DNA from: a plasmid
Strand: one strand, 5' to 3'
Sequence record: NZ_CP031419.1
DNA: 64,000 nt
Shown here: positions 1 through 64,000 of the stretch, piece by piece
Position numbering within the stretch: position 1 is the first letter of the stretch
How the letters are laid out: every line of letters begins with the position of its first letter
Position numbers and translations under genes: made by a program
The notes under the pieces: model-generated
The model's database searches: none
What the model was told of the DNA's origin: nothing
Seen by the model: the letters and a program-made list of their open reading frames with translations, nothing else

Positions 1-10
1 CACCCTCACC

Positions 11-580
11 GTGCGCCGTGCGCTTCTGGTAGCCGTCGGGGGGTGGTCAGCCCTGCCCGTCTCTGAGGACATGGGGATGCTCGCGGGCCTGGACAGCCTG
101 GCCAGCGGGTACTTCTTGGCCAGGCCGGGCCTGGTGCGCCGCTCGCACCCAGGGCAGATGACCCGCACACCGGAGTTCGCCGGTCAGGTGGCCGCCTTGC
201 GGGGGTTCATCGCCGAACGCGCGACCGTCCTGCGCGGCCTTTTCCCCTCCGCCGAGGAAGACGCCGCCCAGGCGCGCCAGCTGCTCGGCCGGCGGCTGCG
301 CGACCTGCGCCGGGCGAGCAACCTGACGGGCCGGGATCTGGCGCACGAAGCAGGCTGGCATCCCTCGAAGGTCACCCGGACCGAGCAGGGCGGCCGGATG
401 CCCACGCCCGATGATCTGCGTACCTGGTGCGCGATCACCGGGGCCCAGCTACACCTCCAAGACCTTCTGGCCGCCGTCCGCAACGTCGATGCGGTCGCCG
501 TGGAGGCCCGGCGTGCCAGAGCGCGGCAACGAACCATCGGCGCGAGCCCGGACCGGAGCAGCCCTCGGAATGATGATTGA
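11..580 (+). CDS. XRE-family helix-turn-helix transcriptional regulator (may begin upstream of the window)
   Basis: HTH motif LRDLRRASNLTGRDLAHEAGWHPSKVTRTEQG typical of actinobacterial XRE proteins. The frame is open to position 1. An internal start near 158 (MTRTPEF) is possible. Confidence 0.6.
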   Translation: MRRALLVAVGGWSALPVSEDMGMLAGLDSLASGYFLARPGLVRRSHPGQMTRTPEFAGQVAALRGFIAERATVLRGLFPSAEEDAAQARQLLGRRLRDLRRASNLTGRDLAHEAGWHPSKVTRTEQGGRMPTPDDLRTWCAITGAQLHLQDLLAAVRNVDAVAVEARRARARQRTIGASPDRSSPRNDD

Positions 581-863
581 TCGAGAGCCCGGCCGCGCGG
601 CCACGATATCGGGCAGGATCGGCAGCGTGACCGATATCGCGGCCGCCGACGAGCGCGCAATCTTGGACCAGTTACGCAGGGCGCAGGACGCTCACCACGG
701 GGGCGATCAGCCCACCGCGAGCGCGTTGATAGACGACCTGCTGACCCGATACGGGCGCGAGACCGTGGACGCGGTGCGTTGGCGGCAGGCCCGTGACCAA
801 CTCGACGCAGATCTCAACCTGTACAGCATGTTCGGGACCGCCGGATTGATCGGCGACGACTAG
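570..863 (+). CDS. hypothetical protein (overlaps the stop of the XRE gene, ATGATGATTGA)
   Basis: ATG at 570/573 overlaps the upstream TGA. GC3 is about 75% from 570 onward. No recognisable domain. Confidence 0.3.
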   Translation: MMIDREPGRAATISGRIGSVTDIAAADERAILDQLRRAQDAHHGGDQPTASALIDDLLTRYGRETVDAVRWRQARDQLDADLNLYSMFGTAGLIGDD

Positions 864-1291
864 CCCCGCAGCCGCTCGACACCGATCCGGATCGTGGTGA
901 CGAACACCGCCGTCGCGGTGCGCGCGGCCGCACGCCGGTCCGCGACCGTCAGGGCCTCGCTCTGCGCGGCCAGCGTCGCCGCGTCGCCGCGTTCGGCGAC
1001 GGTCAGCGCCAACCGCCGGAACCCGATCGGCACCGGGCTATCAACGCTGTCGAGATCGGCCAAGTCCACCGGAAGCCCGCCCAAGGTGTCGATGACACCG
1101 ACACAAGCCAGCTCAACGAGCTGCGCCGTAGTCGGCGCGCTCTCGCCGACCAGCACCAAGAGCGGCTCCGGGCACGAGGGGCACTCGTCGTACGCGGCGC
1201 CGACGAGCTGGGCAAGTAAATCCGTGTCCACGCCCCATCCGGCCAGCTTGCCGGGTGGGACCTCGAACCCGCTGTGTCCGTGGTCAATCAC
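860..1291 (-). CDS. hypothetical protein
   Basis: 143-codon ORF with unbiased composition. It abuts the neighbouring gene. Confidence 0.35.
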   Translation of the reverse strand: MIDHGHSGFEVPPGKLAGWGVDTDLLAQLVGAAYDECPSCPEPLLVLVGESAPTTAQLVELACVGVIDTLGGLPVDLADLDSVDSPVPIGFRRLALTVAERGDAATLAAQSEALTVADRRAAARTATAVFVTTIRIGVERLRG

Positions 1292-1416
1292 ACGTAGATG
1301 GTGTCACCGATCAGCCCGGAAGTTCGGCCGAACGAGCACGAGAGCCCCAGGGCAGATGGCGCCGGGCTCCCACCCCGACCAATGCCGGGCGTGCCGGTGA
1401 GCCTTCCACGCCAGGA

Positions 1417-2087
1417 TCAGCGTCGCGGTTTCCTCGCGGTGAACAACGTGACATCTCCTACCTCGCTGAGATTCACCTCGGCGAAGGCGCTTCTCAGCGC
1501 CGTCTCCAGTCCGGCGTGGTCGTCCGCTGCGTTGTTGAACGCCCCGACCTCGGTGTAGATCGCAGTCAACACCCGGCCGAACAGCGTGCTGGACTTCCGG
1601 TTGAGGATGGTCGATCCGAACAGCACGCCGTCGTCGGCGAGCACCTGGGCGAGATGAGCGAACGCCACACCTTTCTCACCGAAATCGCCCGGTAGGCAGT
1701 GAAGAACGAAGTTGATCCCGATCGAGTCGAACCCAACCCCAGCGCTTTCGGGCACGGGGTCTAGAACGCTTGCTGCGACGGTACGAACGTCGCAGCTCCT
1801 ACCCTCCAGCCGACGGCGAGTATGCGCCAGCGGCTCCGGGTTCAGATCCATCAGCGTGACGGCGGACTCCGGGGGCAGCTCGGCGTTGGCCAGGTACCAC
1901 CCGGAACCCGGGCCCACCTCGAGGTGCTTCCGGCCGATGAACCGGTTGTACTGGTCCAGCATGACCTCTGCCGGGCATTGCCAGGCGAACCGGTCCGACA
2001 GCTTGATGACCCACAAGTCGTAGACCGCCAAGAACGCGGGCGTATACGGCTCTGCGGCGATGCGGGCGGCATCCTTGCCTGCCATGG
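1417..2087 (-). CDS. class I SAM-dependent methyltransferase
   Basis: Motif LEVGPGSGW (SAM-binding motif I). GGAGGA RBS 5 nt before the ATG at 2087. The internal start is preferred over the longer track ORF. Confidence 0.8.
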
Positions 2088-2390
2088 GTCCTCCCAGCTC
2101 AAGGAACGGGTCCGTCCGTCTGGAACCCTCACAACGCCAGCTGACCATGCTGGCGCAGTCCGGGCCCAGGATCTCACACACCCTGGCCACTCGGCGCAGA
2201 TCGCATTGCCTCGCACCCGGAAGAGATCATTGTGCGTTAATGTATCTAAAGAGTCTATAGACACCAACGAGGAAGGAGGCCGCTATCGAAGTGGACGCTG
2301 TGGCACACCCACGACCGTGGCCAGCAGCGATTCATCTTGGTTAACCGAAATCAGCGTGTCGCGTGCTCCGGCGCGACTCTCCATGCAAGG

Positions 2391-2660
2391 ATGTCGCACA
2401 TGGCTGGAGTAAAGCGCCTGTCTTACTCACGAAAGACGTACGGCTTCAAGCTGCATCAGAACGTCGACAAACTGATCGACGAGTTGGCCGCCGCCGAAAC
2501 TGGAGGCGACCGGAGCAGGTTGCTGACGTTGCTGGTGTGCGAGAGGCGCGGCGTCCCGGTCGACGAGATCCTCGTTCCCGATGAGAACGGCCAGGAGTCA
2601 CTACTCGACGGCACCACGAAAAAGGAGGTCACAAGGAAGCACCGACAATCGGTCGCATAG
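2391..2660 (+). CDS. small hypothetical protein
   Basis: MSHMAGVKRLSYSRKTYGFKLHQNVDKLIDELAAAE. GC3 about 72%. Lies downstream of a TTTAGATACA promoter box. Confidence 0.45.
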   Translation: MSHMAGVKRLSYSRKTYGFKLHQNVDKLIDELAAAETGGDRSRLLTLLVCERRGVPVDEILVPDENGQESLLDGTTKKEVTRKHRQSVA

Positions 2661-2857
2661 TCCGGGGCTAGCTCACGCCAGCACGCCCTGAAGACCAGCG
2701 GAGACCAAAGACCACAAACTGAACAATCGACCGGGTTAACCACATGGACGGAAGCCCTCAGCCACGCCTAGCCGAGAGCTCCCGGTTCGTCCATGGGGGA
2801 TGAGCATTCGCCTTCTCATCTCCACGGTGTACCCCCTCAGCAACGAAAGGCCATCCC

Positions 2858-4735
2858 TTGCTGAAGGAACCCAGGGTCGAGGATACCGCACGCCCGAAAT
2901 CCGGTTCAACCGAAACCGCAGAGTGTGTCGAAAACTCACCCTCCTCAAACCGAAGCGGCAGCCCACCAGGGCCACCATCACAGCTCAGATTGCGCGAGTT
3001 GGACCATGTCCTCTACTCCGGTCCCTACGTTCTCATCGACGCCGACAACCATTCGCCGCGCCGGACCCGGTCTCTCGACAGGGCGTACGCCGCGATCGAC
3101 GCCGGCGAGGTTGCTACGGCTGGTGGGACTCTCCGGCCTGGCAACGTCGGCGCAGACATCGACCCCCTCCCAGAGCACGCTGTGCTCGGTGACGCGGTCG
3201 CCGAGGTACTCGTCGGGTGGCTCCACGATCAGGGCATCTTCTACCTGGCGCGTGAGTCCGGTCGGCCCGGAGGTCGGCACGTTGTAGGCGTCGGCGCATC
3301 GCCGGACCAGATGGAGGAATGGAACCGCCTGTGCGCCGATACCGCGCAAGCGTTCGGCGTTCCGGTCGACGACCGCTCTGGCGGCGTGCTGAGACTGCTC
3401 GCCGCCCCGCACCGCAAGGGATACTCCGCACCTGTTCTCGGCGGAACGCTGACGCTGAACGCCCCCACCGTGAGGACGCGAGCCAGCCGGGTCCGCGGTG
3501 CGCGGCCGGCGCGTCGACGGCCTTCGCCTAGCTCTCGCCCGGCGCCCGCTGGTCCCGACACCTCCCGCTCTGCGCGGGAGTACGGGCAAGTCTGCGCCAT
3601 GATCCGCCGTGGATGCACCCCTGCCGAGGCGTGGCGGGCCCAGAACCGCCCCGGATCGAAAGCTTCCGAGCGTGGAGAGCACCGGTGGCGGCGCTTCGTC
3701 TGGCTCGATGCCCACACCACCGTGTGCGCCGAGGAAGGGCTTACGCCGGAGCAAGCATGGCAGCGGGTCAGCGCAGCAAGTCCGGCCGTGTGCCGCAAGA
3801 TCGGACGGCGAGCATGGCAGCGCCTCTGGGAGCGTGCGGTCGAGCAGGCGGCCATTCAGCGGCCGCGCCGGCGGCGCCTGCCGTCCGACACTGTGAATAG
3901 GTCGACGGGAGCGGACAACGCGCGGATCGCCGCTGTCGCAGCGGGCCTCAAAACAGCACTCGATGCGACAGATCTGGGCGTGCGCCCCCAACGACGGAGG
4001 AACTGCGAGATTCTGCTGCTGAACCTCGCGCCGGTCTTCGTCAGGCGGGAGGGTTCAATCTCGGTGCGGGATATCGCTCTTCGTGCGGGCATCGACGTGA
4101 AAACGGTCCGGGTGTGCCGCGACCTACTCATCGCCCACGGACTTCTCGCGACGACGCACCACTACGCAGGCGGCGCGTCGGACAGCCACGCTTACGCGAT
4201 GGGACCAGCGGCCCGTCCTTACGTCGACGACGCAGTTTCGAAAATTTCCCCCACTTGTCCGAAGGACACCCCCCTCCCCCCAACGCCCTCCGGCCGCGCC
4301 GACCGCTCCCTCCTCCGCTCCCGCTTCCGCCGTGAACGCCACCACTGGCGCATCCGCTGCGCAGCCCTAGCCGACCTACCCCCTGGTGAATCCCTGGCCA
4401 GCAGCTCGTCACCCGCGGTGAAGGCGTACCGCTCGCTGCGCTACCAGCAGCGCTGGTGGCGCAGCCTGTCGTGCGACGACCAGGAGGCGCGTCGGGCTGC
4501 CAGGCGCGCGACACTCGAGGCGCTGACCCCCAGCGCCCGCTCGGCCTGGTTCAACTGGCTGGACCGGCGGAACAGCCTGGTGGCCGTGGTTGATCGGGCT
4601 GCCGCCGGAACCTTCACTTCGACCGACCGATCTGTCCTGGCTGCTGCGCCTCGAACTGTGCACACGGGGCTGCAAGACCCCAGCTGGCAGCCCTGCCGCC
4701 CTCGGAGCAGACAGCTCGTCTTGGCGGCGGCTTAG
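2858..4735 (+). CDS. putative replication initiator (primase-polymerase-like DxD motif plus C-terminal winged-helix domain)
   Basis: TTG start with GAAAGG RBS. LIDADN (hhhDhD-like) motif and a C-terminal wHTH-like segment (SVRDIALRAGIDVKTVRVCRDLLIAHGLL). Sits next to a repeat-rich candidate origin. Confidence 0.5.
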   Translation: MLKEPRVEDTARPKSGSTETAECVENSPSSNRSGSPPGPPSQLRLRELDHVLYSGPYVLIDADNHSPRRTRSLDRAYAAIDAGEVATAGGTLRPGNVGADIDPLPEHAVLGDAVAEVLVGWLHDQGIFYLARESGRPGGRHVVGVGASPDQMEEWNRLCADTAQAFGVPVDDRSGGVLRLLAAPHRKGYSAPVLGGTLTLNAPTVRTRASRVRGARPARRRPSPSSRPAPAGPDTSRSAREYGQVCAMIRRGCTPAEAWRAQNRPGSKASERGEHRWRRFVWLDAHTTVCAEEGLTPEQAWQRVSAASPAVCRKIGRRAWQRLWERAVEQAAIQRPRRRRLPSDTVNRSTGADNARIAAVAAGLKTALDATDLGVRPQRRRNCEILLLNLAPVFVRREGSISVRDIALRAGIDVKTVRVCRDLLIAHGLLATTHHYAGGASDSHAYAMGPAARPYVDDAVSKISPTCPKDTPLPPTPSGRADRSLLRSRFRRERHHWRIRCAALADLPPGESLASSSSPAVKAYRSLRYQQRWWRSLSCDDQEARRAARRATLEALTPSARSAWFNWLDRRNSLVAVVDRAAAGTFTSTDRSVLAAAPRTVHTGLQDPSWQPCRPRSRQLVLAAA

Positions 4736-5422
4736 GCTAGACGGGGGTACTGAGCGCGCGGCGGATCGTAACCGGCAGGTGGAGGTCCGATAGCTTTGGA
4801 AGAGCCGTGAGCCCCGGCACTATTGGGGCTCTGCGGGCTTGTGGCGGACACGGACGCGGCGAGGGTAACGACTGAACTCTGACACGGTCCAGCGGGTTGA
4901 GCAGTGCCGGTGTCGGGCTCCGTCGGCTGGGCCGTACGGCATACACACCGCGTGAGCAGGGAGGCCAGGCGACCGGACTGGGCCCAGCAGTGCGAGCCGC
5001 CTCGCGCCTCGAACCTGATGTGGCGGGTCGAACGGTTCGAGCTGCGTGCTCAAGAGCGAAACTTCCCACACAACTTCGGAGTTGGGCCGGTTAAGGAGTG
5101 TTCGGTGCCAGCGGAAACTTCCCACACCGCGAATATCGGGTAAACCACGGTTTACCCGAGCCCGGGTTGAATCCGGCGCTGACGTCAGCAGGTCGAAGAA
5201 CTTCACTACGTGCGTGAGGTCGCAGGCCAGAGTGGAAACTTCCCACACTGACCACAATCTCAAAACGTCCGTTTTGGAAGCGTGGCAGGGCCGCGTGAAC
5301 GGCAAGGATTCCGCCGAGCCCTTCCGGGTCGACCGGCGACCGAGGGCCTCAGCGCGTCGTCACAGTGACGAAATGGTTTGGGGGAAGGCAGTGGTTGGTA
5401 AACGCAGTCTCTCGGCCCAACT

Positions 5423-5716
5423 TCAGGTTTGGTTCGAGGGGACCTCGGGCATGCGTCCGTGTTCGTCGGGTCGCGGCACGCCGGCCGAATCGAGCCAGGC
5501 GTTGACGGCATCGTCTACGGTCTTAGAGATGACGTAGCCGCGCTTCTTGATCCAGTCGAGACGAGCGATCGTCGAAGCATGGAGTTGCGTCCCAAACTGC
5601 TTCTTGCCGACGCCTTTTCGAACCGGCAGCTCCACGGCCGCGGCTACTGAGGAATCTCCGCTGGTAGGTGTACTGCGCGAAGCATTCACGGTAACTCCTC
5701 CAATGAAGATGGACAT
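5423..5716 (-). CDS. small putative DNA-binding protein, divergent from parA
   Basis: KKQFGTQLHASTIARLDWIKKRGYVISKTVDDAVNAWL resembles small RHH/partition-regulator proteins. The N-terminal 25 codons have low GC3, so the start is uncertain. Confidence 0.35.
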   Translation of the reverse strand: MSIFIGGVTVNASRSTPTSGDSSVAAAVELPVRKGVGKKQFGTQLHASTIARLDWIKKRGYVISKTVDDAVNAWLDSAGVPRPDEHGRMPEVPSNQT

Positions 5717-5877
5717 CCGGTTCTTCAGTGCGGTTTCGGCGAATCGCCGCCGTAGCCGTTGACACTAGAAAACTATCTTATATCCTCTCTTACAGTCGCA
5801 GTTACCACCGCGGCGATTCTCAAACCCAAATCCGAAGTAGCCCACACGATGTGGGCGAAGTACACGGAGGTAGAACC

Positions 5878-6591
5878 ATGGCATACGTCGAGGTTGTTCT
5901 GAATCAGAAGGGTGGCGTCGGCAAGTCCACGCTCACCGTCAACCTGGCGGCCACCACCGCGGATGCGCTGTCGAGCTCGGAGCCGGGCACCATCTCTCCC
6001 GTTGCGGCGGTCAGCATCGACCCCCAGGGGTCGGCAGTCTGGTGGGCAGACCGAGTTGCGGATCTGCCGTTTCATATCGTCCAGGCGCACAATGACATTG
6101 AAGGACTGCGCGCTCTCCGGAACAGCAGCAGCATCGACCACTTCTACGTCGACACCCCAGGCTGGATCGGCCACGACGAAGATGACGAAGCAGCTGCCGA
6201 CCCTCTCGGCAAGGGGCCCGCGGCCGAGGCGCTGCGCGCTGTGCTCGAATCCGCTGACCACGTGATCGTGCCGATCGAGCCCGAGCCGCTCGCGTTCGAT
6301 CCGACGGCTCGGACAATCGAGAAGGTCATCAAGCCGCGTGGGTTGGATTTCCTTGTCGTAGTCAACAACTGGGACCCACGAGACGGTATGGCGGACTTGG
6401 AGCAGACCAAGGACTACGTCAAGGCCAACGGGTGGCCTCTCGCGAATACCGTGATCCGCCACTACAAGGTTCACGCACGTGCCGCAGCCGAAGGCACCGT
6501 GGTGACGGAGTACCCGCGCAACCGAGTTAGCTTGGAAGCGCGTGCCGATTTCAGCAAGCTCGCTCTTGAGCTCAAGGCCGGGGCTCGCTGA
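5878..6591 (+). CDS. parA: ParA partition ATPase
   Basis: Deviant Walker A motif VVLNQKGGVGKSTLTVNLA. GGAGG RBS before the ATG at 5878. 1-nt overlap with parB (TGATG). Confidence 0.9.
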   Translation: MAYVEVVLNQKGGVGKSTLTVNLAATTADALSSSEPGTISPVAAVSIDPQGSAVWWADRVADLPFHIVQAHNDIEGLRALRNSSSIDHFYVDTPGWIGHDEDDEAAADPLGKGPAAEALRAVLESADHVIVPIEPEPLAFDPTARTIEKVIKPRGLDFLVVVNNWDPRDGMADLEQTKDYVKANGWPLANTVIRHYKVHARAAAEGTVVTEYPRNRVSLEARADFSKLALELKAGAR

Positions 6592-7508
6592 TGGCCGGCC
6601 GGGGCGGTCGTGCGAACCTCGCCGACCTGGTTGGTTCCACTGGGAAGAACTCCACGGTCGACGGTGTGAACGCACGAGCCAGTTCGCCTGCAAAAGGGTC
6701 GACACCCGAGGTGGTGGTCAATGGGGCGCCACTGGAGATCAAGCTGGAAGATCTCGTGGCGAATCCGTTGAACCCGCGCGAGATCATGGATGTGGACGAT
6801 CTCGCTTCTATCATCGAGATTCAGCTGCAACCGGCATTGATCATCGGCCGAGAGGCGTACCTGAAGCTCTGGCCCGAGCTGGAGTCGGAGCTGGGTGATG
6901 CCAAGTATGTCGTCATCAACGGTTGCCGACGTCTGGAGGCTGCCCGAAAGTTCGGCCGGACGACCCTTGAGTGCGTTCGCAAAGACGAAGTCGCTGACTC
7001 GAGAGCGAGTCTGCGAGCGGCGTCCATCCGAGAGAACGTCGAACGGGAGAACCTCGACGTAATCGAAGAGGCGAAGGCCGTCGAGGCGTTGGTTTCGGAC
7101 TGCGAGGGCAACGGAGCGCGGGCCGGGCAGATCCTCGGCAAGACGAAAATGTGGGTGTCTCAACGCCGGGCGCTTCTAAAGCTCACACCGGAGCTTCAGG
7201 CGAAGCTTCGGGCGGGCGAGCTTGCTATCCGAGAAGCCCGAGAACTCGGCCGAGTTCCCGCTGAGGAACAGGTCGCCCGCTGGAAGGCTCAGCTGGAGAA
7301 GAAGGAGAGGGAGCAAGAGGGCGAGACGTCGGAGTCGAATACGTCGAGGCGCGATGTCGACACCGTGAAGATCGTCAAGACGCTCAAGAAGTGGGACGCG
7401 GACACTGCGGTTCTCGCCTCCGCGCTCTTCGTGCATCTCGATCGAGGTGGTGTGCACGAGTTGATCGAGCAGCTAAATCAGATGGCTACGTCGAAGGAAG
7501 GCGAGTAG
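6591..7508 (+). CDS. parB: ParB/Spo0J partition protein
   Basis: ParB box VVINGCRRLEAARKFG and an NPREIM motif. Followed by a perfect 14-bp hairpin. Confidence 0.9.
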   Translation: MAGRGGRANLADLVGSTGKNSTVDGVNARASSPAKGSTPEVVVNGAPLEIKLEDLVANPLNPREIMDVDDLASIIEIQLQPALIIGREAYLKLWPELESELGDAKYVVINGCRRLEAARKFGRTTLECVRKDEVADSRASLRAASIRENVERENLDVIEEAKAVEALVSDCEGNGARAGQILGKTKMWVSQRRALLKLTPELQAKLRAGELAIREARELGRVPAEEQVARWKAQLEKKEREQEGETSESNTSRRDVDTVKIVKTLKKWDADTAVLASALFVHLDRGGVHELIEQLNQMATSKEGE

Positions 7509-7535
7509 TTCCTCGTCCTCTGTGTGGGAAGTTTC

Positions 7536-7567
7536 GGGGCCGGTAGACCAATGGTCTACCGGCCCCG
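7536..7567 (+). terminator. hairpin after parB (GGGGCCGGTAGACC aatg GGTCTACCGGCCCC)
   Basis: Perfect 14-bp inverted repeat immediately 3' of the parB stop. Confidence 0.5.
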
Positions 7568-7835
7568 ACTCAATTCACGTGATCAATTCGTCTAGTCGCG
7601 CGATGCGCTCCATGCGGTAAACCGCGGTTTACCCGGAGTGTCCGTGACTGCTGCCGGTGGCCCGCCGTCTCTGGACCTTCCGTCGGGTCCGACGCATGGA
7701 ATGCGAGCTGTTGGCGAAACTTCCCACACAACCTCTTCGGCGAGTAAACCGCGGTTTACCGTATGGCCCCACACCCGGCCATCGGCCACAGGGCGAGAAC
7801 TTCCCACACAAACTTCAATGGGGGTAAACCGCGGT

Positions 7836-8786
7836 TTACCCCCACATCGCCAGCACTCGGTCGGCTTCCGCTTCTGCCGCATCGAGCAGGGCTTCGACGT
7901 CAGCCATGGATTCCACTGCGCGCCGCCGGGCTGCGAGACCATGGTCAAAGTGGTCGTTACCGAGGGGTGGGCACTGGCTCTCGAAGGTGGGGTCATGGAC
8001 GAGGTCGACGCCGTCGTCTCGACGGCGTTTCCGTGGGCGATGGGTTGGCACTCTGCCGAGAATGTGCGCGGCGGTGATTACCCCGATCGAGCCGGGGGTG
8101 AGTGGCGAGGGATCGAGAGCCGGGCTACCGTCCCGGTCGAGGGCAAAGAGCAGCGGGCCTGTGGTGTGGGCCGCAGCGGATATGCGCTCAGGGAGCGTCT
8201 CGCGCTCGAGGTGCTGCTCCAGGAGATAGGTCGCGGTCGGCCGGTGCACGACAGCGAGGACTGCCGCCCAACGTCGGAAAGCGGCGACGGGGCAGATCGC
8301 GCGGTCGTCAGCGGCACGAAGGACTACGAGGGGCCCGGCGCCGATCTCGATGCGGTCCGAGCGGATCGCGACCTCGGATCGGTCAAGTCCTGCGATGAGC
8401 GGAAAGGAGAGGCCGGAGCGGGCTAGGTGGAGCAAGACCGCGTCGCGGCGGCCGAATAGCCCCGCAGGCCAGCCCCAGGTAGGAAGGTTCGGCAGGGCCG
8501 CTTCGATTAGTCCGTGAAGCCGCTCGGTCCTGGCGGCGCGGGCAGGATTCATCAAGTTGCGGACGTATGGTGATCGGCCGGGTGCGGGAAATCCAGCATT
8601 GCGGTGCGCCCAGTTGATGGCACTGAGGCGGCCTCGTTGGGTTGACGGTGCCGCCGGCGCGGACGCCAGGTACTCGCCGACCGCGCTCGGGTCGGCGGGC
8701 ATCGGCGTATGGCCATGCACGGCGCACCAGTCAGCGAAGCGGGAGTAGTCATAGCGGTAGCGCGCGGTGAGGGCATCGCTCACCAT
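7836..8786 (-). CDS. tyrosine recombinase-like protein with truncated or degenerate C-terminus
   Basis: N-terminal SAM-like core-binding domain (YRYDYSRFADWCAVHG, QRGRLSAINWAHRNAG) and an Arg-I box (GLFGRRDAVLLHLA). The HxxR...Y catalytic tail is not recognisable. 7-nt overlap with the upstream integrase gene. Confidence 0.5.
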   Translation of the reverse strand: MVSDALTARYRYDYSRFADWCAVHGHTPMPADPSAVGEYLASAPAAPSTQRGRLSAINWAHRNAGFPAPGRSPYVRNLMNPARAARTERLHGLIEAALPNLPTWGWPAGLFGRRDAVLLHLARSGLSFPLIAGLDRSEVAIRSDRIEIGAGPLVVLRAADDRAICPVAAFRRWAAVLAVVHRPTATYLLEQHLERETLPERISAAAHTTGPLLFALDRDGSPALDPSPLTPGSIGVITAAHILGRVPTHRPRKRRRDDGVDLVHDPTFESQCPPLGNDHFDHGLAARRRAVESMADVEALLDAAEAEADRVLAMWG

Positions 8787-10072
8787 GGCAGCCGGGTGGC
8801 GGCGTTGCCGACCAGAGGAGCGTGTTCACGGGCATACACCCGGAGCATGGAGACTGACTTGTGTCGGGTTTGGCGCTGGATCTCGTAGTCGCTGGCGCCG
8901 AGTCGGTAGCCCTGCGTAACGAAGCCGCTGCGAAGGGAATGGCCCGCGAATAAGGCTGCGGTCTCTTTGTCGTACCCGACTGCCATTAATCGGCGGCGCA
9001 GCATATCGCCGACGGCTTCGGCCGTCAGCGCGGTAGATGCGATGTTCCCGTGGCGGTCGACCGCACGGAAGGCGGGGTTTCGCGAATTGGTGAGTTCGGG
9101 CCAGCGGCCGCGGCATACGTGCCGCTCGCAGTAGTCGTCGGTCTTGTTCAGCAGCTCCTGCACAGCAATGCGACCGCCGGCGTCGCGCGCTGCCACGAGG
9201 TCGAGCCAGCGCCGCCACGCGCACGGCGGGCATGTTGCGGGCTCGCTGCCCCGTGGGAGTGCGACCACCACTTCCTCTTCCTGCGATCCCTTCGAGATTC
9301 GCAGCCGGACGTGGAGGCCGTCGAGCCTGTGCGGAGTGATGTCCTCAAGCCAGCGCTCGGTCATCTCCGAGGCACGGAACGCGCCAGTGAACCCCATCAG
9401 CAGCAGTGCGGCGTCGCGGTGGGCGGCGATGCGCTGAGCGTCGTTCACCGCCTGGCGGCGGGCCTGGGTGACGAGCTCGCGCACGTCGTCGACGAGTACC
9501 GGTTCGGCGCGTTTGGGGCGGCGCTCGCCCTTCTCTCGGCAGGCCCTCCGGATGCCGGTCAGTACCTCGGCGACGATCCGTGCCGAGCCCGGATGCGGGT
9601 AGCCGGCCGCCCGGTGGCGGTCCCCGATCGCGGCAACCCATCGGGTGAGGGTCGGCGGAGCGTAGCGGCGTCGTCCTTTGCTATCGCGCAGTACGGCGGC
9701 TTCGCTGATGTAGAGGGCCACGGTGAGTGGATGGGCGGGCAGCGCCTGGTGCCCCTGCGTAGCGTTCACCGCGCACCAGCGCTCGAACCGCCGCCAGTCC
9801 GTCGCGTAGGAGCGAATCGTGTTGCGGGCCTGGGCGGTGGCGGTGGACTCCCCGATGAGCCGGAGATCCTCGCTTGACAGCGACGGCAGCGGCGCCAATG
9901 CCAATTCCGCGTCGGAGTCCACATCGGCAATTCCAAGAGGCGTCAGCACCTCCCGAATGCGGTCGATCTCCGCGTCGGCCAGCGCCGGTGCTGCCGCCTG
10001 GCGGTAGACCTCGATCTCCTTGCCGGTCATGTGGAGGAGCTTAGCCGTGTGGGCCGACATCCTCACTGGCAC
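8780..10072 (-). CDS. tyrosine-type site-specific recombinase/integrase
   Basis: RASEM Arg box, GHSLRSGFVTQ (HxxR) and RHKSVSMLRVY with the catalytic Tyr. Confidence 0.85.
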   Translation of the reverse strand: MPVRMSAHTAKLLHMTGKEIEVYRQAAAPALADAEIDRIREVLTPLGIADVDSDAELALAPLPSLSSEDLRLIGESTATAQARNTIRSYATDWRRFERWCAVNATQGHQALPAHPLTVALYISEAAVLRDSKGRRRYAPPTLTRWVAAIGDRHRAAGYPHPGSARIVAEVLTGIRRACREKGERRPKRAEPVLVDDVRELVTQARRQAVNDAQRIAAHRDAALLLMGFTGAFRASEMTERWLEDITPHRLDGLHVRLRISKGSQEEEVVVALPRGSEPATCPPCAWRRWLDLVAARDAGGRIAVQELLNKTDDYCERHVCRGRWPELTNSRNPAFRAVDRHGNIASTALTAEAVGDMLRRRLMAVGYDKETAALFAGHSLRSGFVTQGYRLGASDYEIQRQTRHKSVSMLRVYAREHAPLVGNAATRLPW

Positions 10073-10119
10073 AAAACGTTCTGTGTCGGCGGATTGGAAG
10101 AGGCCCCGAAGTGTCGAGG

Positions 10120-11516
10120 TCAGTCGGTCTGCGCCGTCGTGTTATCCAGGCCAGCGGGCAGCGCGCGTTCGAAGAACCCGTCGTAGACCTCAGCCGGGAG
10201 CGTGCCCGACACGCGAAGGCATTCGCGGAGCGTGCGTGCGATAGTGCCCCGGCTGAGTTGCAACTCGGGCGAGCGGTCGGCTTCGCCGACGACCTCACCG
10301 ACCAAGCTTCGTGCGCGCGCCGGGTTGTGCGCGATGAGCCAGTCCAGGTTCCTGGCGACAGGGCCCGCGATCATGATCCAGTCGCTGGAGGGGCGTAGCC
10401 GCTCTCCCCGCCGCAACTGGTCGCGCAGCGCGTAGAACAGGGTGTCGCGCTGGTTGTCCATGCCCGCGATCCGGTCGAGGTCGTTGACCACGAAGAGCGC
10501 GAGATCTCGGGCGACCGCGGTGACTTGCTCCTTGTTGCGCTGTCCGATGACCCACCAACGCCGTCGTTTCGGGACGCCCCAGAAGTAGTGGGTGTACTCC
10601 TCCGTGAGCCGGTCGAACAGCGCGGCGATTCCGCGTGGCATCGGATTGTCGGGGCTGGTGGCGAGTACCTCCCCGATCCCGGCGGCTGACCGCTCACGGG
10701 CTTCGACCCAGTCGGCGGCGACAGGCCGGGACCACAATGCCCTGCCCCCGAGGACCAATTGAGGGTCGGGCAACAGCCCCTCCCCGCGAGCGCGATATCC
10801 GCGCACAGTGCCCGGCGCCAGTCCCGCCATGGCCGCGAGTTGGGTGGCGTTGATGAGCTGGTCCGCGCGGCCAGTTCGGGGGCATGCAGACTGACCACGC
10901 AGTCTTCGAGAGGGCGGCCGTCGCTGGTCCGCAAGTGCTCCCAGAGCGCGAGATCGTCGAGCCAGTGCGGTGATCCCTCGCTGTCGAGTTGGACATCCTC
11001 GACTGAAAGCAGGCGGCCGCGTCCGGGATCGGCTGGGGCGGACGCCAATTGCTGTGCTGCTGTGACAGTTTCGGCGTTGGCGACTTGCCGAAGGGCGTAG
11101 CCGCCGGCGACGGTGTCGACCACTTGCCGCGGGCGGTACCAAGATGTGCCGTCCCACCAGTAGCCCCCGGACCGGAACAGCAGCGGCGAGGGTCGGCCTG
11201 CGTCCCAGGCGGCCCAGAGTTCATGGAGGCCCGCAGCGTCCTCATCGCGCACCAGCAAGACGGTGCGCCCGTGGTCGGGATGGTAGTGGATCGACCATGC
11301 GAACTCGGGACGGCGTGGATCGGTGGTGAACGCCCACCAACGCTGGCCGCCGGTGCTGTAATCGAAGCGGCCCCAGGTCTTTTCGTCACGTCCCCGGCCT
11401 ACCCCCTCGATGTCCTCCGGGTCGTCTACGGGTATGTGAAGGTCGTCTACGAACGGCAACGACGGAACTGGATGATCGGTGCTGAGCCCGTTCGCGAGCG
11501 GCACAACTCCCAACAT
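10120..11516 (-). CDS. HTH-domain protein with apparent single-base frameshift near 10870-10880 (possible pseudogene or sequencing error)
   Basis: The N-terminal ~215 codons are protein-like in the frame of ORF 10371..11516. The HTH (LINATQLAAMAGLAPGTVRGYRA) and C-terminal ~240 codons are protein-like in the frame of ORF 10120..11157. The switch maps to ccccgaactggccgcgcgg. Confidence 0.5.
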
Positions 11517-11670
11517 GCTGACCCTCTTTCCTGAGCGTTGTAATGGTGCAGCGTAGGCGCTGCACCATTACAACGCAACCACCGCGCTCGGAGCTGCGGA
11601 CGCCGCCGGATTCAGATGTTTTCGATACACTCGAATAACTAGAACTTTCGACAGGAGGAGGTCTGAACCG

Positions 11671-12129
11671 ATGGAACTGGCGACGTATCCCCAGGTGCCG
11701 GGGCAGCTGGCCCTGTGGGAGCCCGAAGTCGAGCAGCCGCCCGCACGGCCGTCACATCCCCACCGGCCGGCCGGACTGCACACCTGCCCCAACCCGGAGT
11801 GCGGCTACCCCGCGAAGGGGGAAAGCGCACGCGGGCGCCTGCGAGAGGACGTGAAGGTCGTCTGGCTCGTACCCGACCCCGACCAGCCGGACACCCCAGC
11901 CGAGCGCCGCTACTGCAACCGCTGTCGCCCGCGGCCACCGCAGCAAATCGCCGATGTCGAGTGCGCGGCCTGCGACCATGGCGGGCCGCTCCTTGTCGGG
12001 GCACTCGCGATCACGCTGCGCGCCAAGGGGAAAGTCCCCACCGCCGTCCTCACATGGTTGATGGACCAGGGGTGGCGCGAGCAGGAGGGCGGGGGGCTCC
12101 TCTGTCCCGACCATCCCGCCCACCGATAA
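11671..12129 (+). CDS. Cys-rich (zinc-ribbon-like) small protein
   Basis: GGAGGAGG RBS. Cys pairs CPNPEC, CNRC and CAAC. Unbiased composition. Confidence 0.6.
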   Translation: MELATYPQVPGQLALWEPEVEQPPARPSHPHRPAGLHTCPNPECGYPAKGESARGRLREDVKVVWLVPDPDQPDTPAERRYCNRCRPRPPQQIADVECAACDHGGPLLVGALAITLRAKGKVPTAVLTWLMDQGWREQEGGGLLCPDHPAHR

Positions 12130-12398
12130 ACATCTAGTTATACAGCTATTGCGACTTGAGCATTGATTCTGGCCAGCGCCGAATGCCCCACCGAGCGTGG
12201 CGCACGGCTCGCGGCCCAGATACAGCCGTGCCCCGGGCGGCATGCTCAGCAGAGGCGGACCCGGGGCGTACGGGAACACGGTAGGCGGCCCGAGAACTTC
12301 CGGTCAACCTAATTTTCTAGCTGCGGCCCCGCAATTCAAAACGGCCGTTTTGGAATGCCGGGCGACCCGCTGGCCCGCGGCCGGGCGGGACCCCGGGG

Positions 12399-12902
12399 CT
12401 ATTCGGCGGACTGACGCAGGTGCGGGCGGGTCAGGCCCTTCCCGCGCCGCTCATTGAGTATCTCGACGACTCCGCGTGTGCGGTACACGGTGCGGGCCCC
12501 GCGGTCCTCGTGCTCGACCTTCTCGTCGAAGGTCTCGCGATATTGGGTCACGGTCTTGCCGTCGACGCCGAGCAGGCGGGCGATGGCGCCGAGGGTACGG
12601 AACTCGTCGGGCCCGTCGGGCATGAGGAAGGGAGCCGGCCGGTTGGCGGCTTCCCAGCGCTCGGCGAAGGCGTCGAGTTCGTCGGAGTCGTACTCCGGGG
12701 CGGGGGTGCCTTTGCCGGTGCGCGGGCGGGGTTGCTTCGGGGCCGGGAAGTCGTCGCGACCGGTCCAGTTGTTGCGGATCGAGCCATAGCTGCGGCCGCG
12801 CTGTTCGGCCCATTCCTTCAACGTGATCAGGGTTCCCACGCCCTCATTGTGGTCGGAGGCAGCTCCGGCGTGGTGGTCGGCTGTCGGCGCGGTGGGGATC
12901 AT
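12399..12902 (-). CDS. AlpA/excisionase-like DNA-binding protein (two HTH-like segments)
   Basis: ITLKEWAEQRGRSYGSIRNNW...FPAP (AlpA-like) and TLGAIARLLGVDGKTVTQYRE. Confidence 0.6.
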   Translation of the reverse strand: MIPTAPTADHHAGAASDHNEGVGTLITLKEWAEQRGRSYGSIRNNWTGRDDFPAPKQPRPRTGKGTPAPEYDSDELDAFAERWEAANRPAPFLMPDGPDEFRTLGAIARLLGVDGKTVTQYRETFDEKVEHEDRGARTVYRTRGVVEILNERRGKGLTRPHLRQSAE

Positions 12903-13073
12903 CGTCGCTTCTTCTCTCTCGCGGTGGCGGGGTGTCGAAGTGTCGAATCAGGGCGATTCGCTTGCTAAGCTTGGCGATGCCCTTCTTTTGCGAGTGGGGC
13001 ACTTTCGGGCGGCCTGGCGTGTCCGAGCTGCGGTCTTCGCGACCGAGGCTTCGCCGGCCGCCCGAGCCATGTC

Positions 13074-13778
13074 CTAGGAGCCCTCCAGGAACGCCGTGAG
13101 CGCCGCTGCGGCGGCGATGCTGGGTTCGGGCTCCCCGGCGTGCGGCCAGTCCTCCACGTGCAAGCTCAGGTCATCCCAGAGCTTTCGGGCTTCGGCGATC
13201 AGCACGGCCCGGTCGATACCGGTGCGGCCGTTCACCCACTCGGCCAAGTTCGGGCAATAGTGCTCCCCGGCCCAACCCTCGGCGATGGCCCTGGCCTCGT
13301 ACGCGGTGATCACGGTGTCGAAGCTGCCGTCGGTGTAGATGCGCTGGGCGACCGCTTCGTAGACGCTGGGCACCGTTTCAGTGGTTTGCCAGACACGCAC
13401 CTCGGTGGTGAAGGTCAGCACGTCACCGGGCATCTCCTCGTCGCGACGGTCGAGCCAGAACGGTGCCACCTCGGCTCTGGGGACACTGGTCAGGCTTTCG
13501 CGGTCGATGCACTTGTTGCCGTACATGCCGGAGGTGCCGGTGTAGTCGATGCTCCCATCGGGATCGAGAATGAAGCCGTAATCGGGGTCGTCCCCGCAGG
13601 CGAACAACTCGCCGCTGTAGGCAGTGACCCACAAACGGGAGCGGTACCCGCCGGGGTGAACGAGGATATCGCCGGTCCAGGGGCTGGTGGGCCCGGCCGC
13701 ACGGGCCACGACGCCGCGGCGAGCGCGGGCCTCATCGGCGGTGGTCCAGCGGGAGCGGTCGAACATCGTGAATGGCAT
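13074..13778 (-). CDS. hypothetical protein immediately downstream of the C5 methyltransferase (candidate cognate nuclease, unproven)
   Basis: The unbiased ~235-aa C-terminal part of the long track ORF 13074..15149. GGAAGGA RBS before the MPFTMFD start; the alternative start is 13805. No recognisable domain. Confidence 0.5.
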   Translation of the reverse strand: MPFTMFDRSRWTTADEARARRGVVARAAGPTSPWTGDILVHPGGYRSRLWVTAYSGELFACGDDPDYGFILDPDGSIDYTGTSGMYGNKCIDRESLTSVPRAEVAPFWLDRRDEEMPGDVLTFTTEVRVWQTTETVPSVYEAVAQRIYTDGSFDTVITAYEARAIAEGWAGEHYCPNLAEWVNGRTGIDRAVLIAEARKLWDDLSLHVEDWPHAGEPEPSIAAAAALTAFLEGS

Positions 13779-13862
13779 CGGAGGAAGTCCTTCCGGAGAA
13801 GTCATGGGGGCCAGGGGTTTCAATCGCGGATGGGGTTGCGGGAGTGGACGAGAAAGGAAGGG

Positions 13863-13898
13863 CCAGGGAGGGGGCCCGGTGTGCGGGCCCCCTCCCTG
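13863..13898 (-). terminator. perfect 16-bp inverted repeat between the C5-MTase stop and the next gene
   Basis: CCAGGGAGGGGGCCCG gtgtg CGGGCCCCCTCCCTGG. It also carries the gagtgg..gaagg leader motif. Confidence 0.4.
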
Positions 13899-13903
13899 GT
13901 GGA

Positions 13904-15583
13904 TCACGCCGCCGGGGTGTAGCGGTCGAGCTCTTCGCCGGTGATGGCCTCCACCAGCGCAGAGATCAAAATCTCGGCAGCGGGCGGGGTGACGGCGTTG
14001 CCGAGCTGGCGCACCCGTTGGCGCTTGTTGCCGAGCACGATGTAGTCCTTGCGGAACGCCATCGCGTCCTGGATCTCGTGCGGCTCCAACATGCGGAACC
14101 GAGTGTTCTCGATGTCGCGCTCGGTGATCATGTCGACCAGAGCGAACCGGTCGCGGGTGCTGACCGTGCCCAGCGGTTCGGTGGCGGGCCGGGCGGTGCC
14201 GGTGCTGTAGTAGGGCAGCAGCAGCGTGTTCCACAGCTCGGGCGACATCCCGGCGGGCGGCGTGACCAGGCCGTGGTGATTGCCGCTGGCGGTGACGGTG
14301 GCCAGGGCCTCGGTCACCGGACGCGCGTCCGAGGAACCGCCGCGCAGCTCGGCGACGAAGGGGAGGAACGCCACCGCCGTCTCGTTGCGGGTGGTCTGGG
14401 TGCGCAGCGGCATCGAGGCCAGCTGGGCTTCCTTGCCGTCGCGACCCTCCATCGGAATCATCAGCGGCGGCGGCACGACCAGGCCGTGGTTGGAGCCGTC
14501 GGCAACGACCGTGGCGAGGGGTTCGTTCAGCCCGATCGTGCGGGGGCGGTCCGAGCGCAGCAGCGCCAGGAACGGCTGCGGGATCGCGAGCCCGTCGTTC
14601 TCCCGGGTGGTGCGGGCGGCCATGGGCCCTGTGACCTGGGTGGCGTCGTCGCGCCAGGTTCCCCCGGCGGGGACCATCATCGGCATCATCGAGGCGTAGC
14701 GGCGCATCCCGACGCGAATGCGTTCCATGGTCTTGGGAGCCAGAGGCTTGTCCCGGTCGCCGATGCGGGTGCCCGGCAGGGTCCAGTCGATCGCGGCGGC
14801 CGCCGGGAGCGCGGGCGGCTCCACGATCGAGTTGCGGCAGCTGACGCGAGGGCAGCGGTACACGTACTGGGTGCGGTAGCGCCCCATGTCGGCATTGGGC
14901 TTCTTGAAGACCTGGAGGGCGCTCACCCACTCGTCGCAGGCCAGGCAGTACGACAACGGGCGGAGCCACTTGTTCCAGTCGGGCTCGCGGCCGAGCTTGA
15001 GATCCCAGTAGGCGACGTAGAGCCGGTCCCGGGACTGCGGGGCCGCCGGAGTGCGAACCGGCTGGGCATGGCTGGAGTTGAGGGCGATGACCTTGACCCC
15101 GTAGCCCAGGGCCCGGATCTCGCCGATCCAGCGGTTCCACTGGTCCCACTGACGGACCTCGACCACGTTCTCCACGACCCCGGCGCGGACCCGGCCACCG
15201 CGCTCGATCACGCCGCGCAGGTACATCGGGACCTCTTCCATCAGCGCCCTGCTGCGGTCGGCTTCCTCATCGCGCTGAAGGTCGAGGAGGTCACCTTGGA
15301 GGGTGTTGTCGTAGTCGCGCTTCTTGCCGCGCGCCGAGGACCACTGCGGGCACTCCGGCGAGGCCCAGAAGATATCGGCCACAGGCCATTTCACGATCTG
15401 TTCTTTGGCCTCTTCGGTGCTCAGGTCTCCGAGGAAGTGATCGGCCTCGGGGTAGTTGGTGGCATGGGTCTCGATGGCCTTCGACCAGTGGTTCGCCGCG
15501 CGGGTGACGCGCACACCGGGCACCTTCGATGCGCCCTGAGTGGAGCCGCCAGCGCCGCAGAACCAATCCATCAATTCGAGCAT
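13904..15583 (-). CDS. DNA (cytosine-5)-methyltransferase
   Basis: Motif I MDWFCGAGG, motif IV SPECPQWS (PC motif) and motif X QLGNAVTPP. GAAGGGA RBS. Confidence 0.9.
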   Translation of the reverse strand: MLELMDWFCGAGGSTQGASKVPGVRVTRAANHWSKAIETHATNYPEADHFLGDLSTEEAKEQIVKWPVADIFWASPECPQWSSARGKKRDYDNTLQGDLLDLQRDEEADRSRALMEEVPMYLRGVIERGGRVRAGVVENVVEVRQWDQWNRWIGEIRALGYGVKVIALNSSHAQPVRTPAAPQSRDRLYVAYWDLKLGREPDWNKWLRPLSYCLACDEWVSALQVFKKPNADMGRYRTQYVYRCPRVSCRNSIVEPPALPAAAAIDWTLPGTRIGDRDKPLAPKTMERIRVGMRRYASMMPMMVPAGGTWRDDATQVTGPMAARTTRENDGLAIPQPFLALLRSDRPRTIGLNEPLATVVADGSNHGLVVPPPLMIPMEGRDGKEAQLASMPLRTQTTRNETAVAFLPFVAELRGGSSDARPVTEALATVTASGNHHGLVTPPAGMSPELWNTLLLPYYSTGTARPATEPLGTVSTRDRFALVDMITERDIENTRFRMLEPHEIQDAMAFRKDYIVLGNKRQRVRQLGNAVTPPAAEILISALVEAITGEELDRYTPAA

Positions 15584-16019
15584 GGGAATCGTCCCTTCGT
15601 GATTTGCGAGTGGGTCGAAGAAGGCGGGGTGTCCGGTCCCGCTTCCTTCTATGTCATATATTACCCGTTAAAGTTGATCGAGGTCAAGAACTTTCTTGAC
15701 GTGTCTTTTATCGAAATTATCTGTGCGGCAACAGCTTTCGATTCTCCTGCCGACCTGGGGATCGGGGCCGCAAACGCTACCGATACAATGGATGTTTTAG
15801 ATACACTGGAAGTGTTCGAAAAGTGCCCGCTCCCCGCGTTCGCCCACGTCAACGGAGCCGGAAGGGCTCGACAACGGCGTCGGGCCCAGCGGCGAACCCG
15901 CGAGCAGACACCGATCACACGAGAACCGCTGAGCGCTCGCGCGTCTCGGACCGGCCGCATACGTCGGAACGAGGTGGAAGACTTGCGGGCGAACGAGGCG
16001 TGGCCGACGCAACCGAACG

Positions 16020-16964
16020 ATGGAGCAGCCGATGACCGATGCCAGATCCGACCCCGCCGCACCCGAGGCGAGCCTCGGGGACCTCCAGGCCGAGGCGATC
16101 ACCCTGCTCACCCGCGTCTCGAGGATGCAGCGCTCCCGTCCGGCGGCGAACGGCGCTGCGGCCGCCCGCGCGACCGATCCGATCGACTTCGCCGAATTCG
16201 TCACCCAGGTGATGGCCGGAGTGGCCGCCAACCGGGGCGGCGTCGCCGTGCTGGCCGGTCGGCCCGGCAGCTGGGAGGCCGACAAACTGCGCGACATGCT
16301 CTACAGCACCGTCGGCGAGGACGAATGGGCGCTGGCCGAGCACCGCACCGAACCCGTGGTGATCCCGCTCGCGATCGAGGAAGTCCTGATCGACGCCGGG
16401 GAGCCCGAGGAATACGAACCCGAGGACCGCGCCCAGGAGATCGTCCGGCGCGCCCAGACCGCCGGCCTCAGCGTGGACGAATGGCTGACCCGCTGGAACG
16501 GCCGCGAACCGGTCTTCACCCGATGGCGGCCGTTGATGAAGCCCGAGGACCACTACGACGAGCAGGTCAACGCGGTCGAGAACCGCCACGACGATGCCTA
16601 CACCGCCCTCGAGGCCCGCTACCCCGAGGACACCGACTACAGCGTCTACGCCGCCGAGGCCGAGCAGCTCGACGCGCAGCGTGACGCCGAACTCGCCGCG
16701 CTGCGGGAGCGGTGGCGTCGGCGCTACCAGCGCTACGCCACCGCATTCGAGGCGGCCGTGCGGGCCAAGGCCGACGAGCTCGGGGTGCGGGTACCGCTCG
16801 AAGTCCAGGTCGAGACGGACCCGGACCGAACCTGGGACGCCCGCCAGAACATCGCTCCCGGCTGGGCCGACGCCGACCGGCTCGCCGTCCGCCTGTACGA
16901 GCACGCCCGCGAAGTCACCCCCACCGCCCTTCTGACCACCGACGAGCCCGACACCGAAGGCTGA
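16020..16964 (+). CDS. acidic hypothetical protein
   Basis: 314 aa, strongly acidic, unbiased. First gene of a five-gene plus-strand operon with 4-nt overlaps. Confidence 0.6.
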   Translation: MEQPMTDARSDPAAPEASLGDLQAEAITLLTRVSRMQRSRPAANGAAAARATDPIDFAEFVTQVMAGVAANRGGVAVLAGRPGSWEADKLRDMLYSTVGEDEWALAEHRTEPVVIPLAIEEVLIDAGEPEEYEPEDRAQEIVRRAQTAGLSVDEWLTRWNGREPVFTRWRPLMKPEDHYDEQVNAVENRHDDAYTALEARYPEDTDYSVYAAEAEQLDAQRDAELAALRERWRRRYQRYATAFEAAVRAKADELGVRVPLEVQVETDPDRTWDARQNIAPGWADADRLAVRLYEHAREVTPTALLTTDEPDTEG

Positions 16965-16970
16965 GGCCCC

Positions 16971-17288
16971 ATGACCGCCGAGAGCGCCCCCAAAACCCCA
17001 CCGGCACAGCGGGTTCTGACCGTCGGGCAGATCCGCGAAGCCCTTGCACAGTTCCCCGACGATCTCCCGCTGATGGTGTGCGTTCCCGTCGACGACGACA
17101 CCTACGAAAGCTACGGAGTCACGATGGGCCCCTACCACCAGCGGGCTGACTGGGGCGACGGGCTCGGCCCGGTCGCTGACGAACGCTACGTCGCCATCGA
17201 CGCCATGGCGTACTTCCTTGCTCTGCGAGAGGAGCTGGAGATCACCTCCGCCGACTCGGTCGCATCCGAGCAGGAGGCCGGACTGTGA
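16971..17288 (+). CDS. hypothetical protein
   Basis: 105 aa with protein-like composition. Overlaps the next gene. Confidence 0.55.
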   Translation: MTAESAPKTPPAQRVLTVGQIREALAQFPDDLPLMVCVPVDDDTYESYGVTMGPYHQRADWGDGLGPVADERYVAIDAMAYFLALREELEITSADSVASEQEAGL

Positions 17289-17728
17289 GCACACCCCGGA
17301 ACCCGTCGAGTCGCGAAACCGCCACCACCGGAAGGGAACTCGTCAAGTACGAGCCCTACCTTGAGCTCGTCTCGCGGCTGTGGTTCGCGGCGGCCGTGAA
17401 CCCGAACCGCCTCGCCGAGAAGATCGCGAGAACGACCCGCTTGAGCCGCAGCAGCTCGGTCATTTTCGTCGACGAACCGGTGACCTGGGAGACGCTGCCG
17501 CAGCGGCTCGCCGAGCGCCGACGCGACTACGCCGGGTACTTCGCGTCCCTGCCCCCGGTGGAGGCCGCCGCCTCTCGGCGGGGCTTGCTCCAGCGGCCCA
17601 CGCCGGAGATGGAGGCTACCGTCGCGGAGGCCGCCGCGCGGGTCTTCGCGCGGAGACAACAACCCGGCCCGGCTCAAAAATCCCAGCGCGCCAACGACAC
17701 CCACGCATCCGAGGGGGAACACCGATGA
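17285..17728 (+). CDS. hypothetical protein
   Basis: 147 aa. Translationally coupled (ATGA) with its neighbours. Confidence 0.5.
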   Translation: MSTPRNPSSRETATTGRELVKYEPYLELVSRLWFAAAVNPNRLAEKIARTTRLSRSSSVIFVDEPVTWETLPQRLAERRRDYAGYFASLPPVEAAASRRGLLQRPTPEMEATVAEAAARVFARRQQPGPAQKSQRANDTHASEGEHR

Positions 17729-17976
17729 AGGATCTCACCGCGACCGACCGACGCTTGGGCGAGGCCCTGGCCCAGCGTGACGAGGCGGCCCTGTCCAAGG
17801 TGGCCGACGAATTCGCCGCCGCCGGGCTGCCCGCCATGGCGCAGCTGTTGCGCGACCGCGGGACCGCAGGCGCAGCAGGGTTGCTGTCGGGGTTGACCGG
17901 GTGGTCGGTTCCGTCGGCGCACGGAGTCCGCCATCACCGTCACGGTGACGTAACTCCCGAGGGTCGTAGGTCGTGA
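17725..17976 (+). CDS. hypothetical protein
   Basis: Internal start MKDLTATDRRL with a GAGGGGGAA RBS, inside the longer track ORF 17380..17976. Confidence 0.4.
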   Translation: MKDLTATDRRLGEALAQRDEAALSKVADEFAAAGLPAMAQLLRDRGTAGAAGLLSGLTGWSVPSAHGVRHHRHGDVTPEGRRS

Positions 17977-18236
17977 CGGAGTCATGGCACTGTGAAGCGT
18001 ACGGACCCGAAGGTGTCGAAGTCGGGGCCCGGTGTTTCGTCGCGGGCGAGCTGCACGAGCGGGTCTGCACCGATCCGGGCGTGTGTCACCGGACGATGGT
18101 GGCAGAACGCCAGAGGGTTTTCCGGCGGATGAACGAGTTGGCCGCCGGTGGGTCGCCGTGGGCGGCCGACTTGGCGCAGGAGTTCGCCAGCCCCGAGCGG
18201 ATTCTCGGCGGCACGGACGAAGACCCCAGTTCCTGA
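17973..18236 (+). CDS. hypothetical protein
   Basis: 87 aa. ATGA overlap with the previous gene. Confidence 0.45.
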   Translation: MTESWHCEAYGPEGVEVGARCFVAGELHERVCTDPGVCHRTMVAERQRVFRRMNELAAGGSPWAADLAQEFASPERILGGTDEDPSS

Positions 18237-18572
18237 TTCGGCCGTGGCCACGCGTGTGGGATGCCGCGTCTTTGGCATACTGGCTGCGGGCCGTGGCGGG
18301 CGGCCCTACGGCCTGCTGATGCAGCGGGAGACCCCGTTGAAGAAGCGTATCGCTCCACCCGCCCACTAACATTGATGCCCTGCTGACGCTGATATGGAGC
18401 TGAACTGGGCAAATGCGGTTCTGGCTCCGGATAACTGCCATTATCCGGAGTGACACCAAAAAACACTACGGTGAGATACCCCCGCGCGGAGCACCTTTAG
18501 ATACATTAGAATAAATGGGCATGGCGGGAGCGCGATACCCGCGTCCACCAGCGGCGAACGCCGCCGGAGGAG

Positions 18573-19505
18573 ATGACCCAGAGCGACGGGGGAGAGGGGA
18601 AACCGATGACCAAGGCAAACGACCCGGCGGTAGCGGCGGACGCGGAAGGCTGGCGGCTCGATCCGGTGCGCCTGGACTGGGATACGGTCCTCCTCCGCGA
18701 TCCCGCATACCGTGATCCTGCCGAACTGCTGTTCGCGGGCAAAACGATGGGGATCGGCGGAATTGCCGCTCTGGTCGGCGTACCCGTCACCGCCTTCCTG
18801 GCCCTGCTGACGGACTGGGCCTCGTGGTGGTGGTGCATTCTCGCCGCAGGCATCCTTATCGTATCCGGGCTGTCGACCGCAGCGATCGGAGCGGCCTTGG
18901 ATCAGCGGCAGATGGAGAAGGCCACGCTGACCGGGGCAAGGCTGAAGGTATTGCCGCCGGCCCTCTGCCGTCCGCTGGCCCGCGCGATTCTTGCCATCGA
19001 GGACATCAAGTCCGGCCGGGCATTTCGCGAGAAGTATCTGGGCGAGCTGGAGCTGAGCGCAACGGCCTGGCAGATGGCGCAAACAGCGCTGCGCGGAGGA
19101 GAACTGGTGGCGGCGCGGACCGAGCTGCTCGACGCCGAAGAAGGAGTCATCTCGCCCGCCGACCGTGTTGCGGCCGAAGCCGCGCAGCGGACGGTCGACG
19201 AGCTGGTCGAGGGCCTGGAGCGTGACGCCGAAGCCCTGGCCACCGCAGCGGCATCGGCCCGGACGCTGTCAACGGCGCTGGAGGACACGGAGGCGCGCGC
19301 ACTGGCGGAAACCGAGCGGGAACGAATCTCCCGCCAGCAGCTCGCGCGCCGACACCGGCTCGACGCGGCGCTCGCTGCGGTCCGCACCGCCGACGAGGCC
19401 AATTCCCCTGACACCGCAGATCTCGCGGTCGCCCGCGCCGCCGCCTACGCCGAAGTCATGCAGCTCGGTGGGACACCTACCCCCGGCCTGGTACAGCCGG
19501 ACTGA
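18573..19505 (+). CDS. membrane protein (possible start at 18606)
   Basis: Hydrophobic helices (GIGGIAALVGVPVTAFLALL, WWWCILAAGILIVSGL) and a coiled-coil tail. A GGGGAGAGGGG RBS favours the ATG at 18606. Confidence 0.6.
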   Translation: MTQSDGGEGKPMTKANDPAVAADAEGWRLDPVRLDWDTVLLRDPAYRDPAELLFAGKTMGIGGIAALVGVPVTAFLALLTDWASWWWCILAAGILIVSGLSTAAIGAALDQRQMEKATLTGARLKVLPPALCRPLARAILAIEDIKSGRAFREKYLGELELSATAWQMAQTALRGGELVAARTELLDAEEGVISPADRVAAEAAQRTVDELVEGLERDAEALATAAASARTLSTALEDTEARALAETERERISRQQLARRHRLDAALAAVRTADEANSPDTADLAVARAAAYAEVMQLGGTPTPGLVQPD

Positions 19506-19525
19506 CGCTCAGGAACCCCACCGGT

Positions 19526-19720
19526 TCAGGCCGCGGTAATCTCGAACAGGGTCAGCGCCGCGCTGTTAGCGTGTTGTTCGGCACGCTCCTTCACAGCACA
19601 GGTTGGGCCGATCCCCGCGCTCACCGAAGCCGCCGAAAGCAGCCAGCCGTGGCAGCGGCGGCAGTGCACGACGAGCCGCACCGTCGGCTGTTCCTGGTCA
19701 TCGGTCTCGGTCGCGGCCAT
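19526..19720 (-). CDS. small Cys-rich protein
   Basis: MAATETDD...HCRRCHGW...GIGPTC. GGAGGAGAG RBS. Confidence 0.45.
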   Translation of the reverse strand: MAATETDDQEQPTVRLVVHCRRCHGWLLSAASVSAGIGPTCAVKERAEQHANSAALTLFEITAA

Positions 19721-19859
19721 GTTCGATCTCTCCTCCGGCCGGGTGGGTCTCTCCCAGGGTGACACAAGTGACCGACAACTCCGGCACGGTAGGGACGGCA
19801 AGGTTTTGGGTCGTTCCGTCCCGCAGAGCATGGGGCAGCCGGGCCCGACTTAAGGGAGG

Positions 19860-20456
19860 TCAGACCGGCAGGGGGTCGATGCGGTCGGCGGCGTAGTGGT
19901 AGAGCCGCCAGACCGATTTCGAGAGCAGCTCCCGGTCGGCGCAGCACACGGTCGCCAGGGCCGGACGGCCGTCCTTGGTGGTGGGGTAGCGGCCCTGGTC
20001 GCCGTTGCGGTCGTGGCGTTCGAGGTCGCGGACGAAGGCAACGATGTCGCGCTCGGTCTCCCCAGTGCCGAGCAGCGGATCACCGGCCGCGGCGAGGGCG
20101 TCGAGGAATGCGGTGAGAACGTGGCTCGACCTCAGCGCGGGGATGCCGGAGTAGGCCGGATACAGCGCCTTGAGCGACAACTCGGCGAGCTGACGCGACA
20201 GGAAGAACGCCGGCTGCGCGGCCCCGGCGTCGATGGCGGCTTGGGCGGCCGAGGCGAATTCGAACAGCGTCGTCGAGGGCGCGTTGATCGGATGCTCGCG
20301 GGACATGCAGAGCACGTCGTCTCGGCTGTCGTGGTCGACCGTGGGGTCGCCGAACGGACTGATGTAGGCCACGGACGGGAATTCTGCTCCCCGATCCGGG
20401 GCGGGGGAAGCGGTTTTCGCGGCCCGTGCTGAGGCGGTCCGCGCCGTCTCCGGCAC
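19860..20456 (-). CDS. hypothetical protein
   Basis: 198 aa, unbiased. Contains RDLERH (a weak Rx4H HEPN-like motif). Start uncertain. Confidence 0.45.
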   Translation of the reverse strand: MPETARTASARAAKTASPAPDRGAEFPSVAYISPFGDPTVDHDSRDDVLCMSREHPINAPSTTLFEFASAAQAAIDAGAAQPAFFLSRQLAELSLKALYPAYSGIPALRSSHVLTAFLDALAAAGDPLLGTGETERDIVAFVRDLERHDRNGDQGRYPTTKDGRPALATVCCADRELLSKSVWRLYHYAADRIDPLPV

Positions 20457-20469
20457 GCGGCCGTGCTTG

Positions 20470-20784
20470 TCAGAGATCGAACCGGACGGCGAGCACCATC
20501 TTGATGAAGTCGAGCATCTCGGTAGTCACCGTCCCGTCGTAGGTTCCGGCCTCGAGTACCGCTCGCACGCAGGGAATGAACCGGTGTACGGCGAGCACGC
20601 GGCCCTCGTCCCAGCCCACCGAGAAGATTCGCAGGTCTTGCGGCATCTCCCGGGCGTCGACGACCGGCACCGCCAGCGCCACATCACGATGGCGCAGCAA
20701 CGCCTGGCCGTCGACGATCACCACGGTCAGATAGCCGTCACCGGCGGCGATGGTGTAGATGTCGCCCTGGTGCAGTTCCCTCAC
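20470..20784 (-). CDS. type II toxin (CcdB/MazF-fold-like)
   Basis: 104 aa. 4-nt overlap with the upstream RHH gene. Beta-rich sequence (GDIYTIAAGDGYLTVVIVDGQ). Confidence 0.55.
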   Translation of the reverse strand: MRELHQGDIYTIAAGDGYLTVVIVDGQALLRHRDVALAVPVVDAREMPQDLRIFSVGWDEGRVLAVHRFIPCVRAVLEAGTYDGTVTTEMLDFIKMVLAVRFDL

Positions 20785-20990
20785 AGGGACATGCCCATGC
20801 CGATGCGCAGCAAGTCGGCATCGCTGTACTTCGGCGGGTTCTGTTGCTCGTGCGCGGCGATGCGCCGCAACTCCTTGTCCGCGAGCCGCTGGAGCACGGC
20901 CCGGTTGATCTCGGCACTGACGTTGCCCTCCGCGCTCTCGCGCAGAGCCTGGGCCGTCGCGTCCGGGAGGCTGATGTTCAGTTTCGCCAT
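20781..20990 (-). CDS. ribbon-helix-helix antitoxin
   Basis: MAKLNISLPDATAQALRESAEG, a typical RHH N-terminus. 69 aa. Confidence 0.7.
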   Translation of the reverse strand: MAKLNISLPDATAQALRESAEGNVSAEINRAVLQRLADKELRRIAAHEQQNPPKYSDADLLRIGMGMSL

Positions 20991-21042
20991 GCCACCACGG
21001 TAAAGCGTGTCGCTTTACCGTGGCAAGCGGGCGGGCCGTCGA

Positions 21043-21747
21043 TCAGAGCGGGAACAGCGACGGTTGGGCGTTGGCATTGCCAGTCCAGGACAAAACGTTG
21101 GGGAGGTTCGCGTCCGGGGCGAAGGTGAGGTAGGTCCCATCGACACTGTCGCAGCCGATCGCAGTCGCGTAGTCATAGCGGCGGCGCGAGTTCACCCGGC
21201 CCATATGGACCCACTTGCCGAGGCTCGAGGCGACCGCGGCGAGGTTCGCCGCCGCCGGGCCGAGCTTCCAGGCGGTGTCCCCGGCGAGGAACAGACAGTC
21301 AATCTCGTCCCACGGGTCCCAGGTGTCGAACTCCATGAAATTCTGGGCCGCGAAGGCGACGGGAAACCCGAGATCGCGGATGCGCCGCAGCATCGGCAGA
21401 GAGCGGGCGAGCGTGGCGAAGTGGTCGCCGACAACGTCGGGCGCCACCACGAACAGACAGCGGTCGGCGTGCGGGCGCAGCCGGCCGAGCCAGTTCAGGT
21501 AGGCGTCGTCACCGGGATAGGCCCCGCCGAACACCCCGTTGTCGGCACACCACAGCGGGTAGTCAGCGCTCAGGCGGTTGCCTTGAGCGGGAGTCATGAT
21601 CGCGCCCAGTTCCTCGGCGCGGATTCGGTCGCGGATCGCGGGTGTGCTGGGTGGGGTGAGGTAGAGCGGAGCGCCAGGAGTGCAGTCGTGCCAGCGCTCG
21701 GCCGCCCAGCTCTCATTAAAACGTTCGTTTTGGTTATCGGCAGGCAT
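21043..21747 (-). CDS. hypothetical protein
   Basis: 234 aa, unbiased. A CAAAACGNNCGTTTTG-type palindrome lies in codons 5-10. Confidence 0.55.
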   Translation of the reverse strand: MPADNQNERFNESWAAERWHDCTPGAPLYLTPPSTPAIRDRIRAEELGAIMTPAQGNRLSADYPLWCADNGVFGGAYPGDDAYLNWLGRLRPHADRCLFVVAPDVVGDHFATLARSLPMLRRIRDLGFPVAFAAQNFMEFDTWDPWDEIDCLFLAGDTAWKLGPAAANLAAVASSLGKWVHMGRVNSRRRYDYATAIGCDSVDGTYLTFAPDANLPNVLSWTGNANAQPSLFPL

Positions 21748-21846
21748 GGATGCTTCCCTCCCACTGTGGCGGGGTGCGGTCGGAGACGGGAGAAGAAGGG
21801 CGGCGGACGAAGACCCCGGACCGCCGCCCCGCTCCCGATGGGAGGA

Positions 21847-22494
21847 CTAGAAGGTGAGTGTGAACCGCAGCGCGGCGCGGTACTCCTCGAACTCGACATC
21901 GAGGATCTTGCCGGTGAACTTCTCCCAGTTGCCCACAACGACGAAGTGCCGTTCGGCCAGCTGGCGCGTGGCTTCCTCGGTCGTGTCGACTGGAGTGGCT
22001 GGCGGGTCGAGCGGGACAAAGGTGCCCATCGGGTGGTCCTCGTAGTCGAAGACCTCGACCGTGCCGCCCGGGGACCAGGTCGCGCGCACCGTGATCACGC
22101 CCCGGAACTCGGCCTCCATGGCCCTGACGATTTCGGTCAGCTGATCGGCTGCGGTGAACAGCGCGGTCGCGCGCTCGTGCAGATCCGGGCGGTTACCAGC
22201 GAACAAGCGATCCATGTACGCGCGGGCGGTATCGGTGTAGGTGTTGACGGTGTCGCCCAGGACAGCGAGCACGCCGTCGCCCTCGGCGCCTCCGTGGAAG
22301 TGGCCGACGGCGGCCGCCGCCGCGAGCGCGCGAACGGTCAGGTCGGCGGCGCAATCGACGAACCCGTCGGCGTCCTGGACCGCCAACTCCTGCGCGACCT
22401 CGGTCAGGAACCGCACGACCTTGCTGGTCTCGGTCGCGGGCCGGGTGTCCTCGGTGGCGGGGCGCAGCGGGAACGGGTTGCTGATGATCTCCAT
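21847..22494 (-). CDS. hypothetical protein
   Basis: Start MEIISNPF with a GAAGGGA RBS. Preceded by the conserved leader. Confidence 0.5.
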   Translation of the reverse strand: MEIISNPFPLRPATEDTRPATETSKVVRFLTEVAQELAVQDADGFVDCAADLTVRALAAAAAVGHFHGGAEGDGVLAVLGDTVNTYTDTARAYMDRLFAGNRPDLHERATALFTAADQLTEIVRAMEAEFRGVITVRATWSPGGTVEVFDYEDHPMGTFVPLDPPATPVDTTEEATRQLAERHFVVVGNWEKFTGKILDVEFEEYRAALRFTLTF

Positions 22495-22631
22495 GATCGG
22501 GAGTCCCTTCAAGGTGTGCGAGTGGGGGATGAAGGGGCGGGGTGTCCGGTCCCGCCGCCTTCTGTGTCATATATTACCCGTTATCTGGAATGAGTCAAGT
22601 CTTCCCGCGTATGTGTGGTGTGTGTCGCCGG

Positions 22632-23902
22632 TCAGGCCGATATTGGGAACAGCGCCAGGTCGGTGCCGGTGGCCTGCGCCCACCAGTCGGCGAATCCTGG
22701 CCGTTCCTTGTCGGCGACGACGGCGGGGGCGACGACGAAGAAGTGCTCCAGCTCGTGCGGGCTCGTGCCGTCCCGGCCGGGGACGACCGCGCGGGCGATG
22801 CCGTCGTCCCCGAGCTCGCGGCGGGTGTCGACGAGCGCCGGGGAGCCGTCGGGCCCGCCGATATCGACCCGCAGCGGAGCGCCGTCGAGCCAGGCGGCCA
22901 TCTCTTCGCGAGAACCGACGTCGACCGACCGCACCGATCGCGCGACCATCTTGGCCCCGCCGGTTTGGGTGCGCCGGGCGAGGCGGCGGACCTCGTAGAG
23001 GGCGTGAGGTTGTTCGGCGAGCGCACTCTCGAAGGCGGCCAGGACGCCGGTGAGTCCGGCCGCGCGCACGTAGTCGATGGCGCGCTTGCCGCCGACGAGG
23101 CCCTGTTTGGCGTTGAGCGCGAGTGCGGTGTGCTCCATCAGCAGCATCCGCGCCCCGGCGTCTGGGAACGCCGCGTAGCGCGCCAGGGTGGCGACTCGAT
23201 TGGCAGCGGTGACCAGCGCGAAGGGACAGAACACGCACGCCGACTTCTGCCATGCTCGGCCGGTCTTCTCCCGGATGTAGGCCAGCACCTGTTCCCGGTC
23301 CCAGCCCCAGGAGATCAGTGGGTACTCACCACGCCGCAGCGCGGTGTCGTATCCGGCGTCGCGGCGGGCCCGCGTCAGCTCGCCTGCCTCGAATCCGACG
23401 ACGTGCCGGTACGGCCGTCCGTGTGTAATCGCGGCGATCACCGGGTCGAGCACTTCGCCCTTGGCCGACATGCTGCACCGACGACTGCCACCGACCTGCG
23501 GCTGAGTGCCGGCCGTGAGCATCTCGGTGCCGAGGGTGTAGGCGCCCTCGATATAGAGGCGGTGCGGCGATCGGGAGTCGTCGAAGACGATGACGCCGGT
23601 GCCATCAGCGCGCACCCGGCGGTCGGCCCGCCCGACCTGGATGAACCGAATCCGGTGCTGGGCCAGTAGCGGGAGCACGACCTCGGCCACGTCCCGTGCG
23701 GTGTCTTCCCATTCGTCGCCCACCATGGCGGTGACGACGGCCAGCTCCGCCAGGTCGAAGTCGCGGCTGTCGGGGTCGAAGATCCAGCGCAGCAGCAGGG
23801 CGGTGCTGTCGGCCCCAAGTCCATAGGACAGCACGACTCGGGGCGCGGGTTCGTGCGCGGCGAGCTGCTCCCGCAGTGCCGCGGGCACAGCGGGCCCGGT
23901 CA
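22632..23902 (-). CDS. PAPS reductase-like / PP-loop superfamily protein
   Basis: VVLSYGLGADSTALLLRW resembles an SGGxDS PP-loop. GTG start overlaps the upstream stop (GTGA). The track ORF's N-terminal extension is R/G-rich junk. Confidence 0.55.
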
Positions 23903-24212
23903 CCGGTTCGCCCGATCGCGGACGCGCAGGGCCACCCCGCCCGAGCCCGGCGGGCAGGTGCAGCCCGCCGCGTGCAGCTCGTCGGTGATGCGCCGCCAGG
24001 CGCGGTAGTGCCGTAGTCCGCCCTCGACGGCCACCGCACCGGCGAGGAACATCAGGCTGGAGATGATCGCGGGGAACTCCGACGACACTGCGCCGAGGGC
24101 GTACATCGAGCCCCCGGTCAGCCAGCCGGTGGCCACAACGGCGTGTGCCTGGGCGAGCCAACTCTGGTCGTGCTGTTCGTCATGACGTCGGTCGTGCTGG
24201 AAGTTGTTCACG
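23900..24212 (-). CDS. small hydrophobic protein
   Basis: GTG start with a GGAGGAG RBS. YALGAVSSEFPAIISSLMFLAGAVAV transmembrane segment. Confidence 0.35.
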
Positions 24213-24258
24213 GGAAAACTCCTCCGGGAATGCGCGAGTGGGGATGGGCGGATGGCGG

Positions 24259-24879
24259 TCAGCGCGCCGTGTCCGGTTCGGCGTCGGTGCCGCCCGCGAC
24301 GAGAGAGCGCGGGCGAAAGTCGCGCGCGAACCGGTCGGTGAGCTGCGCCAGCAGCGCGAGCAATTGGTCGCGGGGAACGTCGACCGACTGGAAGGACCCG
24401 CCGAAGCGCACCGCGTCGGCGTCCGGGGCGATGGTGAGCCGTTCCCGGCCGTCGCCGAGGTCGGTGACCTCGAGCCGGTCGCCGTCGGCGTCTTCGAAGA
24501 CGGTGTGCGGCATGACGCGGATGCTGTCGGGCAGGCCCGCCGGGCGGACGCCGTGGCGCAGCAGGGCGACGGTCTCGGGCGTCAGCGCGCTCGCGGTGCG
24601 CAGCCGGAGTTCGAGTTCGCCGTCGTCGCTGTAGGCGATCAGCCGCCCGTCGAGGTCGTAGAAGTCGAGCCAGAGCCCGAACTCGTCGGCGCGGTCGGTG
24701 GCCGCGCCGACGGCCAGCCCGTTGGCCAGCAGCCCGCGAATGATCCAGCCGGTCGGCCCGAGCGGGGTCACCTGGGCGGAGTCGACGCTGTAGCGGTCGA
24801 TGAGGTCGAGCTCGTCGCGGAACGGGGTGTCCAGCACCGAGGACCACGCCCGCGCGTCCTGGTCTTTGCGCGACATCAC
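24259..24879 (-). CDS. hypothetical protein
   Basis: Starts MSRKDQDARAW (ATG at 24877-24879). 207 aa, unbiased. Confidence 0.5.
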   Translation of the reverse strand: MMSRKDQDARAWSSVLDTPFRDELDLIDRYSVDSAQVTPLGPTGWIIRGLLANGLAVGAATDRADEFGLWLDFYDLDGRLIAYSDDGELELRLRTASALTPETVALLRHGVRPAGLPDSIRVMPHTVFEDADGDRLEVTDLGDGRERLTIAPDADAVRFGGSFQSVDVPRDQLLALLAQLTDRFARDFRPRSLVAGGTDAEPDTAR

Positions 24880-25535
24880 GCCCGCCCCTCGTCGGTCAGC
24901 GAGGCCCACCAGCCGTCGACGAGGCCGTGCGCTGTCCAGTCCGCGAGCTGGGCGTGCGCGCAATCGCGGTGTGCGACCACCGCCGCGGCGCGCTCGATCG
25001 GGTAGCAGTGCGAATGCGTCGAGCAGCCCTGAGTCCAACCGGGTACGTCCTCGTCGAGCACGATGACGTTCGTAGGGACCAAGCCGTCGGAGGTGAGCGG
25101 GCCGAGCAGAGTGGCTTCCCGGTCCGGGTCGCCGAGCGCGGCGGCGGGCAGCATCGCGAAATCCCAGCGCCGGGAAGAGGACAGGACTGCGACGCGGACC
25201 GGATCGTGCAGCAGCGCGGCGGCGGCCTGCACGGCGGCCACGGCGGTGTAGCCGTAGCAGAAGATCTCGAGCGGGGTGCCGTCGAGACGGGAGTAGACCG
25301 AGGCGCACCACTCGGTGCTAGCGGCGATTTCGTCCGCGCCGAGCGCCAGGCCGTCGCCGTTGCACACGAGCATCTCCAGCGGGATGCCCCGGACTTCGCC
25401 GACGGGAATGTAGATGTTCACGTGGCCGACGACGCGGACCTGCGCGTCGTAACCGAGTTCGGTCAGCGCGGTCAACTCAGGTGCGTAGCGCACCTGTGCC
25501 TCGGCGACGAGAGCGTCGAATTTGGTGGAGGGCAT
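24876..25535 (-). CDS. hypothetical protein (Cys/His-rich segment THSHCYPIE...HRDCAH)
   Basis: 219 aa. ATGA overlap with the downstream gene. Preceded by a partial conserved leader. Confidence 0.55.
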   Translation of the reverse strand: MPSTKFDALVAEAQVRYAPELTALTELGYDAQVRVVGHVNIYIPVGEVRGIPLEMLVCNGDGLALGADEIAASTEWCASVYSRLDGTPLEIFCYGYTAVAAVQAAAALLHDPVRVAVLSSSRRWDFAMLPAAALGDPDREATLLGPLTSDGLVPTNVIVLDEDVPGWTQGCSTHSHCYPIERAAAVVAHRDCAHAQLADWTAHGLVDGWWASLTDEGRA

Positions 25536-25624
25536 TGCCCTGCTCCCTTCGGGGGATTTGCGAGTGGGGATCGAAGGGGGCGGGGTGTCCGGTCCCGCCC
25601 GGCTTCGGTGTTGCTCAGGTGGTG

Positions 25625-26288
25625 TCAGTGGCGCTCGCGCGGTTCTGCGGTGGCGAGCAGTTCGAGCAGGGCTTCGATGTCGCTAGAGCCCGCGAGGCGG
25701 GCGGCGAGGGGTGTCCGCATGCGGGTGATTACGGCGTGCAGCGTGCCGCGCGGACCATCGGACACTGGATGCCGGTCGCCGGTGCGCGGGTCCACGAGCT
25801 CGCCGGTGACCTGGATGTCGATCAACGGGTTCCGGCGGAACACCAGGAAGCAGCGCGTGGTGACGTAGTCGAATTCGATGTCGGCTCCGAACGCAAGGGC
25901 CGGTTCGGGGGCGTCGCGGACGATGACCTCGAAGTAGCGGTAGCCAGAGAAGATCGCGGTGAACGGTGCGGTGCACACGGTGACGCTGAGCCATTGCCGG
26001 GTGCCCGCGTGCCAGGCGGTGTAGGGGCCGGTGCGGGTGAGATCGGTCAGGGTCTCCACGAACGCCGCGTGACGCGCCTCGTAGTCCGGCGTCCGCCACC
26101 ATGCGCGGCTGTCGCCCCGATGGAACCGGGCGATACAGAACAACACGGTCCCGCTGACGAGCAAGCCCGCGACGTCGAGCCAAGCGCGCCGTTGCACCGC
26201 CGTGTACAGGCTGGAGCCGATCGCGGCGGCCGCCACGAACATGGTCAGGGGGAACAGCTTGTTGAGAATCTTGCGGATCACGATCGAA
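25625..26288 (-). CDS. membrane protein
   Basis: LFPLTMFVAAAAIGSSLY and LLVSGTVLFCIARF helices. GAAAGG RBS. GTG start inferred. Confidence 0.5.
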
Positions 26289-26331
26289 ACCTTTCGTCGA
26301 TAGGAAAAGGAGGGAGGGAGCCGGGCGCGGC

Positions 26332-26716
26332 TCAGCCGTTGACCCACTCGATCGGCACTTCCACGCCCCAGAAGCGGCGGTGGAGCAGCCGCCGGGCGTT
26401 CTCGGCGTCGGTCAGCCGTCCGTCGCGGCGGCGGAAGTGGACGATCGGGCAGCCCTCGATCGAGGGCCAGAAGGTGCCGTCGGCGTGCCGGATTCCGGAC
26501 TGGATCAGGGCGTACGCCTCGCGGCCGGAGCCACCCGAGTTGCACGCGGTCACCCGGACGACGGGCACCCCGGCGGCGATCCGCGCGTCGCGCTCGGCGA
26601 CGGCCTCGGCGGTGTCGAAGTACTCGGGGTCGTGATTAGAGGCGTAGAGAGCGGCGCGGATCTGCTCGGCGGTGCACTGCACGTTCAGCTGTCCGGCCGC
26701 GGCGGTGGAGGGCATG
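26332..26716 (-). CDS. hypothetical protein
   Basis: MPSTAAAGQLNVQC start with a GAAGGAG RBS. 128 aa. Confidence 0.5.
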
Positions 26717-26801
26717 AGGTGCTCCTTCGGCGATGGCGAGTGGGGGAGCGACGGGCGGAAGTGTCCGGTTTCCGCCCCGTCGCTTCGGGTGACGGAAAGG
26801 G

Positions 26802-27212
26802 TCAGAAGGGTGCTTCGTCGTCGCCCCACGGGGCGCTTGAGTCACCGCGCCCGTCGGCGGGCTCGTCGTCCTCGTCGTCGGGGTTCCAGTCGTCGGGGAC
26901 GCCGTCGGCCCACACCACTGCCTTGGCGTTGTGGTCCCAGGTGACGTTGGCGAGGGCCTGCACGTTCTCCAGCGAGGCGTCGTCTTCGACGCGAACGCCC
27001 GCCGGGATGTGCCACAGGTCGCCCCGGAAGTCCCAGGCCGACCCGCTGCGCTGGGCCGAGGAGCTGACTTCCTCGGCCGCCCAGGCGCGGGCGTCGGCCT
27101 CGGTGACGAATTCCTTCTCGTCGAGGGAGCGTCGCTCGGACGCGGGCGGGACGTCGGAGAAGACGACGTAGAAGCGATCGTGGTCCGCGACCACTGCTGC
27201 CAGAGGACTCAT
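26802..27212 (-). CDS. acidic hypothetical protein
   Basis: 136 aa, Asp/Glu-rich C-terminus. Preceded by a full copy of the conserved leader. Confidence 0.55.
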   Translation of the reverse strand: MSPLAAVVADHDRFYVVFSDVPPASERRSLDEKEFVTEADARAWAAEEVSSSAQRSGSAWDFRGDLWHIPAGVRVEDDASLENVQALANVTWDHNAKAVVWADGVPDDWNPDDEDDEPADGRGDSSAPWGDDEAPF

Positions 27213-27372
27213 GGGAATGCCCTTTCGTAGGGTGCGAGTGGGGTCGAAGAAGGCGGGGTGTCCGGTCCCGCTTCCTTCTATGTCATATATTACCCGATAT
27301 ATCGGCGAAGGCCAAGCACTTTCCGATGGGTGAGTCGGATTGGTTCCCGCCCGATCGGTCTCGGGCGGGAAG

Positions 27373-27837
27373 TCAGTCGGTGCTGTAGGAGTGCCGGTGC
27401 CGGGCCGGGGCGCATTGCCGACGGCGCAGCACGGCGAGCCGTCGCGTGTCCTGCGATCGGGCGGGGCTCGATGGGCGCGCCGCCGGGCATCCCTCCGGTT
27501 CGCCGAGCGGTGCGGTGGCAGACAGAACAGCGAGGGCCGCCTCCCAGCGATCGGCCCGGTCCGCCGCCCGCAGCTGCACCGCCAGAACGGTCAGGCTCGC
27601 CGCGCCGACACCGACGGCGACCACGGCGAGCGGCGCGGACAACGGCATGGTCGCCACCGCCCACAGGAACGACAGCGCCGCGAGGCAGCCGTGCGCCGCC
27701 GACAGCGTGGTCGCGCCGGGTCGCTCGCCGGTGGCGGGGAACCGTTGCGCGTCTCGGCGGTAGGAGAGCGCGAGCGCGGCGAACACGACACCCGGCCCGC
27801 CGAGGAGCAGGGCCGGGACGGCGTACGAGGCGGACAC
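27373..27837 (-). CDS. membrane protein
   Basis: Several hydrophobic helices (AVPALLLGGPGVVFAALAL, AALSFLWAVATMPL, LAVVAVGVGAASLTVLAV). Confidence 0.45.
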   Translation of the reverse strand: MSASYAVPALLLGGPGVVFAALALSYRRDAQRFPATGERPGATTLSAAHGCLAALSFLWAVATMPLSAPLAVVAVGVGAASLTVLAVQLRAADRADRWEAALAVLSATAPLGEPEGCPAARPSSPARSQDTRRLAVLRRRQCAPARHRHSYSTD

Positions 27838-27842
27838 AGCCG

Positions 27843-28379
27843 TCAGCTCCGCACCCGTGCGGCGGCTGGCGCGCCCGCGTCGGCGGCAGCGACCCGAACC
27901 GGATCGGCAGCGGCGGACGGACCGCCGGAACCGGCTGGAGCCGGATCGGGTTGTGGGACGGCGGCGGACGGGGTGACCGGCGTGCCCGGGGAGGTCGACT
28001 CAAGTTCGGAGTCCTCCGCCGGCGGCGGAGTCAGCGGCGCTTCGGCCGCAGCGGTCGACGCACGTGAGGGGCGAGGCCGAGGCTTGGCCTTCGCCCGCTT
28101 CGCCACAGCACGGATAGCGTCGGTGGGCTTGAGTCCGATCCGTTCCAGCGCGGCCGCCTCGGCTCCGGCATTGGTGGCCGCCTCGTAGGCAGCCACCACG
28201 GCATCCTCGGCAGCTTCCTCATCGGCGATCAACCGCGCTGTCTCGGCCCGGCGCGTCTCGGACGCCTGCTGCCATTCCCCGACCTTCACCGCGAGTTCGC
28301 CGATGCGCGTCTCCATATCGTCGTCGATGACCGCCCGCCGGTACGCGGACAGAGCATCGGTCGCCATCTTCTTCGCCAT
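27843..28379 (-). CDS. hypothetical protein with low-complexity Ala/Pro tail
   Basis: MAKKMATDALSAYRR... N-terminal helical part. A TTTAGATACA box lies about 50 bp upstream. Confidence 0.5.
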   Translation of the reverse strand: MAKKMATDALSAYRRAVIDDDMETRIGELAVKVGEWQQASETRRAETARLIADEEAAEDAVVAAYEAATNAGAEAAALERIGLKPTDAIRAVAKRAKAKPRPRPSRASTAAAEAPLTPPPAEDSELESTSPGTPVTPSAAVPQPDPAPAGSGGPSAAADPVRVAAADAGAPAAARVRS

Positions 28380-28698
28380 GGGAAACCTCTCGTCGCTCAG
28401 CGCTCACTAATGGAGCGATCGAACCTAGTGTATCTAATGTATCTACAGAACGGAGGTGGTCAACCATGCGAACGGGAGTCGGGTGAGTGCGCGCCTTGCT
28501 CGCCGGGTGTCCCGTTCGTTCAGTCTGCGCACCGGGGCGGGCTGGGGTCGGGCGCCCGCAGCCTCGATCCAGCCCCCCTCGTTCACGGCACCGGCCTCGT
28601 CGCGTATCGCGCCCGCCCAGCGAACGAAAGCGTTTTCCACGTGGAGCTCACCGTGAGCCGCAGCGTGGCTGACCAGCCTTTTCCGGTGAGCAAGATAT

Positions 28699-28880
28699 CC
28701 CAAAACCCCGGGGTTTTGGGTTGCGCCCGGGGACGGGCGCGAGACACACTCGAAGTGATTCGAGTGTGTCTAAAGCCTCCAGAGGATCTGGAGGCGCCGA
28801 TGTACCCAGACCTGCGGTCCGGCCACATCGGCTGGCCCGGCAGGCGACTGCCGGCCCTGCGAGCGCACCAGTGCGCCCGG
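28699..28880 (+). other. candidate oriT upstream of mobC (stacked inverted repeats plus an RSF1010-like nic motif)
   Basis: Perfect 22-bp palindrome CCCAAAACCCCGGGGTTTTGGG (28699-28720). IR GACACACTCGAA/TTCGAGTGTGTC (28743-28771). IR CCTCCAGA/TCTGGAGG (28777-28795). GCGCACCAGTGCGCCCGG (28862-28880) resembles the MOBQ nic core AAGTGCG|CCCT. Confidence 0.45.
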
Positions 28881-28898
28881 TAGGCGAAAGGACGTGAA

Positions 28899-29318
28899 GT
28901 GCCCCCGAAGAGCAGACAGGGCCATCGGCCTCACTCCGTCGAGAAGCGGACGCGCCGCCATGAGGCGCTGTTCGCACCCGCGGAGTGGGCACTAGTGGCC
29001 GCCGCGGCGGCCACTGTCGGGCTGAAGCCTGGCGCCTTCATCGCCAAGGCAGCCGTTGGTGCCGCGCGTGCGTTCGCCGCACAGCGCAATGGCTCAGCCG
29101 TCCGCACCAGCGGCCAGGTGGAGATCCTCATCGCCGAGGTTCGGGAGTTGCGCCGACTGCTGGGCAACGTGGCCGGGAATGTGAACGATGTCGCCAAGCA
29201 CGCGAACTCCACCGGCGAACTCGGCCAGAACGCGGACGCGGTGCTCGCCTACACCCGCAAGATCAACGGCCGCATCGACACATGGTTGGTTGAACAGCTT
29301 CGGCACGGTGCGCTGTGA
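28899..29318 (+). CDS. mobC: MobC-family mobilisation protein
   Basis: GNVAGNVNDVAKHANSTGEL matches the MobC signature (GNNLNQLAKhAN). Confidence 0.8.
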   Translation: MPPKSRQGHRPHSVEKRTRRHEALFAPAEWALVAAAAATVGLKPGAFIAKAAVGAARAFAAQRNGSAVRTSGQVEILIAEVRELRRLLGNVAGNVNDVAKHANSTGELGQNADAVLAYTRKINGRIDTWLVEQLRHGAL

Positions 29319-30946
29319 TCGGCAAGGCGATCAGGGGATGGGACGGGCAGCGGCTCGTGCGGTACCTGTTCTCGAAGGGCAAGTACAACGAGCACACCAA
29401 CCCCACCGTGATCGCAGCATGGCAATCCGACCCCGACGCCCTTCAACCGGTATGGGTCGGCCCCGACGACTGCGACTTCGCGCCCGGTGAGATCGGCAAA
29501 CTCGCCAACCAGGTAACCGCCCTGTCGGATGCGATCGGGCTGCCCACCGAACAGCCCGAGCCCGGCCAGCCGGGCTACACCAAGCACGGCTACATCTGGC
29601 ACCTGCCGGTGGCCATCGGCGCCGAAGACGGGGAACTCGGCCACGACACCTGGCGGCGCATCGCCGAGGACATGCTGCACGAGACCGGGATCGCGAAAGC
29701 GGGAGACGCCGGGGCGTGCCGGTGGATCGCGGTGCACCACGGCAAGTCCGTCGACGGCAACGACCACATTCACATCGCCGCGGTCCTCGTGCGCGCCGAC
29801 ACCGGCAAACGCTTCTACCCCGACAACGATTGGAAAGCCGTACGCCGCGTCGCCCGGCGCTGGGAACAAGCTCTCGGTCTGCGAATGACCGCCATCAACG
29901 ACCCGTCGGCCGTACCCACCCCGACGCGCGGGGAACAGGAAAAGGCGAAGCGCCGCCACGCCGCCGGCGACGACGGCATGCTGCGAGCGACACCAGGTGC
30001 CGCGGCACGGGTACAGCTGCGGCAGATGATCACCGAGACCGCCGCCGTCGCGACGAGCGCCGACGAATTCGTTGCCCGGCTCCGCGACGCGGGCATGCTC
30101 ATCGACTTCAAGTACGACGCCATCGGGCAGATCAAGGGATGGGCGGTCGCCGCTCCCGGGGACGTATCGGCGAGAACCGGCGAGCCCATCTACTTCGCGC
30201 CCAGCCGGCACTTGGGCGCAGATATGTCTTGGCCGCGGATCACCGCCCGCTGGTCGGCCTCCGTGCCCGGCCGTCCCGGCGCCGCGCGGGAAGCGGCCGC
30301 CACCGACACAGCACGCGAGCCGCATGCAGTGCTGGCCGACAGCGCTGAGCGGGTCCGGTCGGTCACCACCGCAGTGCGCGGTGGCCGCGCCGACGTGGCG
30401 ACCGTGGCCCGCGAGTTGCAGGACGTCATCAGTAGTTGGGCATCCATCGCCGACGGTGCGGCGCGCCAGGGCCCGCTCTCCCGGGCCGCCTGGGTCTACG
30501 ACCGCGCCGCCCGCACCCGGCGCGGTCTGGCCGCCGTTCCCGCCGGGCAACTCGCCGCCGAACTGCGTGAGGTCTCGCGCGGACTCGCTGCGGTCCGAAT
30601 GCTGTCCGGTCGCGGCCTGCAACGAGATCCGAGCCTGCAACTCGGGCTCGCTATCGCCGAACTGTTGCTGGAGATCGCCGCATGGCACCAGCAGAACCAG
30701 CGCATCGCTGCCGCGCGCAGTGCCCGCGAAGCCGCCGGCCTGGTGCGCGCGCACGGGGAGGCCACCGGTGCCGTCCCGGGCCAGCTCCCGCCGCGGCGCG
30801 CCCCGGCGGGCACCGGGCACACGCCCACCGTCACAGCACACCCCGGTCCGGCCGCGCGGCCGGGCGAAGGCCGCCGCGAACTGCCTGCGGTGCGCGGCGT
30901 CCGTGAACTGCCGTCCGGCCCAACAAGGAAGGAACACCGACGATGA
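29315..30946 (+). CDS. relaxase/mobilisation nuclease (MOBQ/MOBP-like)
   Basis: N-terminal Tyr region (RLVRYLFSKGKY). His-triad motif HHGKSVDGNDHIHIAAV (HxDxxNxHxH). Confidence 0.85.
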   Translation: MIGKAIRGWDGQRLVRYLFSKGKYNEHTNPTVIAAWQSDPDALQPVWVGPDDCDFAPGEIGKLANQVTALSDAIGLPTEQPEPGQPGYTKHGYIWHLPVAIGAEDGELGHDTWRRIAEDMLHETGIAKAGDAGACRWIAVHHGKSVDGNDHIHIAAVLVRADTGKRFYPDNDWKAVRRVARRWEQALGLRMTAINDPSAVPTPTRGEQEKAKRRHAAGDDGMLRATPGAAARVQLRQMITETAAVATSADEFVARLRDAGMLIDFKYDAIGQIKGWAVAAPGDVSARTGEPIYFAPSRHLGADMSWPRITARWSASVPGRPGAAREAAATDTAREPHAVLADSAERVRSVTTAVRGGRADVATVARELQDVISSWASIADGAARQGPLSRAAWVYDRAARTRRGLAAVPAGQLAAELREVSRGLAAVRMLSGRGLQRDPSLQLGLAIAELLLEIAAWHQQNQRIAAARSAREAAGLVRAHGEATGAVPGQLPPRRAPAGTGHTPTVTAHPGPAARPGEGRRELPAVRGVRELPSGPTRKEHRR

Positions 30947-32676
30947 ACCAGCCGGTCATTGAAACGCCCGTGATGGGCATCCCTCGCGAGGACACCATGC
31001 GCATGGCACTGGCAGCACGCACGCTGTCGGGAGTGCTGAGGCAGCTACGGGAACGGCGGGGCCGCTCCGCCTGGGACGACGCCGAGAACGCCGCCCGCAA
31101 GAACGCGGTCCTCGACCGCCACACGGTCAACCGATTCAGCCGTGCCGACGCCGAGGAATGGAACACTGCGGAAAGGGAAGGTCGCATCCGAGCCGAACGG
31201 CACCCGGATACCGGCATGACAATTCGTGTGGCCCCACTCTCGCGCGGCCGATTCGGGGTGCAAGCCGGATGGGAGGACAACCACGCCGAGGCAGTGTTCG
31301 GCTCCGAGGATCTTGCCGCCCGGGTGGCCGACTGGCTGCGAGCCGACGGCTCAGCCGATGCTGTCGACGATCTACGCCGCAATGTCGAGGACATGCACGC
31401 CACGTCCCGGCCACGGCAGCAACGGACTCTCCGAGACATCGAGCTCGCCGAGGCCCGCAAATGGGCACAAGAGAACGATGCCGACTGGTACCGCTGGTGG
31501 GAGTTGAGCTACACCAACGCCGACACCATCGATGGACGCCGCCTCGACGAGGCCGAGATCATCAACAAGTGGGTCGACGCCACCGGCGGCACCACCCGCA
31601 GCGCCGTCGGCGTGGCCCGGCGCTGGCTGGCCGAACACGATCCGGAGTGGACCAAGAACTGGGTGGCCGAATACGACAACTGCGACACACGCGACGGACG
31701 CCGCAGCCTCGAAGCTGAGATCGTTCGCCGATGGCGCGCCCAGTCTCGCGCTGGGCGTGGACGTGGCGGAGCCGGCCAGGACCAGGGCGCTGACGCAGGT
31801 GCCGCGGAACAGGGCAGCGGTCCGCAGGACCAGCGCACTCCGACCCCACTCGCAGACCGACTGCGGGGGCGAGTGCCTGATCGTGTTCTCGATGATCCGC
31901 GTTGGCATGTCGCCGAGGACCAGTTTGCTGTGCTCACCTCGCAGGGCGCCGACCCGGACACCCTCATCGAATCCGTTGCCGCGATCGACTTCAACAACGG
32001 CCAGATCCGCGCACCCAGCGGCTTCGCCGCCTGGGCAATGCGCGAAGCCGCGAAGAAGGGGAAAGCAGCCAACGCGCACACCCGCAGCGAGGAAGATGCT
32101 CGCCGCTCGGTGGCAGAGGAATGGCTCATGAGTGCGGACCCGGACTCACCGTTCGACCGAGCCCGCGCGGCGCAGTTGGTCGGCGAGATCGACGATGACT
32201 TCGACGCCCTGCTCGCCCGCAAGTACCCGGGCATCCTCGATGGCGATGCCGAGCAGGCGCGAGCCAAGGCCGCACAGCACGAGAGCAACGCCGATACCGC
32301 TGACGACCAGGCTCGCAAGGACAACGCCGCGGCCCAGCAGACCGCGGACGAGGACGAGGCTGAGGACACGGTGTTCGTGGTCGACAGCGACGGCACCGTC
32401 ATCACCGTGCCGTTCGTTCCAGCACCGGAACCCCCGCCCGAAGCCGAAGCCGAAGCGGCCAGCCACGCCGCCGACGCCGACCGCGAGCACGAGGCCGCCG
32501 ACCGCGAGCACGACACCGACTCCCAACACCGCGCCACCCGCACCGCCGAAGCCGCAGCGCAGGCTCCGCTCACCCCACCCAAACAAGCCAAAACCAACGC
32601 CAAGACCCGTCGGCGAACCCCACCGCCGGCCAAACCCGCGGCGACGCACACCCGGAACCGGGGCCGCGCGCACTGA
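30943..32676 (+). CDS. hypothetical protein with two internal repeat modules and acidic low-complexity tail
   Basis: DADWYRWWELSYTNADTIDGRRLDEAEIINKW and DPEWTKNWVAEYDNCDTRDGRRSLEAEIVRRW are tandem repeats. ATGA overlap with the relaxase gene. Confidence 0.6.
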   Translation: MNQPVIETPVMGIPREDTMRMALAARTLSGVLRQLRERRGRSAWDDAENAARKNAVLDRHTVNRFSRADAEEWNTAEREGRIRAERHPDTGMTIRVAPLSRGRFGVQAGWEDNHAEAVFGSEDLAARVADWLRADGSADAVDDLRRNVEDMHATSRPRQQRTLRDIELAEARKWAQENDADWYRWWELSYTNADTIDGRRLDEAEIINKWVDATGGTTRSAVGVARRWLAEHDPEWTKNWVAEYDNCDTRDGRRSLEAEIVRRWRAQSRAGRGRGGAGQDQGADAGAAEQGSGPQDQRTPTPLADRLRGRVPDRVLDDPRWHVAEDQFAVLTSQGADPDTLIESVAAIDFNNGQIRAPSGFAAWAMREAAKKGKAANAHTRSEEDARRSVAEEWLMSADPDSPFDRARAAQLVGEIDDDFDALLARKYPGILDGDAEQARAKAAQHESNADTADDQARKDNAAAQQTADEDEAEDTVFVVDSDGTVITVPFVPAPEPPPEAEAEAASHAADADREHEAADREHDTDSQHRATRTAEAAAQAPLTPPKQAKTNAKTRRRTPPPAKPAATHTRNRGRAH

Positions 32677-32943
32677 GGCGGCCTCTTCATCGTCGGGTGG
32701 CCTGCGCGGGCGAGATCCTGCGCGGGCCACCCGGGATCGGCGTCGCCAGACAGAATCGCCCGCCCATCGTCTGCGGTGCTTATGCTGGGCCCTGAGCAGT
32801 GGAACGCGAATCACTGGCTGCTCTGGGACATGGCCCTCCCCTCCGGCCATGTACACGAAGATGCCCATCGGTTGAATCCGATGGGCATCTCTTTCCTCGT
32901 CCAGTCCCGGCGATCCGGGGGTAAGCCGCCGGGGCGGCTGCGG

Positions 32944-33219
32944 TCACAGGATCGCGCGGAACTCGATGGTCACCACCACGCTGACCAGATACTCGATCGG
33001 TGCGGCGAGCAGCGGCACGATCGTGTGGTCGATGCCGACGACGGTCGGCGCGTAGGTCTCACCGGTCAGGGTGGTCTCTTCGGCCGCCGCAGTGCGAGCA
33101 CGCTCCTGACACTGTTCGACAAGAGCCTCGACGCTATCGGGAATCTCGGCGGATGAGGAGACGGTCCGGGTGGCCGCATACGCGACCACATCGTCGTGCA
33201 GGGAAGTCGGGCTGCTCAT
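32944..33219 (-). CDS. hypothetical protein
   Basis: 91 aa, unbiased. Confidence 0.4.
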   Translation of the reverse strand: MSSPTSLHDDVVAYAATRTVSSSAEIPDSVEALVEQCQERARTAAAEETTLTGETYAPTVVGIDHTIVPLLAAPIEYLVSVVVTIEFRAIL

Positions 33220-33297
33220 GATCTCGTGTCCTTATATCGGAGGGAATGGGGTCCTCGGCCCATGCCCAACTAGCGGGCATGCACCGGAGTCGGTGGT

Positions 33298-34008
33298 TCA
33301 GCGGTCAGCGCTGGTGACAGTGTCGATGAACGTGCGCCCGTCGCGGTCGACGGTGGTCACGTTCTGGCGGTAGGTCTTGGTCTCGCCGGATGGCCTGCGC
33401 TCGAATACCTCGACGAGGTGCCGCGCAGGTTCCAGCTCGGTGATTGTCAGGCAGTAGCTCGTCTTGTCGGGGATGGTGTTGATTCCCTTCTGGATCGTGT
33501 CCGCAGAGGAGACGGGGGCCTCCGGCAGCACCAGGGCACGCACTTGCTCCCCTGACCGGGCGACATAGTAGGCGTGCTGGAAGGCGAAGATGACGGGCAC
33601 GCTCCCGACCAGACCGCCCTGGTTGTCGCCGCGATGTACCTTGCCCTCCGCGGTGTTCGGGCACTTCCCGCCAGCGAGAAAGCCCACCGTTGTGGTCACC
33701 GCTGGCGGTGGTGGTGGGGCCACAGACAGAGCGGGTTGCGGCGGCGGGGTGGGCTCCAAGCTGTTGAGCCCCACAGCGAGCGCACCCAGTCCCAGCGCAC
33801 TGACGGCGGCTGCAATGCCGAGCGCCTTGTACCGAGGTCGGCGACTGGGCACGGGCGCCGGCTCGGGGGCTCTCTCAACGGCGTCCGCCGGTTGGAACTC
33901 GAGGTCCTGTTCGTCGGGCTCCGGCAGGACCTCTGGAATTTTCAGGGGCGATAGAACCGGGGTCCACCGGCCAGAAGCCGGGACGGGTCGATCGGTGTTT
34001 GCGTTCAT
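33298..34008 (-). CDS. membrane-anchored/secreted hypothetical protein
   Basis: Single TM segment (ALGIAAAVSALGLGALAV) followed by a Pro-rich linker and a globular domain. Confidence 0.55.
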   Translation of the reverse strand: MNANTDRPVPASGRWTPVLSPLKIPEVLPEPDEQDLEFQPADAVERAPEPAPVPSRRPRYKALGIAAAVSALGLGALAVGLNSLEPTPPPQPALSVAPPPPPAVTTTVGFLAGGKCPNTAEGKVHRGDNQGGLVGSVPVIFAFQHAYYVARSGEQVRALVLPEAPVSSADTIQKGINTIPDKTSYCLTITELEPARHLVEVFERRPSGETKTYRQNVTTVDRDGRTFIDTVTSADR

Positions 34009-34021
34009 CCTCGTTCCCCTT

Positions 34022-35893
34022 TCAACGTCCGCGTCCGGGAGTCCGCTGCGGGGCAGCGCTGGTATTTGCTCTACTGGCCGGGGTCATCGACGTACCGGCG
34101 GCCGCGGGCGCTCCGGCAGACGGGGTCAGCGGTCCGTTCGCCGCCCGCAGCGCCTGTTCCCCGCGCCGGGCCTCTTGCAGCTGGGCGAAGGTTGGGCGCC
34201 CACTGCCGTTGCGGGCGGTAGCCGTCACCGTCGAGGTCTGGCTGCGTGCTACGGGGGCGGTAGCTTCGGCGGCGCTGGCCTGCTGCACGTAGCGCAGGGC
34301 GGCCTCCACCACCGCGCCAGTCTTGCGAGGGTCACCGTTGGGAAGTGCGGCCCACTGCGGTGAGCCAACCTCTGGGATCTCCCCCCGCCGCATGGCAGCG
34401 CGCAGATACGGGCCTGCCCACGCCTGTACCGCGTCGACGCTCAGGCGATCCGCCGTGGATGGAAACCCAGGCTGCACAGCAGCCGCCTCCTGTTCTGCCA
34501 GCACATCAGCGCGCATAACACCGGGCAGGGTCTTGAGCTTGTCGGGACGGAATCCGGAGAACCGAACGTCTCCCGCCTCCACCACCGGCGCGCCCTGGAA
34601 CCCCATGTCCAGCAATCGCTGGCGTGCGGCCGAGTCCTGGGTGACATCGACGATCCGATAGTCGAACCCGAGATTGTCGAGGGTGCGCTTGGTGGCATCG
34701 CACTGCGGGCACTGCGGTTTGGTGTAGACGGTTATCTGGACGCCTTCGCCCGGCGCGATTGCGGTCTGTGCCATGGTCGTCTCCGGATTCTGTTGGTTCT
34801 GCACTGATTTCGCGGGCGCACTCTCGATCCCGAGTTCGGTCTCTGCTTCCGGGGCCCACTGCCACCGCCAGCCTGTCTCGGGGTCGAACGACCGCCGGAA
34901 CACGCCCTCCATGGCCTTCTCGGCCGCCGCGATGGCCTCGTCCGCACCGGGGAATCCGCGCTCGAGTTGCTCATCGGTGACGGGCACAAACTCGTCGAAG
35001 TCGTGCCCGAGATCGAAGTGGTTGCTGGCGTCCTTGCCGGTCGCCGCTTCCACGACGAGCACTTCCCCCACACGCCCGACCAGCATCCGCTTGACCTGGA
35101 GGGCGTGCTGGTAGCCCGCTGAATCGCGATCAGCGATGATGATTACTCGCCGTGCGCCGGTGAGCTGGCGGGCGTGCTCGAGCCGAAACGAACCGGCACC
35201 CATTGCATTGCAGGTGGCGAACCGCCCGGCAGCCCGAATTCGGTCGACGTCCTTCTCTCCTTCGGGGAGGTGGATGTCTTCGCCGTCAGCGATTGCCTGT
35301 ACCACCTCGGGAAGGTGATACAGCACCGGTTCGAACCCGCCTTTGCTCCACCGCCCGCCGGCATCCATCTTGCGCTGGAAGAACATCTTGTCGGTGCCGC
35401 GCTCGTGCGGAACGTGCATTCGCACGACCTCACCGAGGGGGCGTCCTCGGTGGTCGGTGTAGTGGTAGATCGCCGCCTGGTAGCGGGGACCAACCACCTT
35501 GCCGAGGCGTTCCTTCTTTGAGGGCTTCGGCGGAACCTGTGCGTCACGTCGCGCTTCCGGACCTTCCGGTCGCGGCGCTCGCGGCCGCGACGGCGAGCCG
35601 GGCGCGCGGACCCACTGCCGGTCCCAAATCGCTGATTCAGGCAGGCCGACCGTGGCCAGCACCTCGGTGTCGGAGCATCCGGTAAAGCATCTGACCACGG
35701 TCTTGTGCTTGTCCGCGTTGTAGATCAGGCCCAAGCTCGGATCATCGTCCTGATGCGCCGGGCAGTGGTACATCGTCCACTGCCCGCGCTTCGATGCTGG
35801 TCCTGCCGGGCGACTGTTCTCGAATGCCCACTCGTCGAGTGCCCGGGTGATCCGGGCAAACGACGGAGGTGAGCCGGGCTTATCAGTTCTCAC
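34022..35893 (-). CDS. DNA primase (zinc-finger plus TOPRIM) fused in frame to an NrdH/glutaredoxin-like domain
   Basis: CPAHQDD...CFTGCS zinc finger. TOPRIM segment RVIIIADRDSAGYQHA. NrdH-like ITVYTKPQCPQCDATKRTLDNLGFDYRIVDV (CxxC) with no intervening stop. Confidence 0.7.
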   Translation of the reverse strand: MRTDKPGSPPSFARITRALDEWAFENSRPAGPASKRGQWTMYHCPAHQDDDPSLGLIYNADKHKTVVRCFTGCSDTEVLATVGLPESAIWDRQWVRAPGSPSRPRAPRPEGPEARRDAQVPPKPSKKERLGKVVGPRYQAAIYHYTDHRGRPLGEVVRMHVPHERGTDKMFFQRKMDAGGRWSKGGFEPVLYHLPEVVQAIADGEDIHLPEGEKDVDRIRAAGRFATCNAMGAGSFRLEHARQLTGARRVIIIADRDSAGYQHALQVKRMLVGRVGEVLVVEAATGKDASNHFDLGHDFDEFVPVTDEQLERGFPGADEAIAAAEKAMEGVFRRSFDPETGWRWQWAPEAETELGIESAPAKSVQNQQNPETTMAQTAIAPGEGVQITVYTKPQCPQCDATKRTLDNLGFDYRIVDVTQDSAARQRLLDMGFQGAPVVEAGDVRFSGFRPDKLKTLPGVMRADVLAEQEAAAVQPGFPSTADRLSVDAVQAWAGPYLRAAMRRGEIPEVGSPQWAALPNGDPRKTGAVVEAALRYVQQASAAEATAPVARSQTSTVTATARNGSGRPTFAQLQEARRGEQALRAANGPLTPSAGAPAAAGTSMTPASRANTSAAPQRTPGRGR

Positions 35894-35985
35894 GGCGCAC
35901 CACCTCCACGGGTGCTTATGAATCTGATGGAGCTAATGTATCTAAAATGGAGCCCGCGCCAGCGCTGCGAGTCCGCCGGGACTGC

Positions 35986-36189
35986 TTACCTGCGCTTTGC
36001 GACTCCGGCCAGACCGGCCAGCGTCATGCCCACGGCCGCGCCGAGGACACCACCCACTGCTCCCAGAGCCTTCCGCCCCGTCCGCTTACGGCCTCGCGTG
36101 GGGGCCGGGTTCGGGTGCGCCATGTTGACGGCGACCACCACGACCACGATCAGCACAGCAACGACCGGGTACACCAGCAGAAGCGACAT
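35986..36189 (-). CDS. small membrane protein
   Basis: AAGAGGAGG RBS. MSLLLVYPVVAVLIVVVVVAV and GAVGGVLGAAVGMTLAGL helices. Confidence 0.45.
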   Translation of the reverse strand: MSLLLVYPVVAVLIVVVVVAVNMAHPNPAPTRGRKRTGRKALGAVGGVLGAAVGMTLAGLAGVAKRR

Positions 36190-36283
36190 TTCTGATGACC
36201 TCCTCTTTCGTCGTCGATGGCCAACCTGCACGTGGTGCGAATGTATCTAAAAGCAGTGTCGCAGTTTCGCCGGCCGGCCGCAA

Positions 36284-36703
36284 TCATGCCGCCGACCGCT
36301 GCTCGGCAGTGGCTGCGACCTCGGCCCACTCTCGGCAGTAATCCAGGGCCGTGCCCGGAGAGAATCCCGGGACGGTTTCTTCCCAGCTCAGCGACGGATT
36401 CACGGTTGCGCTGAGGCTGGGACCACACACGTACCACGCCCAGCGATTGCCTTCGGGCAGGCGGTCAAGGGTGCGCGGGTCCTGCGGACCGATGAGGAAC
36501 CAGTGTTCGCCGACTCGCACGGTGGAGACGTCGTAGGTCGCCATCAGCGTATGCAGCACACGCCGCCAGTCGGCGCCATCGGCCTTGACCAGCAGAGCCA
36601 GTCGCAACGCGCGGCAATACCGCAGTTCAGCGCAGAGATTTCGGACCCGGTAGCGGACGGCATAGACGAGATCCGCAGCGATGGTCGTGGCCCGCGCGTT
36701 CAT
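36284..36703 (-). CDS. hypothetical protein
   Basis: 139 aa, unbiased. 4-nt overlap with the upstream gene. Confidence 0.5.
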   Translation of the reverse strand: MNARATTIAADLVYAVRYRVRNLCAELRYCRALRLALLVKADGADWRRVLHTLMATYDVSTVRVGEHWFLIGPQDPRTLDRLPEGNRWAWYVCGPSLSATVNPSLSWEETVPGFSPGTALDYCREWAEVAATAEQRSAA

Positions 36704-37686
36704 CGCGCTGCCCTCCTCGCCGCAGCGGCCACCGGTGCGGCCTGAGCTGCCGGTGCGGCGCCGAAGGTGAATTCCCGTCTACCGGTGGCTGCTGCTGCGG
36801 GTGGCGTCAGCGGACCGCGGGCGGCCGCCTGGATTTTCGACCACATCCCCTGCCGTTGCGGTTCGGTCTGGCTCGCTTGATGCGCGGCACGCAGTTCCTG
36901 GTTGATTCGGTCGGAGGTGATGCCGAGTTGTTGTGTGCGGGTGAGGGCTTCGTGGAACTCGGTCACCACCGCCGCGAGATCGGTCTCAGCCTCCTTGGCT
37001 TCGCGTGCCTGTGTCGACGCCTTGTCGAAGCGCTGCGCCGCCGCCGTCAGATCGGCCAGGGCAGCGGCTTGGCCGGGCGTGAGCCACGACGAGGGGCCTT
37101 CCGGCTGTCGCGCCTGGTTGTGCATCGCGTCTGCCTGCCACTGAGCCAGCCGGAAGGGAGCTGAACGCAACTGCTGCGTCACGGCGGTGATGCCGAGACG
37201 GATCGCGGAGACCTTCTCCGCGACACGAGCTTTGAGCGCTTCCATGGCACTGTTGACCTCCCACTTCACTCGCACCGCGGCCCCCGGCACAGCGTGCGCC
37301 TGCGCCAGCGCCTCCACGGCCCTACCCCGGTCGGTCGCGCTTAGGTGGGGTAATTCGTGAATCCGTCGCTCAAGTCGGGTAGCGGCGTCACTCAGCTCTG
37401 CCTGCTTGCGGGCCCACGTCTCGTGCTGCTCCTCCTTCTCGGGTTTGAATCCCGCCGCGACGACCGCCTTCTGATGGTGCAGGATGTCCAGTTCGAGCTG
37501 CGTGCGCGTGATCGAGACATCCAGCTGGCGGGAGCGGGTGTCGTTGCGTACGGCGCGCGAGATTTCCCGGCGCACGTGCCGCGGGATCGCCTGGGCGGTC
37601 GGGTCCTGCGCCCGCCACGCGGCGATCGTCTCCGCCACCGCTGCGGCGAGAGTGTTGGGCTCGGGCCCAGCTTTCGCGTCGGCCAT
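36700..37686 (-). CDS. coiled-coil hypothetical protein
   Basis: Start MADAKAGPEPN with a GAGAGGAAGGAG RBS. Heptad-like helical sequence. Confidence 0.55.
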   Translation of the reverse strand: MADAKAGPEPNTLAAAVAETIAAWRAQDPTAQAIPRHVRREISRAVRNDTRSRQLDVSITRTQLELDILHHQKAVVAAGFKPEKEEQHETWARKQAELSDAATRLERRIHELPHLSATDRGRAVEALAQAHAVPGAAVRVKWEVNSAMEALKARVAEKVSAIRLGITAVTQQLRSAPFRLAQWQADAMHNQARQPEGPSSWLTPGQAAALADLTAAAQRFDKASTQAREAKEAETDLAAVVTEFHEALTRTQQLGITSDRINQELRAAHQASQTEPQRQGMWSKIQAAARGPLTPPAAAATGRREFTFGAAPAAQAAPVAAAARRAAR

Positions 37687-37830
37687 CGTCGACTCCTTCC
37701 TCTCGGTGATCGGTCGCTGGCAGTGGGTGCCGGCCACGAATGGGCACAGCACCCAGAGCCGCTAGTTATGTTAATGGTTCGAGTGTATCTAAAACATGGT
37801 TGGTGTCATCCCTGTTGACCAGATCGTTCG

Positions 37831-39018
37831 CTAGCGTCCGGGCCGCACCAGCCCGGAAGTGGGCGAGTACTTCATCGGGAACAGGCCCGCCAGGGTCGCC
37901 GCAAGCTCTCGATAGGCCAGCACCGTGCGCGGGTGCAGCAACTGCGGATCGATGACGCCGCCCTCGTCGAGGTGACGGTCATAGGGGATCTCGTGCACGG
38001 CGTGGACCAAGTGGTTGAACCACCTCGTTGCCGCGCTCGCGTCGAACATTCGCCGGCCGGGCTGCTGATGGGAGATCACGACGACGGTCCGGGACAGCAA
38101 GCCCCGGTACAGCCAACGGCGCTCGCCCCGTTCGTCCAGCAATGGGTCCCCGGTCACGGGGTCCTTCGCGAAGGCGGTGTGCAGGTACTCGACCGCCGCC
38201 ACCGCCTCGTCGGCGGAATCCTTCTTGGCGTCGAGGGGGATCACCAGCGCATCGGCCTCGTCGAGAACGGCCTGGGTGGCTGGGTGGGTGATCCCGGTTC
38301 CGCAATCGGCCAGCATCAGCGGGAAGTAGTCGCTCGCCAGGTCGACCAGCTGGCGGTAGTCGTGGGCGGAGAAGCTGTCGGCCGTCGCCGGATCGGCTGC
38401 CGAGGCCAAGATGTCCAGGCCCGCCGGTGTCAGTTGCGTGTGAGTGCGCACGTCCTGCACCCGCCGCGGCCGCGGTCCGGCCAGCAGGGTCAACGCCGAG
38501 GACTCGGTGCGCGCCGTTGTCCGGCGTGCCAGGTTGCCCCTATCGGGATTGACGTCGAACGCGATTACGCCATCGGTCCGGCAGGCTGCGAAGGCGTTGC
38601 CGATCCCCATGGCGGTCGTTGTCTTCCCTGATCCGCCCTTGAGCTGTACCACTCCGATGCGGAAATCGGACTCGATCGCGGTGCGGATTCGCCGGTCGAG
38701 CTCCCTGGCGCGCACTTCGGCGGGGCTCTCTCCGAGGTTCAGCGTTTTGCCCGACATCAGATAAAGCGCACGCCGCCAACCCGATCCCGGAGCTGGGCGA
38801 ACCGGGTCTCGGCGCCAGTCCCGCGACTCTGGGGTAACCGCCGCTGACCGATCAGACGACGTGTGCCGCCACTCGCCGGCATGCGCCCGCTGGAGCGGGC
38901 TGACGCCCTGTGCGGGAACGCCGTCTGTCCATAGCCCGCTGTCGGCGCGCCCTCCGTAGGCCGCGGTGTCCGTACTCCACGGCGCCACCACGGGCGGGGG
39001 CGAGTACTGCTTGGCCAT
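37831..39018 (-). CDS. ParA/MinD-family ATPase with N-terminal extension
   Basis: Deviant Walker A VQLKGGSGKTTTAMGIGNA. Confidence 0.75.
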   Translation of the reverse strand: MAKQYSPPPVVAPWSTDTAAYGGRADSGLWTDGVPAQGVSPLQRAHAGEWRHTSSDRSAAVTPESRDWRRDPVRPAPGSGWRRALYLMSGKTLNLGESPAEVRARELDRRIRTAIESDFRIGVVQLKGGSGKTTTAMGIGNAFAACRTDGVIAFDVNPDRGNLARRTTARTESSALTLLAGPRPRRVQDVRTHTQLTPAGLDILASAADPATADSFSAHDYRQLVDLASDYFPLMLADCGTGITHPATQAVLDEADALVIPLDAKKDSADEAVAAVEYLHTAFAKDPVTGDPLLDERGERRWLYRGLLSRTVVVISHQQPGRRMFDASAATRWFNHLVHAVHEIPYDRHLDEGGVIDPQLLHPRTVLAYRELAATLAGLFPMKYSPTSGLVRPGR

Positions 39019-39035
39019 CCTCTATTCCCTTCTGC

Positions 39036-39488
39036 TCATGAGGTTTTCGATGAGATCTTGTCCTCGGTCGACTCCGATTGGGTGATCCGCTTGTCGCCCT
39101 CGGCCTTCTCGGCGACGGCCTCTTCGGCCCAGTCCGACCACGCCGGGTAGGACTCCGCTTCGGCCCACCATGCGTTGCGCGCGTCCTGCCACACCTCGAC
39201 AGAGCAGCTGAACGAGCGCCGAGGCCGAGTGCCGGCCTGATCCGGGGGTGTGCGCCGACCAGGCGGCAATCGGTCCGGGGCGGGCTCGAACGTGGAGATA
39301 CCGAGGTTCTGGCGCGTGCGCGCGGTCTTCTCGGCGAGCGCCGCCTCGAGCCATCCGGTCCAGGTCGGGTACTGGCGGAGTTGCTGGCCCCACTTCTTCT
39401 TGGCGGCTCCCCACACCTCGTCACTGCACGAAAAGTTCTCTCGGCTCCATCGACGTCCCCCCGCCGCGTCGGACTGTGTGTCGGCCAC
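39036..39488 (-). CDS. hypothetical protein with duplicated Trp-rich module
   Basis: NFSCSDEVWGAAKKKWGQQLRQYPTWTGWLEAALAEK and SFSCSVEVWQDARNAWWAEAESYPAWSDWAEEAVAEK are tandem repeats. Confidence 0.55.
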   Translation of the reverse strand: MADTQSDAAGGRRWSRENFSCSDEVWGAAKKKWGQQLRQYPTWTGWLEAALAEKTARTRQNLGISTFEPAPDRLPPGRRTPPDQAGTRPRRSFSCSVEVWQDARNAWWAEAESYPAWSDWAEEAVAEKAEGDKRITQSESTEDKISSKTS

Positions 39489-39770
39489 AGGCTCTTCCTT
39501 CCTCTCGACGGCGTCGCAGGCTGGGTCGCACCTGACCGCAGCCGCAGGGTTCCACTGTATCTAAAGGTGCGTCCACACCTAATGGTCCGAGTACCCCCGC
39601 CGAGCCTTTCGGATCTATCGCACCATTAGATACATTAGAGGCATACCAAGTTTACCTGCGGCAACCGTCGCAGGTGAAACCGCAAAACGGATGTTTTAGA
39701 TACATCAGCTACAACGGAACCATTGGGGCTGGTGACCATCGCCGCCCCGCCGCCGAACAAGGAGGCGAAC

Positions 39771-42700
39771 ATGGCGCGGCGAATGCGAAGAATGCAGAGC
39801 GAAGGCCAGCTCAGCCTGGAGGCTCTATGGGGTGACCCGGACCCGGCCCCCTCGACCGTCGACAACCGAAAGGACAATGAGCGCGATGATCATCGATCAG
39901 GTCAGGACGTACTACTCGACGTACCTGCCACAGACGACCGCAGCACTGGACGACTCGGAGGAGTTCTTCCAGGAGCTGAGCGACCAGATCAGCCAGCGGG
40001 TCGAGCAGATCACGGCGCAGCTCGAAACGAACGCGATCGTGCCGGGGCAGGACTACCTGGAGCGAGTGGGAACGCTGAACACCCTGCGAGCGCAGGCACT
40101 GGAATCGGCGCTGGCGGAGCTGCTGTACTCGACACCCCCGGAAGTCGACGAGGACCCGGAACCCAGCCAGACCGAACGCGACCTGCTGGTGATGCAGCAG
40201 GAGGAACGCGCGGTGGATCAGCGGCTGGAGATGGCACCGGGCAGCCCGGAGGCGATCGAGTGGGATCGCCGGTATCCGCATCTGGTCGAGGAAGTGAACT
40301 GGATGCTGACCGATCACGGGGAGCTGACGGTCGAGCAGAAGCGCGAGCAACTGGCGCAGATCATGCACCGGCAGGACGAAGCGAGGGCCCGGCTCCGTCC
40401 GTAGAGCCCCGCACCGGCGAAGGTGGGGACGTCCTTCCCGCCGGGGAACGGCATTACCTGATCGACGGGCTAGAAGTCTGGGAAGCAACCGCCAGCGACT
40501 CCCAGGAGGGCCGATGGGAACGTGCCCGCAGCATCGGTACGGCCACCAGCGCTGAGGAAGCCATCCGCTTGGCGCAGGCCGACGCAATGTTCACCCCGGC
40601 CGAGCTGGCAACGCTGCGCTGCAAGGTCGAGGACGAGGCGTACTCCTACGGCGGGTACAACCGCCCACTGGAGATCTTCAACCCCGGCACCGCCCCTCGC
40701 TACTTGACCGAGGGGCCGCTCAAGTCGTTGTCCACCGGGGAGCGGTTCGGCCCGACCTGGCTTCTGGTGGAGTCCTACCTGCGCGCGCACCCGGACCTCT
40801 ACGACGAGACACCCACTTCGGTGGAAGCCCGCCAGGCGCAACGCAGTGCGGCCGTCAAATCGCTGACCACCGAGGCCGCCGAGCACTTCCGGGCCGGCCG
40901 ACTCGCCCGCGCGCGAGAACTCGTCGATCAGGCCGAACTCGCCAACCCCTACGAGACCGGGACATACGACGGCATCCGCGCCCGCATCGACCGGCTCGCA
41001 GGGATCGTCGACGAACTCGGGCTCTCGCGACCGCAGGAACGGTTCGACGGGCTGCCCGGGGGCAAGCAGGCACAGGTCAGCGTCGGCGACCACAGCTTCT
41101 CCCTCGAGCCCCGAGGGGGCGGCCGTTGGGTCGTCTACCCGAAAACCGGCGGCGTCGAGGACCAATCCACACTGGCGGAACCCATGCCGACCAGCGAGGT
41201 AATGCCGCGCATTCGGACCTACCTGGCAACTCTCTCCGCCCCGCAGAACCCCGAGCCAGCAGCTCACGCTCCCAGCGCTGCGACGACTGCCGCAGAACCG
41301 CGCAATCCCGCGACCCCAGGGGCTGCCCCGGAGGAACCGCTTCTGATCGTCATCGAGCACACCGCGGAGGGCACGCTCGTCCGCAACACCGACAAGAACA
41401 ACCTCGAGCTCCGGCAGGCCCTGCATGACGCCAAGTTCAATTGGTCACGCCCGCAAAAGTTCTGGTACCAGCGGCGGGCAACAGATTTCGCGGTGCGTAC
41501 CCGTCGAGTCGGTTACCTCCGGGCCTCGCTGACCAGGCTCGGGTTGCCCTTCACGGAGACGAATCCGGCGAGTGCCTTGTCCGCCACCGCGGCCGCGGAC
41601 GCCGTTGAGGTCGCGGCTCCGGAGAGAGCGCACGAGCAGCGAACACCCACTGAAACCCAACGTGATCCGGCAGCGGAGTCGGTGGCCTCCGCCGAGGTTT
41701 CACCGACGGCTTCGAGCACGCCGACGCCGCCTTCACTGTCACCTGAAGGCACTGCTAACACCACGACGGCGACATCGACGGCGGTTCCTACCTCCCGAAC
41801 CGAACCGCCCGCCGACCAGCCGGACAGCGCCGCCGGAATTGCCGAAGTCCCGGCACCCGAACAATCGCCGGCTCCGAAGGTCGAGGTGCCACGCTCGACC
41901 CAGCGCCGCATCGAGGCGAACCTGGCAGCGATCAGGACTCTCCAGCTGGTCGAGGCCGAGAGCCGTCAGCCGACCGACGCCGAGCGGGAAGTGCTGGCGA
42001 AGTGGACCTCGTGGGGTGCTGCTCCCCAGATCTTTGACGCTGAGCGCGAAGAGTTCCGTTCGGACGCCGAGTCGCTGCGGGCCCTGATCGGCGAGGAAGG
42101 CTGGAAACAAGCCAATCGCACCGTCCTCAATGCCCACTACACCGATCCGATGATTGTTCGGGCGATGTGGGACCACCTTCGGGCACTCGGGTTCACCGGC
42201 GGTCAGGTACTCGAGCCAGGTTGCGGGGCGGGGGCCTTTATCGGGCACGCTCCGCAGGCGGCATCGATGACCGGCATCGAGCTGGACTCCACCACAGCGC
42301 GCATCGCGCAAACGCTGTACCCGCGCGCCAACATTCGCGTCGAGTCCTTCGCGGACACCCGGCTCCCGGAGGGGCACTTCGACGCCGCGATCGGAAACGT
42401 GCCGTTCTCCTCGGCCCGCCTCCACGACCCGGTCCACAACGCCGGCGAGCACACCATGCACAACCACTTCATTCTCAAGTCGCTCGCGCTGACCAAGCCC
42501 GGCGGCGTGGTGGCGGTGGTGACCAGCTCGTTCACGATGGACAACAAGAACCCCGCTGCTCGCCGCGAAATCGCCGCGCAAGCGGACTTTCTGGGCGCAA
42601 TCCGACTTCCCAACGGTACGCACCGACGGGTCGCGGGCACCGACGTGCTCACCGACATCCTGATCCTGCGCCGCCGCGACGGTGAAGCCCGCCGACCCGG

Positions 42701-45700
42701 CGGGCCCTTCGAGCTAGCCGTCACCGCCGAGCTCCCGCTGACCCGGGGACAAGGGGAGACAGAATCGGTACTGGTCAACGAGTACTTCCTCAACAATCCG
42801 GAGATGGTGCTCGGTGACCTGCGGGCGGGCACCAGCGTTTACGGTGGGCTCGCGGTCGAAGTGCTCGGCCGCGGCGACCTGGAGCAGCACCTGCGCGACG
42901 CGCTGGCTCGAATCGCCGAACGCGCCCTGTCCGAGGGCATCGCCCATCAGCCCAGGGAGCTGGCCAGTGGCGAGCGTCGGGCAGCCGCAGCCGCTCCCGG
43001 TGATCCGAACGAATTCCCTGGCCATCTGCGCACCACGGCGAGCGGATTCGAAGTGCTGCACACCGATGGCACCTACAGCGAGCTGAAGGTGCCCAGCACC
43101 CAAGCCGAGGAGCTGCGGGCACTGCTCGGCTTGCGAGACACCGCGGTTGACCTCTTGGAAAACGAGGCCGCCAACGCCGAGGACTCCGACGAGATCGAGG
43201 CCCTGCGCACGCGCCTCAACCAGCGCTACGACCGCTACGTCGAGCGCTATGGAGCGATCAACCGATGCTCCTGGCATCCGACCGGCCGTGTCGACGACGC
43301 CGGGGAACCGGTGATGTCCGTACGCCGGCCGCCGGTGATGCGGGTGTTCCGCGACGATCCGCACGCGCCGGTTGTGCTGGCCCTCGAGGACTACGACGCC
43401 ACCACCGACAGCGCGGTGAAGATGGCCATCATGCGTCAGCGCGTCGTCGCGCCGCGCAGTCCGCGCCTGGGTGCGGATACTGCCGAGGACGCGGTGGCGA
43501 TCTGCCTCGACACCCACGGCAAGATCGATCTCCCGGTCATCGCGGGCCTGCTCGGCGTAGACGACGACGAAGCCCGCGTCCAATGCCGAGGTCTCATCTA
43601 CCCCGACCCCGCCGACAACGGCCGGTACGTTCCAGCGGCGGAATACCTCTCGGGGAACGTGCGGGTCAAACTCGATCAGGCCCGCGAGGCGGCTGCGGCG
43701 AACCCGGAGACCTACAGCGACAACGTCACCGCGCTCACCGCGGTCATCCCGCCCGACCTCGGACCGGCCGAGATCGACGCCCGCCTGGGCGCGGTGTGGA
43801 TCGAAGCGCCCGACGTGCAGGCGTTCCTCAACGAGATCCTCAACGATGACACGATCACCGTCGAGCACACCAAGGCGGGGGAGTGGAAGGTCACCGGCGG
43901 CCGTCGCGGCATTCTGTCGACCCAGGAATTCGGCACTTCCCGCGTCCCGGCGCCCAAACTCGCCCAGGCCCTGCTGCGGCAGGCCCCGATCCGCGTCTAC
44001 GACCCGGACGAGAACGGTGAGGCTCGCATCCCCAACCCCACCGAAACCGAAGCCGCCAACGAGAAGGCCGAGCAGCTCAACGAGCGGTTCTCCGAATGGG
44101 TGTGGGAGAACCCGGTCCGGGCCGCACGCCTGAGCGAGGAATACAACCGGCGCTTCAACAACCTGGTGCTGCGCAACTACGAGGCCGACGGCAAGATGCT
44201 CAGTCTGCCCGGCCTGTCCAAGGTCTACACCCCGCGTCCGCACCAGCGCGCCGCGGTGGCTCGCATGATCGCCGAACCGAACGTGGGCCTCTTCCACGCG
44301 GTCGGCGCTGGCAAGACCCTCGAAATGGCGATGGGCGTCATGGAGCTCAAACGCCTGGGCCTGGTGAACAAGCCTGCCATCATGGTGCCCAACTCCATGC
44401 TCGACCAGTTCGCCCGCGAATTCCTCCAGGCATACCCGCAGGCGCGCATCCTTGCCGCCGGCACCGAGGATCTGGCCGGGGAGAAGCGGCGGCAGTTCGT
44501 CGCTCGCGCGGCCACCGGGGACTGGGACGCGATCATCCTGACCCGCGGGTCATTCCAGCGCCTCGAGGTCTCCCGCGAGACCGCGCACTGGTACTTCGAT
44601 CGTGAGATCGAGCCCCGGCGCCAGTACCTGGCGGAACTGATGTCCGGCAGCGCGAAACGCAGCGTCGTCAAGCGTATCGAAGACGCGATCCTCAAGTCCG
44701 AGGAGAAGCTGAAGAAGAAGCTCGGCGGTCCCACCGATCCGGGCATCACCTTCGAGCAGTCCGGCATCGACTACATCGTGGTCGACGAGCTGCACGACTT
44801 CAAGAATCTGGCTACCGACACCCAGATCGAGTCCGCCGCCATTGCGGGCAGCCAGCGGGCGCAGAAGCTGCACATGGTCGTGGAGTACCTGCGCGACAAG
44901 CACAACGGTCGCGCCATCACCGGCGCCACGGCCACCCCGCTGGCGAACTCGATCACCGAGGCGTACGTCGTGCAGCGCTACCTGCGCCCGGACCTGCTCG
45001 AAGAGGCCGGAATCCGCAACTTCGACGAGTGGGCGGCCACCTTCGGCAAGACCAAAACCGAGCTGGAGATGTCGGTCGACGGCAACTCCTGGAACCTCAA
45101 GACCCGGCTCGTGGGCTTCCGCAACGTTCCTGAGCTGCAACGCATGTTCCATGTCGCCGCCGACGTGAAACTGCCCGAGGATCTGAACCTCCCGGTGCCC
45201 AAGCTCGCCCGCCGTGCCGACGGGCAGCGTGCGCCGGAGGTCATCTCGGTGCCAGCCACCGAGACCCAGCTCGAGTACGTCCGCGACCTCGGGCACCGCG
45301 CCCAGATGGTGAAATCGCGGGCGGTCGACCCGACCCGCGACAACATGCTCAAGATCTCCTCCGACGGCCGCGCCGCAGCGCTGGATCTCCGGCTGGTCAA
45401 GTCGCTCGGCCTCACCCCTGGCGCCGCAGAAGAACAGGGGAGCCCGACGCTGGACACCGCAGAGGGAGCCGCCATTGCCGGATATCTCCACTCGAAATCC
45501 CCGAGTCCGTCTACAGCGAGGTATGTCGCACTGTACGCAGCGCGATCACGCCACGAACCGCAGCGCCAGGAACCGCAGGAGATTGCCGAGGAAGAGTTCG
45601 GTCTCAAGCTCGAGGCGGCGGCGGACTGGATGTTCCAGAAGTGGCAGGCCGCCAAGGATCAGGTCTACCTCGGCCGGGATGGGCAACCCCACGCCCGCCG

Positions 45701-47057
45701 AGGCGGGCTCGTCGTCGCGTTCTGCGATCTGGGCACCCCCGGTGAGGACTGGAACGCCTACGACGAGCTCAAGACGAAGCTCATCGCGCGGGGCGCTCCG
45801 CCGGAGCTGTTCGCCTACATCCACGACGCGAAGAACGACAAGGGCAAAGCGGCGCTGTTCACCAAGGCCCGAAACGGCAGCATCCAGTTCTTGTTCGGTT
45901 CCACGTCCAAGATGGGCGTCGGCGTGAACATCCAAGACCGCATGGTCGCCATGCTGCACGTCGACTGCCCTTGGCGGCCCGCCGATATCGAGCAGCGCGA
46001 CGGCCGCGGCATCCGCCAGGGCAATCAGAACGAGGAGATCGCGGTTGGCCGAGTCGTCACCGAAGGCACCTTCGACGCCCGAATGTGGGCGGCCCAGGCG
46101 CGCAAGGCGGCCATGGTCAATCAGTTCATGAAGGGCTCTCTGACCGCCCGCGAGATCGACGACATCGGCGACGCGGCCCTCAACGCCAACGAGGCCCTCG
46201 CTATCGCCAGCGGCAACCCCCTGGTGCTGGAGAAGGCCGAGATCGACATCGAGGTCACCAAACTCGAACGTCTGCGGCGCGCGCACCAGCGCAGCCAGTC
46301 CATGCTGCAAATCCGCATCCGTGATGCCAACGACGCGATCCCCAAACTGGAGGCCGAGATCGACGCCTACACCCGGGCGATCGAGCACCGCAGGCCAACC
46401 AAGGGCGATGCCTTCGCCGCCAAGGTCAGCGGACGCTTCTACGACCACCGCGGCGACGCCGGCGACGCCTTGGCCGCCCGGCTGCTCAAGCTGATCGAAG
46501 ACCCCCGGGCGGTGTGGAAGGAGTTCGAGGACCACGGAGTGGCCGAGATCGCTGGCTTCACCTTGGACGCCCGCAACGTCCCGACGGGCCGCGAAGCCAG
46601 GGTGTCGGTGGTGTTCTCCGACATCGGCGACGATGTCTACGTCACGCTCGACAAGGCGACGCTCCAGAAGGGCGGGACCGCCGTGATGCTCCGCCTGGAG
46701 AACGCCGTCAACGGCTTGGACAAGCGGCTTGAGGTTGCCACCGGGCGGCTCGAAACCGAGCGCACGGAACGAGAGCGCTCCGAACTCCGCCTCGGCAAAC
46801 CGTTCGAGCACAGCGAACGGCTGGATGCGCTCCGGGAACGACAGAAGGAGATCAACAAAGAGCTGCTCGGCAGCAAGGAAACGGAGACCGAGAACGCCTC
46901 GACCGATCCGGCGACGGCGCCCGACGAGGCCGAATCCATCCGGTCGGCCGCAATGCACGACGCCGCAGCAATGGTTCACCAGATGGGAGGTGCCGCAGTG
47001 GTCAACAGCCCCAGTGGGATCACGATCATCAGCGATCGGGGCGGGCGGGCTCGGTGA
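39771..47057 (+). CDS. giant N6-type DNA methyltransferase / SNF2-family helicase (P1 DarB-like); true start unresolved
   Basis: Methyltransferase motif I GQVLEPGCGAGAFIG and motif IV NVPFS. Helicase motif I HAVGAGKTLEMAMG, motif II VVDELHDFKN (DExH) and motif VI QRDGRGIRQGN. Its frame is clearly coding only from about 40404 onward. The 39771-40400 portion overlaps the real alternate-frame gene above. Confidence 0.8.
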   Translation: MARRMRRMQSEGQLSLEALWGDPDPAPSTVDNRKDNERDDHRSGQDVLLDVPATDDRSTGRLGGVLPGAERPDQPAGRADHGAARNERDRAGAGLPGASGNAEHPASAGTGIGAGGAAVLDTPGSRRGPGTQPDRTRPAGDAAGGTRGGSAAGDGTGQPGGDRVGSPVSASGRGSELDADRSRGADGRAEARATGADHAPAGRSEGPAPSVEPRTGEGGDVLPAGERHYLIDGLEVWEATASDSQEGRWERARSIGTATSAEEAIRLAQADAMFTPAELATLRCKVEDEAYSYGGYNRPLEIFNPGTAPRYLTEGPLKSLSTGERFGPTWLLVESYLRAHPDLYDETPTSVEARQAQRSAAVKSLTTEAAEHFRAGRLARARELVDQAELANPYETGTYDGIRARIDRLAGIVDELGLSRPQERFDGLPGGKQAQVSVGDHSFSLEPRGGGRWVVYPKTGGVEDQSTLAEPMPTSEVMPRIRTYLATLSAPQNPEPAAHAPSAATTAAEPRNPATPGAAPEEPLLIVIEHTAEGTLVRNTDKNNLELRQALHDAKFNWSRPQKFWYQRRATDFAVRTRRVGYLRASLTRLGLPFTETNPASALSATAAADAVEVAAPERAHEQRTPTETQRDPAAESVASAEVSPTASSTPTPPSLSPEGTANTTTATSTAVPTSRTEPPADQPDSAAGIAEVPAPEQSPAPKVEVPRSTQRRIEANLAAIRTLQLVEAESRQPTDAEREVLAKWTSWGAAPQIFDAEREEFRSDAESLRALIGEEGWKQANRTVLNAHYTDPMIVRAMWDHLRALGFTGGQVLEPGCGAGAFIGHAPQAASMTGIELDSTTARIAQTLYPRANIRVESFADTRLPEGHFDAAIGNVPFSSARLHDPVHNAGEHTMHNHFILKSLALTKPGGVVAVVTSSFTMDNKNPAARREIAAQADFLGAIRLPNGTHRRVAGTDVLTDILILRRRDGEARRPGGPFELAVTAELPLTRGQGETESVLVNEYFLNNPEMVLGDLRAGTSVYGGLAVEVLGRGDLEQHLRDALARIAERALSEGIAHQPRELASGERRAAAAAPGDPNEFPGHLRTTASGFEVLHTDGTYSELKVPSTQAEELRALLGLRDTAVDLLENEAANAEDSDEIEALRTRLNQRYDRYVERYGAINRCSWHPTGRVDDAGEPVMSVRRPPVMRVFRDDPHAPVVLALEDYDATTDSAVKMAIMRQRVVAPRSPRLGADTAEDAVAICLDTHGKIDLPVIAGLLGVDDDEARVQCRGLIYPDPADNGRYVPAAEYLSGNVRVKLDQAREAAAANPETYSDNVTALTAVIPPDLGPAEIDARLGAVWIEAPDVQAFLNEILNDDTITVEHTKAGEWKVTGGRRGILSTQEFGTSRVPAPKLAQALLRQAPIRVYDPDENGEARIPNPTETEAANEKAEQLNERFSEWVWENPVRAARLSEEYNRRFNNLVLRNYEADGKMLSLPGLSKVYTPRPHQRAAVARMIAEPNVGLFHAVGAGKTLEMAMGVMELKRLGLVNKPAIMVPNSMLDQFAREFLQAYPQARILAAGTEDLAGEKRRQFVARAATGDWDAIILTRGSFQRLEVSRETAHWYFDREIEPRRQYLAELMSGSAKRSVVKRIEDAILKSEEKLKKKLGGPTDPGITFEQSGIDYIVVDELHDFKNLATDTQIESAAIAGSQRAQKLHMVVEYLRDKHNGRAITGATATPLANSITEAYVVQRYLRPDLLEEAGIRNFDEWAATFGKTKTELEMSVDGNSWNLKTRLVGFRNVPELQRMFHVAADVKLPEDLNLPVPKLARRADGQRAPEVISVPATETQLEYVRDLGHRAQMVKSRAVDPTRDNMLKISSDGRAAALDLRLVKSLGLTPGAAEEQGSPTLDTAEGAAIAGYLHSKSPSPSTARYVALYAARSRHEPQRQEPQEIAEEEFGLKLEAAADWMFQKWQAAKDQVYLGRDGQPHARRGGLVVAFCDLGTPGEDWNAYDELKTKLIARGAPPELFAYIHDAKNDKGKAALFTKARNGSIQFLFGSTSKMGVGVNIQDRMVAMLHVDCPWRPADIEQRDGRGIRQGNQNEEIAVGRVVTEGTFDARMWAAQARKAAMVNQFMKGSLTAREIDDIGDAALNANEALAIASGNPLVLEKAEIDIEVTKLERLRRAHQRSQSMLQIRIRDANDAIPKLEAEIDAYTRAIEHRRPTKGDAFAAKVSGRFYDHRGDAGDALAARLLKLIEDPRAVWKEFEDHGVAEIAGFTLDARNVPTGREARVSVVFSDIGDDVYVTLDKATLQKGGTAVMLRLENAVNGLDKRLEVATGRLETERTERERSELRLGKPFEHSERLDALRERQKEINKELLGSKETETENASTDPATAPDEAESIRSAAMHDAAAMVHQMGGAAVVNSPSGITIISDRGGRAR
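39877..40404 (+). CDS. acidic hypothetical protein in a different frame from the track's giant ORF
   Basis: GC3 about 88% with typical actinobacterial codon usage (CAG/GAG/CTG/GTC). The overlapping giant-ORF frame has GC3 about 40% over the same span. GAAAGGA RBS before the ATG. Confidence 0.55.
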   Translation: MSAMIIDQVRTYYSTYLPQTTAALDDSEEFFQELSDQISQRVEQITAQLETNAIVPGQDYLERVGTLNTLRAQALESALAELLYSTPPEVDEDPEPSQTERDLLVMQQEERAVDQRLEMAPGSPEAIEWDRRYPHLVEEVNWMLTDHGELTVEQKREQLAQIMHRQDEARARLRP

Positions 47058-47077
47058 CCTTGACGATCACCTATCCG

Positions 47078-47118
47078 CATACGGTGCGGCGGCCTGCGCG
47101 GCCGCACCGTATGCCACG
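47078..47118 (+). terminator. perfect 14-bp inverted repeat after the giant gene
   Basis: GCATACGGTGCGGC [GGCCTGCGCGGCC] GCCGCACCGTATGC. Confidence 0.45.
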
Positions 47119-47172
47119 TTGTTGCTGGTGGGAGTGGGAAATGTGGTTGCGGGGTGTGTGAGGATTGTCGGT

Positions 47173-48039
47173 ATGCCATTGCTGCGCGTCGCTGTCCCGA
47201 ACAAAGGTTCTCTGAGCGAATCGGCTCTGACGTTGCTCACCGAGGCCGGGTATCGCCTACCGCGGGTGCGGAACAAGGAGTTGAACTGCTTCGATCCCGA
47301 GAACGAGATCGAGTTCTTCTTCCAGCGGCCCCGCGATATCGCGGTGTACGTGGGCGCGGGAACCCTGGATCTGGGGATCACGGGCAAGGATCTGCTCGAC
47401 GACGCCGCCGCGCCGGCGGAGTCGGTTCTCGACCTCGGGTTCGCCCGGTCGACGTTCTATTTCGCGGCGCGTCCGGACGGGCCGAAGTCGGTGGCGGACC
47501 TGGCGGGCCGGTCGGTGGCGACGTCGTATCCGGAACTGGTGCGCAAGCACTTGGCCCAGGCGGGGGTGTCGGCCAACGTCGTGGTGTTGCAAGGCGCGGT
47601 GGAGAACGCGGTCGCCCTCGGCTTGGCGGATGCGATCGCCGATGTGGTGGAGACCGGGACGTCGTTGGAGAACGCGGGCCTGGTCACCTTCGGTGAGCCC
47701 CTGATGAGGTCGGAGGCGGTGCTGATCCGCAGTACCACGGCGGAGTGGACCGATGAGCGGGCCGAGGCGGTGACGGTGATGCTGGACCGCCTCAACGGGG
47801 TGTTGACCGCGCGCCGGTACGTGATGGTCGATTACGACTGCCCGCGGGCGGTGCTCGATGCGGCGTGTGCGTTGACGCCGGGGATCGAGTCGCCGACGGT
47901 GTCGCCACTGGCGGACCCGGATTGGGTGGCGGTGCGGTCGTTGGTGGAGCGCAAGAGCATCAACCGCACCATGGACGACCTCAAGAAGCTCGGGGCCTCC
48001 GCGATCCTGGCGACCGAACTGGCTGCCTGCCGCCTATGA
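47173..48039 (+). CDS. hisG: ATP phosphoribosyltransferase (long form)
   Basis: MPLLRVAVPNKGSLSE...; 288 aa with HisG-typical length and motifs. Confidence 0.9.
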   Translation: MPLLRVAVPNKGSLSESALTLLTEAGYRLPRVRNKELNCFDPENEIEFFFQRPRDIAVYVGAGTLDLGITGKDLLDDAAAPAESVLDLGFARSTFYFAARPDGPKSVADLAGRSVATSYPELVRKHLAQAGVSANVVVLQGAVENAVALGLADAIADVVETGTSLENAGLVTFGEPLMRSEAVLIRSTTAEWTDERAEAVTVMLDRLNGVLTARRYVMVDYDCPRAVLDAACALTPGIESPTVSPLADPDWVAVRSLVERKSINRTMDDLKKLGASAILATELAACRL

Positions 48040-48053
48040 CCCACGCACCCGTG

Positions 48054-48317
48054 TCATCGCTGGTGTTGGCCGCCGTCGGCGCGGCGCTGGACGGCGGTGG
48101 CGATGAGTCGTATATCCCGCCCGGCGCCGTGTGCGGCAGCAACGGCTTCGCGTAGCGCGGCGATTTCCTCTGGCCGCAGCGCGGCGAGCGGCACATCCTC
48201 GCCGATCACCTGGAGCGCCTGTTGGGAGGCGGTTTCCAGCTCGTCGGCGCACTTGACCAGCTGGGCAGTGAGCGGAAATCTCGCCTTGTCTGCGGTCAGC
48301 AGAAAGTCGTCAGCCAC
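48054..48317 (-). CDS. hypothetical protein
   Basis: GTG start, 87 aa, GC3 about 75%. No domain recognised. Confidence 0.3.
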   Translation of the reverse strand: MADDFLLTADKARFPLTAQLVKCADELETASQQALQVIGEDVPLAALRPEEIAALREAVAAAHGAGRDIRLIATAVQRRADGGQHQR

Positions 48318-48326
48318 GGCGCAAAC

Positions 48327-49685
48327 CTAGCGCCCCCGACCGCCCATGGAGTTCACTTCCGCGGTATCGGGGGCCCGGATCGGCCACAGTGCTGGTACAC
48401 AGCTTGATTCGTCGCGCTTACGCCGGATCTCCGGAATCTGGGCCCCCACGGGCCCGGATTCACGATCGGTGGTCAGCGTGTCGAACACCTCGACCGCGCA
48501 CCGGTCGGTGTAGGCCGCGACCTGATCAACGACCACCCGGACCCGGGCGGCGTCGGTGTCGGCGCGCAACCACGCCGCGGCGAAGCGGGGTTCGAGCAGG
48601 TCGGGGGCGGCGGTGAGGAGGGCGTCGAAGACGGTGTCGATGACGTGGCGCTGCCACGCCCGGCGGGCCCGCAAAGCGGGTGCACGGAGCACGAAGTGCA
48701 GGTGCACGGCTTTGAGTACCGCGATTTCGGCGCGGACGTGGGCGGGCACGACCAGATCGGCGGTGAACCGGTGGTGCGGGCCGAGTCCGGTGCCGGCTTT
48801 TGTCGCCTCTGTGATCGCGGTGGTGAACCGGGCGGTGAGCGCGTGCTCCAGCGCGGAGATCGCGGCCAGGTCGCCGGGCCCGGGGCGGGTGAGGGCAGCG
48901 ACGGCGGGCAGGCCCAGCAGGTCGTTGGTGTGGGCGTCGATGTCGTCGACGGCCACGGTGGTGAAGTGGCCGTGGGCGAGCTTGGCGAACTCGGCGCGCT
49001 CGGACGCAGACGTGAGCGGGGACAGGGTGATCGCACCGGTGCGCAGCCCGGCGGTCAGGTCGGTGACAGCGTTGGCGATGTCGTCCGCTGTGTCCATGAT
49101 CTGCGCCTCCACGCACAGCCGCCGATCCGGTGCGCCGTGGCGGACCCAGGCCAGGGTGTCGGCGTCGTCGGGGTAAGCGCCGAACTTGCGGGCCGGGCCC
49201 GGGGTCCACGGGTATTTGCAGGTCGCGTCCAGGCTGGCGCGCGTCAGGTTCAACCCGCCACCGGTAGCGGTGCTGGGTTCGAGTCGGGTGAGGATGCGCA
49301 GGGTCTGGGCGTTGGCCTCGAACCCGAGCCCGTGGGCGCGGGCCTTGGTGCGCAACGCCATCTCGCCGTTGTGCCCGAACGGTGGATGTCCGAGATCGTG
49401 TGCCAGGCAACCGGTTTCGACCAGCGTGGGGTCGGCGCCGACGCCGAGGGCGATGCGGCGGCCGAGGGTGGCCACGGTCAGGGAGTGGGTGAGCCGGTTG
49501 TGGGGTACCGGCCCGGCGTCGGGTTCGTCGACCTGGGTGATGTTCGACAGTCGGTGCAGCGCGCCGCTGGCGAGCAGCCGGCCGCGGTCGTGGTCGAACA
49601 CGGTGGCCGGATCGCGGTAGGGGTGGCCGTGTTCGGGGATGCGGCGAGCCCGGTCGTGGTGGCTGTAGCCGGTCGGGGTCGTCAT
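48327..49685 (-). CDS. dgt: dGTP triphosphohydrolase-like HD-domain protein
   Basis: HD motif HSLTVA...AHDLGHPPFGH. Confidence 0.85.
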   Translation of the reverse strand: MTTPTGYSHHDRARRIPEHGHPYRDPATVFDHDRGRLLASGALHRLSNITQVDEPDAGPVPHNRLTHSLTVATLGRRIALGVGADPTLVETGCLAHDLGHPPFGHNGEMALRTKARAHGLGFEANAQTLRILTRLEPSTATGGGLNLTRASLDATCKYPWTPGPARKFGAYPDDADTLAWVRHGAPDRRLCVEAQIMDTADDIANAVTDLTAGLRTGAITLSPLTSASERAEFAKLAHGHFTTVAVDDIDAHTNDLLGLPAVAALTRPGPGDLAAISALEHALTARFTTAITEATKAGTGLGPHHRFTADLVVPAHVRAEIAVLKAVHLHFVLRAPALRARRAWQRHVIDTVFDALLTAAPDLLEPRFAAAWLRADTDAARVRVVVDQVAAYTDRCAVEVFDTLTTDRESGPVGAQIPEIRRKRDESSCVPALWPIRAPDTAEVNSMGGRGR

Positions 49686-49704
49686 CGGCGTGGTCCTCTC
49701 GTCG

Positions 49705-50458
49705 CTATGGGGTGATCGGCTCGTCGACGGTGGTCGACGCGGCGAACAGGGCCTCGATCTGGGCGGGGTGCAGGTAGCGGGTGATCAGTGGATCGGTCCG
49801 GAACCGGGCGGCCGGGACGCCGAGGAACCGGTGCTCGAGGTACATCAACCGCCGAAACACCAGCCGGTAGATGTGTGCGGGGACGCCGTGGCAGGAGACG
49901 GTCAGCAGCTGCCCGGCGTGGTGGTGGCGGCGGAGTTCGAGGGTGCTGATCAGCCGGTTGGTGTCGAGCAGCCGCAACTGCCCGGCGACGTCGACGACGA
50001 GGTTGTCCATCGGCGGATCGATGAAGTCCGGGATCAGCGACGCTTCGGCATCGAGGGCGGGCACCGGCGCGGTGTCGGCCAGCAGCCCGCGCACCACGCC
50101 GGTGAACACGGCGAGCTGGTCGAGGGTTTGCCGCGGGAGCCGGTGGCGCGCGGCGATGCGCAGCGACCAGGCGGGCGCCACCGGCACGAAGTCCTTGACC
50201 ACCACCGCCTCGCACAACCGCGCGGACGGGGCGGGCAGCAGCAGGCGCTCGTTCGGGATCAGGCCGGGCAGGACCGGATCGAAGATCGCCCGCAGGTATC
50301 GGTACTCGCGGCGCACCTTGGCCACGGTGAGTTCGGGGGCGTCGGGCCGGAACACCTGCATCACCACCGGGCTGCCGGGCCGGTGGTAGACCGTGGAATG
50401 GTTGCCCTGCCCGATCGCCCGATGCCGCCGGGCCGTCCCGATCACCGCGGTCATGCCC
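49705..50458 (-). CDS. kinase-like protein (P-loop-like GQGNHSTVY)
   Basis: Real part of track ORF 49705..50994. Start MTAVIGTARRH. 8-nt overlap with the upstream GT gene. Confidence 0.55.
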
Positions 50459-51784
50459 GCACCGCCTCGTGGGAGCCGATGACCTGGGCGTAGCCGGTGG
50501 CCATCTGCTCCACCCCGAACCGGGTGGCACTGGCCCGCCCGTTGCGCGCCAGGCGCCGGTGCAGTGCGGTGTCGGTGAGCACGCGTGCCAGGGCGTCGGC
50601 GAGCGCGCCGGGATCGCTCGGTGGCACCAGCAGCCCGGAGCGGCCGTGGTCGATGTAGTCGCGTGGTCCGCCGTGGTCGGTGGTGATCACCGGGGTGCCG
50701 GCGAGCATCGCTTCGATGTTGGCGTAGCCGAACGCTTCCGGGCAGCGCGACGGCAGTACCGCGACCGTCGCGGCCCGGTAGCAGGCCGCGACCTCGACCG
50801 GGGAGAGCTCGTCGAGCAGGAACACCCGCCCGGCCAGGTCGCTGGCGTTGATCAGATCGGTCAGCTCCCGGGTGTAGTCCAGGGCGCGGGTGTCGTGCAT
50901 GTCGTGGCCGTTGAACACCGCGAACGCCTCCCCGGCGACACCGCGGGCGGACAGGATGCGCAGGGCGGCGATCAGATCGGCGTGGCCCTTCCACGCCACC
51001 CGCCGCGCCGAGAGCAACACCATCGGCCCGTCCGGAAGCTGGTTGCGGCGCGCGAGGGCGGCGAAGGCGTTCTCGGCGGCGGCCGCGCGCATCCGGGACT
51101 CGAACTCGGCGATGTCCATGCCGTTGGGCACCGTGTGGACCCGCTCGCCGGTGATTCCGGCCTTGGCCAGGTGTTCGGCCACCGCGGTCGACACCGCGAC
51201 GATCCGCACCGAGTGCTCGGTGACCTCGAGACGGCGGCGCAGGTAGTCGAACCGCCGCTCGGCGCCGGCGAGATCGTGCACCACCCCGGTCACGTTCAGG
51301 CGGCCGACGCCGGCCGCGGCCAGCCGACCGGACTGTTCGGCTTTGAGCACCGACACGATCGGATTGATGTTCTGCGCCAGCAGATCCGGTGTATCGGCGG
51401 TGGCGATGACGTAGGCGTACTGCCGCGCCAAACCCGCATACACCGGATTTGCCGGGTCGTCGATGGCGTCCTCGTAGAAGTGGCGCACCCGCGCGGGGTC
51501 CTTGCCGCCGTCCGCACCGCCGAGGTACTGGCCGAACCCGCTCCGAATCCCTTGGGCCAGCACCACGGTGCCGTCCGGGGTGCGCAACTGGTAGGCGCCG
51601 GGGCGGGTGGCGCCGGTCTGGGTGATCGCCCAGCGCGTCCCAGGATGCCGGGCGGCCAGCGCGGCGAGCAGATGGTGGGTGTGGGCGACCAGACCGGTGT
51701 GGCGACAGGGTTTTCGCTGTCCCGTGGCCACGACGGTGCCGTGCATGTCGTAGGTGAGGATGTGCATCGCCGACGGGAATTCCA
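50451..51784 (-). CDS. glycosyltransferase family 4
   Basis: EAFGYANIEAMLAGTPVITTDHGG (GT4 EX7E region). Start MEFPSAM with a GGAGGACGGT RBS. Confidence 0.8.
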
Positions 51785-51990
51785 TACCGTCCTCCACGTT
51801 CCGAGACGACCGGATCAACAACCCCAGCAACCGGTTTCGGTGAACCAGGTCACATCAGGACACCGCGCGTATGGCCGGTCGCGGCAGTGGTGCGCTTGGT
51901 GCGTTTCGGTGCGTTTCGGTGCCGAGAGCGCACCGCGGTCGGTACCCTCGCCGCATCGACGCCGACGATCCGGTCCAGGGGGCGAGGTGG

Positions 51991-53361
51991 GTGAACGCAC
52001 AGCTGGCCACGTTGTTGTCCGACCTGGGATGGCGGCCGGAAACCTTCGCCCGCAAGCTGAGCGAGCACGCCCAGCTGCACGGACGCCGCGAGCATGTCCA
52101 CCCGAAAACCCCCTACAAATGGCTCGCCGGTGCCCGCCCGCGCTCACCCTGGCCGGACCTGGCAGCAGCGCTGCTCACCGCCGAACTCGCCCGGCCGATC
52201 ACCCCCGCAGACCTCGGGTGGAACGCCGCCCCCACCGCTCCGCTACTCCCGGCCGACTCCGGGCTGGACGGGCCATGGACAGCGGAAGGGGCCTTGCGCG
52301 CCATAGCGGCGGTCACAGAGGCTGATCCCATGCAGCGAAGGCTCTTCCTCACCCTGATGGGCACCGCGATCACCGCGCCAGCGCACCAGTGGCTACTCGC
52401 CGCCGAAGGCAGCGACCTCACCCACACCGCCGGCACGCGCATCGGGATCGGCACGGTCGAGGAGATCGACACCATGACCGCCAGCCTGCGCCGCATGGAC
52501 GACCAGCTCGGCGGCGGCACCCTGCTAAAAATGGTCCGCGCCCACCTGCGCCACGTCCTGAACCTGCTGCGCCACGGCAGCTACGACGACACCACCGGAC
52601 GCCGCCTGCACGCCTCGGCCGCCGAACTCCTGCGCCTGGCCGGATGGCTGTGCTTCGACACCAGCCAGCACGCCCGCGCCCAGCGCTACTGGGTCGCCGC
52701 GCTGCGCACCGCCCACACCGCCGGCGACCGCGCCCTCGCCGCCAACGTCCTCGGATTCATGAGCTGCCAGGCCAAGGACATCGGCCAACCCCGCGAGGCC
52801 GCGATGCTGGCCGACACCGCGATCTCGGGCTATCCCGGTGCCAGCGCACGAGTTTCAGCGATCCTGCAACTGCGCGCCGCCGAAGCCCACGCCGTCGACG
52901 GATCGCCGACCAACACCCGCCGCGCCATCGACGCCGCCTTCACCCACCTCGATACCCCTACCGACGGAGCGCCGGACTGGAGCTACTGGCTCGACGAAAC
53001 CCACGCCCACGGCCAAGCCGGATACTGCTACCTGCGCCTCGGAGAACACAGCGCAGCCCGGCATCACCTTCGGGCCGCGCTACGCAACAGCAGCGGCAAC
53101 GACTCCCGCGAAGGCGCTCTTCGCTACGCGCTGCTGGCCACCACCTACGCCCGCCAGCCCGAACCCGACATCGACCACGCCCTGCACCACGCCGAACACG
53201 CCGTGGACCTGCTCACCGCCCAGGTCACCTCGACCCGGGTGACCGGCCACCTCACCACGCTGCTCAGCGACCTCACCCCTTACCGCCACCGACCCGGCGT
53301 CCGCCAACTATCCGACCGCGTCCGCGCACTCCAGGCAGCCACCAGCAGCAGAAGCGCCTGA
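51991..53361 (+). CDS. XRE-family transcriptional regulator with TPR-like C-terminal domain
   Basis: GTG start with a GAGGTGG RBS. N-terminal HTH (AQLATLLSDLGWRPETFARKLSEH). Confidence 0.7.
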   Translation: MNAQLATLLSDLGWRPETFARKLSEHAQLHGRREHVHPKTPYKWLAGARPRSPWPDLAAALLTAELARPITPADLGWNAAPTAPLLPADSGLDGPWTAEGALRAIAAVTEADPMQRRLFLTLMGTAITAPAHQWLLAAEGSDLTHTAGTRIGIGTVEEIDTMTASLRRMDDQLGGGTLLKMVRAHLRHVLNLLRHGSYDDTTGRRLHASAAELLRLAGWLCFDTSQHARAQRYWVAALRTAHTAGDRALAANVLGFMSCQAKDIGQPREAAMLADTAISGYPGASARVSAILQLRAAEAHAVDGSPTNTRRAIDAAFTHLDTPTDGAPDWSYWLDETHAHGQAGYCYLRLGEHSAARHHLRAALRNSSGNDSREGALRYALLATTYARQPEPDIDHALHHAEHAVDLLTAQVTSTRVTGHLTTLLSDLTPYRHRPGVRQLSDRVRALQAATSSRSA

Positions 53362-53396
53362 CACATTCGCGCGGGGGTGGGGAATCCCGGGCAGGT

Positions 53397-53735
53397 TCAG
53401 AGGTCGTGGACGTCGTCGACGCGCGCCTCGGGGTCCACGTATACCAGGATTCCCAGGGCAGCACCCACGCGCAGGGCGAGGCTCCGAGCCTTGGCTTCAG
53501 GCAGGTCGGCGAAGCCTCGGCAGATCGCCGACAACGGCTGATCGAGAGTCGAGTGGCAGGTGATATGTCCCTCGTCGTGGAGCGCATCCCGCACCATCTG
53601 CGACCGGCGGCCCGGCCGCAGCCTCATGAGGTTTCCGGGGCGGAAGATGCAGGTACTGCACTTGTCCTCACAGACGCGAACCTCGTTGTGCGAGTACACA
53701 ATAGCGGTTCGCGCATCGTCCTCCGCGGTGTCCAA
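53397..53735 (-). CDS. Cys-rich hypothetical protein
   Basis: 112 aa with Cys-rich CEDKCSTC...CHST motifs. Confidence 0.4.
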   Translation of the reverse strand: MDTAEDDARTAIVYSHNEVRVCEDKCSTCIFRPGNLMRLRPGRRSQMVRDALHDEGHITCHSTLDQPLSAICRGFADLPEAKARSLALRVGAALGILVYVDPEARVDDVHDL

Positions 53736-53839
53736 ATGCCCGCATACCTCCTGTTGCGATGGCCGGTCCGGTTCCGGGAGGCCACGATGGCAATCCAGCG
53801 TGCCAGCTTCCTGGTGCGACCGGTACCGGGAGGCCGGGA

Positions 53840-54907
53840 TCAGTCGTCACAAATGCTGCCTGGTGTTCGGCCGCGTGTCGCCCGGAGACGGGAGTCGTCG
53901 TGGCGGAAGTCGGAGGGGCTGCCGGAGTTGCTGTCGGGTTCGGGGGTGTCGTAGGCGGCGGCTGCGTCGGCGTGGTGTTGTCGTAGCGCAGCGCGGAGTT
54001 CGGGGGGTTGTTCGATGATCACGTCGCTGCCGAAGCTGGCGACGAGTGGGATGAGCCATTTCCAGCGGTCGACGTAGAGGACGATGCGGGTGGTGCCGTC
54101 GGGGTCGTGGTGGACTTCGGAGTCGGGTTTGAGTCCCAGGCGCAGCATTTCCTCGCGGCTGCCGGGGCGCACGCGGATGACGACTCGGGTGGGTCCGCGG
54201 CCGAAGTCTTCGAGTGCTTGGCGCCACCAGTCCTTGAGGTTGAAGGTGGTTTCGGGGTAGACGAACTTCAGGTCGGTGGCGGTGAGCCGGTCGATGTTGT
54301 TGAGCTGGTAGCGCTGGGGTTCTGAGTGTGGTGGTGCGGCGACGAGCCACCATTCCCCACCTTTCCAGACCATGCCGTAGGGCTTGACGATGAGGTGCTG
54401 GTGGTCGTCGCTGTGGTGGACGCGGACGGTGATCTGGATGGCGGTCCCGGTGAGCAGGGCCTCGCGGAGTGTGGCGAGGTGACCGGAGCTTTCGTCGCGC
54501 CAGTACCAGTCGGTGGTGTCGAAGTAGATGCGGTGGGCGAGACGGTGCAGGAACCGGGCGCGTGAGGCGCTGACGTTGTTCCTGCCGGAGTTTGCTTCGC
54601 CGCCTGTGGGTTCGGGGTGGGCGTGTCCTTGTTCGAGGAGGCCGAGGACGTAGAGGCGCAGGGCGTCGTCGCCGTCGACAAGCAGGGAGTCCAGCGGTTG
54701 ATCGGTGGTGAGCCGGAATCCGCCGCCGCGGCCGGCCACGGACTCGATCGGGATGCCGAACGCGATCAGTTCCTCGATGTCGCGGTAGATGGTGCGCGCA
54801 TTGACGCCGAACCGGGCGGCCAGCGAGGTCGCGGAAACCCATGTGCGGGACCGCAACTGGTGAACGATGGCGGTGTGGCGGGCGTGGCGTGGGTTGGTCG
54901 GCGGCAT
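53840..54907 (-). CDS. YafY/WYL-domain transcriptional regulator
   Basis: N-terminal HTH (VSATSLAARFGVNARTIYRDIEEL), then WYL and C-terminal WCX-like regions. Confidence 0.8.
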   Translation of the reverse strand: MPPTNPRHARHTAIVHQLRSRTWVSATSLAARFGVNARTIYRDIEELIAFGIPIESVAGRGGGFRLTTDQPLDSLLVDGDDALRLYVLGLLEQGHAHPEPTGGEANSGRNNVSASRARFLHRLAHRIYFDTTDWYWRDESSGHLATLREALLTGTAIQITVRVHHSDDHQHLIVKPYGMVWKGGEWWLVAAPPHSEPQRYQLNNIDRLTATDLKFVYPETTFNLKDWWRQALEDFGRGPTRVVIRVRPGSREEMLRLGLKPDSEVHHDPDGTTRIVLYVDRWKWLIPLVASFGSDVIIEQPPELRAALRQHHADAAAAYDTPEPDSNSGSPSDFRHDDSRLRATRGRTPGSICDD

Positions 54908-54933
54908 GCGCGCGAGTCTGCTCGGCGGTGTGG

Positions 54934-56031
54934 TCAGCTCGCTGCGGCGGCCTGCCGGTAGACCTCGATCAGACGGCGGCCGACCGATTCCGCGGTGTAG
55001 TTGCTCAGGTGCGCGGTGACCGCGTCGTGGTCAGCGGGTTCTGCGTCGCAGACGGCGATGATGTTCTTGGCCAGGATCTCCTCGTCGTGCGGGTCGGTGT
55101 AGCGGGCGGCCAGGCCGCCGGTGACTTCGCGGAGGACGGGCAGGTCCGAGCACAGCAGCGGTGTTCCGGCGACGAGGGCTTCCTGGGCGGGGATGCCGAA
55201 GCCCTCGAACAGGGTGGGGAACACGAACGCGGTCGCGGCCCGGTACAGGGCGGCGAGCTCGGCGTCGCCGATGTGGCCGAGGATCGTGATCTCGGGGTCG
55301 CGCATCGGCAGGCCCCGTTCCCAGCCGCGGCGCCCGGCCAGCAGCAGCCGGGCCGGTACCTGGTCGGGGGCGGCTGCTCGGGCGAGCCGGAAGGCGCGGA
55401 CGAGGCGGGGGATGTTCTTCGACGGCATGTACACGCCGACGCCGAACAGGAAGGGCTCGGACGGGGCCAGGGCCGGGTCGGCGGTGCGCAGTTGGTGCGC
55501 GAAGTCGGTGGCCACGTAGTTCGGTACGACCTCAAGGGGTTTGCCGAGATCGCCGAGGGCGCCGACGATATCGGCGCGGGCCGCGTGGGAGACGGTGATG
55601 ACCGCGCGCAGGTCCTCACCGGCCAGCAGGGTGTGCAGGCGCGGGTTCTGTACGTCGCGGACTGCGCGGACCATCTGGTCGGGGAACAGGTAGCGGCCGG
55701 CGTCGTGCAGGGTGAACACCGCGGGCCGCGGCAGGGCGGCGGGCAGCGCGAACGGGTAGTGCACGAGGTCGGCGTCGAAGTGCTCGATCTGGCGGTGCAG
55801 GTGGTGTTCGCGCCGGTCCGGCACGGTGAGAACGCGGATACCCGCGCGCTGGGCACGCGGGTATCGGTCGGCATGCTCGGCGGTGAGCACGACGGCGATC
55901 TCGACCTTCTCACCGGTCGCGGCGAGGGCGTCGGTGAGCAGGTGGATGTAGCGTTCGACACCGGTCTGGATGGTGGCGCGCCAGTAGCGGGCGTCGATCG
56001 CCACGCGCAGTGCTCGGTCAGACACGGGCAC
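54934..56031 (-). CDS. glycosyltransferase family 4
   Basis: FEGFGIPAQEALVAGTPLLCSD motif. Confidence 0.8.
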   Translation of the reverse strand: MPVSDRALRVAIDARYWRATIQTGVERYIHLLTDALAATGEKVEIAVVLTAEHADRYPRAQRAGIRVLTVPDRREHHLHRQIEHFDADLVHYPFALPAALPRPAVFTLHDAGRYLFPDQMVRAVRDVQNPRLHTLLAGEDLRAVITVSHAARADIVGALGDLGKPLEVVPNYVATDFAHQLRTADPALAPSEPFLFGVGVYMPSKNIPRLVRAFRLARAAAPDQVPARLLLAGRRGWERGLPMRDPEITILGHIGDAELAALYRAATAFVFPTLFEGFGIPAQEALVAGTPLLCSDLPVLREVTGGLAARYTDPHDEEILAKNIIAVCDAEPADHDAVTAHLSNYTAESVGRRLIEVYRQAAAAS

Positions 56032-56970
56032 CGGATTTCACGCCGACCTGCGTGCCCAGCTGCGCTACCCAGGTCTCGGTGTCGGTGGTGAGGAAGTCGA
56101 GCACGGTGTCGCCGAGGTCGCCCCAGCGGTCGGCGATGAACGCGGTGACCGTCTCGGGGGTCGGGTTCGGGTCGTCGAGGTAGAGGCGGCCGATCACGTC
56201 GACGACGTAGGTGTCGACGTGGGCGTGCCCGCCGGTGCCGTAGGACAGGTTCACCGCGAGGTTCGCGGTGTAGGGCCCGACGCCTTTGATCTGGAGCAGG
56301 TCGGTGATGACCTCGGCGGTGGGGCGGTGGCGCCATTCGTGCCAGCTGTAGCCCGCCTCGGCCAGCGTCGCGGCGGCGGCCGCGAGTCCTTTGGCGCGGA
56401 ACCCGACCTTGCAGGCCCGCAGCTGCTCGTCGCTGGCCTGTGCCAGCTGCGCGGGGGTGGGGAAGGCGTAGATCGTGGCGTCGTCGACGGTGGTGTCGGT
56501 GGGCACGCCGAAGGCTTGGGCGAGGTTGCGCATCATCGCGTAGATGCGGGCGAAGTTGGTGCGCTGAGCGCAGATCACCCCGCACAGCGCTTCGAAGATG
56601 TCGGGGTAGAGCTTGCCGCGTCCCAGCCCGCGGTGCGCGACGGCGGCCGCGAGCACCGGGTCGTCGGCGGTGAGGGCGTGCACCTGGTCGTAGGGGTAGT
56701 CCAGTTGCAGGCAGCGGGTCAACGTTTCGGTGACCGCCGCGACGGTGGCGGTGTCGAGGTCGGGGCCGGTCAGGGTGGCGCTCAAGGTGGTCGGCGCGGT
56801 CTGACGAATCCGGGCGGTGGTGATCGTGGCATCGCCCGGCCCGGTGCGCACGGGCCGCACCAGGTCCTCGCCGTCGCGCACCCACGGGTAGATCAGGTAG
56901 GTCTCCAGCGCGTGGGTGAAGTCGACGTGGCCGTTGACCGGCAGCTCGATCACGGTGGTCTGGTCGGTCA
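56018..56970 (-). CDS. AlkA-like HhH-GPD DNA glycosylase
   Basis: HhH LQIKGVGPYTANLAV, catalytic Asp region HVDTYVVDVIGR and an AlkA N-terminal domain. Start MTDQTTV. The gene is embedded in the operon by overlaps. Confidence 0.65.
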
Positions 56971-57905
56971 TGCGATCACCAGGTCCTCGAGGTAGCGCAG
57001 CGTCGGGGTGCCGGTCAGGTCGACTTCGACGTCGAGGCCGAGCGGCAGCGGGAACTTGGTGGAGGTGTGCCCGAATTCGGCGCCGGTGACGATCGGGAAG
57101 TTCCCGCCGGCGCAGCGCAGGATCAGCTCGTCGTAGGTCTCGTCGGGGGCGTCGTCGCGGGGGCTGTCGACCGGTGCGGCCACGACCAGACCGGCGATGT
57201 GGTCGAGCACTCCGGCCAGCCGCAGGTGGGTCAGCGCGGCATCGACCTGCACCCACGGCACGAACACCTCCTCGAGGATCAGCACCGCCCCGCGGGTGTC
57301 GGGCATCCACGGGGTGCCGACGAGGGCGCGGATGGTGCCCAGGTGGCCACCGACGACCGGGCCGGAGAACACCCGCCCGGCCCCGCGCGGCACCCGCCAG
57401 TCGCTGCCGGAGACTGTCTGTCCCTTCACCCGGCCGGACACGATGGACCAGAACCGGTCAGCGGTCGCCGAGTTCACCGGTTCCCGGGTGAAGTCGTAGC
57501 CCGTGGGCCCGTGCACGGTGGCCAGCCCGGTCCGCGCAGTGATCGCATTGGCCACGATCACCGGGTCCGACAAGGCGGTGAACACCGTCGGGTTCTCGGC
57601 GATCACCGCGTAGTCGAGCAGGTCGAGCAGCTGCGCGGCGCCTTTGCCGCCGGTCGCCGGGACGATCAGGCCGATGCCGGGGTCGGCGAAGGCGGCCATG
57701 AGGTCGGCGGCCCGGTCGGCGGGCGGCCCGGCGAGGTAGCCCGTCGCGGCCCGCGCGTGCGCGCCGACGGTGACCGGGTGCCCACGATCAGCGAAATACG
57801 CTGTGAGCCGGTCGAGTTCGTCGCCGGGGACCGGTGAGGAGGTGGAGACGATCGCGACGCCGGTGCCGGGGGTGACGGCGGGAGGCCGGATTACGGGGCG
57901 GGTCA
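56968..57905 (-). CDS. LD-carboxypeptidase (S66, MccF/LdcA-like)
   Basis: Real C-terminal 312 aa of track ORF 56968..59931 (start MTRPVIRPP). ATGA overlaps on both sides. Confidence 0.7.
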
Positions 57906-60304
57906 TGGTTGTGGTGCTCCTGCTCGTGTCGTCGGGTCGATGTCGCGCACCACGCGCACGCCGACCAGATGCCCGCACTTCTCGGCGGCTTCCAGCGGGC
58001 GCACGGTCGTGCGCAGGAAGTACGTGTTGGAGGCCACGTCCCCACCCCGGTAGACCGGGTGGCCGCGGTAGGAATCCGAACACCACTGCCAGACATGGCC
58101 GGTCAGGTCGGCGAGACCGAACGGTGATGGCCCGTCGTCTCCGTCGTCGATGGTAGACACGGCCGCACCGCGCTCCAAGCACCGTGGCGGACCGGGCAAC
58201 GCTGCGCCCCAAGGGAACCAGCGCCCGTCGCTGCCGCGCGCGGCGTACTCCCATTCGGCCTCGGTCGGCAGCCGGCCACCAGCCCAGCCCGCGTACCGGT
58301 CGGCCCAGTCGAACGGCACGATCACCGGCTCGGCGGGCCGCTCGGCCCGCACCGGGGTCTCGGCGAGGGTGAACCCGCCACCGGCCGCGTGGGCCGCGGC
58401 GGCCGCGTCGTCGGGGGCCAGTGCGGTCAGGAACCGGGCGAACTGGGCGCGGGTGGCCGGGGTGACGCTGAACCACACGCCGGCGATGTCCACCGGCGCC
58501 TGCCCGCGTTCCCCGATGGGCTCGATGCCGAACACCGCCCGCACCACGTCGGCTTCGTCGTCGGTGAGGCCGGGCGCGAACCGGGCGGCGGGCAACCGGA
58601 TCTCGCGCGCACCGTCGACCGCGCGCCGCCGTGTCGGCAGACCGGTCGCCGGTTCGGCGGCCGGGCGGGTGGTGAGGTAGTTGGTGAGCACGGTGAGCAT
58701 GTCGGCGGGGGCGATGCCGTCGCGGGTCGCGGTCGGGCCGGTGAACCAGGCCCCGCCGTCGCCGATCCCGTCGGGCCCGTGCTCGGCGGCCCACCCGATA
58801 TCGGCGAACCAGGCGGCGTAGGCGTCGTTGCGGCCGTTGGGCCGGAACACCGCGGTCAACGTGGGGATGTCGCGGCGGTGGGCGTCGCGGCGGATGAGAT
58901 CGAGCATCCGCTGGTGCGTGCCCGCCCACAGCAGGCGGCAGCTGGCCAGCAGCGAGTCCAGCCGCGCCGTGCCGTCGCGGTAGTCGACCTCGGCGACGCC
59001 GACGATTTCCGGCGCCAGGGCCGTGCCGTGGTAGCGGACCTCGAACGCCAGCACCGCCCAGTCCGGGTCGGCGGCCAGCTTGGCCAGTTCGTCGGCGCTG
59101 CGCCGGGGGGAGGTCATGTTGAACTGGTTGCTGCGCTGGTGCAGCTGCGCGCACCGGTCGAGCACCGCCGGGTCGGTGGGATCGGTCAGGCACACCACTT
59201 CCGGGATCAGCTCGCCGGTGGCCTTGGCCCGATAGAACGCGGTGCGGGCGGTGTCGGAGGCGGTGACCGGCGCCGCACCGGGAGGCGGAAGCTGGGCCAG
59301 CAGGTCCGCGACGAGCAGCGGCGGCCCGGCCACCGACGGCACCCGCAGGTCCGGCCACACCGTGCGGGCCCGTTCCTGCTGCGCCGGGTCGTCGTCGACG
59401 AACACCACACTGTCGGGGGCGATGCCGTCGAAGAAGCCGAGGATGTCGGTGATCCGGTCGGCCTTGTCGATATCCGGCTGCGCCCACAGCCCGGCCAGCC
59501 CGATATCGGCGGCGTGGGCCTGCACCGCGGCCGCGGCGGCGTCGCGGTCGTTGCGCGACAGGCCCGCCACCAGCGTGCCGTGGGAGCGGCGATCGGCCAG
59601 CACCGACCGCCACACCCGGTGCGGTGCCGCAGCCAGCATGTCGGTGCCGTCGAGACCGGTCGTGCCGTCCTCGGCGACGGTGCCGGGCCACAGGACTCCG
59701 TCGAGGTCGCTGATCACCGCTTTCGGCCCCGGCTGGGTCTGTGCGGCGATCAGCTGCCAGTGCAACCAGGCCGTATCCACCAGCCCCGCCCACAGCGCGG
59801 CCGCGCGGATGTGTCGCCCCATCGCCCGCAGCGCCGCCGACGTCGCCGGGTAGTCCGCGCCGGCGGACAGCACATCCAGGGACGCGACCCGGTGCAGCGC
59901 GGCCACCGTCACCCCGTGGCGGGCAGCCCACTGCGACAGGGCGCGGTTGGCGTCCTCGATCACCGCATCGATCCGGCCGTCACCGGTGAAGGGCACGGTC
60001 TGCACGATCACGGCGGGTTCGGCGGCCGCGACCTGTTCGACGGCGTCGACCAGGCCGGTGGCCGCGCCCGCGTCGCCGGTGAAGATCGCGGCGGCTTCCG
60101 GCAGGGCAGCGGTGACCAGCACGGTCGCGGTGATCTCGTCGCGGTCGGGGGCCAGGCGGGCGGTGAGCCGTCCCAGCAGCTCGCCCAGCGCGGGCAACGC
60201 CACCGGCTCGGGCAGCAGACGCAGGCACAGCCCGGCCCCGGGGTCGCCGAACCCGGACTCGAGGCTGGTGAGCCAGTGCAGGTAGTTGGTCTTGGTCATG
60301 GGAG
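57903..60304 (-). CDS. multidomain protein: N-terminal region, FkbH-like HAD domain, C-terminal FGE-sulfatase (SUMF1-like) domain
   Basis: HAD motif ISDLDGVLWPG. FGE-like GHVWQWCSDSY...YRGG. Start MTKTNYLHW. Confidence 0.7.
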
Positions 60305-61061
60305 ATCCCCCGGAATATCGGCGTCCAATCGGATGATCTGGCCGCTCACGTACTGCCACGACGGGTCGCACACCACCGCGACCGTCGTCTGCGCGACCTC
60401 GTCGATGCTCAGCGCGCGGCCCCACGGCAACCGCGCGTAGTAGTCGGCCGGGTCGGTGATGCCTTTGCGGGCCAGGATCTGCTCGGCCATGGGCGAGCAG
60501 ATCAGCGACGGCGCAACCACATTCACGCGCACCCCGTGGCCCGCCTCTTCCTTGGCCAGCGTCCACGCCAACGCCTCCAACGCCGCCTTCGACGCGCTGT
60601 AGGCGCCGTTGCCGGGCGTGCAGGTCGCCGCCGCCTGCGAGCTGAGCACCACAACCCGCGCCCGCCCCGACCGCGCGGCCGGATGCACCGCCCGCCACAT
60701 CTGGTGCAGCGCACCGGCATTGACCGTGAACAGGTCGGACAATTCGGCGGGGGATGTCGCGTCCAGGCGGGCCTTGCTCGAGGCCGCGCCGGCGGCGAAC
60801 ACCATCACGCCCAGGTGCTGCCCGACGGCGGCCGCGAGCCCGCCGAGATCATCGCCGGACCGGGCATCGAACCGGGTCCAGGTCAGGTCCGGCGCGGCTG
60901 GGCCGGTGCCGGTGGTCGAGGTCGCCACGACGCGATGCCCCCGCTCGAGCAGAAGCTGCACCACCGCGGCGCCCACCGCGCCGCTGCCACCGATCACCAG
61001 CGCAGCACCCGCACCGTCGCGCGGTGCGTGCCCGCCCGTCTCAGACTCCAGCGCGGCGGCC
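60296..61061 (-). CDS. SDR-family oxidoreductase
   Basis: ALVIGGSGAVGAAV (TGxxxGxG) and YSASKAAL (YxxxK). GTG start with a GGAAGGAGG RBS. Confidence 0.8.
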
Positions 61062-61458
61062 ACGGTCGCCTCCTTCCACCGGGTCGGAGTCGGGGTGGTC
61101 GGTGACGAACATGTCCTGGAAGCGCATCTGCCGGTCCGGGATGCCGAAGAACGCGCCGATGGCACGGGCCCGCTCGGCGGCCGCCTCGTCGCCGCGCCGG
61201 ACCTGGACCACGACACCGGGAAAGATCACGATCATCAGCTCGTCGTCGAGCAGGTGCGCGTACCACCCATCTGGTGCGAGCACCGCGGCCAGCCGAACCG
61301 CGACCTCGGCGGCGCGTCCCGGCGCGACCTGCACCTCGAGCACCTCGACCGGGATGCGCCGGTCCAGCAGGTGCGGATACGAGCCGGTGAGCACCACCGG
61401 CATCGGCAGCGGCAGGCTCCGATCCGGCAAGCTCTCCCGCAACACGATCCCGCGCATG
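61041..61458 (-). CDS. hypothetical protein
   Basis: 139 aa (MRGIVLRESLPD...). Start overlaps the upstream rSAM stop. Confidence 0.45.
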
Positions 61459-61459
61459 C

Positions 61460-62815
61460 TCAGCTCACCCCCGCGCCGGGTGCCTTGACCAGGCGAGTGT
61501 GCGCGCGAGCGCGGGCCACCATCTCGCTGCTGGTCCACGGCGTCTGCGAGTCGTAGTAGTCGAAGTCCGCCCACTGCGCCAGCGTCGTCGGCGCCTGGAA
61601 CCCTCGTTCGAGCGCCAGGTCGAACAGCGGAACGCCCGGGAAGGGCCCGAACAGGTGCACGCGGGTCTCCGGACGCGGGTCCAACGTGCTGATCTCCTCG
61701 ATCAGGCTGTAGGTCGCCTCGATCTCGGCCTCGGTCTCGTCCGGGAATCCGACGATGAACGTGTACGCGCCGAGAATCCCGTGGTTGGCGATATCGCGGG
61801 CGACATCGAGAACCTGGGCTCGGGTGACCTCCTTGCGCACCACCTCGCGCAGTACCCGGTCGTCGCCGGACTCGATACCCATCAGCAGTCGGCGGCAGCC
61901 GGAATCGGCGATCGAACCGAGCAGGTCGAGCCGCTGCTTGCGGGCGCGCAGCACGTCGTTGGGGTTGATCGAGGCCGCCCACGCCAGGTCGATGCCGCGC
62001 TCGGCCTTGAGCTGGCAGAACTCCACCGCCCGGCGCACGTTGACGAACCAGTCCGCGTCGTAGAACTTCACCCCGTTGATGCCGTAGCGATCGGCGAGGT
62101 CGGCCAGGTCGTCCAGCAGCGAATCCGCCTGCATCGCACTGTATTTGCGCTGATAGGTCAACTCGTAGCAGAACGCGCACTTGTACACGCAGCCCTGGGA
62201 GGACACGTAGTTCAAGGTGCGCGGCGCCACGGTCGGGTCGTCGCGGATGTAGTCGCCGACGGCCAGCAGGTCCCACGGGTAAGCACCCAGGTTCCCCGCC
62301 CGCGGCGGGTTGATCGGTCCCTCGATCCGGTTGCGGCCGTGCACGGCGAGCAGGCCGGGCACCGAGTCCCAGCCGGCCCGGTTGCGCAGGGCCTCGACGA
62401 ACGCGGGCATCGATGCCTGTCCCGGGCCTGCCAGCGTGACGTCGACCAGCTCGTGCTCGGCGGTCTGCTCGGCGAGCACATTGACGTGCGGGCCGCCGAA
62501 CACCAGCGGCGGGCAGCCCGGACGGTTCTGCGCCACCTCGGCCATCTCCAGGGCGTGCCGGATCTGCGCGCCGCCGGTCATGATGCTGATCCCGATACAC
62601 ATCGCCCGGTCGGCGTGCTCGTCGAGGAAGCCCGGCCACTCGGTCTGCGGACGCTGGTTGCCGTCGAAGATCACCACCTCGACGCCGTTGTCCATCAACG
62701 GTTTGGCGATGGTGAGCAGCGAGAACGGCATCCAGTGGTACAGGTAGTCCTTCTCGTGCTCCACCTGCGGATACACCAGGATCACCAACGGGCGATCCAC
62801 CAGCAACGCGGTCAC
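61460..62815 (-). CDS. B12-binding radical SAM protein (class B)
   Basis: N-terminal cobalamin-binding-like region plus a CVYKCAFC radical SAM cluster motif. Confidence 0.85.
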   Translation of the reverse strand: MTALLVDRPLVILVYPQVEHEKDYLYHWMPFSLLTIAKPLMDNGVEVVIFDGNQRPQTEWPGFLDEHADRAMCIGISIMTGGAQIRHALEMAEVAQNRPGCPPLVFGGPHVNVLAEQTAEHELVDVTLAGPGQASMPAFVEALRNRAGWDSVPGLLAVHGRNRIEGPINPPRAGNLGAYPWDLLAVGDYIRDDPTVAPRTLNYVSSQGCVYKCAFCYELTYQRKYSAMQADSLLDDLADLADRYGINGVKFYDADWFVNVRRAVEFCQLKAERGIDLAWAASINPNDVLRARKQRLDLLGSIADSGCRRLLMGIESGDDRVLREVVRKEVTRAQVLDVARDIANHGILGAYTFIVGFPDETEAEIEATYSLIEEISTLDPRPETRVHLFGPFPGVPLFDLALERGFQAPTTLAQWADFDYYDSQTPWTSSEMVARARAHTRLVKAPGAGVS

Positions 62816-63897
62816 GACGACACCCCCACCACGGGCAGCATCCGAACCCCGCTGGACTGGCCGCCACCGGGGTGGAAGCTCGCCCCGGCGTAGGTCGCCA
62901 ACGCATCGGCCAGCGCACGCTCCAGCCGCGCCGGATCGTGCAGGATCGGCGCGAGCGGCACCGAGATCTCATCCCGCAGCAGGCAGAACTGCAACCGGCG
63001 ATCGGCGGTCAGCCGCAGCGCCATCAACGCATCATGGCACGGGAAGAACCGGCACCCCGAGCACACATCGCCGTACCAGGCCCCGGCGCGGCTGTCCTTC
63101 AGCACGACCTCGAATCCCGAGGCCAGGGTCATCACCGTCATCGGGTGGCCGAGCCCGCCCTGAGACCGGCTCTCCACCACCACCGCGCGGGCCCGCAGCC
63201 CTCCCGCCACCTCCTCCAGCGGCACATACAGCGACTCGACCGTGGCACCGCCGCGGGTGATGGCCAGCCGCCGGGCGAAGGACTCGGCGCCGGCGTCCAG
63301 GTCGCGGATGACATCGAGCAGCTTCAGCGTCGCCACGCCCTCGCTCTCGCACCACGCGGCCAGATCGGGCACCTCACCCGCGTTCACCCCGGCCATCACC
63401 ACCGTGTTGATCTTCACCGGCACACCGGTGGCCACGCAGGCGCGCATCGCCGACTGCACCTCGGCCAGGTCGTCGATACCGCAGATCTGGCGGTGCAGGC
63501 CCGCGTCCAAGGTGTCGATGCTCATGTTGAACTGGGTGACCCCGGCCGCGGCGAGCGCACCGGCCCGCTCACCGATTCGCGGGTGCCGCGAGATCACCTC
63601 GATCTCCGACATCCCCGCATCCCGCAGCCCCGCCACCGCTTCCTCGAGCGGGGCCCACAGTGCCGGATCACCACCGGTCAGCTTGATCGAGGTCAGGCCA
63701 CGCTCGACCAAGGGCGCGACGACGGCCAGCAAGTCGGCCACGGTCAGTTCCTCCCCCGCGGTGGTGGCCACCGCCTCCCCCGAGGGGCGGCAGAAGAAGC
63801 ACGCCCGCCCGCACCGCGAATTCACCGTCACCCGGAACTGCGGCAGCCGCTCGGGGAAACCTTGACGTTCCGACATTGCTTTCATACCTGTCATCAT
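62812..63897 (-). CDS. radical SAM protein with C-terminal auxiliary-cluster (SPASM/twitch-like) region
   Basis: CGRACFFC (CxxxCxxC). C-terminal Cys cluster CSGCRFFPCHD...C. ATGA overlap with the downstream B12-rSAM gene. Confidence 0.75.
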   Translation of the reverse strand: MMTGMKAMSERQGFPERLPQFRVTVNSRCGRACFFCRPSGEAVATTAGEELTVADLLAVVAPLVERGLTSIKLTGGDPALWAPLEEAVAGLRDAGMSEIEVISRHPRIGERAGALAAAGVTQFNMSIDTLDAGLHRQICGIDDLAEVQSAMRACVATGVPVKINTVVMAGVNAGEVPDLAAWCESEGVATLKLLDVIRDLDAGAESFARRLAITRGGATVESLYVPLEEVAGGLRARAVVVESRSQGGLGHPMTVMTLASGFEVVLKDSRAGAWYGDVCSGCRFFPCHDALMALRLTADRRLQFCLLRDEISVPLAPILHDPARLERALADALATYAGASFHPGGGQSSGVRMLPVVGVSS

Positions 63898-63980
63898 GAG
63901 CCCATCTCAAGCGAAATTGCCGACAGTACAACAGAATTCGATGTCAGTGTTTCTGTGCGCGGCGCGCGAAACCCTGACAT
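63894..63980 (-). CDS. 28-codon ORF translationally coupled to the radical SAM/SPASM gene (candidate precursor peptide)
   Basis: MSGFRAPRTETLTSNSVVLSAISLEMGS. Its TGA overlaps the rSAM ATG (ATGA). GGAAG lies 10 nt upstream. Codon usage is atypically AT-rich. Confidence 0.3.
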   Translation of the reverse strand: MSGFRAPRTETLTSNSVVLSAISLEMGS

Positions 63981-64000
63981 CGAGAGTGCTTCCGAACCAC

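Follow-up and report, generated by a model that had tools for sequence, protein, structure and literature searches.

Genes and features of the locus

The window (the whole stretch of 64,000 nucleotides that was analysed) is a pNF1-like Nocardia plasmid. Its positions 27800-32700 are 97-98% identical to plasmids of N. cyriacigeorgica (CP026745) and N. farcinica (CP133581), and pNF1 shows 97% identity to it from 28680 onward. The near-identical plasmids are described as 'mobilizable; relaxase MOBP' by MOB-suite typing, as given by PLSDB. A gene for a 178-aa protein (27843-28379) points leftward, so the region 28380-28898 is a divergent intergenic region; this leader, put at 520 bp in the first-pass annotation, measures 519 bp. 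To its right a MobC/NikA-like ribbon-helix-helix accessory protein of 139 aa is encoded on the plus strand (28899-29318; Pfam NikA-like, E 5.8e-5, below the gathering score), followed on the same strand by a relaxase of 543 aa (29315-30946; Pfam PF03432, E 1.5e-7); the ORF after the relaxase encodes a 577-aa protein without a family match. The ribosome-binding site of mobC, AAAGGA, is located at 28887-28892, and the GTG start at 28899 is supported by the orthologues, which keep the N-terminus K-x-R-G-H-R-x-H; on the near-identical plasmids RefSeq gives, instead of this 139-aa ORF, one of 108 aa with a start near 28995. No gene for type IV secretion or a coupling protein was recognised in the 20 large ORFs scanned and the 577-aa ORF after the relaxase, which counts against the origin of transfer proposed below.

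The leader contains seven consecutive hairpins between 28699 and 28877. The first one, IR1 (28699-28720), is the perfect 22-bp palindrome CCCAAAACCCCGGGGTTTTGGG, which had been noticed in the first-pass annotation and is present as described. On the plus strand it is followed by a lineage-specific block composed of TTGCGCCC and IR2 (GCGCCCG-GGGA-CGGGCGC; 28721-28740) and then by IR3 (28742-28771; core ACTCGAA..TTCGAG), whose arms (28742-28754 and 28759-28771) are perfect as claimed, but 13 nt long and not 12. The same applies to IR4 (28775-28795), a perfect repeat with arms of 9 nt (28775-28783 and 28787-28795) where 8 had been given. IR5 (28796-28832) and IR6 (28831-28860) are imperfect repeats, and IR7 (28863-28878, plus strand) is made of GCGCAC-CA-GTGCGC (28863-28876) plus CC. 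Folded as single-stranded DNA, 28680-28775 reaches -34.5 kcal/mol vs -13.3 +/- 2.5 for shuffles (z -8.5, 0/200), and 28775-28898 gives z -4.3 for the plus strand and -6.6 for the minus strand.

These hairpins differ in how they are kept among relatives. The core of IR3 is retained in Rhodococcus, Williamsia and Gordonia leaders with a window-type relaxase and is absent from the copies found on plasmids lacking a relaxase (orphan copies, see below). At the place of IR4-IR6 the leaders of relatives have other sequences that also form hairpin chains (z -2.6 to -9.1); this part is kept as structure, not as sequence, and is probably a regulatory or accessory-binding part of the leader. The TTGCGCCC and IR2 block is a candidate site for the MobC-like accessory protein, or else for an alternative nick at TTGCG|CCC. 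IR2 as a conserved hairpin was considered and rejected, being strong only in the Nocardia and pREC2 lineages, with a mean z of -0.6 over 20 units.

Two further repeated motifs were seen in the leader. A direct repeat, GCCCGGCAGGCGA / GCCCGGTAGGCGA, at 28835-28847 and 28875-28887 (40 nt spacing) flanks the last hairpins before the mobC start and is a possible binding site of the ribbon-helix-helix protein. A repeated TCTAATGTATCTAATG-type motif at 28425-28447 adjoins a promoter-like site of the leftward gene, recurs at about 39624-39638 (minus strand) just upstream of a 2444-aa helicase/methyltransferase gene, and accompanies the leftward operon on Gordonia and Williamsia plasmids too (L030, L031, L027); it is probably a shared operator.

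A conserved unit at the left end of the hairpin chain

Directly abutting IR1 lies an element termed here box 1 (28688-28698), which reads GAGCAAGATAT, or ATATCTTG|CTC on the minus strand, where it is the predicted nick region. This most conserved element is single-copy in the window and falls just outside the interval 28699-28880 to which the first-pass annotation had assigned its candidate. BLAST of the leader against 72,556 plasmids detected a short shared block, roughly window 28680-28764, common to Rhodococcus and Gordonia plasmids and to the pNF2-type N. farcinica plasmids, and present also on the small plasmids pREC2 (3.6 kb), pN30 (5.4 kb), Prescottella equi p2287 (14 kb) and pRE94-31 (23 kb). 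The order within the aligned block is the invariant GAGCAAGATAT, then the palindrome, then a more variable stretch that contains TTGCGCC.

The pattern GCAAGATATNNNAAAACCNNNNGGTTTT was scanned in 185,579 species genomes (596 Gb) and gave 17 stretches, 16 of them labelled Actinomycetota, mainly Rhodococcus, Williamsia, Nocardia, Gordonia and Prescottella; the only other match lies in a Phenylobacterium MAG, on a 1.3-kb contig where mobC and relaxase genes of the window type are found as well. Box conservation in these loci (L013-L029) is partly by construction, because the scan that found them required GCAAGATAT, while the loci derived from BLAST and from relaxase similarity are free of this bias. 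Box 1 is unchanged in all 20 distinct units aligned, including the GA that lies outside the search pattern. IR1 shows covariation in the same 20 units: 89% of cells are paired, 5/11 pairs are changed on both sides and 0/500 shuffles reach the score. A metagenome scan for IR1 with TTGCGCC, in which box 1 was not required, returned 14 matches, namely one real unit, which has box 1, and 13 unrelated hairpins. A second unit in N. noduli has a degenerate box, GCGAGATGT, next to an intact TTGCGCCC-IR2.

Linkage to relaxase operons

Fourteen loci of Nocardia, Rhodococcus, Gordonia and Williamsia encode a relaxase 44-100% identical to that of the window by tblastn (class A). All 14 possess the unit of box 1 and IR1 at a fixed position and in the same orientation ahead of mobC-relaxase, the MobC-like tblastn match starting 167-394 nt and the relaxase 578-625 nt after the unit. 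The loci reached by relaxase similarity only all keep box 1 beside an inverted repeat; among those found in this way, G. rubripertincta and G. polyisoprenivorans retain box 1 and IR1, the latter without TTGCGCC.

Outside class A the box persists next to other repeats. Its variants GGAGCAAGATAG, GGAGCAAGCTAT and GGGAGCGAGCTA head the leaders of relaxases that are only 26-33% identical to that of the window. In pRErm46 (relaxase 32% identical) GGAGCAAGATAG stands with the unrelated repeat AACTTAGG..CCTAAGTT, and GGAGCAAGCTAT is accompanied by CGATCCGG..CCGGATCG in the Leifsonia leader and by GTTTATG..CATAAAC in the Arthrobacter leader, both likewise unrelated; the relaxases of these three lineages are 26-32% identical to the window's. 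In pNF2-type plasmids (class B), where the relaxase is 30% identical and the accessory protein has no detectable similarity to that of the window, GGGAGC(A/G)AGCTA, a repeat, a hairpin and the invariant TCGCTGCGCTGG(G)C stand directly before nikA, and window-type units occur elsewhere on the same plasmid as well. Box 1 alone is thus shared by every relaxase lineage; repeat and right-hand block are lineage-specific. Published origins of transfer combine a highly conserved nick region with a more variable upstream repeat that has protein-binding sites (PMC3772185), and the arrangement of a constant box and a variable repeat matches this pattern.

A second invariant box (box 2), (T/G)CGCTGCGCTGGGC / (T/G)CGCTGCGCTGG(G)C, occurs in leaders of pNF2 and pRErm46 type, directly after the variable hairpin and just before the mobC/nikA ribosome-binding site; it is absent from window-type leaders. 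It was located in L002 at about 7707-7800 on the minus strand and in the leaders of L019, L020, L032, L033 and L034, and could be the nick of these two lineages instead of box 1, or else an operator or a promoter. In the window, CGCTGCGCTGGGCCGAGGAG at 27040-27085 is an almost exact copy of the box 2 region of Leifsonia; an ORF on the minus strand contains it, 1.6 kb to the left of the unit, and it adjoins a 9-bp repeat, GGCCGAGGA..TCCTCGGCC.

A nick could alternatively be made in the proposed oriT on the plus strand, at TTGCG|CCC (28721-28728; GGGGTTTTGGGTTGCGCCCGGGGAC) immediately 3' of IR1, in a MOBQ/Ti-like manner (TGCG|CCC), and the mobC-relaxase operon would then enter the recipient first. 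TTGCGC follows IR1 in 6/6 class A leaders aligned and in several orphan copies, its TGCGC core is shared with box 2, which also stands after a hairpin, and the second unit of N. noduli keeps it while box 1 is degenerate. The string is nevertheless replaced in G. polyisoprenivorans, a class A locus reached via the relaxase, varies in pNF2 (GTGAGCCC), pREC2 (TTCCGCCC), pRE94-31 (TTGTGCCT) and p2287 (TTGCGGCT), and does not follow the repeat in pRErm46, Leifsonia and Arthrobacter. Moreover, the repeat is only 5-7 nt from the G|C step, and TTGCGCCC occurs in the window at chance frequency (2 seen, about 5 expected). A plus-strand nick at this place is considered rather unlikely.

The RSF1010-like motif and the relaxase family

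In the first-pass annotation the nick was placed at GTGCG|CCC (28871-28878), beside the GCGCAC/GTGCGC repeat of IR7, by analogy with RSF1010. The strings behind this proposal are present: GCGCAC-CA-GTGCGC lies at 28863-28876, 20 nt ahead of AAAGGA, and AGTGCGCCC at 28870-28878 offers nine contiguous bases that fit the published MOBQ nick consensus, NWACCNNTAAGTGCGCCCTYNN (PMC3832669). The flanks do not fit this consensus, and the match is at chance level, since AGTGCGCCC is seen 2 times in the window vs about 1.7 expected, and GTGCGCCC, counted on both strands, 8 times where base composition predicts about 11. The relaxase of N. tenerifensis is 91% identical, and the site there is GCGCGC-CCCAGT-GCGCGC and reads AGTGCGCGCGG, with the core turned into GTGCGCGC and compensating changes that keep the hairpin. 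Because the hairpin is kept while the supposed nick core changes, IR7 fits a structural or regulatory leader element and not a nick site. Class A leaders of Rhodococcus, Williamsia and Gordonia have other hairpins at this place and no TGCGCCC box, and there is no counterpart in any orphan copy. The nick of R1162-type origins lies a few nucleotides 3' of an inverted repeat, outside its stem, whereas GTGCGC is the right arm of the repeat itself, and the supposed cut would fall within this arm and not 8 nt beyond it. In favour of the RSF1010-like site, its place before the mobC ribosome-binding site is that of box 2 (GCTGCGCTGGGC) in pNF2- and pRErm46-type leaders, with 7/10 bases alike by eye. 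IR7 is more likely a leader hairpin or operator than a nick core, and cutting by the relaxase at this site is very improbable. As a side observation, the 12-mer GCTGCGCTGGGC has one occurrence in the window.

The relaxase does have a three-histidine motif, but this reads HHGKSVDGNDHIHI (HHGxSxxGNDHIHI spacing) and not literally HxDxxNDHIHI. Y17, N25, H27, W95-H96, H142 and D150-H151-I152-H153 are invariant over 11 relatives. The N-terminal catalytic tyrosine (Y17), the three-histidine motif and a ribbon-helix-helix accessory protein (NikA-like, below the gathering score) are features of MOBP-type systems, and NCBIfam gives a weak TraI_MobP match (22.9 bits vs a cut-off of 250). Structures of R1162 MobA and of NES have been solved, and with both counted among the solved relaxases, neither phmmer with the relaxase nor a profile of the 11 relatives matched a PDB chain at E <= 10, so there is no structural anchor for a choice between MOBQ and MOBP. 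The relaxase of pRErm46, a plasmid that is experimentally conjugative, was called MOB-P by its authors, who acknowledged F. de la Cruz for confirming the family; their paper names the relaxase, MobC and T4SS, and no oriT (PMC6794481). The RSF1010/MOBQ affiliation is therefore unsupported, given the missing PDB match, the weak TraI/MobP match and the MOB-P assignment of pRErm46, and the near-identical plasmids are themselves typed as MOBP.

Copies on plasmids without a relaxase

The unit is found on four replicons without a relaxase gene: pREC2, pN30, p2287/IME2287 and pRE94-31. The first two are complete plasmids whose coding content is limited to RepA, RepB and small ORFs, and the other two are typed as non-mobilizable. 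These copies are non-coding and elsewhere linked to a relaxase, and on sequence grounds they look like orphan oriTs. In pREC2 (L004, about 2760-2885, minus strand), pN30 (L005), L013, L017 and L021, all replicons without a relaxase, two units stand one after the other at a distance of 92 nt (89 in L021), the first with a window-type repeat and the second with a pRErm46-type repeat and box 2 (GCGCTGCGCTGGGC); they look like orphan oriTs of dual specificity. With a defined unit, the 'non-mobilizable' pREC2, pN30 and IME2287 could be reclassified as potentially mobilisable.

IME2287 has only the window-type unit and no pRErm46-type repeat. Its co-transfer with pRErm46 was seen in none of 90 transconjugants (PMC10669575). 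This is compatible with a specificity determined by the repeat, although it proves nothing; the difference between window-type and pRErm46-type repeats offers a testable explanation for that result.

Other observations concern the setting of single copies. The contigs of 41,635 bp in L017, L024 and L025 carry tandem units and are identical over the stretch compared, while one of them is filed under Nocardioides and the other two under Streptomyces NPDC genomes; the unit found in them is also carried by a 27.6-kb contig (L026) from one more Streptomyces NPDC genome. This likeness suggests a shared plasmid or cross-sample carry-over. In pRE94-31 (L012, about 4930-5003) iteron-like GCAGAGCAA / GCAGAGCGA repeats are located immediately left of box 1.

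Integrative elements beside the unit

The point 28683|28684 (feature 28680-28684) is empty in the window and occupied in related plasmids, as was seen by comparing junctions with empty sites. pNF1 differs from the window by a 3.35-kb insertion between 28683 and 28684, which codes for a tyrosine recombinase, an HTH protein of the Cro/C1 type and a protein of 540 aa. pNF2 has an element 99.85% identical to it at the equivalent position of a window-type unit, and the empty pNF2-type site is found in CP031420. In strain SZ1509 a 76%-identical element occupies exactly the same point in both plasmids, CP086600 and CP086602. Its size is 3.17 kb in CP086602 and 25.1 kb in CP086600, since in the latter a Tn7-like and clpB/dnaK segment interrupts the 540-aa gene. 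Four insertions at an identical position are thus known from four N. farcinica plasmids (pNF1, pNF2, CP086600 and CP086602), with the junction 5 nt from box 1, or 7 nt 3' of the predicted nick. The only Pfam families recognised in the elements are Phage_integrase and HTH_26, with no relaxase; the 540-aa protein has no Pfam match and a weak XerD-like match in NCBIfam. In each strain both co-resident plasmids have the same element variant (L001 648-4000, L002 1648-5003, L036, L037/L038). If the unit is an oriT, these are site-specific integrations beside an oriT, comparable to IME_oriT elements, and the site gives a handle on how cargo such as the clpB/dnaK island of CP086600 reaches these plasmids.

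The four integrations 5 nt from the box could also mean that box and palindrome are not an oriT at all, but a site for recombination (attB or resolution), a terminator acting in both directions, or an element for replication or partition travelling with these plasmids. The unit lies between convergent genes in pNF2 and about 0.7 kb upstream of repA in pREC2 and pN30, and iteron-like GCAGAGCAA repeats stand beside it in pRE94-31. A promoter and terminator scan, uninformative on the whole, returned one weak leftward promoter and one terminator-like site inside IR1. A terminator would however have nothing to terminate in the window, because the flanking genes diverge, and an invariant 11-nt box that is not U-rich makes an atypical terminator tail. 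Rep genes lie at inconstant distances from the unit (0.7 to 2.4 kb), 28300-29000 matched nothing in Rfam at E <= 5, and both the fixed position and orientation ahead of relaxase operons in four genera and the retention of the box with different repeats in distant relaxase lineages speak against these functions. A role other than transfer origin is therefore held to be quite unlikely.

Proposed origin of transfer and its mechanism

The unit is non-coding, linked to relaxase operons, conserved in relatives and present as orphan copies on other replicons. From this conservation, the covariation of IR1, the relaxase linkage and the orphan copies we infer that about 28684-28771 is the origin of transfer of a MOBP-like mobilisation module, with a probability of roughly 60%. 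The first-pass annotation was right that the leader carries the best oriT candidate of the plasmid and that the 22-bp palindrome is part of it, as conservation and relaxase linkage indicate; the comparisons give good support to a predicted core at 28688-28720, extending to about 28771, and not at 28863-28878.

The nick is placed in box 1 because only this element is common to lineages with homologous catalytic centres. On the minus strand IR1 is followed after 8 nt by a G|C step, as ATATCTTG|CTC (IR1 + ATATCTTGCTCACC; the longer candidate sequence over box 1 is CCCCGGGGTTTTGGGATATCTTGCTCACCGGAAA), and the predicted nick would lie between 28691 and 28690 on this strand. The distance from repeat to G|C, counted from the sequences, is 8 nt in the window and 8-10 nt in other lineages, and the repeat stands 5' of the nick region on the same strand and is more variable than the box, as in MOBP-type origins. 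The minus-strand TATCTTGC agrees with the IncP-type consensus YATCCTG|Y at 7/8 positions, with the mismatch inside the ATCCTG hexamer. In the published consensus, (C/T)ATCCTG(C/T), this hexamer is required by RP4 TraI and VirD2 (PMC3772185); the core hexamer here is ATCTTG, one difference from ATCCTG, which counts against a MOBP-type nick. The best reading of the unit is that of a MOBP-like oriT with a putative new variant of the nick box.

In the mechanism proposed, the MobC/NikA-like protein would bind the lineage-specific block and the inverted repeats right of the palindrome, while the relaxase would recognise the IR1 hairpin, 5' of the nick on the transferred strand, together with the adjacent invariant box 1. 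It would cut the minus strand at 5'-ATATCTTG|CTC-3' (28691/28690), 8 nt 3' of IR1, by means of Tyr17 and a metal site of His142/His151/His153, and would remain attached to the 5' end. The minus strand would go leftward first, and the relaxase operon would therefore be the last to enter the recipient. IR4-IR7, situated in the mobC promoter and 5' leader, probably take part in autoregulation. An argument on strand polarity from the leading region was set aside: the giant helicase/methylase gene is directed toward the unit in Rhodococcus and Arthrobacter, whereas in the window it is 11 kb away on the opposite side.

A wider proposal is put forward tentatively, at less than even confidence. The box GGAGCAAG(A/C)TA(T/G) with a lineage-specific repeat may define a previously undescribed oriT family of a large clade of actinobacterial MOBP-like relaxases, including that of pRErm46, the macrolide-resistance plasmid of Rhodococcus equi. 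Small plasmids without a relaxase would collect tandem units of different repeat type and so become mobilisable by more than one relaxase lineage, and tyrosine-recombinase elements that integrate 7 nt downstream of the nick would be the first DNA into the recipient. In the literature consulted, no experimentally defined oriT was found for this relaxase clade and none described for Rhodococcus, Nocardia or Gordonia; the sequence strings of box and palindrome led to no relevant paper. With a unit of about 35-55 bp defined, mobilisable vectors could be built for Nocardia, Rhodococcus, Gordonia and Williamsia.

Comparison with known systems

As far as its sequence can tell, the unit resembles IncP/IncI-type origins rather than RSF1010. 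As in the MOBP origins (RP4 with TraJ/TraI, R64 with NikA/NikB, Ti borders with VirD2), an inverted repeat stands directly 5' of a short conserved nick box on the strand that would be cut, cleavage would occur after a G some 8 nt away from the repeat, the genes for a ribbon-helix-helix accessory protein and a PF03432 relaxase adjoin the site, and the operons diverge around it; the agreement of TATCTTGC with YATCCTGY is 7/8. In contrast to these systems, which have ATCCTG, the hexamer here is ATCTTG (AGCTTG in Micrococcales), and the relaxase is far from TraI, with another spacing of the histidine motif (HHGxSxxGNDHIHI). RSF1010/R1162 (MOBQ) shares with the window TGCGCCC strings by inverted repeats, of which there are two here (28722-28728 and 28872-28878), and a MobC-named gene upstream of the relaxase. 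These strings are, however, chance-level and unconserved, with flanks that do not fit NWACCNNTAAGTGCGCCCTYNN, and the relaxase has no relation to R1162 MobA or NES that the search of PDB could detect, both being counted as solved.

The orphan copies recall the oriT mimics of the staphylococcal pWBG749 family (PMC8136818): small plasmids without a relaxase carry the unit of a conjugative plasmid, and the repeat subtype varies and appears matched to particular relaxase lineages. The present copies differ in their Actinomycetota hosts, in the relaxase family, and in the occurrence of two subtypes in tandem on one plasmid.

The integrations find their closest counterpart in streptococci, where IME_oriT elements insert into the oriT of ICEs (PMC7563843). 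The elements described here differ from them in encoding a tyrosine recombinase, an HTH protein and a 540-aa protein, with no relaxase detected, and in their target, which is the putative oriT of a plasmid with another relaxase family. Nevertheless, in both cases small elements are inserted site-specifically in or beside the oriT, here a putative one, of a host element that is conjugative or mobilisable, and the same element can be met in two co-resident plasmids.

Follow-up and report, generated by a model that had tools for sequence, protein, structure and literature searches.

The DNA analysed here (the window) is a stretch of 64,000 nt from the plasmid record NZ_CP031419.1, and the whole of it is Nocardia plasmid DNA of the pNF1 family. 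In both the ORF list and the translation, a giant ORF runs uninterrupted from an ATG at position 39771 to a stop codon ending at 47057 (Table 1). An earlier reading of the letters alone, the sequence-only reading, had proposed a methyltransferase-helicase of about 2,200-2,400 aa at this place; the ORF encodes 2,428 aa and contains every motif that had been quoted, in the order LEPGCGAGAF (aa 814-823), GNVPFS (875-880), GAGKT (1512-1516), DELHDFKN (1672-1679) and QRDGRGIRQGN (2075-2085). Methylase motif I lies about 60 aa ahead of motif IV, the order of the gamma class. The Shine-Dalgarno-like sequence upstream of the ATG has a counterpart in 65 of 74 homologous loci, where the equivalent start is ATG (67 loci) or GTG (7 loci). 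When the regions 39400-40000 and 46900-47500 were scanned, no sigma-70-like promoter sites were found, and the terminator scan returned one weak terminator-like hairpin at 39474-39490.

Table 1. Features of the giant locus and its surroundings (nt positions in the window; aa numbering from the ATG at 39771).
Feature	Position	Strand	Remarks
MobA/VirD2 relaxase	29315-30946	+
Toprim/glutaredoxin/DUF2742 protein	34022-35893	-
ParA-like ATPase	37831-39018	-
Shine-Dalgarno-like AAGGAGG	39759..39765	+	5 nt 5' of ATG 39771 (sequence read)
Giant ORF, predicted DarB-family polyvalent methyltransferase-helicase (long gene model)	39771..47057	+	2,428 aa + stop
Conserved N-terminal peptide	39771..39833	+	MARRMRRMQSEGQLSLEALWG; basic stretch and beta-clamp-binding-like QLSLEALWG (aa 13-21)
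Giant-frame reading of the overlap	39876..40403	+	Gly/Ala/Arg/Pro-rich linker, aa ~36-211
Nested tnpV-like gene	39877..40404	+	175 aa; +1 frame relative to the giant ORF; own AAAGGA-N3-ATG start
Nocardia-specific insert	40533..41720	+	aa 255-650; helical domain, small beta domain, EHTAEGTLV-containing unit
Ala/Pro/Thr/Ser-rich linker	41571..41885	+	aa ~601-705; A+P+T+S fraction 0.62-0.68
Pre-MTase helical domain	41898..42119	+	aa ~710-783; candidate LPD36 (Iyer et al. 2017); PF28553 WH_1 in homologues
Gamma-class N6-adenine DNA methyltransferase core	42126..42686	+	aa 786-972; NAHYTDP, LEPGCGAGAF, GNVPFS
Conserved middle region, methylase-helicase interval	42687..44060	+	aa 973-1430; PF28554 DUF8437 in homologues
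SF2/SNF2-like helicase lobe 1	44061..45305	+	aa 1431-1845; GAGKT, DELHDFKN, TATP
Helicase lobe 2	45804..46316	+	aa ~2012-2182; motif VI QRDGRGIRQGN
C-terminal region	46317..47054	+	aa 2183-2428; conserved among DarB-like proteins of plasmids and phages
Backbone/cargo junction	47058		synteny with pNF1, CP086600 and CP133581 ends directly past the stop codon (megablast of 28000-52000)

Domain composition of the giant protein

The gamma-class methyltransferase and the SNF2-like helicase of the sequence-only reading were both supported by domain searches, with evidence from Pfam, PADLOC, BLASTP against P1 DarB, PHROG and PDB sequence matches, and for the methylase also from AF2 and Foldseek. The methylase core reached 27.2 bits against Pfam Methyltransf_25 (cutoff 27) and 1.6e-14 against PADLOC mad2, and over 194 aa it is 31% identical to aa 88-278 of P1 DarB (BLASTP, E=4e-24). 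Its confident AF2 model (pLDDT 86) predicts a fold that matches the TaqI/EcoKI-type adenine methyltransferases: Foldseek matched it, at values between 1e-11 and 1e-8, to PacII M, HsdM, M.TaqI, M.BseCI and EcoKI M. C-terminal to the methylase, the SF2 motifs I, II, III and VI are intact (GAGKT, DELH, TATP and QRDGRGIRQGN). Helicase lobe 1 matched Pfam ResIII at 23.4 bits (cutoff 22.5), SNF2-rel_dom below threshold and PADLOC BrxHI at 7e-12, and is 24% identical over 471 aa to P1 DarB aa 779-1224 (E=3e-20). For lobe 2, the Pfam Helicase_C match stood at 26.3 bits (cutoff 23.5), ISWI-type ATPases were found among the PDB sequences at 1.6e-5, and identity to P1 DarB aa 1477-1610 was 26% over 139 aa (E=1e-10).

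The pre-MTase domain is modelled by AF2 as helices with pLDDT >90 and is conserved across three genera. Homologues of the giant protein carry PF28553, PF28554 and PF28555, the first of these as a precomputed annotation. The domain may correspond to the four-helix domain LPD36, which has been described directly ahead of the methylase in such dyads (PMC5512222); at the position of its GxG[GAS] motif the giant protein reads SWGA, whereas proteobacterial homologues read GYGA or GFGA. The middle region falls within both the match to phrog_10089 and the matches to phage "DarB-like" proteins described below. No Pfam match was obtained for the C-terminal region.

Upstream of the pre-MTase domain lies an insert that is absent from the Rhodococcus and Paenarthrobacter homologues. 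A homologue search with the insert found only Nocardia relatives, among them a solo protein of 641 aa (P0032). Between aa 267 and 710 there was no Pfam match even at E<=10; the AF2 model of the insert was mediocre (pLDDT 64.7) and Foldseek found nothing for it in the PDB at E<1. An assignment of the segment EHTAEGTLV...FNWSRPQKFWY to DUF3560 was unsupported by Pfam. Of the long disordered Ala/Pro/Thr segments that had been noticed in the N-terminal region, the one at aa ~601-705 is indeed a linker of that kind, also rich in Ser, but the segment at aa ~36-211 is rich in Gly, Ala, Arg and Pro instead and overlaps the nested gene.

Relationship to P1 DarB and plasmid context

The giant gene was confirmed by sequence comparison as a predicted plasmid-type DarB-family polyvalent protein gene, distantly and collinearly homologous to P1 DarB. 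The profile phrog_10089, "DarB-like antirestriction", matched aa 608-2405 of the giant protein with E=0 and 1296 bits, and in tblastn searches annotated DarB-like phage proteins were 32-34% identical over aa ~715-2388 (~1,670 aa); phage and plasmid matches alike extend to aa ~2390. P1 DarB itself (YP_006479.1, 2,255 aa) shares the collinear arrangement of a methylase followed by SNF2-like helicase lobes, and both proteins are encoded on mobile elements. Overall identity is low, however, and the C-terminal ~650 aa of P1 DarB are unmatched by the giant protein, whereas the N-terminal extension of ~700 aa, the clamp-like N-terminal motif and the nested gene are not found in P1 DarB. P1 DarB is a virion protein that is injected with DNA and depends on DarA, Hdf, DdrA and DdrB; none of these partners, and no phage structural genes, were found among the Pfam-scanned ORFs. 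The role of the giant protein would, by homology to P1 DarB, be one of anti-restriction. Some reported anti-restriction effects of plasmid-borne darB were DNA-mediated artefacts (PMC11109961), and darB genes have been found in leading-region anti-defence islands (PMC11541004).

The entire module at aa ~608-2405 matches the polyvalent methylase-helicase dyad (LPD36, adenine MTase and SWI2/SNF2; PMC5512222). This family also appears as PHROG 10089 (Bcep22, BcepMigl, Pavtok) and as COG4646, "N12 class adenine-specific DNA methylase", and its pre-MTase plus MTase module occurs in 10,301 representative clusters, in proteins of up to 7,876 aa. In phage dyad proteins the module lies inside proteins of 3,000-4,600 aa with a lytic transglycosylase and other domains, whereas in the Nocardia giant it is preceded by a clamp-like peptide, a dual-coding linker and the Nocardia-only insert. 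PMC5512222 mentions neither the clamp motif nor TnpV nor overlapping genes, and in the literature searched there was no description of a nested gene or a clamp-like motif in DarB-like proteins.

Four Nocardia plasmids, typed MOBP, carry the full-length ORF in a single piece with 94-95% aa identity. The window, like its relatives, belongs to a plasmid that carries relaxase and ParA/ParB genes and is mobilisable, and the proteobacterial homologues sit among Toprim/DUF3991, ParB_N and SSB genes; Pfam recognised no T4SS genes in the window. On pNF1 of Nocardia farcinica IFM 10152 the corresponding gene, NFA_RS29935 ("helicase-related protein", WP_050768369.1), is 94.6% identical at the aa level over 2,428 codons. 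It is annotated there with 2,159 aa and a start near codon 267, and the nested gene stands as a separate "hypothetical protein", NFA_RS28775. The backbone of pNF1 is syntenic with the window, but the cargo after the stop codon differs: within 47000-64000 of the window, just 58-59 nt match pNF1, CP086600 and CP133581. The giant gene closes the backbone block common to three of four related plasmids, and in this sense its description as the last of its element holds, but the window continues past it as plasmid DNA. Similarly, the gene does lie near the relaxase, Toprim and ParA genes, but it is divergent from the ParA-side genes and not, as had been stated, downstream of them. The adjoining cargo, with a "GT4-conflict" glycosyltransferase and a WYL regulator among its genes, is not conserved with the giant gene. 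Window positions 47060-48300 lack the class I SAM methyltransferase found behind the gene in CP026745.

A tnpV-like gene nested in the giant gene

Inside the 5' part of the giant ORF lies a complete second gene, the product of which is conserved across Nocardia, Rhodococcus and Paenarthrobacter. The sequence-only reading had missed both this gene and the conserved N-terminal peptide described below. The part of the Pfam TnpV profile (PF14198; a Tn4451-type transposon protein) that the nested protein matches in the three genera is the C-terminal half, with 13.6, 19.3 and 21.4 bits (E of 0.069, 0.0011 and 2.6e-4). All of these matches fall under the gathering threshold of 27 bits and we therefore call the gene tnpV-like. 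The Paenarthrobacter copy also matched phrog_24764 (5.6e-6), PGAP names the Arthrobacter-type copies "TnpV protein", and NCBIfam holds no family for the nested protein or the shadow frame. Known tnpV genes are free-standing, whereas this one lies wholly inside another gene and in a different frame.

We examined how the two frames behave across the actinobacterial loci. In all 76 evaluable loci the nested gene is present in the +1 frame and the giant frame is free of stops across it. Synonymous shuffling predicts about 1.3 giant-frame stops per locus, and the combined chance of an open frame, computed over 17 clusters below 60% identity, is ~1e-14; the empirical baseline for an open giant frame is 12%. 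Across the 76 loci the tnpV-like frame has a GC3 of 0.88 and the giant frame one of 0.38, and in the window the first 200 giant-frame codons have an atypically low GC3 of 0.36-0.49. When the window was compared with close relatives, 12 of 15 and 12 of 13 substitutions were synonymous in the tnpV-like frame, and those in the giant-frame overlap were all non-synonymous. Substitution patterns fit the expected frame in each segment, with the synonymous rate halved in the overlap (P=0.012). Amino-acid identity among cluster representatives was no guide, being nearly equal in the two frames (0.32 vs 0.33). The giant-frame linker of ~175 residues is best read as being under no constraint on its own sequence.

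The spacer between the tnpV-like stop codon and the conserved pre-MTase domain comes in 17 lengths, the shortest being 8 nt, and all of them are 2 mod 3, that is, in frame. It lacks any ATG, GTG or TTG in 61 of the 76 loci, so that in those loci initiation must lie upstream. A ribosome that started at the ATG at 39771 would have to read through to 47057. A second nested gene beneath the Ala/Pro/Thr/Ser-rich linker (+1 ORF at 41572-42087) was considered and rejected: no frame there has a GC3 signal, and this stretch is an ordinary linker.

A conserved N-terminal peptide resembling beta-clamp-binding motifs

The motif at the N-terminus of the long gene model is conserved in 74 of the 76 actinobacterial loci, 5-14 residues past the ATG or GTG. 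The codon-position entropies of this peptide are 0.66, 0.38 and 1.40 for positions 1, 2 and 3; such third-position variability indicates coding-type selection at the protein level. Proteobacterial homologues, which have normal GC3 and no nested gene, begin with MP.ASSP.QLSLFD or MAQDDPFTLDLFG, the N-terminal forms being ...QLSLFD and ...FTLDLFG. Variants among family members include QLSLF, QLDLF, QLTLDLWG and QLEFDLWG.

These peptides resemble known clamp-binding motifs (QL[SD]LF/QLxLxL) in being short terminal peptides of the form Q-L-x-[LF]...[LF]-[WFL](G) beside a flexible linker. The beta-clamp-binding consensus is QLxLF (PMC4549789), the clamp-binding motif of RK2 TrfA is QLSLF (PMC8034659) and the validated motif of mycobacterial ImuB is QLPLWG (PMC10421592). 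The consensus occurs in exact form, as QLSLF or QLDLF, in some DarB-family members, whereas QLSLEALWG of the window has two residues more than the ImuB motif and fails the strict penta-/hexapeptide consensus regex. No paper on a QFDLF motif was found in the literature searched. The likeness suggests that the giant protein is possibly tethered to the clamp through its N-terminus.

Alternative explanations

It speaks against the long gene model that gene callers, PGAP among them, consistently place the start near codon 267; PGAP has applied this start to pNF1, CP026745 and other Nocardia genomes. The product would then have ~2,160 aa, the first ~266 codons would be untranslated, their frame would be open through high G+C, and the upstream peptide would be a DNA or RNA element or a micro-ORF. 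The low GC3 of codons 1-200 fits such a start, as does the presence, in the Nocardia version, of 13 codons between the tnpV-like stop and the conserved domain at which translation could begin. We consider it unlikely all the same: the frame is open in every locus against the 12% baseline, most spacers offer no start codon and all are in frame, the N-terminal peptide varies at third positions as coding sequence does, and in the proteobacterial homologues a motif of this kind forms the undisputed N-terminus. A programmed -1 ribosomal frameshift near the end of the tnpV-like gene would instead yield a fusion of the TnpV-like protein with the methylase-helicase, the upstream peptide being unrelated. 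The +1-to-0 relation of the frames is as required and invariant across loci, and two database proteins, P0037 and P0044, start in the tnpV-like frame and go on in that of the giant ORF. However, the point of the frame switch differs between these two, suggestive of errors or pseudogenes, and a canonical X_XXY_YYZ heptamer occurs in the tnpV-like frame in none of the 76 loci, on which ground we rejected the fusion. Frameshifting, moreover, would need no open giant frame across the entire nested gene and leaves a conserved, translated-looking upstream peptide unexplained; we regard it as extremely improbable.

Other functions can be imagined for the same protein. The PADLOC and NCBIfam searches gave partial matches to mad2, BrxHI, DrmD and DpdE; these, together with the adjoining cargo with its glycosyltransferase and regulator, would agree with a defence module, a nuclease-less relative of the Type ISP, BREX, DISARM or MADS methylase-helicases directed at phage or competing elements. 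These matches are to single domains only, the best NCBIfam scores being 14-36 bits against cutoffs of 500-1100, whereas the full-length match is the DarB-like PHROG. No nuclease domain was found, the neighbours include no PglZ, DrmA-C, Dpd or Mad partners, and the cargo does not travel with the gene, all of which makes a defence role very unlikely. A role in plasmid replication or establishment would make the protein a clamp-associated translocase-methylase that marks or remodels new plasmid DNA, with effects, for example, on copy number, partition or transcriptional timing. The clamp-binding-like N-terminus does resemble that of the RK2 initiator TrfA, ParA-like and Toprim-type genes are close by, and the mechanism of P1 DarB in anti-restriction "has not been defined" (PMC11109961). 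Against this, P1 DarB, the only experimentally characterised homologue, is an anti-restriction factor, and the family is spread among polyvalent proteins of phage virions and conjugative elements that replicate no plasmids; we judge a replication role improbable.

Proposed mechanism and significance

We think it probable, though well short of assured, that the giant gene encodes a plasmid DarB-type anti-restriction methylase-translocase, that the long gene model from the ATG at 39771 applies and that the protein is possibly clamp-tethered. Translation most likely from this ATG would produce a basic peptide with the clamp-binding-like QLSLEALWG, joined by the ~175-residue linker to the enzymatic body: the pre-MTase domain, with the Nocardia insert upstream of it, the gamma-class methyltransferase, the middle region, a putative SNF2-like translocase of double-strand DNA and the C-terminal region. 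In the +1 frame, the linker DNA carries the complete tnpV-like gene, which would be translated from an internal ribosome-binding site of its own. The giant protein would be made on the plasmid or arrive with it. Through its N-terminal motif it may dock to beta clamps present on freshly made plasmid DNA, such as that arising in complementary-strand synthesis once the plasmid has entered by conjugation, or in plasmid replication. Its SNF2-like motor would then carry it along the duplex while the methylase processively modified adenines, and this methylation would shield the DNA against restriction, in the way that P1 DarB shields co-injected DNA against type I systems. A wider version, in which a dual-coding 5' region of 330-560 nt encodes, throughout the Actinobacteria, both a TnpV-like protein and a flexible clamp-anchor tether, thereby coupling anti-restriction methylation to plasmid duplex synthesis, is conceivable, but we put it forward with considerable doubt.

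The family assignment as such is routine: plasmid DarB-like methylase-helicases were catalogued in 2017 and a 95%-identical gene is already in RefSeq. A complete, conserved, out-of-frame nested gene that is kept in at least 17 diverged lineages of one phylum is rare in bacteria. It goes together with a systematic mis-annotation, in that RefSeq models truncate the giant gene and so drop its N-terminal motif from the protein databases. How DarB-type proteins find the DNA that they protect is a question that dates from 1987, and the mechanism was still called undefined in 2024. The clamp-like peptide, common to the proteobacterial homologues, provides a specific and testable idea of how this might be done. 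If true, the coupling of methylation to duplex synthesis would be a bacterial counterpart of PCNA-tethered maintenance methylation and would supply the DarB family with its first concrete mechanism; and if the clamp interaction is real, clamp binders of the griselimycin type could hinder plasmid establishment.

A DarB-family methylase-helicase in the shared plasmid backbone

The window comes from a Nocardia plasmid of the pNF1 family, pNF1 being that of N. farcinica IFM 10152. Its backbone is syntenic with those of related Nocardia plasmids at about 95% DNA identity, and the complete 2,428-codon ORF of the giant gene recurs, with 94-95% amino-acid identity, on four N. farcinica and N. cyriacigeorgica plasmids; over the region compared, identity to a contig from Nocardia neocaledoniensis is 99%. 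All motifs quoted in the sequence-only reading were found in the ORF in the order stated there. Pfam matches of the giant protein were marginal but above cutoff for Methyltransf_25 (27.2 bits, cutoff 27), Helicase_C (26.3 bits, cutoff 23.5) and ResIII (23.4 bits, cutoff 22.5), PADLOC returned a mad2-type methylase (1.6e-14) and BrxH/DrmD-type helicases, and NCBIfam gave single-domain matches only, far below threshold. BLASTP against phage P1 DarB (from NC_005856) aligned three collinear blocks, covering the methylase (31% identity, 4e-24), helicase lobe 1 (24%, 3e-20) and helicase lobe 2 (26%, 1e-10). PHROG 10089, "DarB-like antirestriction", matched residues 608-2405 (E=0, 1296 bits), and tblastn found phage proteins annotated as DarB-like (Bcep22-type, Ralstonia and Erwinia phages) with 32-34% identity over about 1,670 residues. 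An AF2 model of residues 700-1140 was confident (pLDDT 86.1, pTM 0.81) and placed a helical bundle ahead of a Rossmann-type fold; its top PDB matches (1e-11 to 1e-8) were N6-adenine DNA methylases, namely PacII M, M.TaqI, M.BseCI and HsdM proteins of type I systems, EcoKI M among them. Helicase lobe 2 matched ISWI-type SNF2 ATPases in sequence. Domain matches, DarB blocks and structural matches agree with the earlier proposal of a gamma-class methylase joined to an SNF2-type helicase, and show an intact adenine methylase together with an SNF2-like motor. It is virtually certain that the protein belongs to the DarB family, and it is an instance of the "LPD36 + adenine methylase + SWI2/SNF2" dyad of which Iyer et al. 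made DarB the archetype (PMC5512222). As a family member the gene is ordinary and has been sequenced before; the methylase module is very common, with 10,301 representative clusters matched and host proteins of up to 7,876 residues.

Features of the window and of the giant protein (aa, residues of the giant protein)
Feature	Position	Strand	Remarks
ParA/ParB pair	5728-7508	+	
Integrase	8780-10072	-	
MobA/VirD2 relaxase	29315-30946	+	
577-aa ORF	30943-32676	+	directly 3' of relaxase; conserved in pNF1 and CP026745
623-aa ORF	34022-35893	-	weak Toprim, glutaredoxin domain (2.4e-15), DUF2742
ParA-like ATPase	37831-39018	-	
AAGGAGG	39759-39765		5' of ATG 39771; read from sequence
Giant ORF	39771-47057	+	ATG 39771 to stop ending 47057, uninterrupted, 2,428 aa
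Nested tnpV-like gene	39877-40404	+	175 aa; own AAAGGA-N3-ATG start
Nocardia-only insert	aa ~255-650		confined to Nocardia versions among homologues compared
Ala/Pro/Thr/Ser-rich linker	aa ~601-705		
Methylase motif I, LEPGCGAGAF	aa 814-823		
Methylase motif IV, GNVPFS	aa 875-880		
Helicase motif GAGKT	aa 1512-1516		
Helicase motif DELHDFKN	aa 1672-1679		
Helicase motif TATP	aa 1720-1723		
Helicase motif QRDGRGIRQGN	aa 2075-2085		
Cargo HD/dGTPase-like gene	48327-49685	-	
Cargo GT4 glycosyltransferase	50451-51830	-	Pfam "GT4-conflict"
Cargo WYL/WCX regulator	53840-54907	-	
Cargo LD-carboxypeptidase fusion	56968-59931	-	987 aa
Cargo radical SAM gene	62812-63897	-	

The Nocardia-only insert has a solo homologue in N. 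tenerifensis, and no function for it emerged from Pfam, AF2 or Foldseek. In two Nocardia homologues (P0008 and P0010) its start is swapped for another N-terminal domain, MWEVVPREVPDGSIPYTHWAYFDDE..., which shows ongoing domain accretion 5' of the methylase.

A tnpV-like gene nested in the giant gene

In RefSeq models the giant gene begins near codon 267, and the stretch 5' of that is occupied by a separately annotated small ORF. The GC3 of the giant frame is 0.36-0.49 in codons 1-200 against 0.8-0.9 in the rest of the gene, and the high-GC3 frame across these codons is +1. The +1-frame product is a normal-looking helical protein, conserved in Nocardia, Rhodococcus and Paenarthrobacter, with weak but consistent matches to Pfam TnpV (0.069, 0.0011 and 2.6e-4); its Paenarthrobacter copy matches a PHROG of unknown function. 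Because of this frame signal, the cross-genus conservation and the TnpV matches, the Gly/Ala/Arg/Pro-rich "disordered" tract at residues ~36-211 is the second reading of a real gene. The long disordered N-terminus described earlier is in fact two low-complexity tracts, this one and the ordinary Ala/Pro/Thr/Ser-rich linker.

We fetched 80 actinobacterial loci, of which 76 were evaluable, from Micrococcales, Mycobacteriales, Propionibacteriales and Acidimicrobiia-type and Solirubrobacterales-type MAGs. In all 76 the tnpV-like gene lay in the +1 frame and the giant frame had no stop across it, with 3-15 stops in the third frame. Shuffling synonymous codons of the nested gene gave about 1.3 expected giant-frame stops per locus and a joint probability of zero stops of about 1e-14, with each of the 17 clusters (below 60% identity) represented by its most permissive locus; as a baseline, 12% of equal-length windows from the bodies of these giant genes were stop-free in the equivalent frame. 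The spacer from the tnpV-like stop to the conserved pre-methylase domain varied between 8 and 1484 nt, and its 17 different lengths were all 2 mod 3. In 61 of the 76 loci it contains no ATG, GTG or TTG, so that initiation of the giant protein there has to lie inside the nested gene or 5' of it. Loci of Arthrobacter type, G+C-rich, about 60% identical to the query and with a nested tnpV-like gene, were present in contigs of Vibrio cholerae strain 35D (L007, L016) and in a Xanthobacteraceae MAG (L049); these most likely represent contamination or mis-binning in public assemblies.

The representative database proteins P0037 and P0044 start out in the tnpV-like frame and pass into the giant frame, each at a different point. 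We considered programmed frameshifting for these two proteins, but pseudogenes with frameshifts or errors of assembly are the more probable explanation. No canonical -1 slippery heptamer occurs in the 76 loci.

Substitutions were compared between the window and two 94%-identical plasmids, pNF1 and CP026745 (N. cyriacigeorgica). In the overlap, 12/15 and 12/13 were synonymous for the tnpV-like gene, and every one altered a giant-frame residue. In the giant frame, the upstream peptide had 3/3 synonymous substitutions against CP026745 and a mixture (2 synonymous, 2 non-synonymous) against pNF1, and the methylase-helicase body had 220 synonymous to 49 non-synonymous. As judged from these counts, the comparison shows selection appropriate to each frame. 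The nested gene had about half the synonymous rate of the gene body (Poisson P=0.012), the outcome that dual constraint predicts. A long gene model enclosing the nested gene is, on this comparative evidence, very probably correct.

A conserved N-terminal peptide resembling clamp-binding motifs

A start 5' of the nested gene is present in 74 of the 76 loci (ATG in 67, GTG in 7), preceded in 65 by an SD-like sequence. It is followed by a basic stretch and then, 5-14 residues from the start, by a motif with the consensus G-Q-[LVAM]-[STE]-[LFI]-[DE]-x-[FL]-[WLF](G); the window version is MARRMRRMQSEGQLSLEALWG. Codon-position entropy of the motif core (0.66/0.38/1.40 in 38 distinct DNA versions) points to a peptide that is translated and under purifying selection. 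Proteobacterial plasmid homologues (~1,700 aa) have the motif unambiguously at their N-terminus: they open with MP(K/I)ASSP(A/G)QLSLFD... or MAQDDPFTLDLFG..., and in their loci GC3 is normal and the nested gene absent; other representatives have QLDLF, QLTLAFLWG or QLSFDEFLW. Several Microbacteriaceae-type and related loci (including L020-L022, L047, L053, L061, L064 and L072) carry two copies about 25-40 residues apart within the ~200 nt 5' of the nested gene, for example GQLEFDLWG ... GQLSFDLF.

The beta-clamp-binding consensus is Q-L-x-L-F, with QLSLF as the full-consensus form (PMC4549789); QLSLF mediates clamp binding by the RK2 initiator TrfA (PMC8034659), and the clamp motif of mycobacterial ImuB is QLPLWG (PMC10421592). 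Taken across the family, the likeness to such motifs is strong; in the window it is imperfect, and the window's own motif fails the strict clamp-binding pattern. P1 DarB has no such motif. From the motif's sequence we regard clamp binding by the peptide as evenly poised between being right and wrong. Our literature search found no description of a conserved clamp-binding-like N-terminus in such proteins.

Plasmid context

The giant gene and the ParA-side genes are divergently transcribed. Three of the four related plasmids lose synteny with the window at 47058, one base past the giant stop codon, so the gene, formerly taken as the last of the element, is the last of the shared backbone block; plasmid DNA itself continues. 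The cargo 3' of it is common to CP026745 only, and the 47058-64000 segment may be a defence or cell-wall-modifying island. A 35-aa PGAP "ATP-binding / AAA family ATPase" fragment (L001 22250-22357, L002 30919-31026) corresponds to window ~47030-47140 (-), overlapping the giant stop codon exactly at the backbone/cargo junction, and is probably a recombination remnant.

Related plasmids are typed by MOB-suite as mobilisable, MOBP, and no T4SS genes were recognised in the window. The 577-aa ORF behind the relaxase has no Pfam match and is a candidate coupling/transfer protein of an unrecognised actinobacterial transfer system. At the position of the 623-aa ORF, nothing but a DUF2742 protein of 123 aa is listed in CP026745; relatives may carry a pseudogene or a mis-annotated gene here. 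Related plasmids have a "DNA cytosine methyltransferase" that maps by DNA similarity to 13772-16684, where the 970-aa plus-strand ORF has no Pfam match and is overlapped by minus-strand ORFs (13074-15583); the true gene probably lies on the opposite strand or in a different frame. If a cytosine methyltransferase gene sits there, it would be a second methylase on the plasmid.

Possible role of the giant protein

The giant protein is homologous to an experimentally defined anti-restriction protein and is encoded on a mobilisable plasmid backbone. Its proteobacterial homologues sit among Toprim/DUF3991, ParB_N and SSB genes, and both darB genes and orphan methylases are reported from leading-region anti-defence islands (Samuel et al., PMC11541004). 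The mechanism of DarB is undefined, and effects of plasmid-borne darB can be DNA-mediated artefacts (PMC11109961). On balance, homology and context lean towards an anti-restriction role. The protein would guard plasmid DNA from restriction by methylating while translocating, its N-terminal peptide would bring it to clamps on plasmid duplex that has just been synthesised, and the nested TnpV-like protein would be co-expressed from the same mRNA and act with it. In the literature searched we found no description of a phylum-wide nested tnpV-like gene or of the resulting annotation truncation. The nested gene means that these giant genes are systematically truncated in annotation.

Follow-up and report, generated by a model that had tools for sequence, protein, structure and literature searches.

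True dual coding is the most probable reading of a locus in the 64,000-nucleotide stretch of plasmid DNA analysed here (sequence record NZ_CP031419.1; hereafter the window), with a giant DarB-like protein encoded from position 39771 and a separately initiated TnpV-like gene nested inside it in another frame of the same strand. On comparative sequence grounds, a rough probability of 0.8 is assigned to this reading. Ribosomes initiating at ATG 39771, behind the Shine-Dalgarno (SD) element AAGGAGG, would produce a 2,428-aa DarB-like methyltransferase-helicase protein consisting of a conserved basic/QLSLEALW peptide (the first ~30 residues), a tether (residues ~39-211) and then a folded body, while ribosomes initiating 106-115 nt further 3', at ATG 39877 or 39886 behind the SD element AAGGA, would produce a helical TnpV-like protein of 172-175 aa in the +1 frame. 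The nucleotide sequence and codon bias of the overlap would be set by the nested gene, the sole detectable demand of the giant frame there being the absence of stop codons, which in practice would require the nested gene to avoid a third-position T before codons starting with AA, AG or GA.

Organization of the locus

All features described here lie on the + strand. The giant frame contains no stop from 39678 to 47057, and the proposed full ORF (39771..47057; 2,428 codons of protein sequence) encodes a putative 'polyvalent' protein of the DarB-like methyltransferase plus SNF2/SF2 helicase type. Its SD element, read directly, occupies 39759..39765, 5 nt 5' of the start codon; the earlier note on this DNA had recognized the AAGGAGG ribosome-binding site and placed it at 39771, which is the position of its ATG. 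The conserved N-terminal peptide (MARRMRRMQSEGQLSLEALWGDPDPAPST; 39771..39857) has a basic stretch, after which comes a Q-L-S-L-x-x-L-W motif. Within the giant ORF lies the SD-like AAGGA of the nested gene (39870..39874, likewise read directly), followed by the nested TnpV-like gene itself (39877..40404), which encodes 175 aa from ATG 39877 or 172 aa from ATG 39886, the latter being the start common to all Nocardia relatives, and which ends at TAG 40402-40404. The giant-frame reading of the overlap (39885..40403) is a 173-codon Gly/Ala/Arg/Asp/Pro-rich tether, whose tryptic peptides would include LGGVLPGAER and AGAGLPGASGNAEHPASAGTGIGAGGAAVLDTPGSR. Nocardia plasmids that share 95-96% identity with the window have been typed as MOBP-mobilizable.

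Codon composition and integrity of the two frames

The earlier note had contrasted a third-position GC content (GC3) of about 88% in the +1 frame with about 40% in the giant frame, and the values measured over 39877-40401 (0.857 and 0.375, respectively) agree with this, as do the coding-like values of the giant frame on both sides (0.77 at 39771-39875, 0.73 at 40404-40568 and 0.84 from 40569). The +1 translation that it quoted, from ATG 39877 to TAG 40404, was reproduced. Its conclusion that the giant frame is non-coding within the overlap is not supported, given the start codon and SD element belonging to that frame, the selected N-terminal peptide and the stop-free state of the frame in 20/20 diverged loci. 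Since codon bias can fit just one of two overlapping frames, low GC3 cannot rule out translation and, for an overlap such as this, is no evidence against it.

Five independent sequences were collinear over 39600-40700 with zero indels, and the frame pattern is therefore not a sequencing artefact. The possibility that sequencing or assembly errors or pseudogene decay split one larger in-frame protein, raised earlier in the form of two indels, draws on the frame switch alone, and it faces not only these five indel-free assemblies but also a deeply conserved arrangement, with the nested-to-giant frame relation being kept among proteins sharing anywhere between 49% and 98% identity, and across phyla. 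Its probability is considered negligible.

The nested gene and its TnpV-like product

That a real gene of about 175 aa exists in the +1 frame, as previously claimed, is borne out by its membership in a conserved family, a confidently predicted fold, its own ribosome-binding site and purifying selection in its own frame (pN/pS 0.35-0.7). An alignment of 12 sequences contained 45 invariant columns, and the AF2 model of the protein was all-helical with a pLDDT of 85. The nested start was preceded at 4-12 nt by an SD-like element in 20/20 loci surveyed (e.g., AAGGAGG N5 ATG in Microbacterium). Homologues of the window protein are stand-alone proteins of 170-183 aa, and a profile search with the Nocardia family recovered 536 clusters of the small-protein family; the Rhodococcus small protein as query gained just one further, near-identical sequence, and a metagenome scan returned no matches. 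RefSeq labels the nested gene as a 172-aa hypothetical protein, and several plasmid relatives were named 'TnpV protein' by PGAP.

TnpV is encoded by a transposon, from which its name derives. Against the Pfam TnpV family (PF14198; gathering score 27 bits), the window protein gave no match, the Rhodococcus orthologue scored 19.3 bits and other relatives 14-25 bits, all sub-threshold, and several of the 536 clusters also matched below threshold. Because these scores are sub-threshold or absent, the window protein is called TnpV-like, that is, distantly related to the family without qualifying as a threshold member. Unlike TnpV, it has an additional C-terminal half (residues ~95-175), which is confined to Nocardia and Rhodococcus. 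The actinobacterial small-protein profile matched a Listeria TnpV ORF with E = 1e-5. An NCBIfam search revealed no family for the small proteins, a PDB fold search with the small-protein model gave no significant match (best E = 2), and neither a nuclease nor a recombinase nor another mobility domain was found in the nested protein by Pfam, NCBIfam or fold search. A literature search on TnpV with overlap, frame or helicase yielded nothing relevant.

The start and N-terminal peptide of the giant protein

The peptide encoded from ATG 39771 has the family form MARRxRRxxSEGQLSLEALWGDPxPxPST. Its pN/pS was 0.04-0.5 in the giant frame and roughly 1 or higher in the two remaining frames, and the window and the locus L018 differ over this peptide by eight synonymous changes and one nonsynonymous change. 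In every Nocardia/Rhodococcus lineage, an SD-like element accompanies the giant start, which is either ATG or GTG, with the DNA further 5' diverging, and in nearly every lineage surveyed an SD-like element lies 5-9 nt before the homologous ATG/GTG. Related peptides also open the giant frame in plasmids of Paenarthrobacter, Ruania, Pimelobacter, Micromonospora, Kocuria, Pseudonocardia, Leifsonia and Nocardioides. As judged by comparison between loci, the N-terminal peptide of the giant protein is under purifying selection, and it has been overlooked because the annotations in the records examined either cut the N-terminus of the giant protein or omit TnpV. Speculative readings, not adopted here, would see a beta-clamp-binding or PIP-like motif in the QLSLEALW stretch and a type IV secretion system (T4SS) signal in the basic N-terminus. 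The peptide may dock a partner, and the TnpV-like protein may work with or regulate the giant protein.

Giant-frame conservation (..PSTV[DE]xRKDNE..) runs up to and beyond the nested start, where the small frame is poorly conserved. This bears on programmed frameshifting, another of the explanations offered earlier, by which ribosomes would either enter the small frame by a +1 shift and leave it again by a -1 shift, or shift -1 at the end of the small gene and thereby fuse the TnpV-like protein to the helicase. The geometry is that of IS3-type and dnaX-type systems in that the downstream ORF is -1 relative to the small gene, with a small upstream ORF preceding a large -1-frame ORF as in IS3-family orfA/orfAB and dnaX. 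In contrast to those systems, however, the present locus lacks a slippery site (an X_XXY_YYZ heptamer was found in 0/20 nested genes), its overlap spans the whole small gene instead of a few tens of bases, and its large ORF has its own conserved start 5' of the small gene. Furthermore, the nested gene has its own SD element and start, frameshifting would impose no need for an open giant frame across 90-185 codons, and the 150 listed profile matches to the small protein were all of 76-732 aa, none being fused to a giant protein. Frameshifting is accordingly regarded as very improbable.

The giant protein downstream of the overlap and its annotated start

Pfam analysis of the giant ORF identified, in order, Methyltransf_25 (27.6 bits, cutoff 27; 42207..42398), ResIII (23.7 bits, cutoff 22.5) and Helicase_C (26.5 bits, cutoff 23.5), with the SF2/SNF2-type helicase core (ResIII + SNF2-related, then Helicase_C) spanning 44229..46022. 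The methyltransferase domain is preceded by a conserved module (..RRIEANLAAIRTLQL..AKWTSWGAAPQIFD..; motif ..ANLAAI..W[ST]SWGA..; 41793..42100), probably an LPD36-type region, and a 105-aa Pimelobacter homologue of this module matched 733 plasmid records from many phyla. Searches with more N-terminal parts recovered little: a query comprising residues 1-500 of the long ORF was dominated by low-complexity words and returned one truncated homologue, and few relatives emerged from tblastn when the giant protein's Nocardia-specific N-terminal domains served as query.

In RefSeq, the helicase of four near-identical Nocardia plasmids begins at TTG 40569 (40569..40571), which is residue 267 of the long ORF, and PGAP annotates two non-overlapping genes on the closest plasmids. 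This TTG is, as had been noted, the first canonical in-frame start after 40404, no canonical giant-frame start occurring in the window from 40404 to 40569. It falls in an AF2-predicted helix (residues 261-270), and conserved giant-frame residues (..RHYLIDGLEVWE..) lie 5' of it. The pN/pS of the 54 codons preceding the TTG was only 0.5-0.8, which counts against a start further 5'. The first conserved, structured segment of the giant protein 3' of the overlap (HYLIDGLEVWEA; 40449..40484) also lies 5' of the RefSeq-type start, with the motif GxR[HDK]YL[IV]DG[LV]Q.WE kept across Nocardia lineages and a beta-hairpin predicted at residues 227-238 (AF2, low confidence). On the dual-coding reading, the RefSeq helicase start is probably 266 codons too late.

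A second internal giant-frame start candidate consists of GGAGG, 7 nt and GTG at 40260 (40248..40262), from which a shorter helicase might also be made, a point against the long reading. Its conservation is uninformative on start use because the invariant SPEAIEWD of the nested protein forces the sequence. The GTG was rejected as the sole helicase start on this ground and since it leaves the upstream peptide unexplained.

Maintenance of the open giant frame across the overlap

Within the overlap, the giant-frame product would consist of 80% G/A/R/D/P/S/E and 9% hydrophobic residues. Single-sequence AF2 predicted no secondary structure there, with low confidence, and the model of the giant N-terminus had a mean pLDDT of 43.5; being low-confidence throughout, it serves as weak support. 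The tether (residues ~39-211) is probably disordered. The earlier note had held that its non-coding reading would fall if homologues conserved the G/A/R-rich translation, and this was borne out only in part: the amino acids were not conserved (giant-frame pN/pS in the overlap 1.1-1.9, indicating no amino-acid constraint), but the openness of the frame was.

In the window alone, the open giant frame is unremarkable (P 0.12-0.35), a -1 frame being open over 172 codons in 13-35% of comparable windows of this 68% GC genome, and no significance was reached in permutation tests confined to the window or to the nested part 5' of GTG 40260 in single Nocardia genomes (P 0.1-0.6). Because single-genome tests are non-significant, the argument rests on many lineages. 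The giant frame was open across the nested gene in 19/19 Nocardia and Rhodococcus loci. In seven lineage representatives, over the nested-gene part 5' of the internal GTG 40260, T occurred at 0/238 'dangerous' third positions compared with 31/650 safe positions (Fisher, p = 5e-5; column-level p = 0.006). Across 20 diverged Actinomycetota plasmid loci, all of them open, no stop was seen in the giant frame over the nested gene, compared with 27.5 expected; the product of P(open) over the 20 loci was 1.4e-16, and individual values were as low as 0.004-0.03 for plasmids of 60-64% GC. The loci of this wide survey were picked via the TnpV-like gene, and the sampling covered only TnpV-like genes with a giant partner, a point against the reading. 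Comparison across these lineages indicates that the giant frame is kept open across the overlap beyond chance.

The nesting in other plasmids

Sixteen additional plasmids, belonging to Micrococcales, Micromonosporales, Propionibacteriales, Pseudonocardiales and Kitasatosporales, showed the same architecture, and nearly every locus had an SD element and start codon for each of the two frames. Large domains precede the nested ORF within one annotated CDS in Micromonospora NBC_00821 and Streptomyces viridifaciens pKVP1. Nested +1 ORFs were also found at the equivalent place in low-GC plasmids (25-37% GC). The annotated giant CDS of Clostridium perfringens (25% GC plasmid) contains a +1 ORF of 121 codons (next longest, 36) that scores 82.2 bits against Pfam TnpV, that of Listeria one of 121 codons (next longest, 70; 27.7 bits), and that of Campylobacter one of 166 codons (next longest, 43). 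Bona fide TnpV members thus hold the equivalent nested +1 position, 5' of the pre-methylase module, in the giant genes of C. perfringens and Listeria. From these sequences, it appears somewhat better than an even bet that TnpV-family genes are generally concealed in the +1 frame, within the linker of DarB-like methylase-helicase genes on conjugative plasmids of Actinomycetota, Bacillota and possibly Campylobacterota. Among same-strand nested pairs in bacteria, they would then rank with the longest, the oldest and the most widespread.

These observations also weigh on the simplest competing explanation, namely two ordinary genes with little or no overlap, the helicase starting from TTG 40569 or GTG 40260 and the upstream open frame being a spurious high-GC ORF. 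PGAP annotation of this kind in four plasmids, the giant-frame GC3 of 0.375 and pN/pS above 1 in the overlap, the frequency with which a 172-codon -1 frame is open by chance and the existence of GGAGG-N7-GTG at 40260 are all in line with it. However, such a model, like the earlier suggestion that the start of the giant gene was mis-called, leaves the conserved ATG 39771, its SD element and the selected peptide without a stop codon or purpose, and it discards conserved residues when TTG 40569 is taken as the start. Nor does it explain the missing stops over 20 diverged loci, including the 60-64% GC plasmids, the annotated CDSs with large domains 5' of the nested ORF, or the like nesting at 25-37% GC. 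Two ordinary genes are therefore considered unlikely, albeit the least unlikely of the alternatives, and dual coding is preferred.

The nested gene occupies one fixed position in all lineages and diverges alongside its host gene over 35-98% identity; no presence/absence polymorphism was detected among close relatives, the gene being present in 19/19 Nocardia and Rhodococcus loci. Relatives of the giant protein without a TnpV-like ORF occur in R. equi pVAPA and Mycobacterium djl-10. By analogy, the TnpV-like segment might be, or might have begun as, a selfish out-of-frame insertion that keeps the host frame open, for which the derivation of the TnpV name from a transposon and the relatives lacking the ORF could speak. 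A published analogue is ShiLan, an HNH endonuclease hidden out of frame in a phage methylase gene (PMC11855218). In both cases, a host methylase-type gene is open across a segment coding for another protein and annotation sees one of the two, whereas ShiLan is a sporadic, nuclease-coding homing insertion without a detectable RBS and the present nested gene is TnpV-like, has an SD element but no nuclease domain, and is vertically conserved. The lack of detected nuclease, recombinase and mobility domains, the fixed position with co-divergence and the missing polymorphism make a selfish insertion improbable; in any case, it bears mainly on how the arrangement arose and less on what it does today, and it does not conflict with dual coding.

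Comparison with known systems

Overprinted same-strand nested genes are known from phiX174, from comS inside srfAB of B. subtilis and from rnpA/rpmH of Thermus. As in those examples, the proposed dual coding involves two proteins from different same-strand frames of one DNA stretch, one partner being compositionally odd and likely disordered, and an initiation site of the nested gene inside the host ORF. The present locus differs in the length of the overlap (520-630 nt), in its occurrence on conjugative plasmids rather than in viruses and in its retention across orders and apparently phyla, and also in that the nested partner is well-folded and family-rich, with the host ORF providing only an unconstrained tether. 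Gene callers forbid long co-directional overlaps. A preprint on the subject (bioRxiv 10.1101/724807) describes co-directional prokaryote overlaps of > 60 bp as essentially absent, bar a few instances.

DarB-like DNA methylase-SNF2 helicase 'polyvalent proteins', in a description that also names the LPD36 domain, occur in phages and conjugative elements (Iyer et al. 2017, PMC5512222). The giant ORF likewise encodes a methyltransferase followed by an SF2 helicase, with a conserved module before them, on a MOBP plasmid. The text of PMC5512222 contains neither 'TnpV' nor 'frameshift' nor 'overlapping', and a literature search found no proteomic or ribosome-profiling data on either product. Apparently, neither the nested gene nor the short N-terminal peptide has been described before.

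Implications

If dual coding is correct, annotation pipelines report one partner only or truncate the other, and in the records examined the giant anti-restriction-type protein indeed loses its N-terminus (266 residues in four Nocardia RefSeq records) or TnpV is omitted. Complete nesting over 520-630 nt, from Nocardia to Clostridium, would represent a rare non-viral instance of evolutionarily stable dual coding. That the nesting is fixed would suggest functional or regulatory coupling of the two products, for instance a set product ratio or interference between initiation and elongation, during the establishment of transferred DNA. It would also tie TnpV to methylase-helicase proteins that are thought to protect incoming plasmid DNA, and thus may provide a place to seek the role of TnpV.

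Reading frames at the locus

In the window, which had a GC content of 68%, a single frame without a stop extended from 39678 to 47057, including the giant ORF of the proposed DarB-like methylase-helicase (ATG 39771; 2,428 aa). Within it, a TnpV-like ORF was nested in the +1 frame of the plus strand, from the ATG at 39877 (second ATG at 39886) to the TAG at 40402-40404, with a GC3 of 0.857. The long frame had a GC3 of 0.375 within this span, 0.77 ahead of it, and 0.73-0.84 beyond. The earlier note was accurate in describing a coding-like +1 frame opposite a giant frame of low GC3, and the AAGGAGG element it reported was also present, but at 39759-39765 (plus strand), serving the ATG at 39771, rather than at 39771 itself. 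Positions 39400-41400 shared 95-96% identity with Nocardia plasmids such as pNF1, and alignment of 39600-40700 from the window and four complete plasmids revealed zero indels across these five independent, collinear sequences, demonstrating that the frame arrangement is real and excluding the proposal that two indels split one larger protein. Upstream (39550-39710), the intergenic stretch separating the giant ORF from the divergent 150-aa/ParA genes contained three copies of an AT-rich motif, TTAGATACAT[TC]AG (direct at 39626 and 39696, inverted at 39556-39565). They showed full conservation across four Nocardia plasmids and resemble a set of operators.

The nested TnpV-like gene

The small +1 gene, annotated in RefSeq as a 172-aa hypothetical protein, is real, as the earlier note held for a protein of ~175 aa. 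Its homologues in Nocardia and Rhodococcus were stand-alone proteins of 170-183 aa with 45 invariant columns, its pN/pS in its own frame was 0.35-0.7, and its AlphaFold model (12-sequence alignment) was all-helical with a mean pLDDT of 85; no solved structures resembling this model were found. Profile search with the small-protein family retrieved 536 clusters with the N-terminal ~90 residues in common; most of the proteins were short, with lengths of 76-732 aa for the 150 matches listed. Pfam TnpV matches were sub-threshold for several relatives and the Rhodococcus orthologue, and some plasmid relatives were named "TnpV protein" by PGAP.

The giant frame upstream of the annotated start

The RefSeq start of the "helicase-related protein" is a TTG equivalent to 40569, consistent with an ordinary two-gene reading, in which the giant start is mis-called and its frame is non-coding in the overlap, as the earlier note had suggested. 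Three findings from sequence comparison argue against this reading, indicating that the long frame is probably more than a mere open off-frame. First, the peptide opened by the ATG at 39771, MARRMRRMQSEGQLSLEALWGDPDPAPST, was found again in all Nocardia lineages as well as Rhodococcus pYLC2 (VARRPRKSRESEGQLSLESLWADPDPRPST), and every copy had an SD-like element together with a start codon despite differing upstream DNA. Its pN/pS was 0.04-0.5 in the giant frame versus about 1 or higher in the other two frames. Since the giant frame is stop-free to 47057, anything initiating at 39771 reads into the helicase. The QLSLEALW of this N-peptide may resemble clamp-binding or PIP-type motifs.

Second, the giant frame was stop-free over the entire nested gene in 19/19 Nocardia and Rhodococcus loci. 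A giant-frame stop can arise only where a T-ending nested codon precedes AA, AG, or GA; in seven lineage representatives, upstream of an internal GTG at 40260, a stop-making third-position T occurred at 0/238 positions compared with 31/650 harmless ones (p = 5e-5; p = 0.006 in a conservative, column-level version). The open frame had no significance in any one high-GC genome (P 0.03-0.38). Synonymous-codon permutation of the nested genes across 20 diverged loci yielded 27.5 expected stops against none seen (product of P(open) 1.4e-16). Codon context does not explain this absence, because stops occur in the -1 frame of the giant gene bodies at 0.006-0.019 per codon, a rate in line with what that expectation requires.

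Third, residues ..ERHYLIDGLEVWEA.., downstream of the nested stop and upstream of the TTG at 40569, the first canonical start, were conserved, with 4/4 substitutions among close plasmids (40475-40562) at third positions of the giant frame. Programmed frameshifting joining the frames, also raised by the earlier note, is unsupported, as a slippery heptamer was found in 0/20 nested genes, conservation in the giant frame extended beyond the nested start, and an open giant frame would not be needed. A shorter isoform could be initiated by the internal GGAGG-N7-GTG at 40260, but conservation of this site is forced by the SPEAIEWD of the nested protein, and the upstream N-peptide is left unexplained.

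The overlap in the giant frame encoded 80% G/A/R/D/P/S/E and 9% hydrophobic residues in all loci, with a pN/pS of 1.1-1.9. Conservation of this G/A/R-rich translation, which the earlier note had set against its own interpretation, thus held for the openness of the frame (20/20 loci) and not for its sequence. Single-sequence AlphaFold, of low confidence throughout, showed no secondary structure in residues 1-226, then a hairpin (227-238) and, spanning the RefSeq start, a helix (261-270). The overlap segment behaves as an unconstrained tether linking a short N-terminal motif to the protein body. This body contained Methyltransf_25, ResIII/SNF2, and Helicase_C domains, matching the DarB-like methylase-helicase dyad that is a feature of "polyvalent proteins" (PMC5512222). 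Protein identity to Nocardia plasmids was 84-85% for the giant N-terminal domains (40449-41900) versus 98-99% for the nested gene, so the former diverges faster. Some Nocardia lineages (L014, L016, and L018) carried a ~100-residue insert, ..PYTHWAYFDDEASARACAADL.., with a faint RraB-type Pfam signal, just after YLIDGLQVWE (window ~40490 equivalent), a point occupied by a short loop in the window; this insert suggests a modular N-terminal region.

The same architecture in other plasmids

A distant TnpV-like protein was used to query plasmids, and 16 loci, all found via TnpV, were inspected in Micrococcales, Micromonosporales, Propionibacteriales, Pseudonocardiales, and Kitasatosporales. Every one had an ORF that was open across the TnpV-like ORF and carried it in its +1 frame; this open ORF ran on into a giant helicase in most loci and was shorter, or reached the end of the locus, in a few. 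SD elements preceded both starts, and relatives of the N-peptide began most long ORFs (e.g., Paenarthrobacter pTC2, MAGRKKQIDGQLSFEALW; Kocuria, MARARRRTQVEGQLSIDAFLF). The annotated CDS spanning the nested ORF also had large domains upstream of it in two cases, Micromonospora NBC_00821 and S. viridifaciens pKVP1. In a Micromonospora zamorensis plasmid (L026), a separate ArdC-like gene ending at 2401 overlapped the proposed giant ATG (2398) by 4 nt, and the two may be translationally coupled; the matching giant CDS in Listeria records was annotated "ArdC-like ssDNA-binding domain-containing protein".

The pre-methylase module of the giant protein was matched in 733 plasmids from many phyla, and three low-GC plasmids had an outstanding +1-frame ORF at the equivalent place in the annotated giant gene: C. 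perfringens (GC 25%; 121 codons, next longest 36; Pfam TnpV 82.2 bits), Listeria pLIS49 (GC 37%; 121 codons, next longest 70; 27.7 bits), and Campylobacter coli p13786 (L039 1962-2459; GC 28%; 166 codons, next longest 43; no Pfam match, TnpV or other). For Clostridium and Listeria, the two plasmid frames are each clearly genuine, supporting the dual-frame reading for the window. The Campylobacter ORF had an SD (AAGGAG) and lay inside an annotated SNF2-related giant gene, at the relative position occupied by TnpV in other phyla.

A selfish insertion like ShiLan, the nearest published analogue (PMC11855218), may have some bearing on the origin of the nested gene, and relatives of the giant gene without TnpV exist; however, the nested gene has no nuclease domain, and presence/absence polymorphism is absent among close relatives. 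One relative without TnpV, in a Mycobacterium sp. djl-10 plasmid (L040 1443-2500), had the giant-frame peptide ..ARRRKAQPLAEDDPQLALF.. ~100 residues ahead of the pre-methylase module, with no adjoining canonical start codon (GTA), and its giant frame was open over an entire upstream 223-codon gene, itself in the +1 frame.

Related plasmids were annotated inconsistently in RefSeq/GenBank: most records had TnpV and a truncated helicase, Rhodococcus pYLC2 had a 100-nt overlap, and Paenarthrobacter pTC2, Micromonospora NBC_00821, S. viridifaciens, C. perfringens, and Listeria showed only the long helicase and omitted TnpV. Overprinted genes as such are already known. No report of TnpV-like/giant-helicase nesting was found in the literature that could be searched (PMC5512222 included), where the present case seems to be undescribed, as do how long the overlap is, how widely it is distributed, and how consistently it is mis-annotated. 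On the comparative evidence, a nested pair of genes that is conserved and dual-coding is the best reading of the feature.
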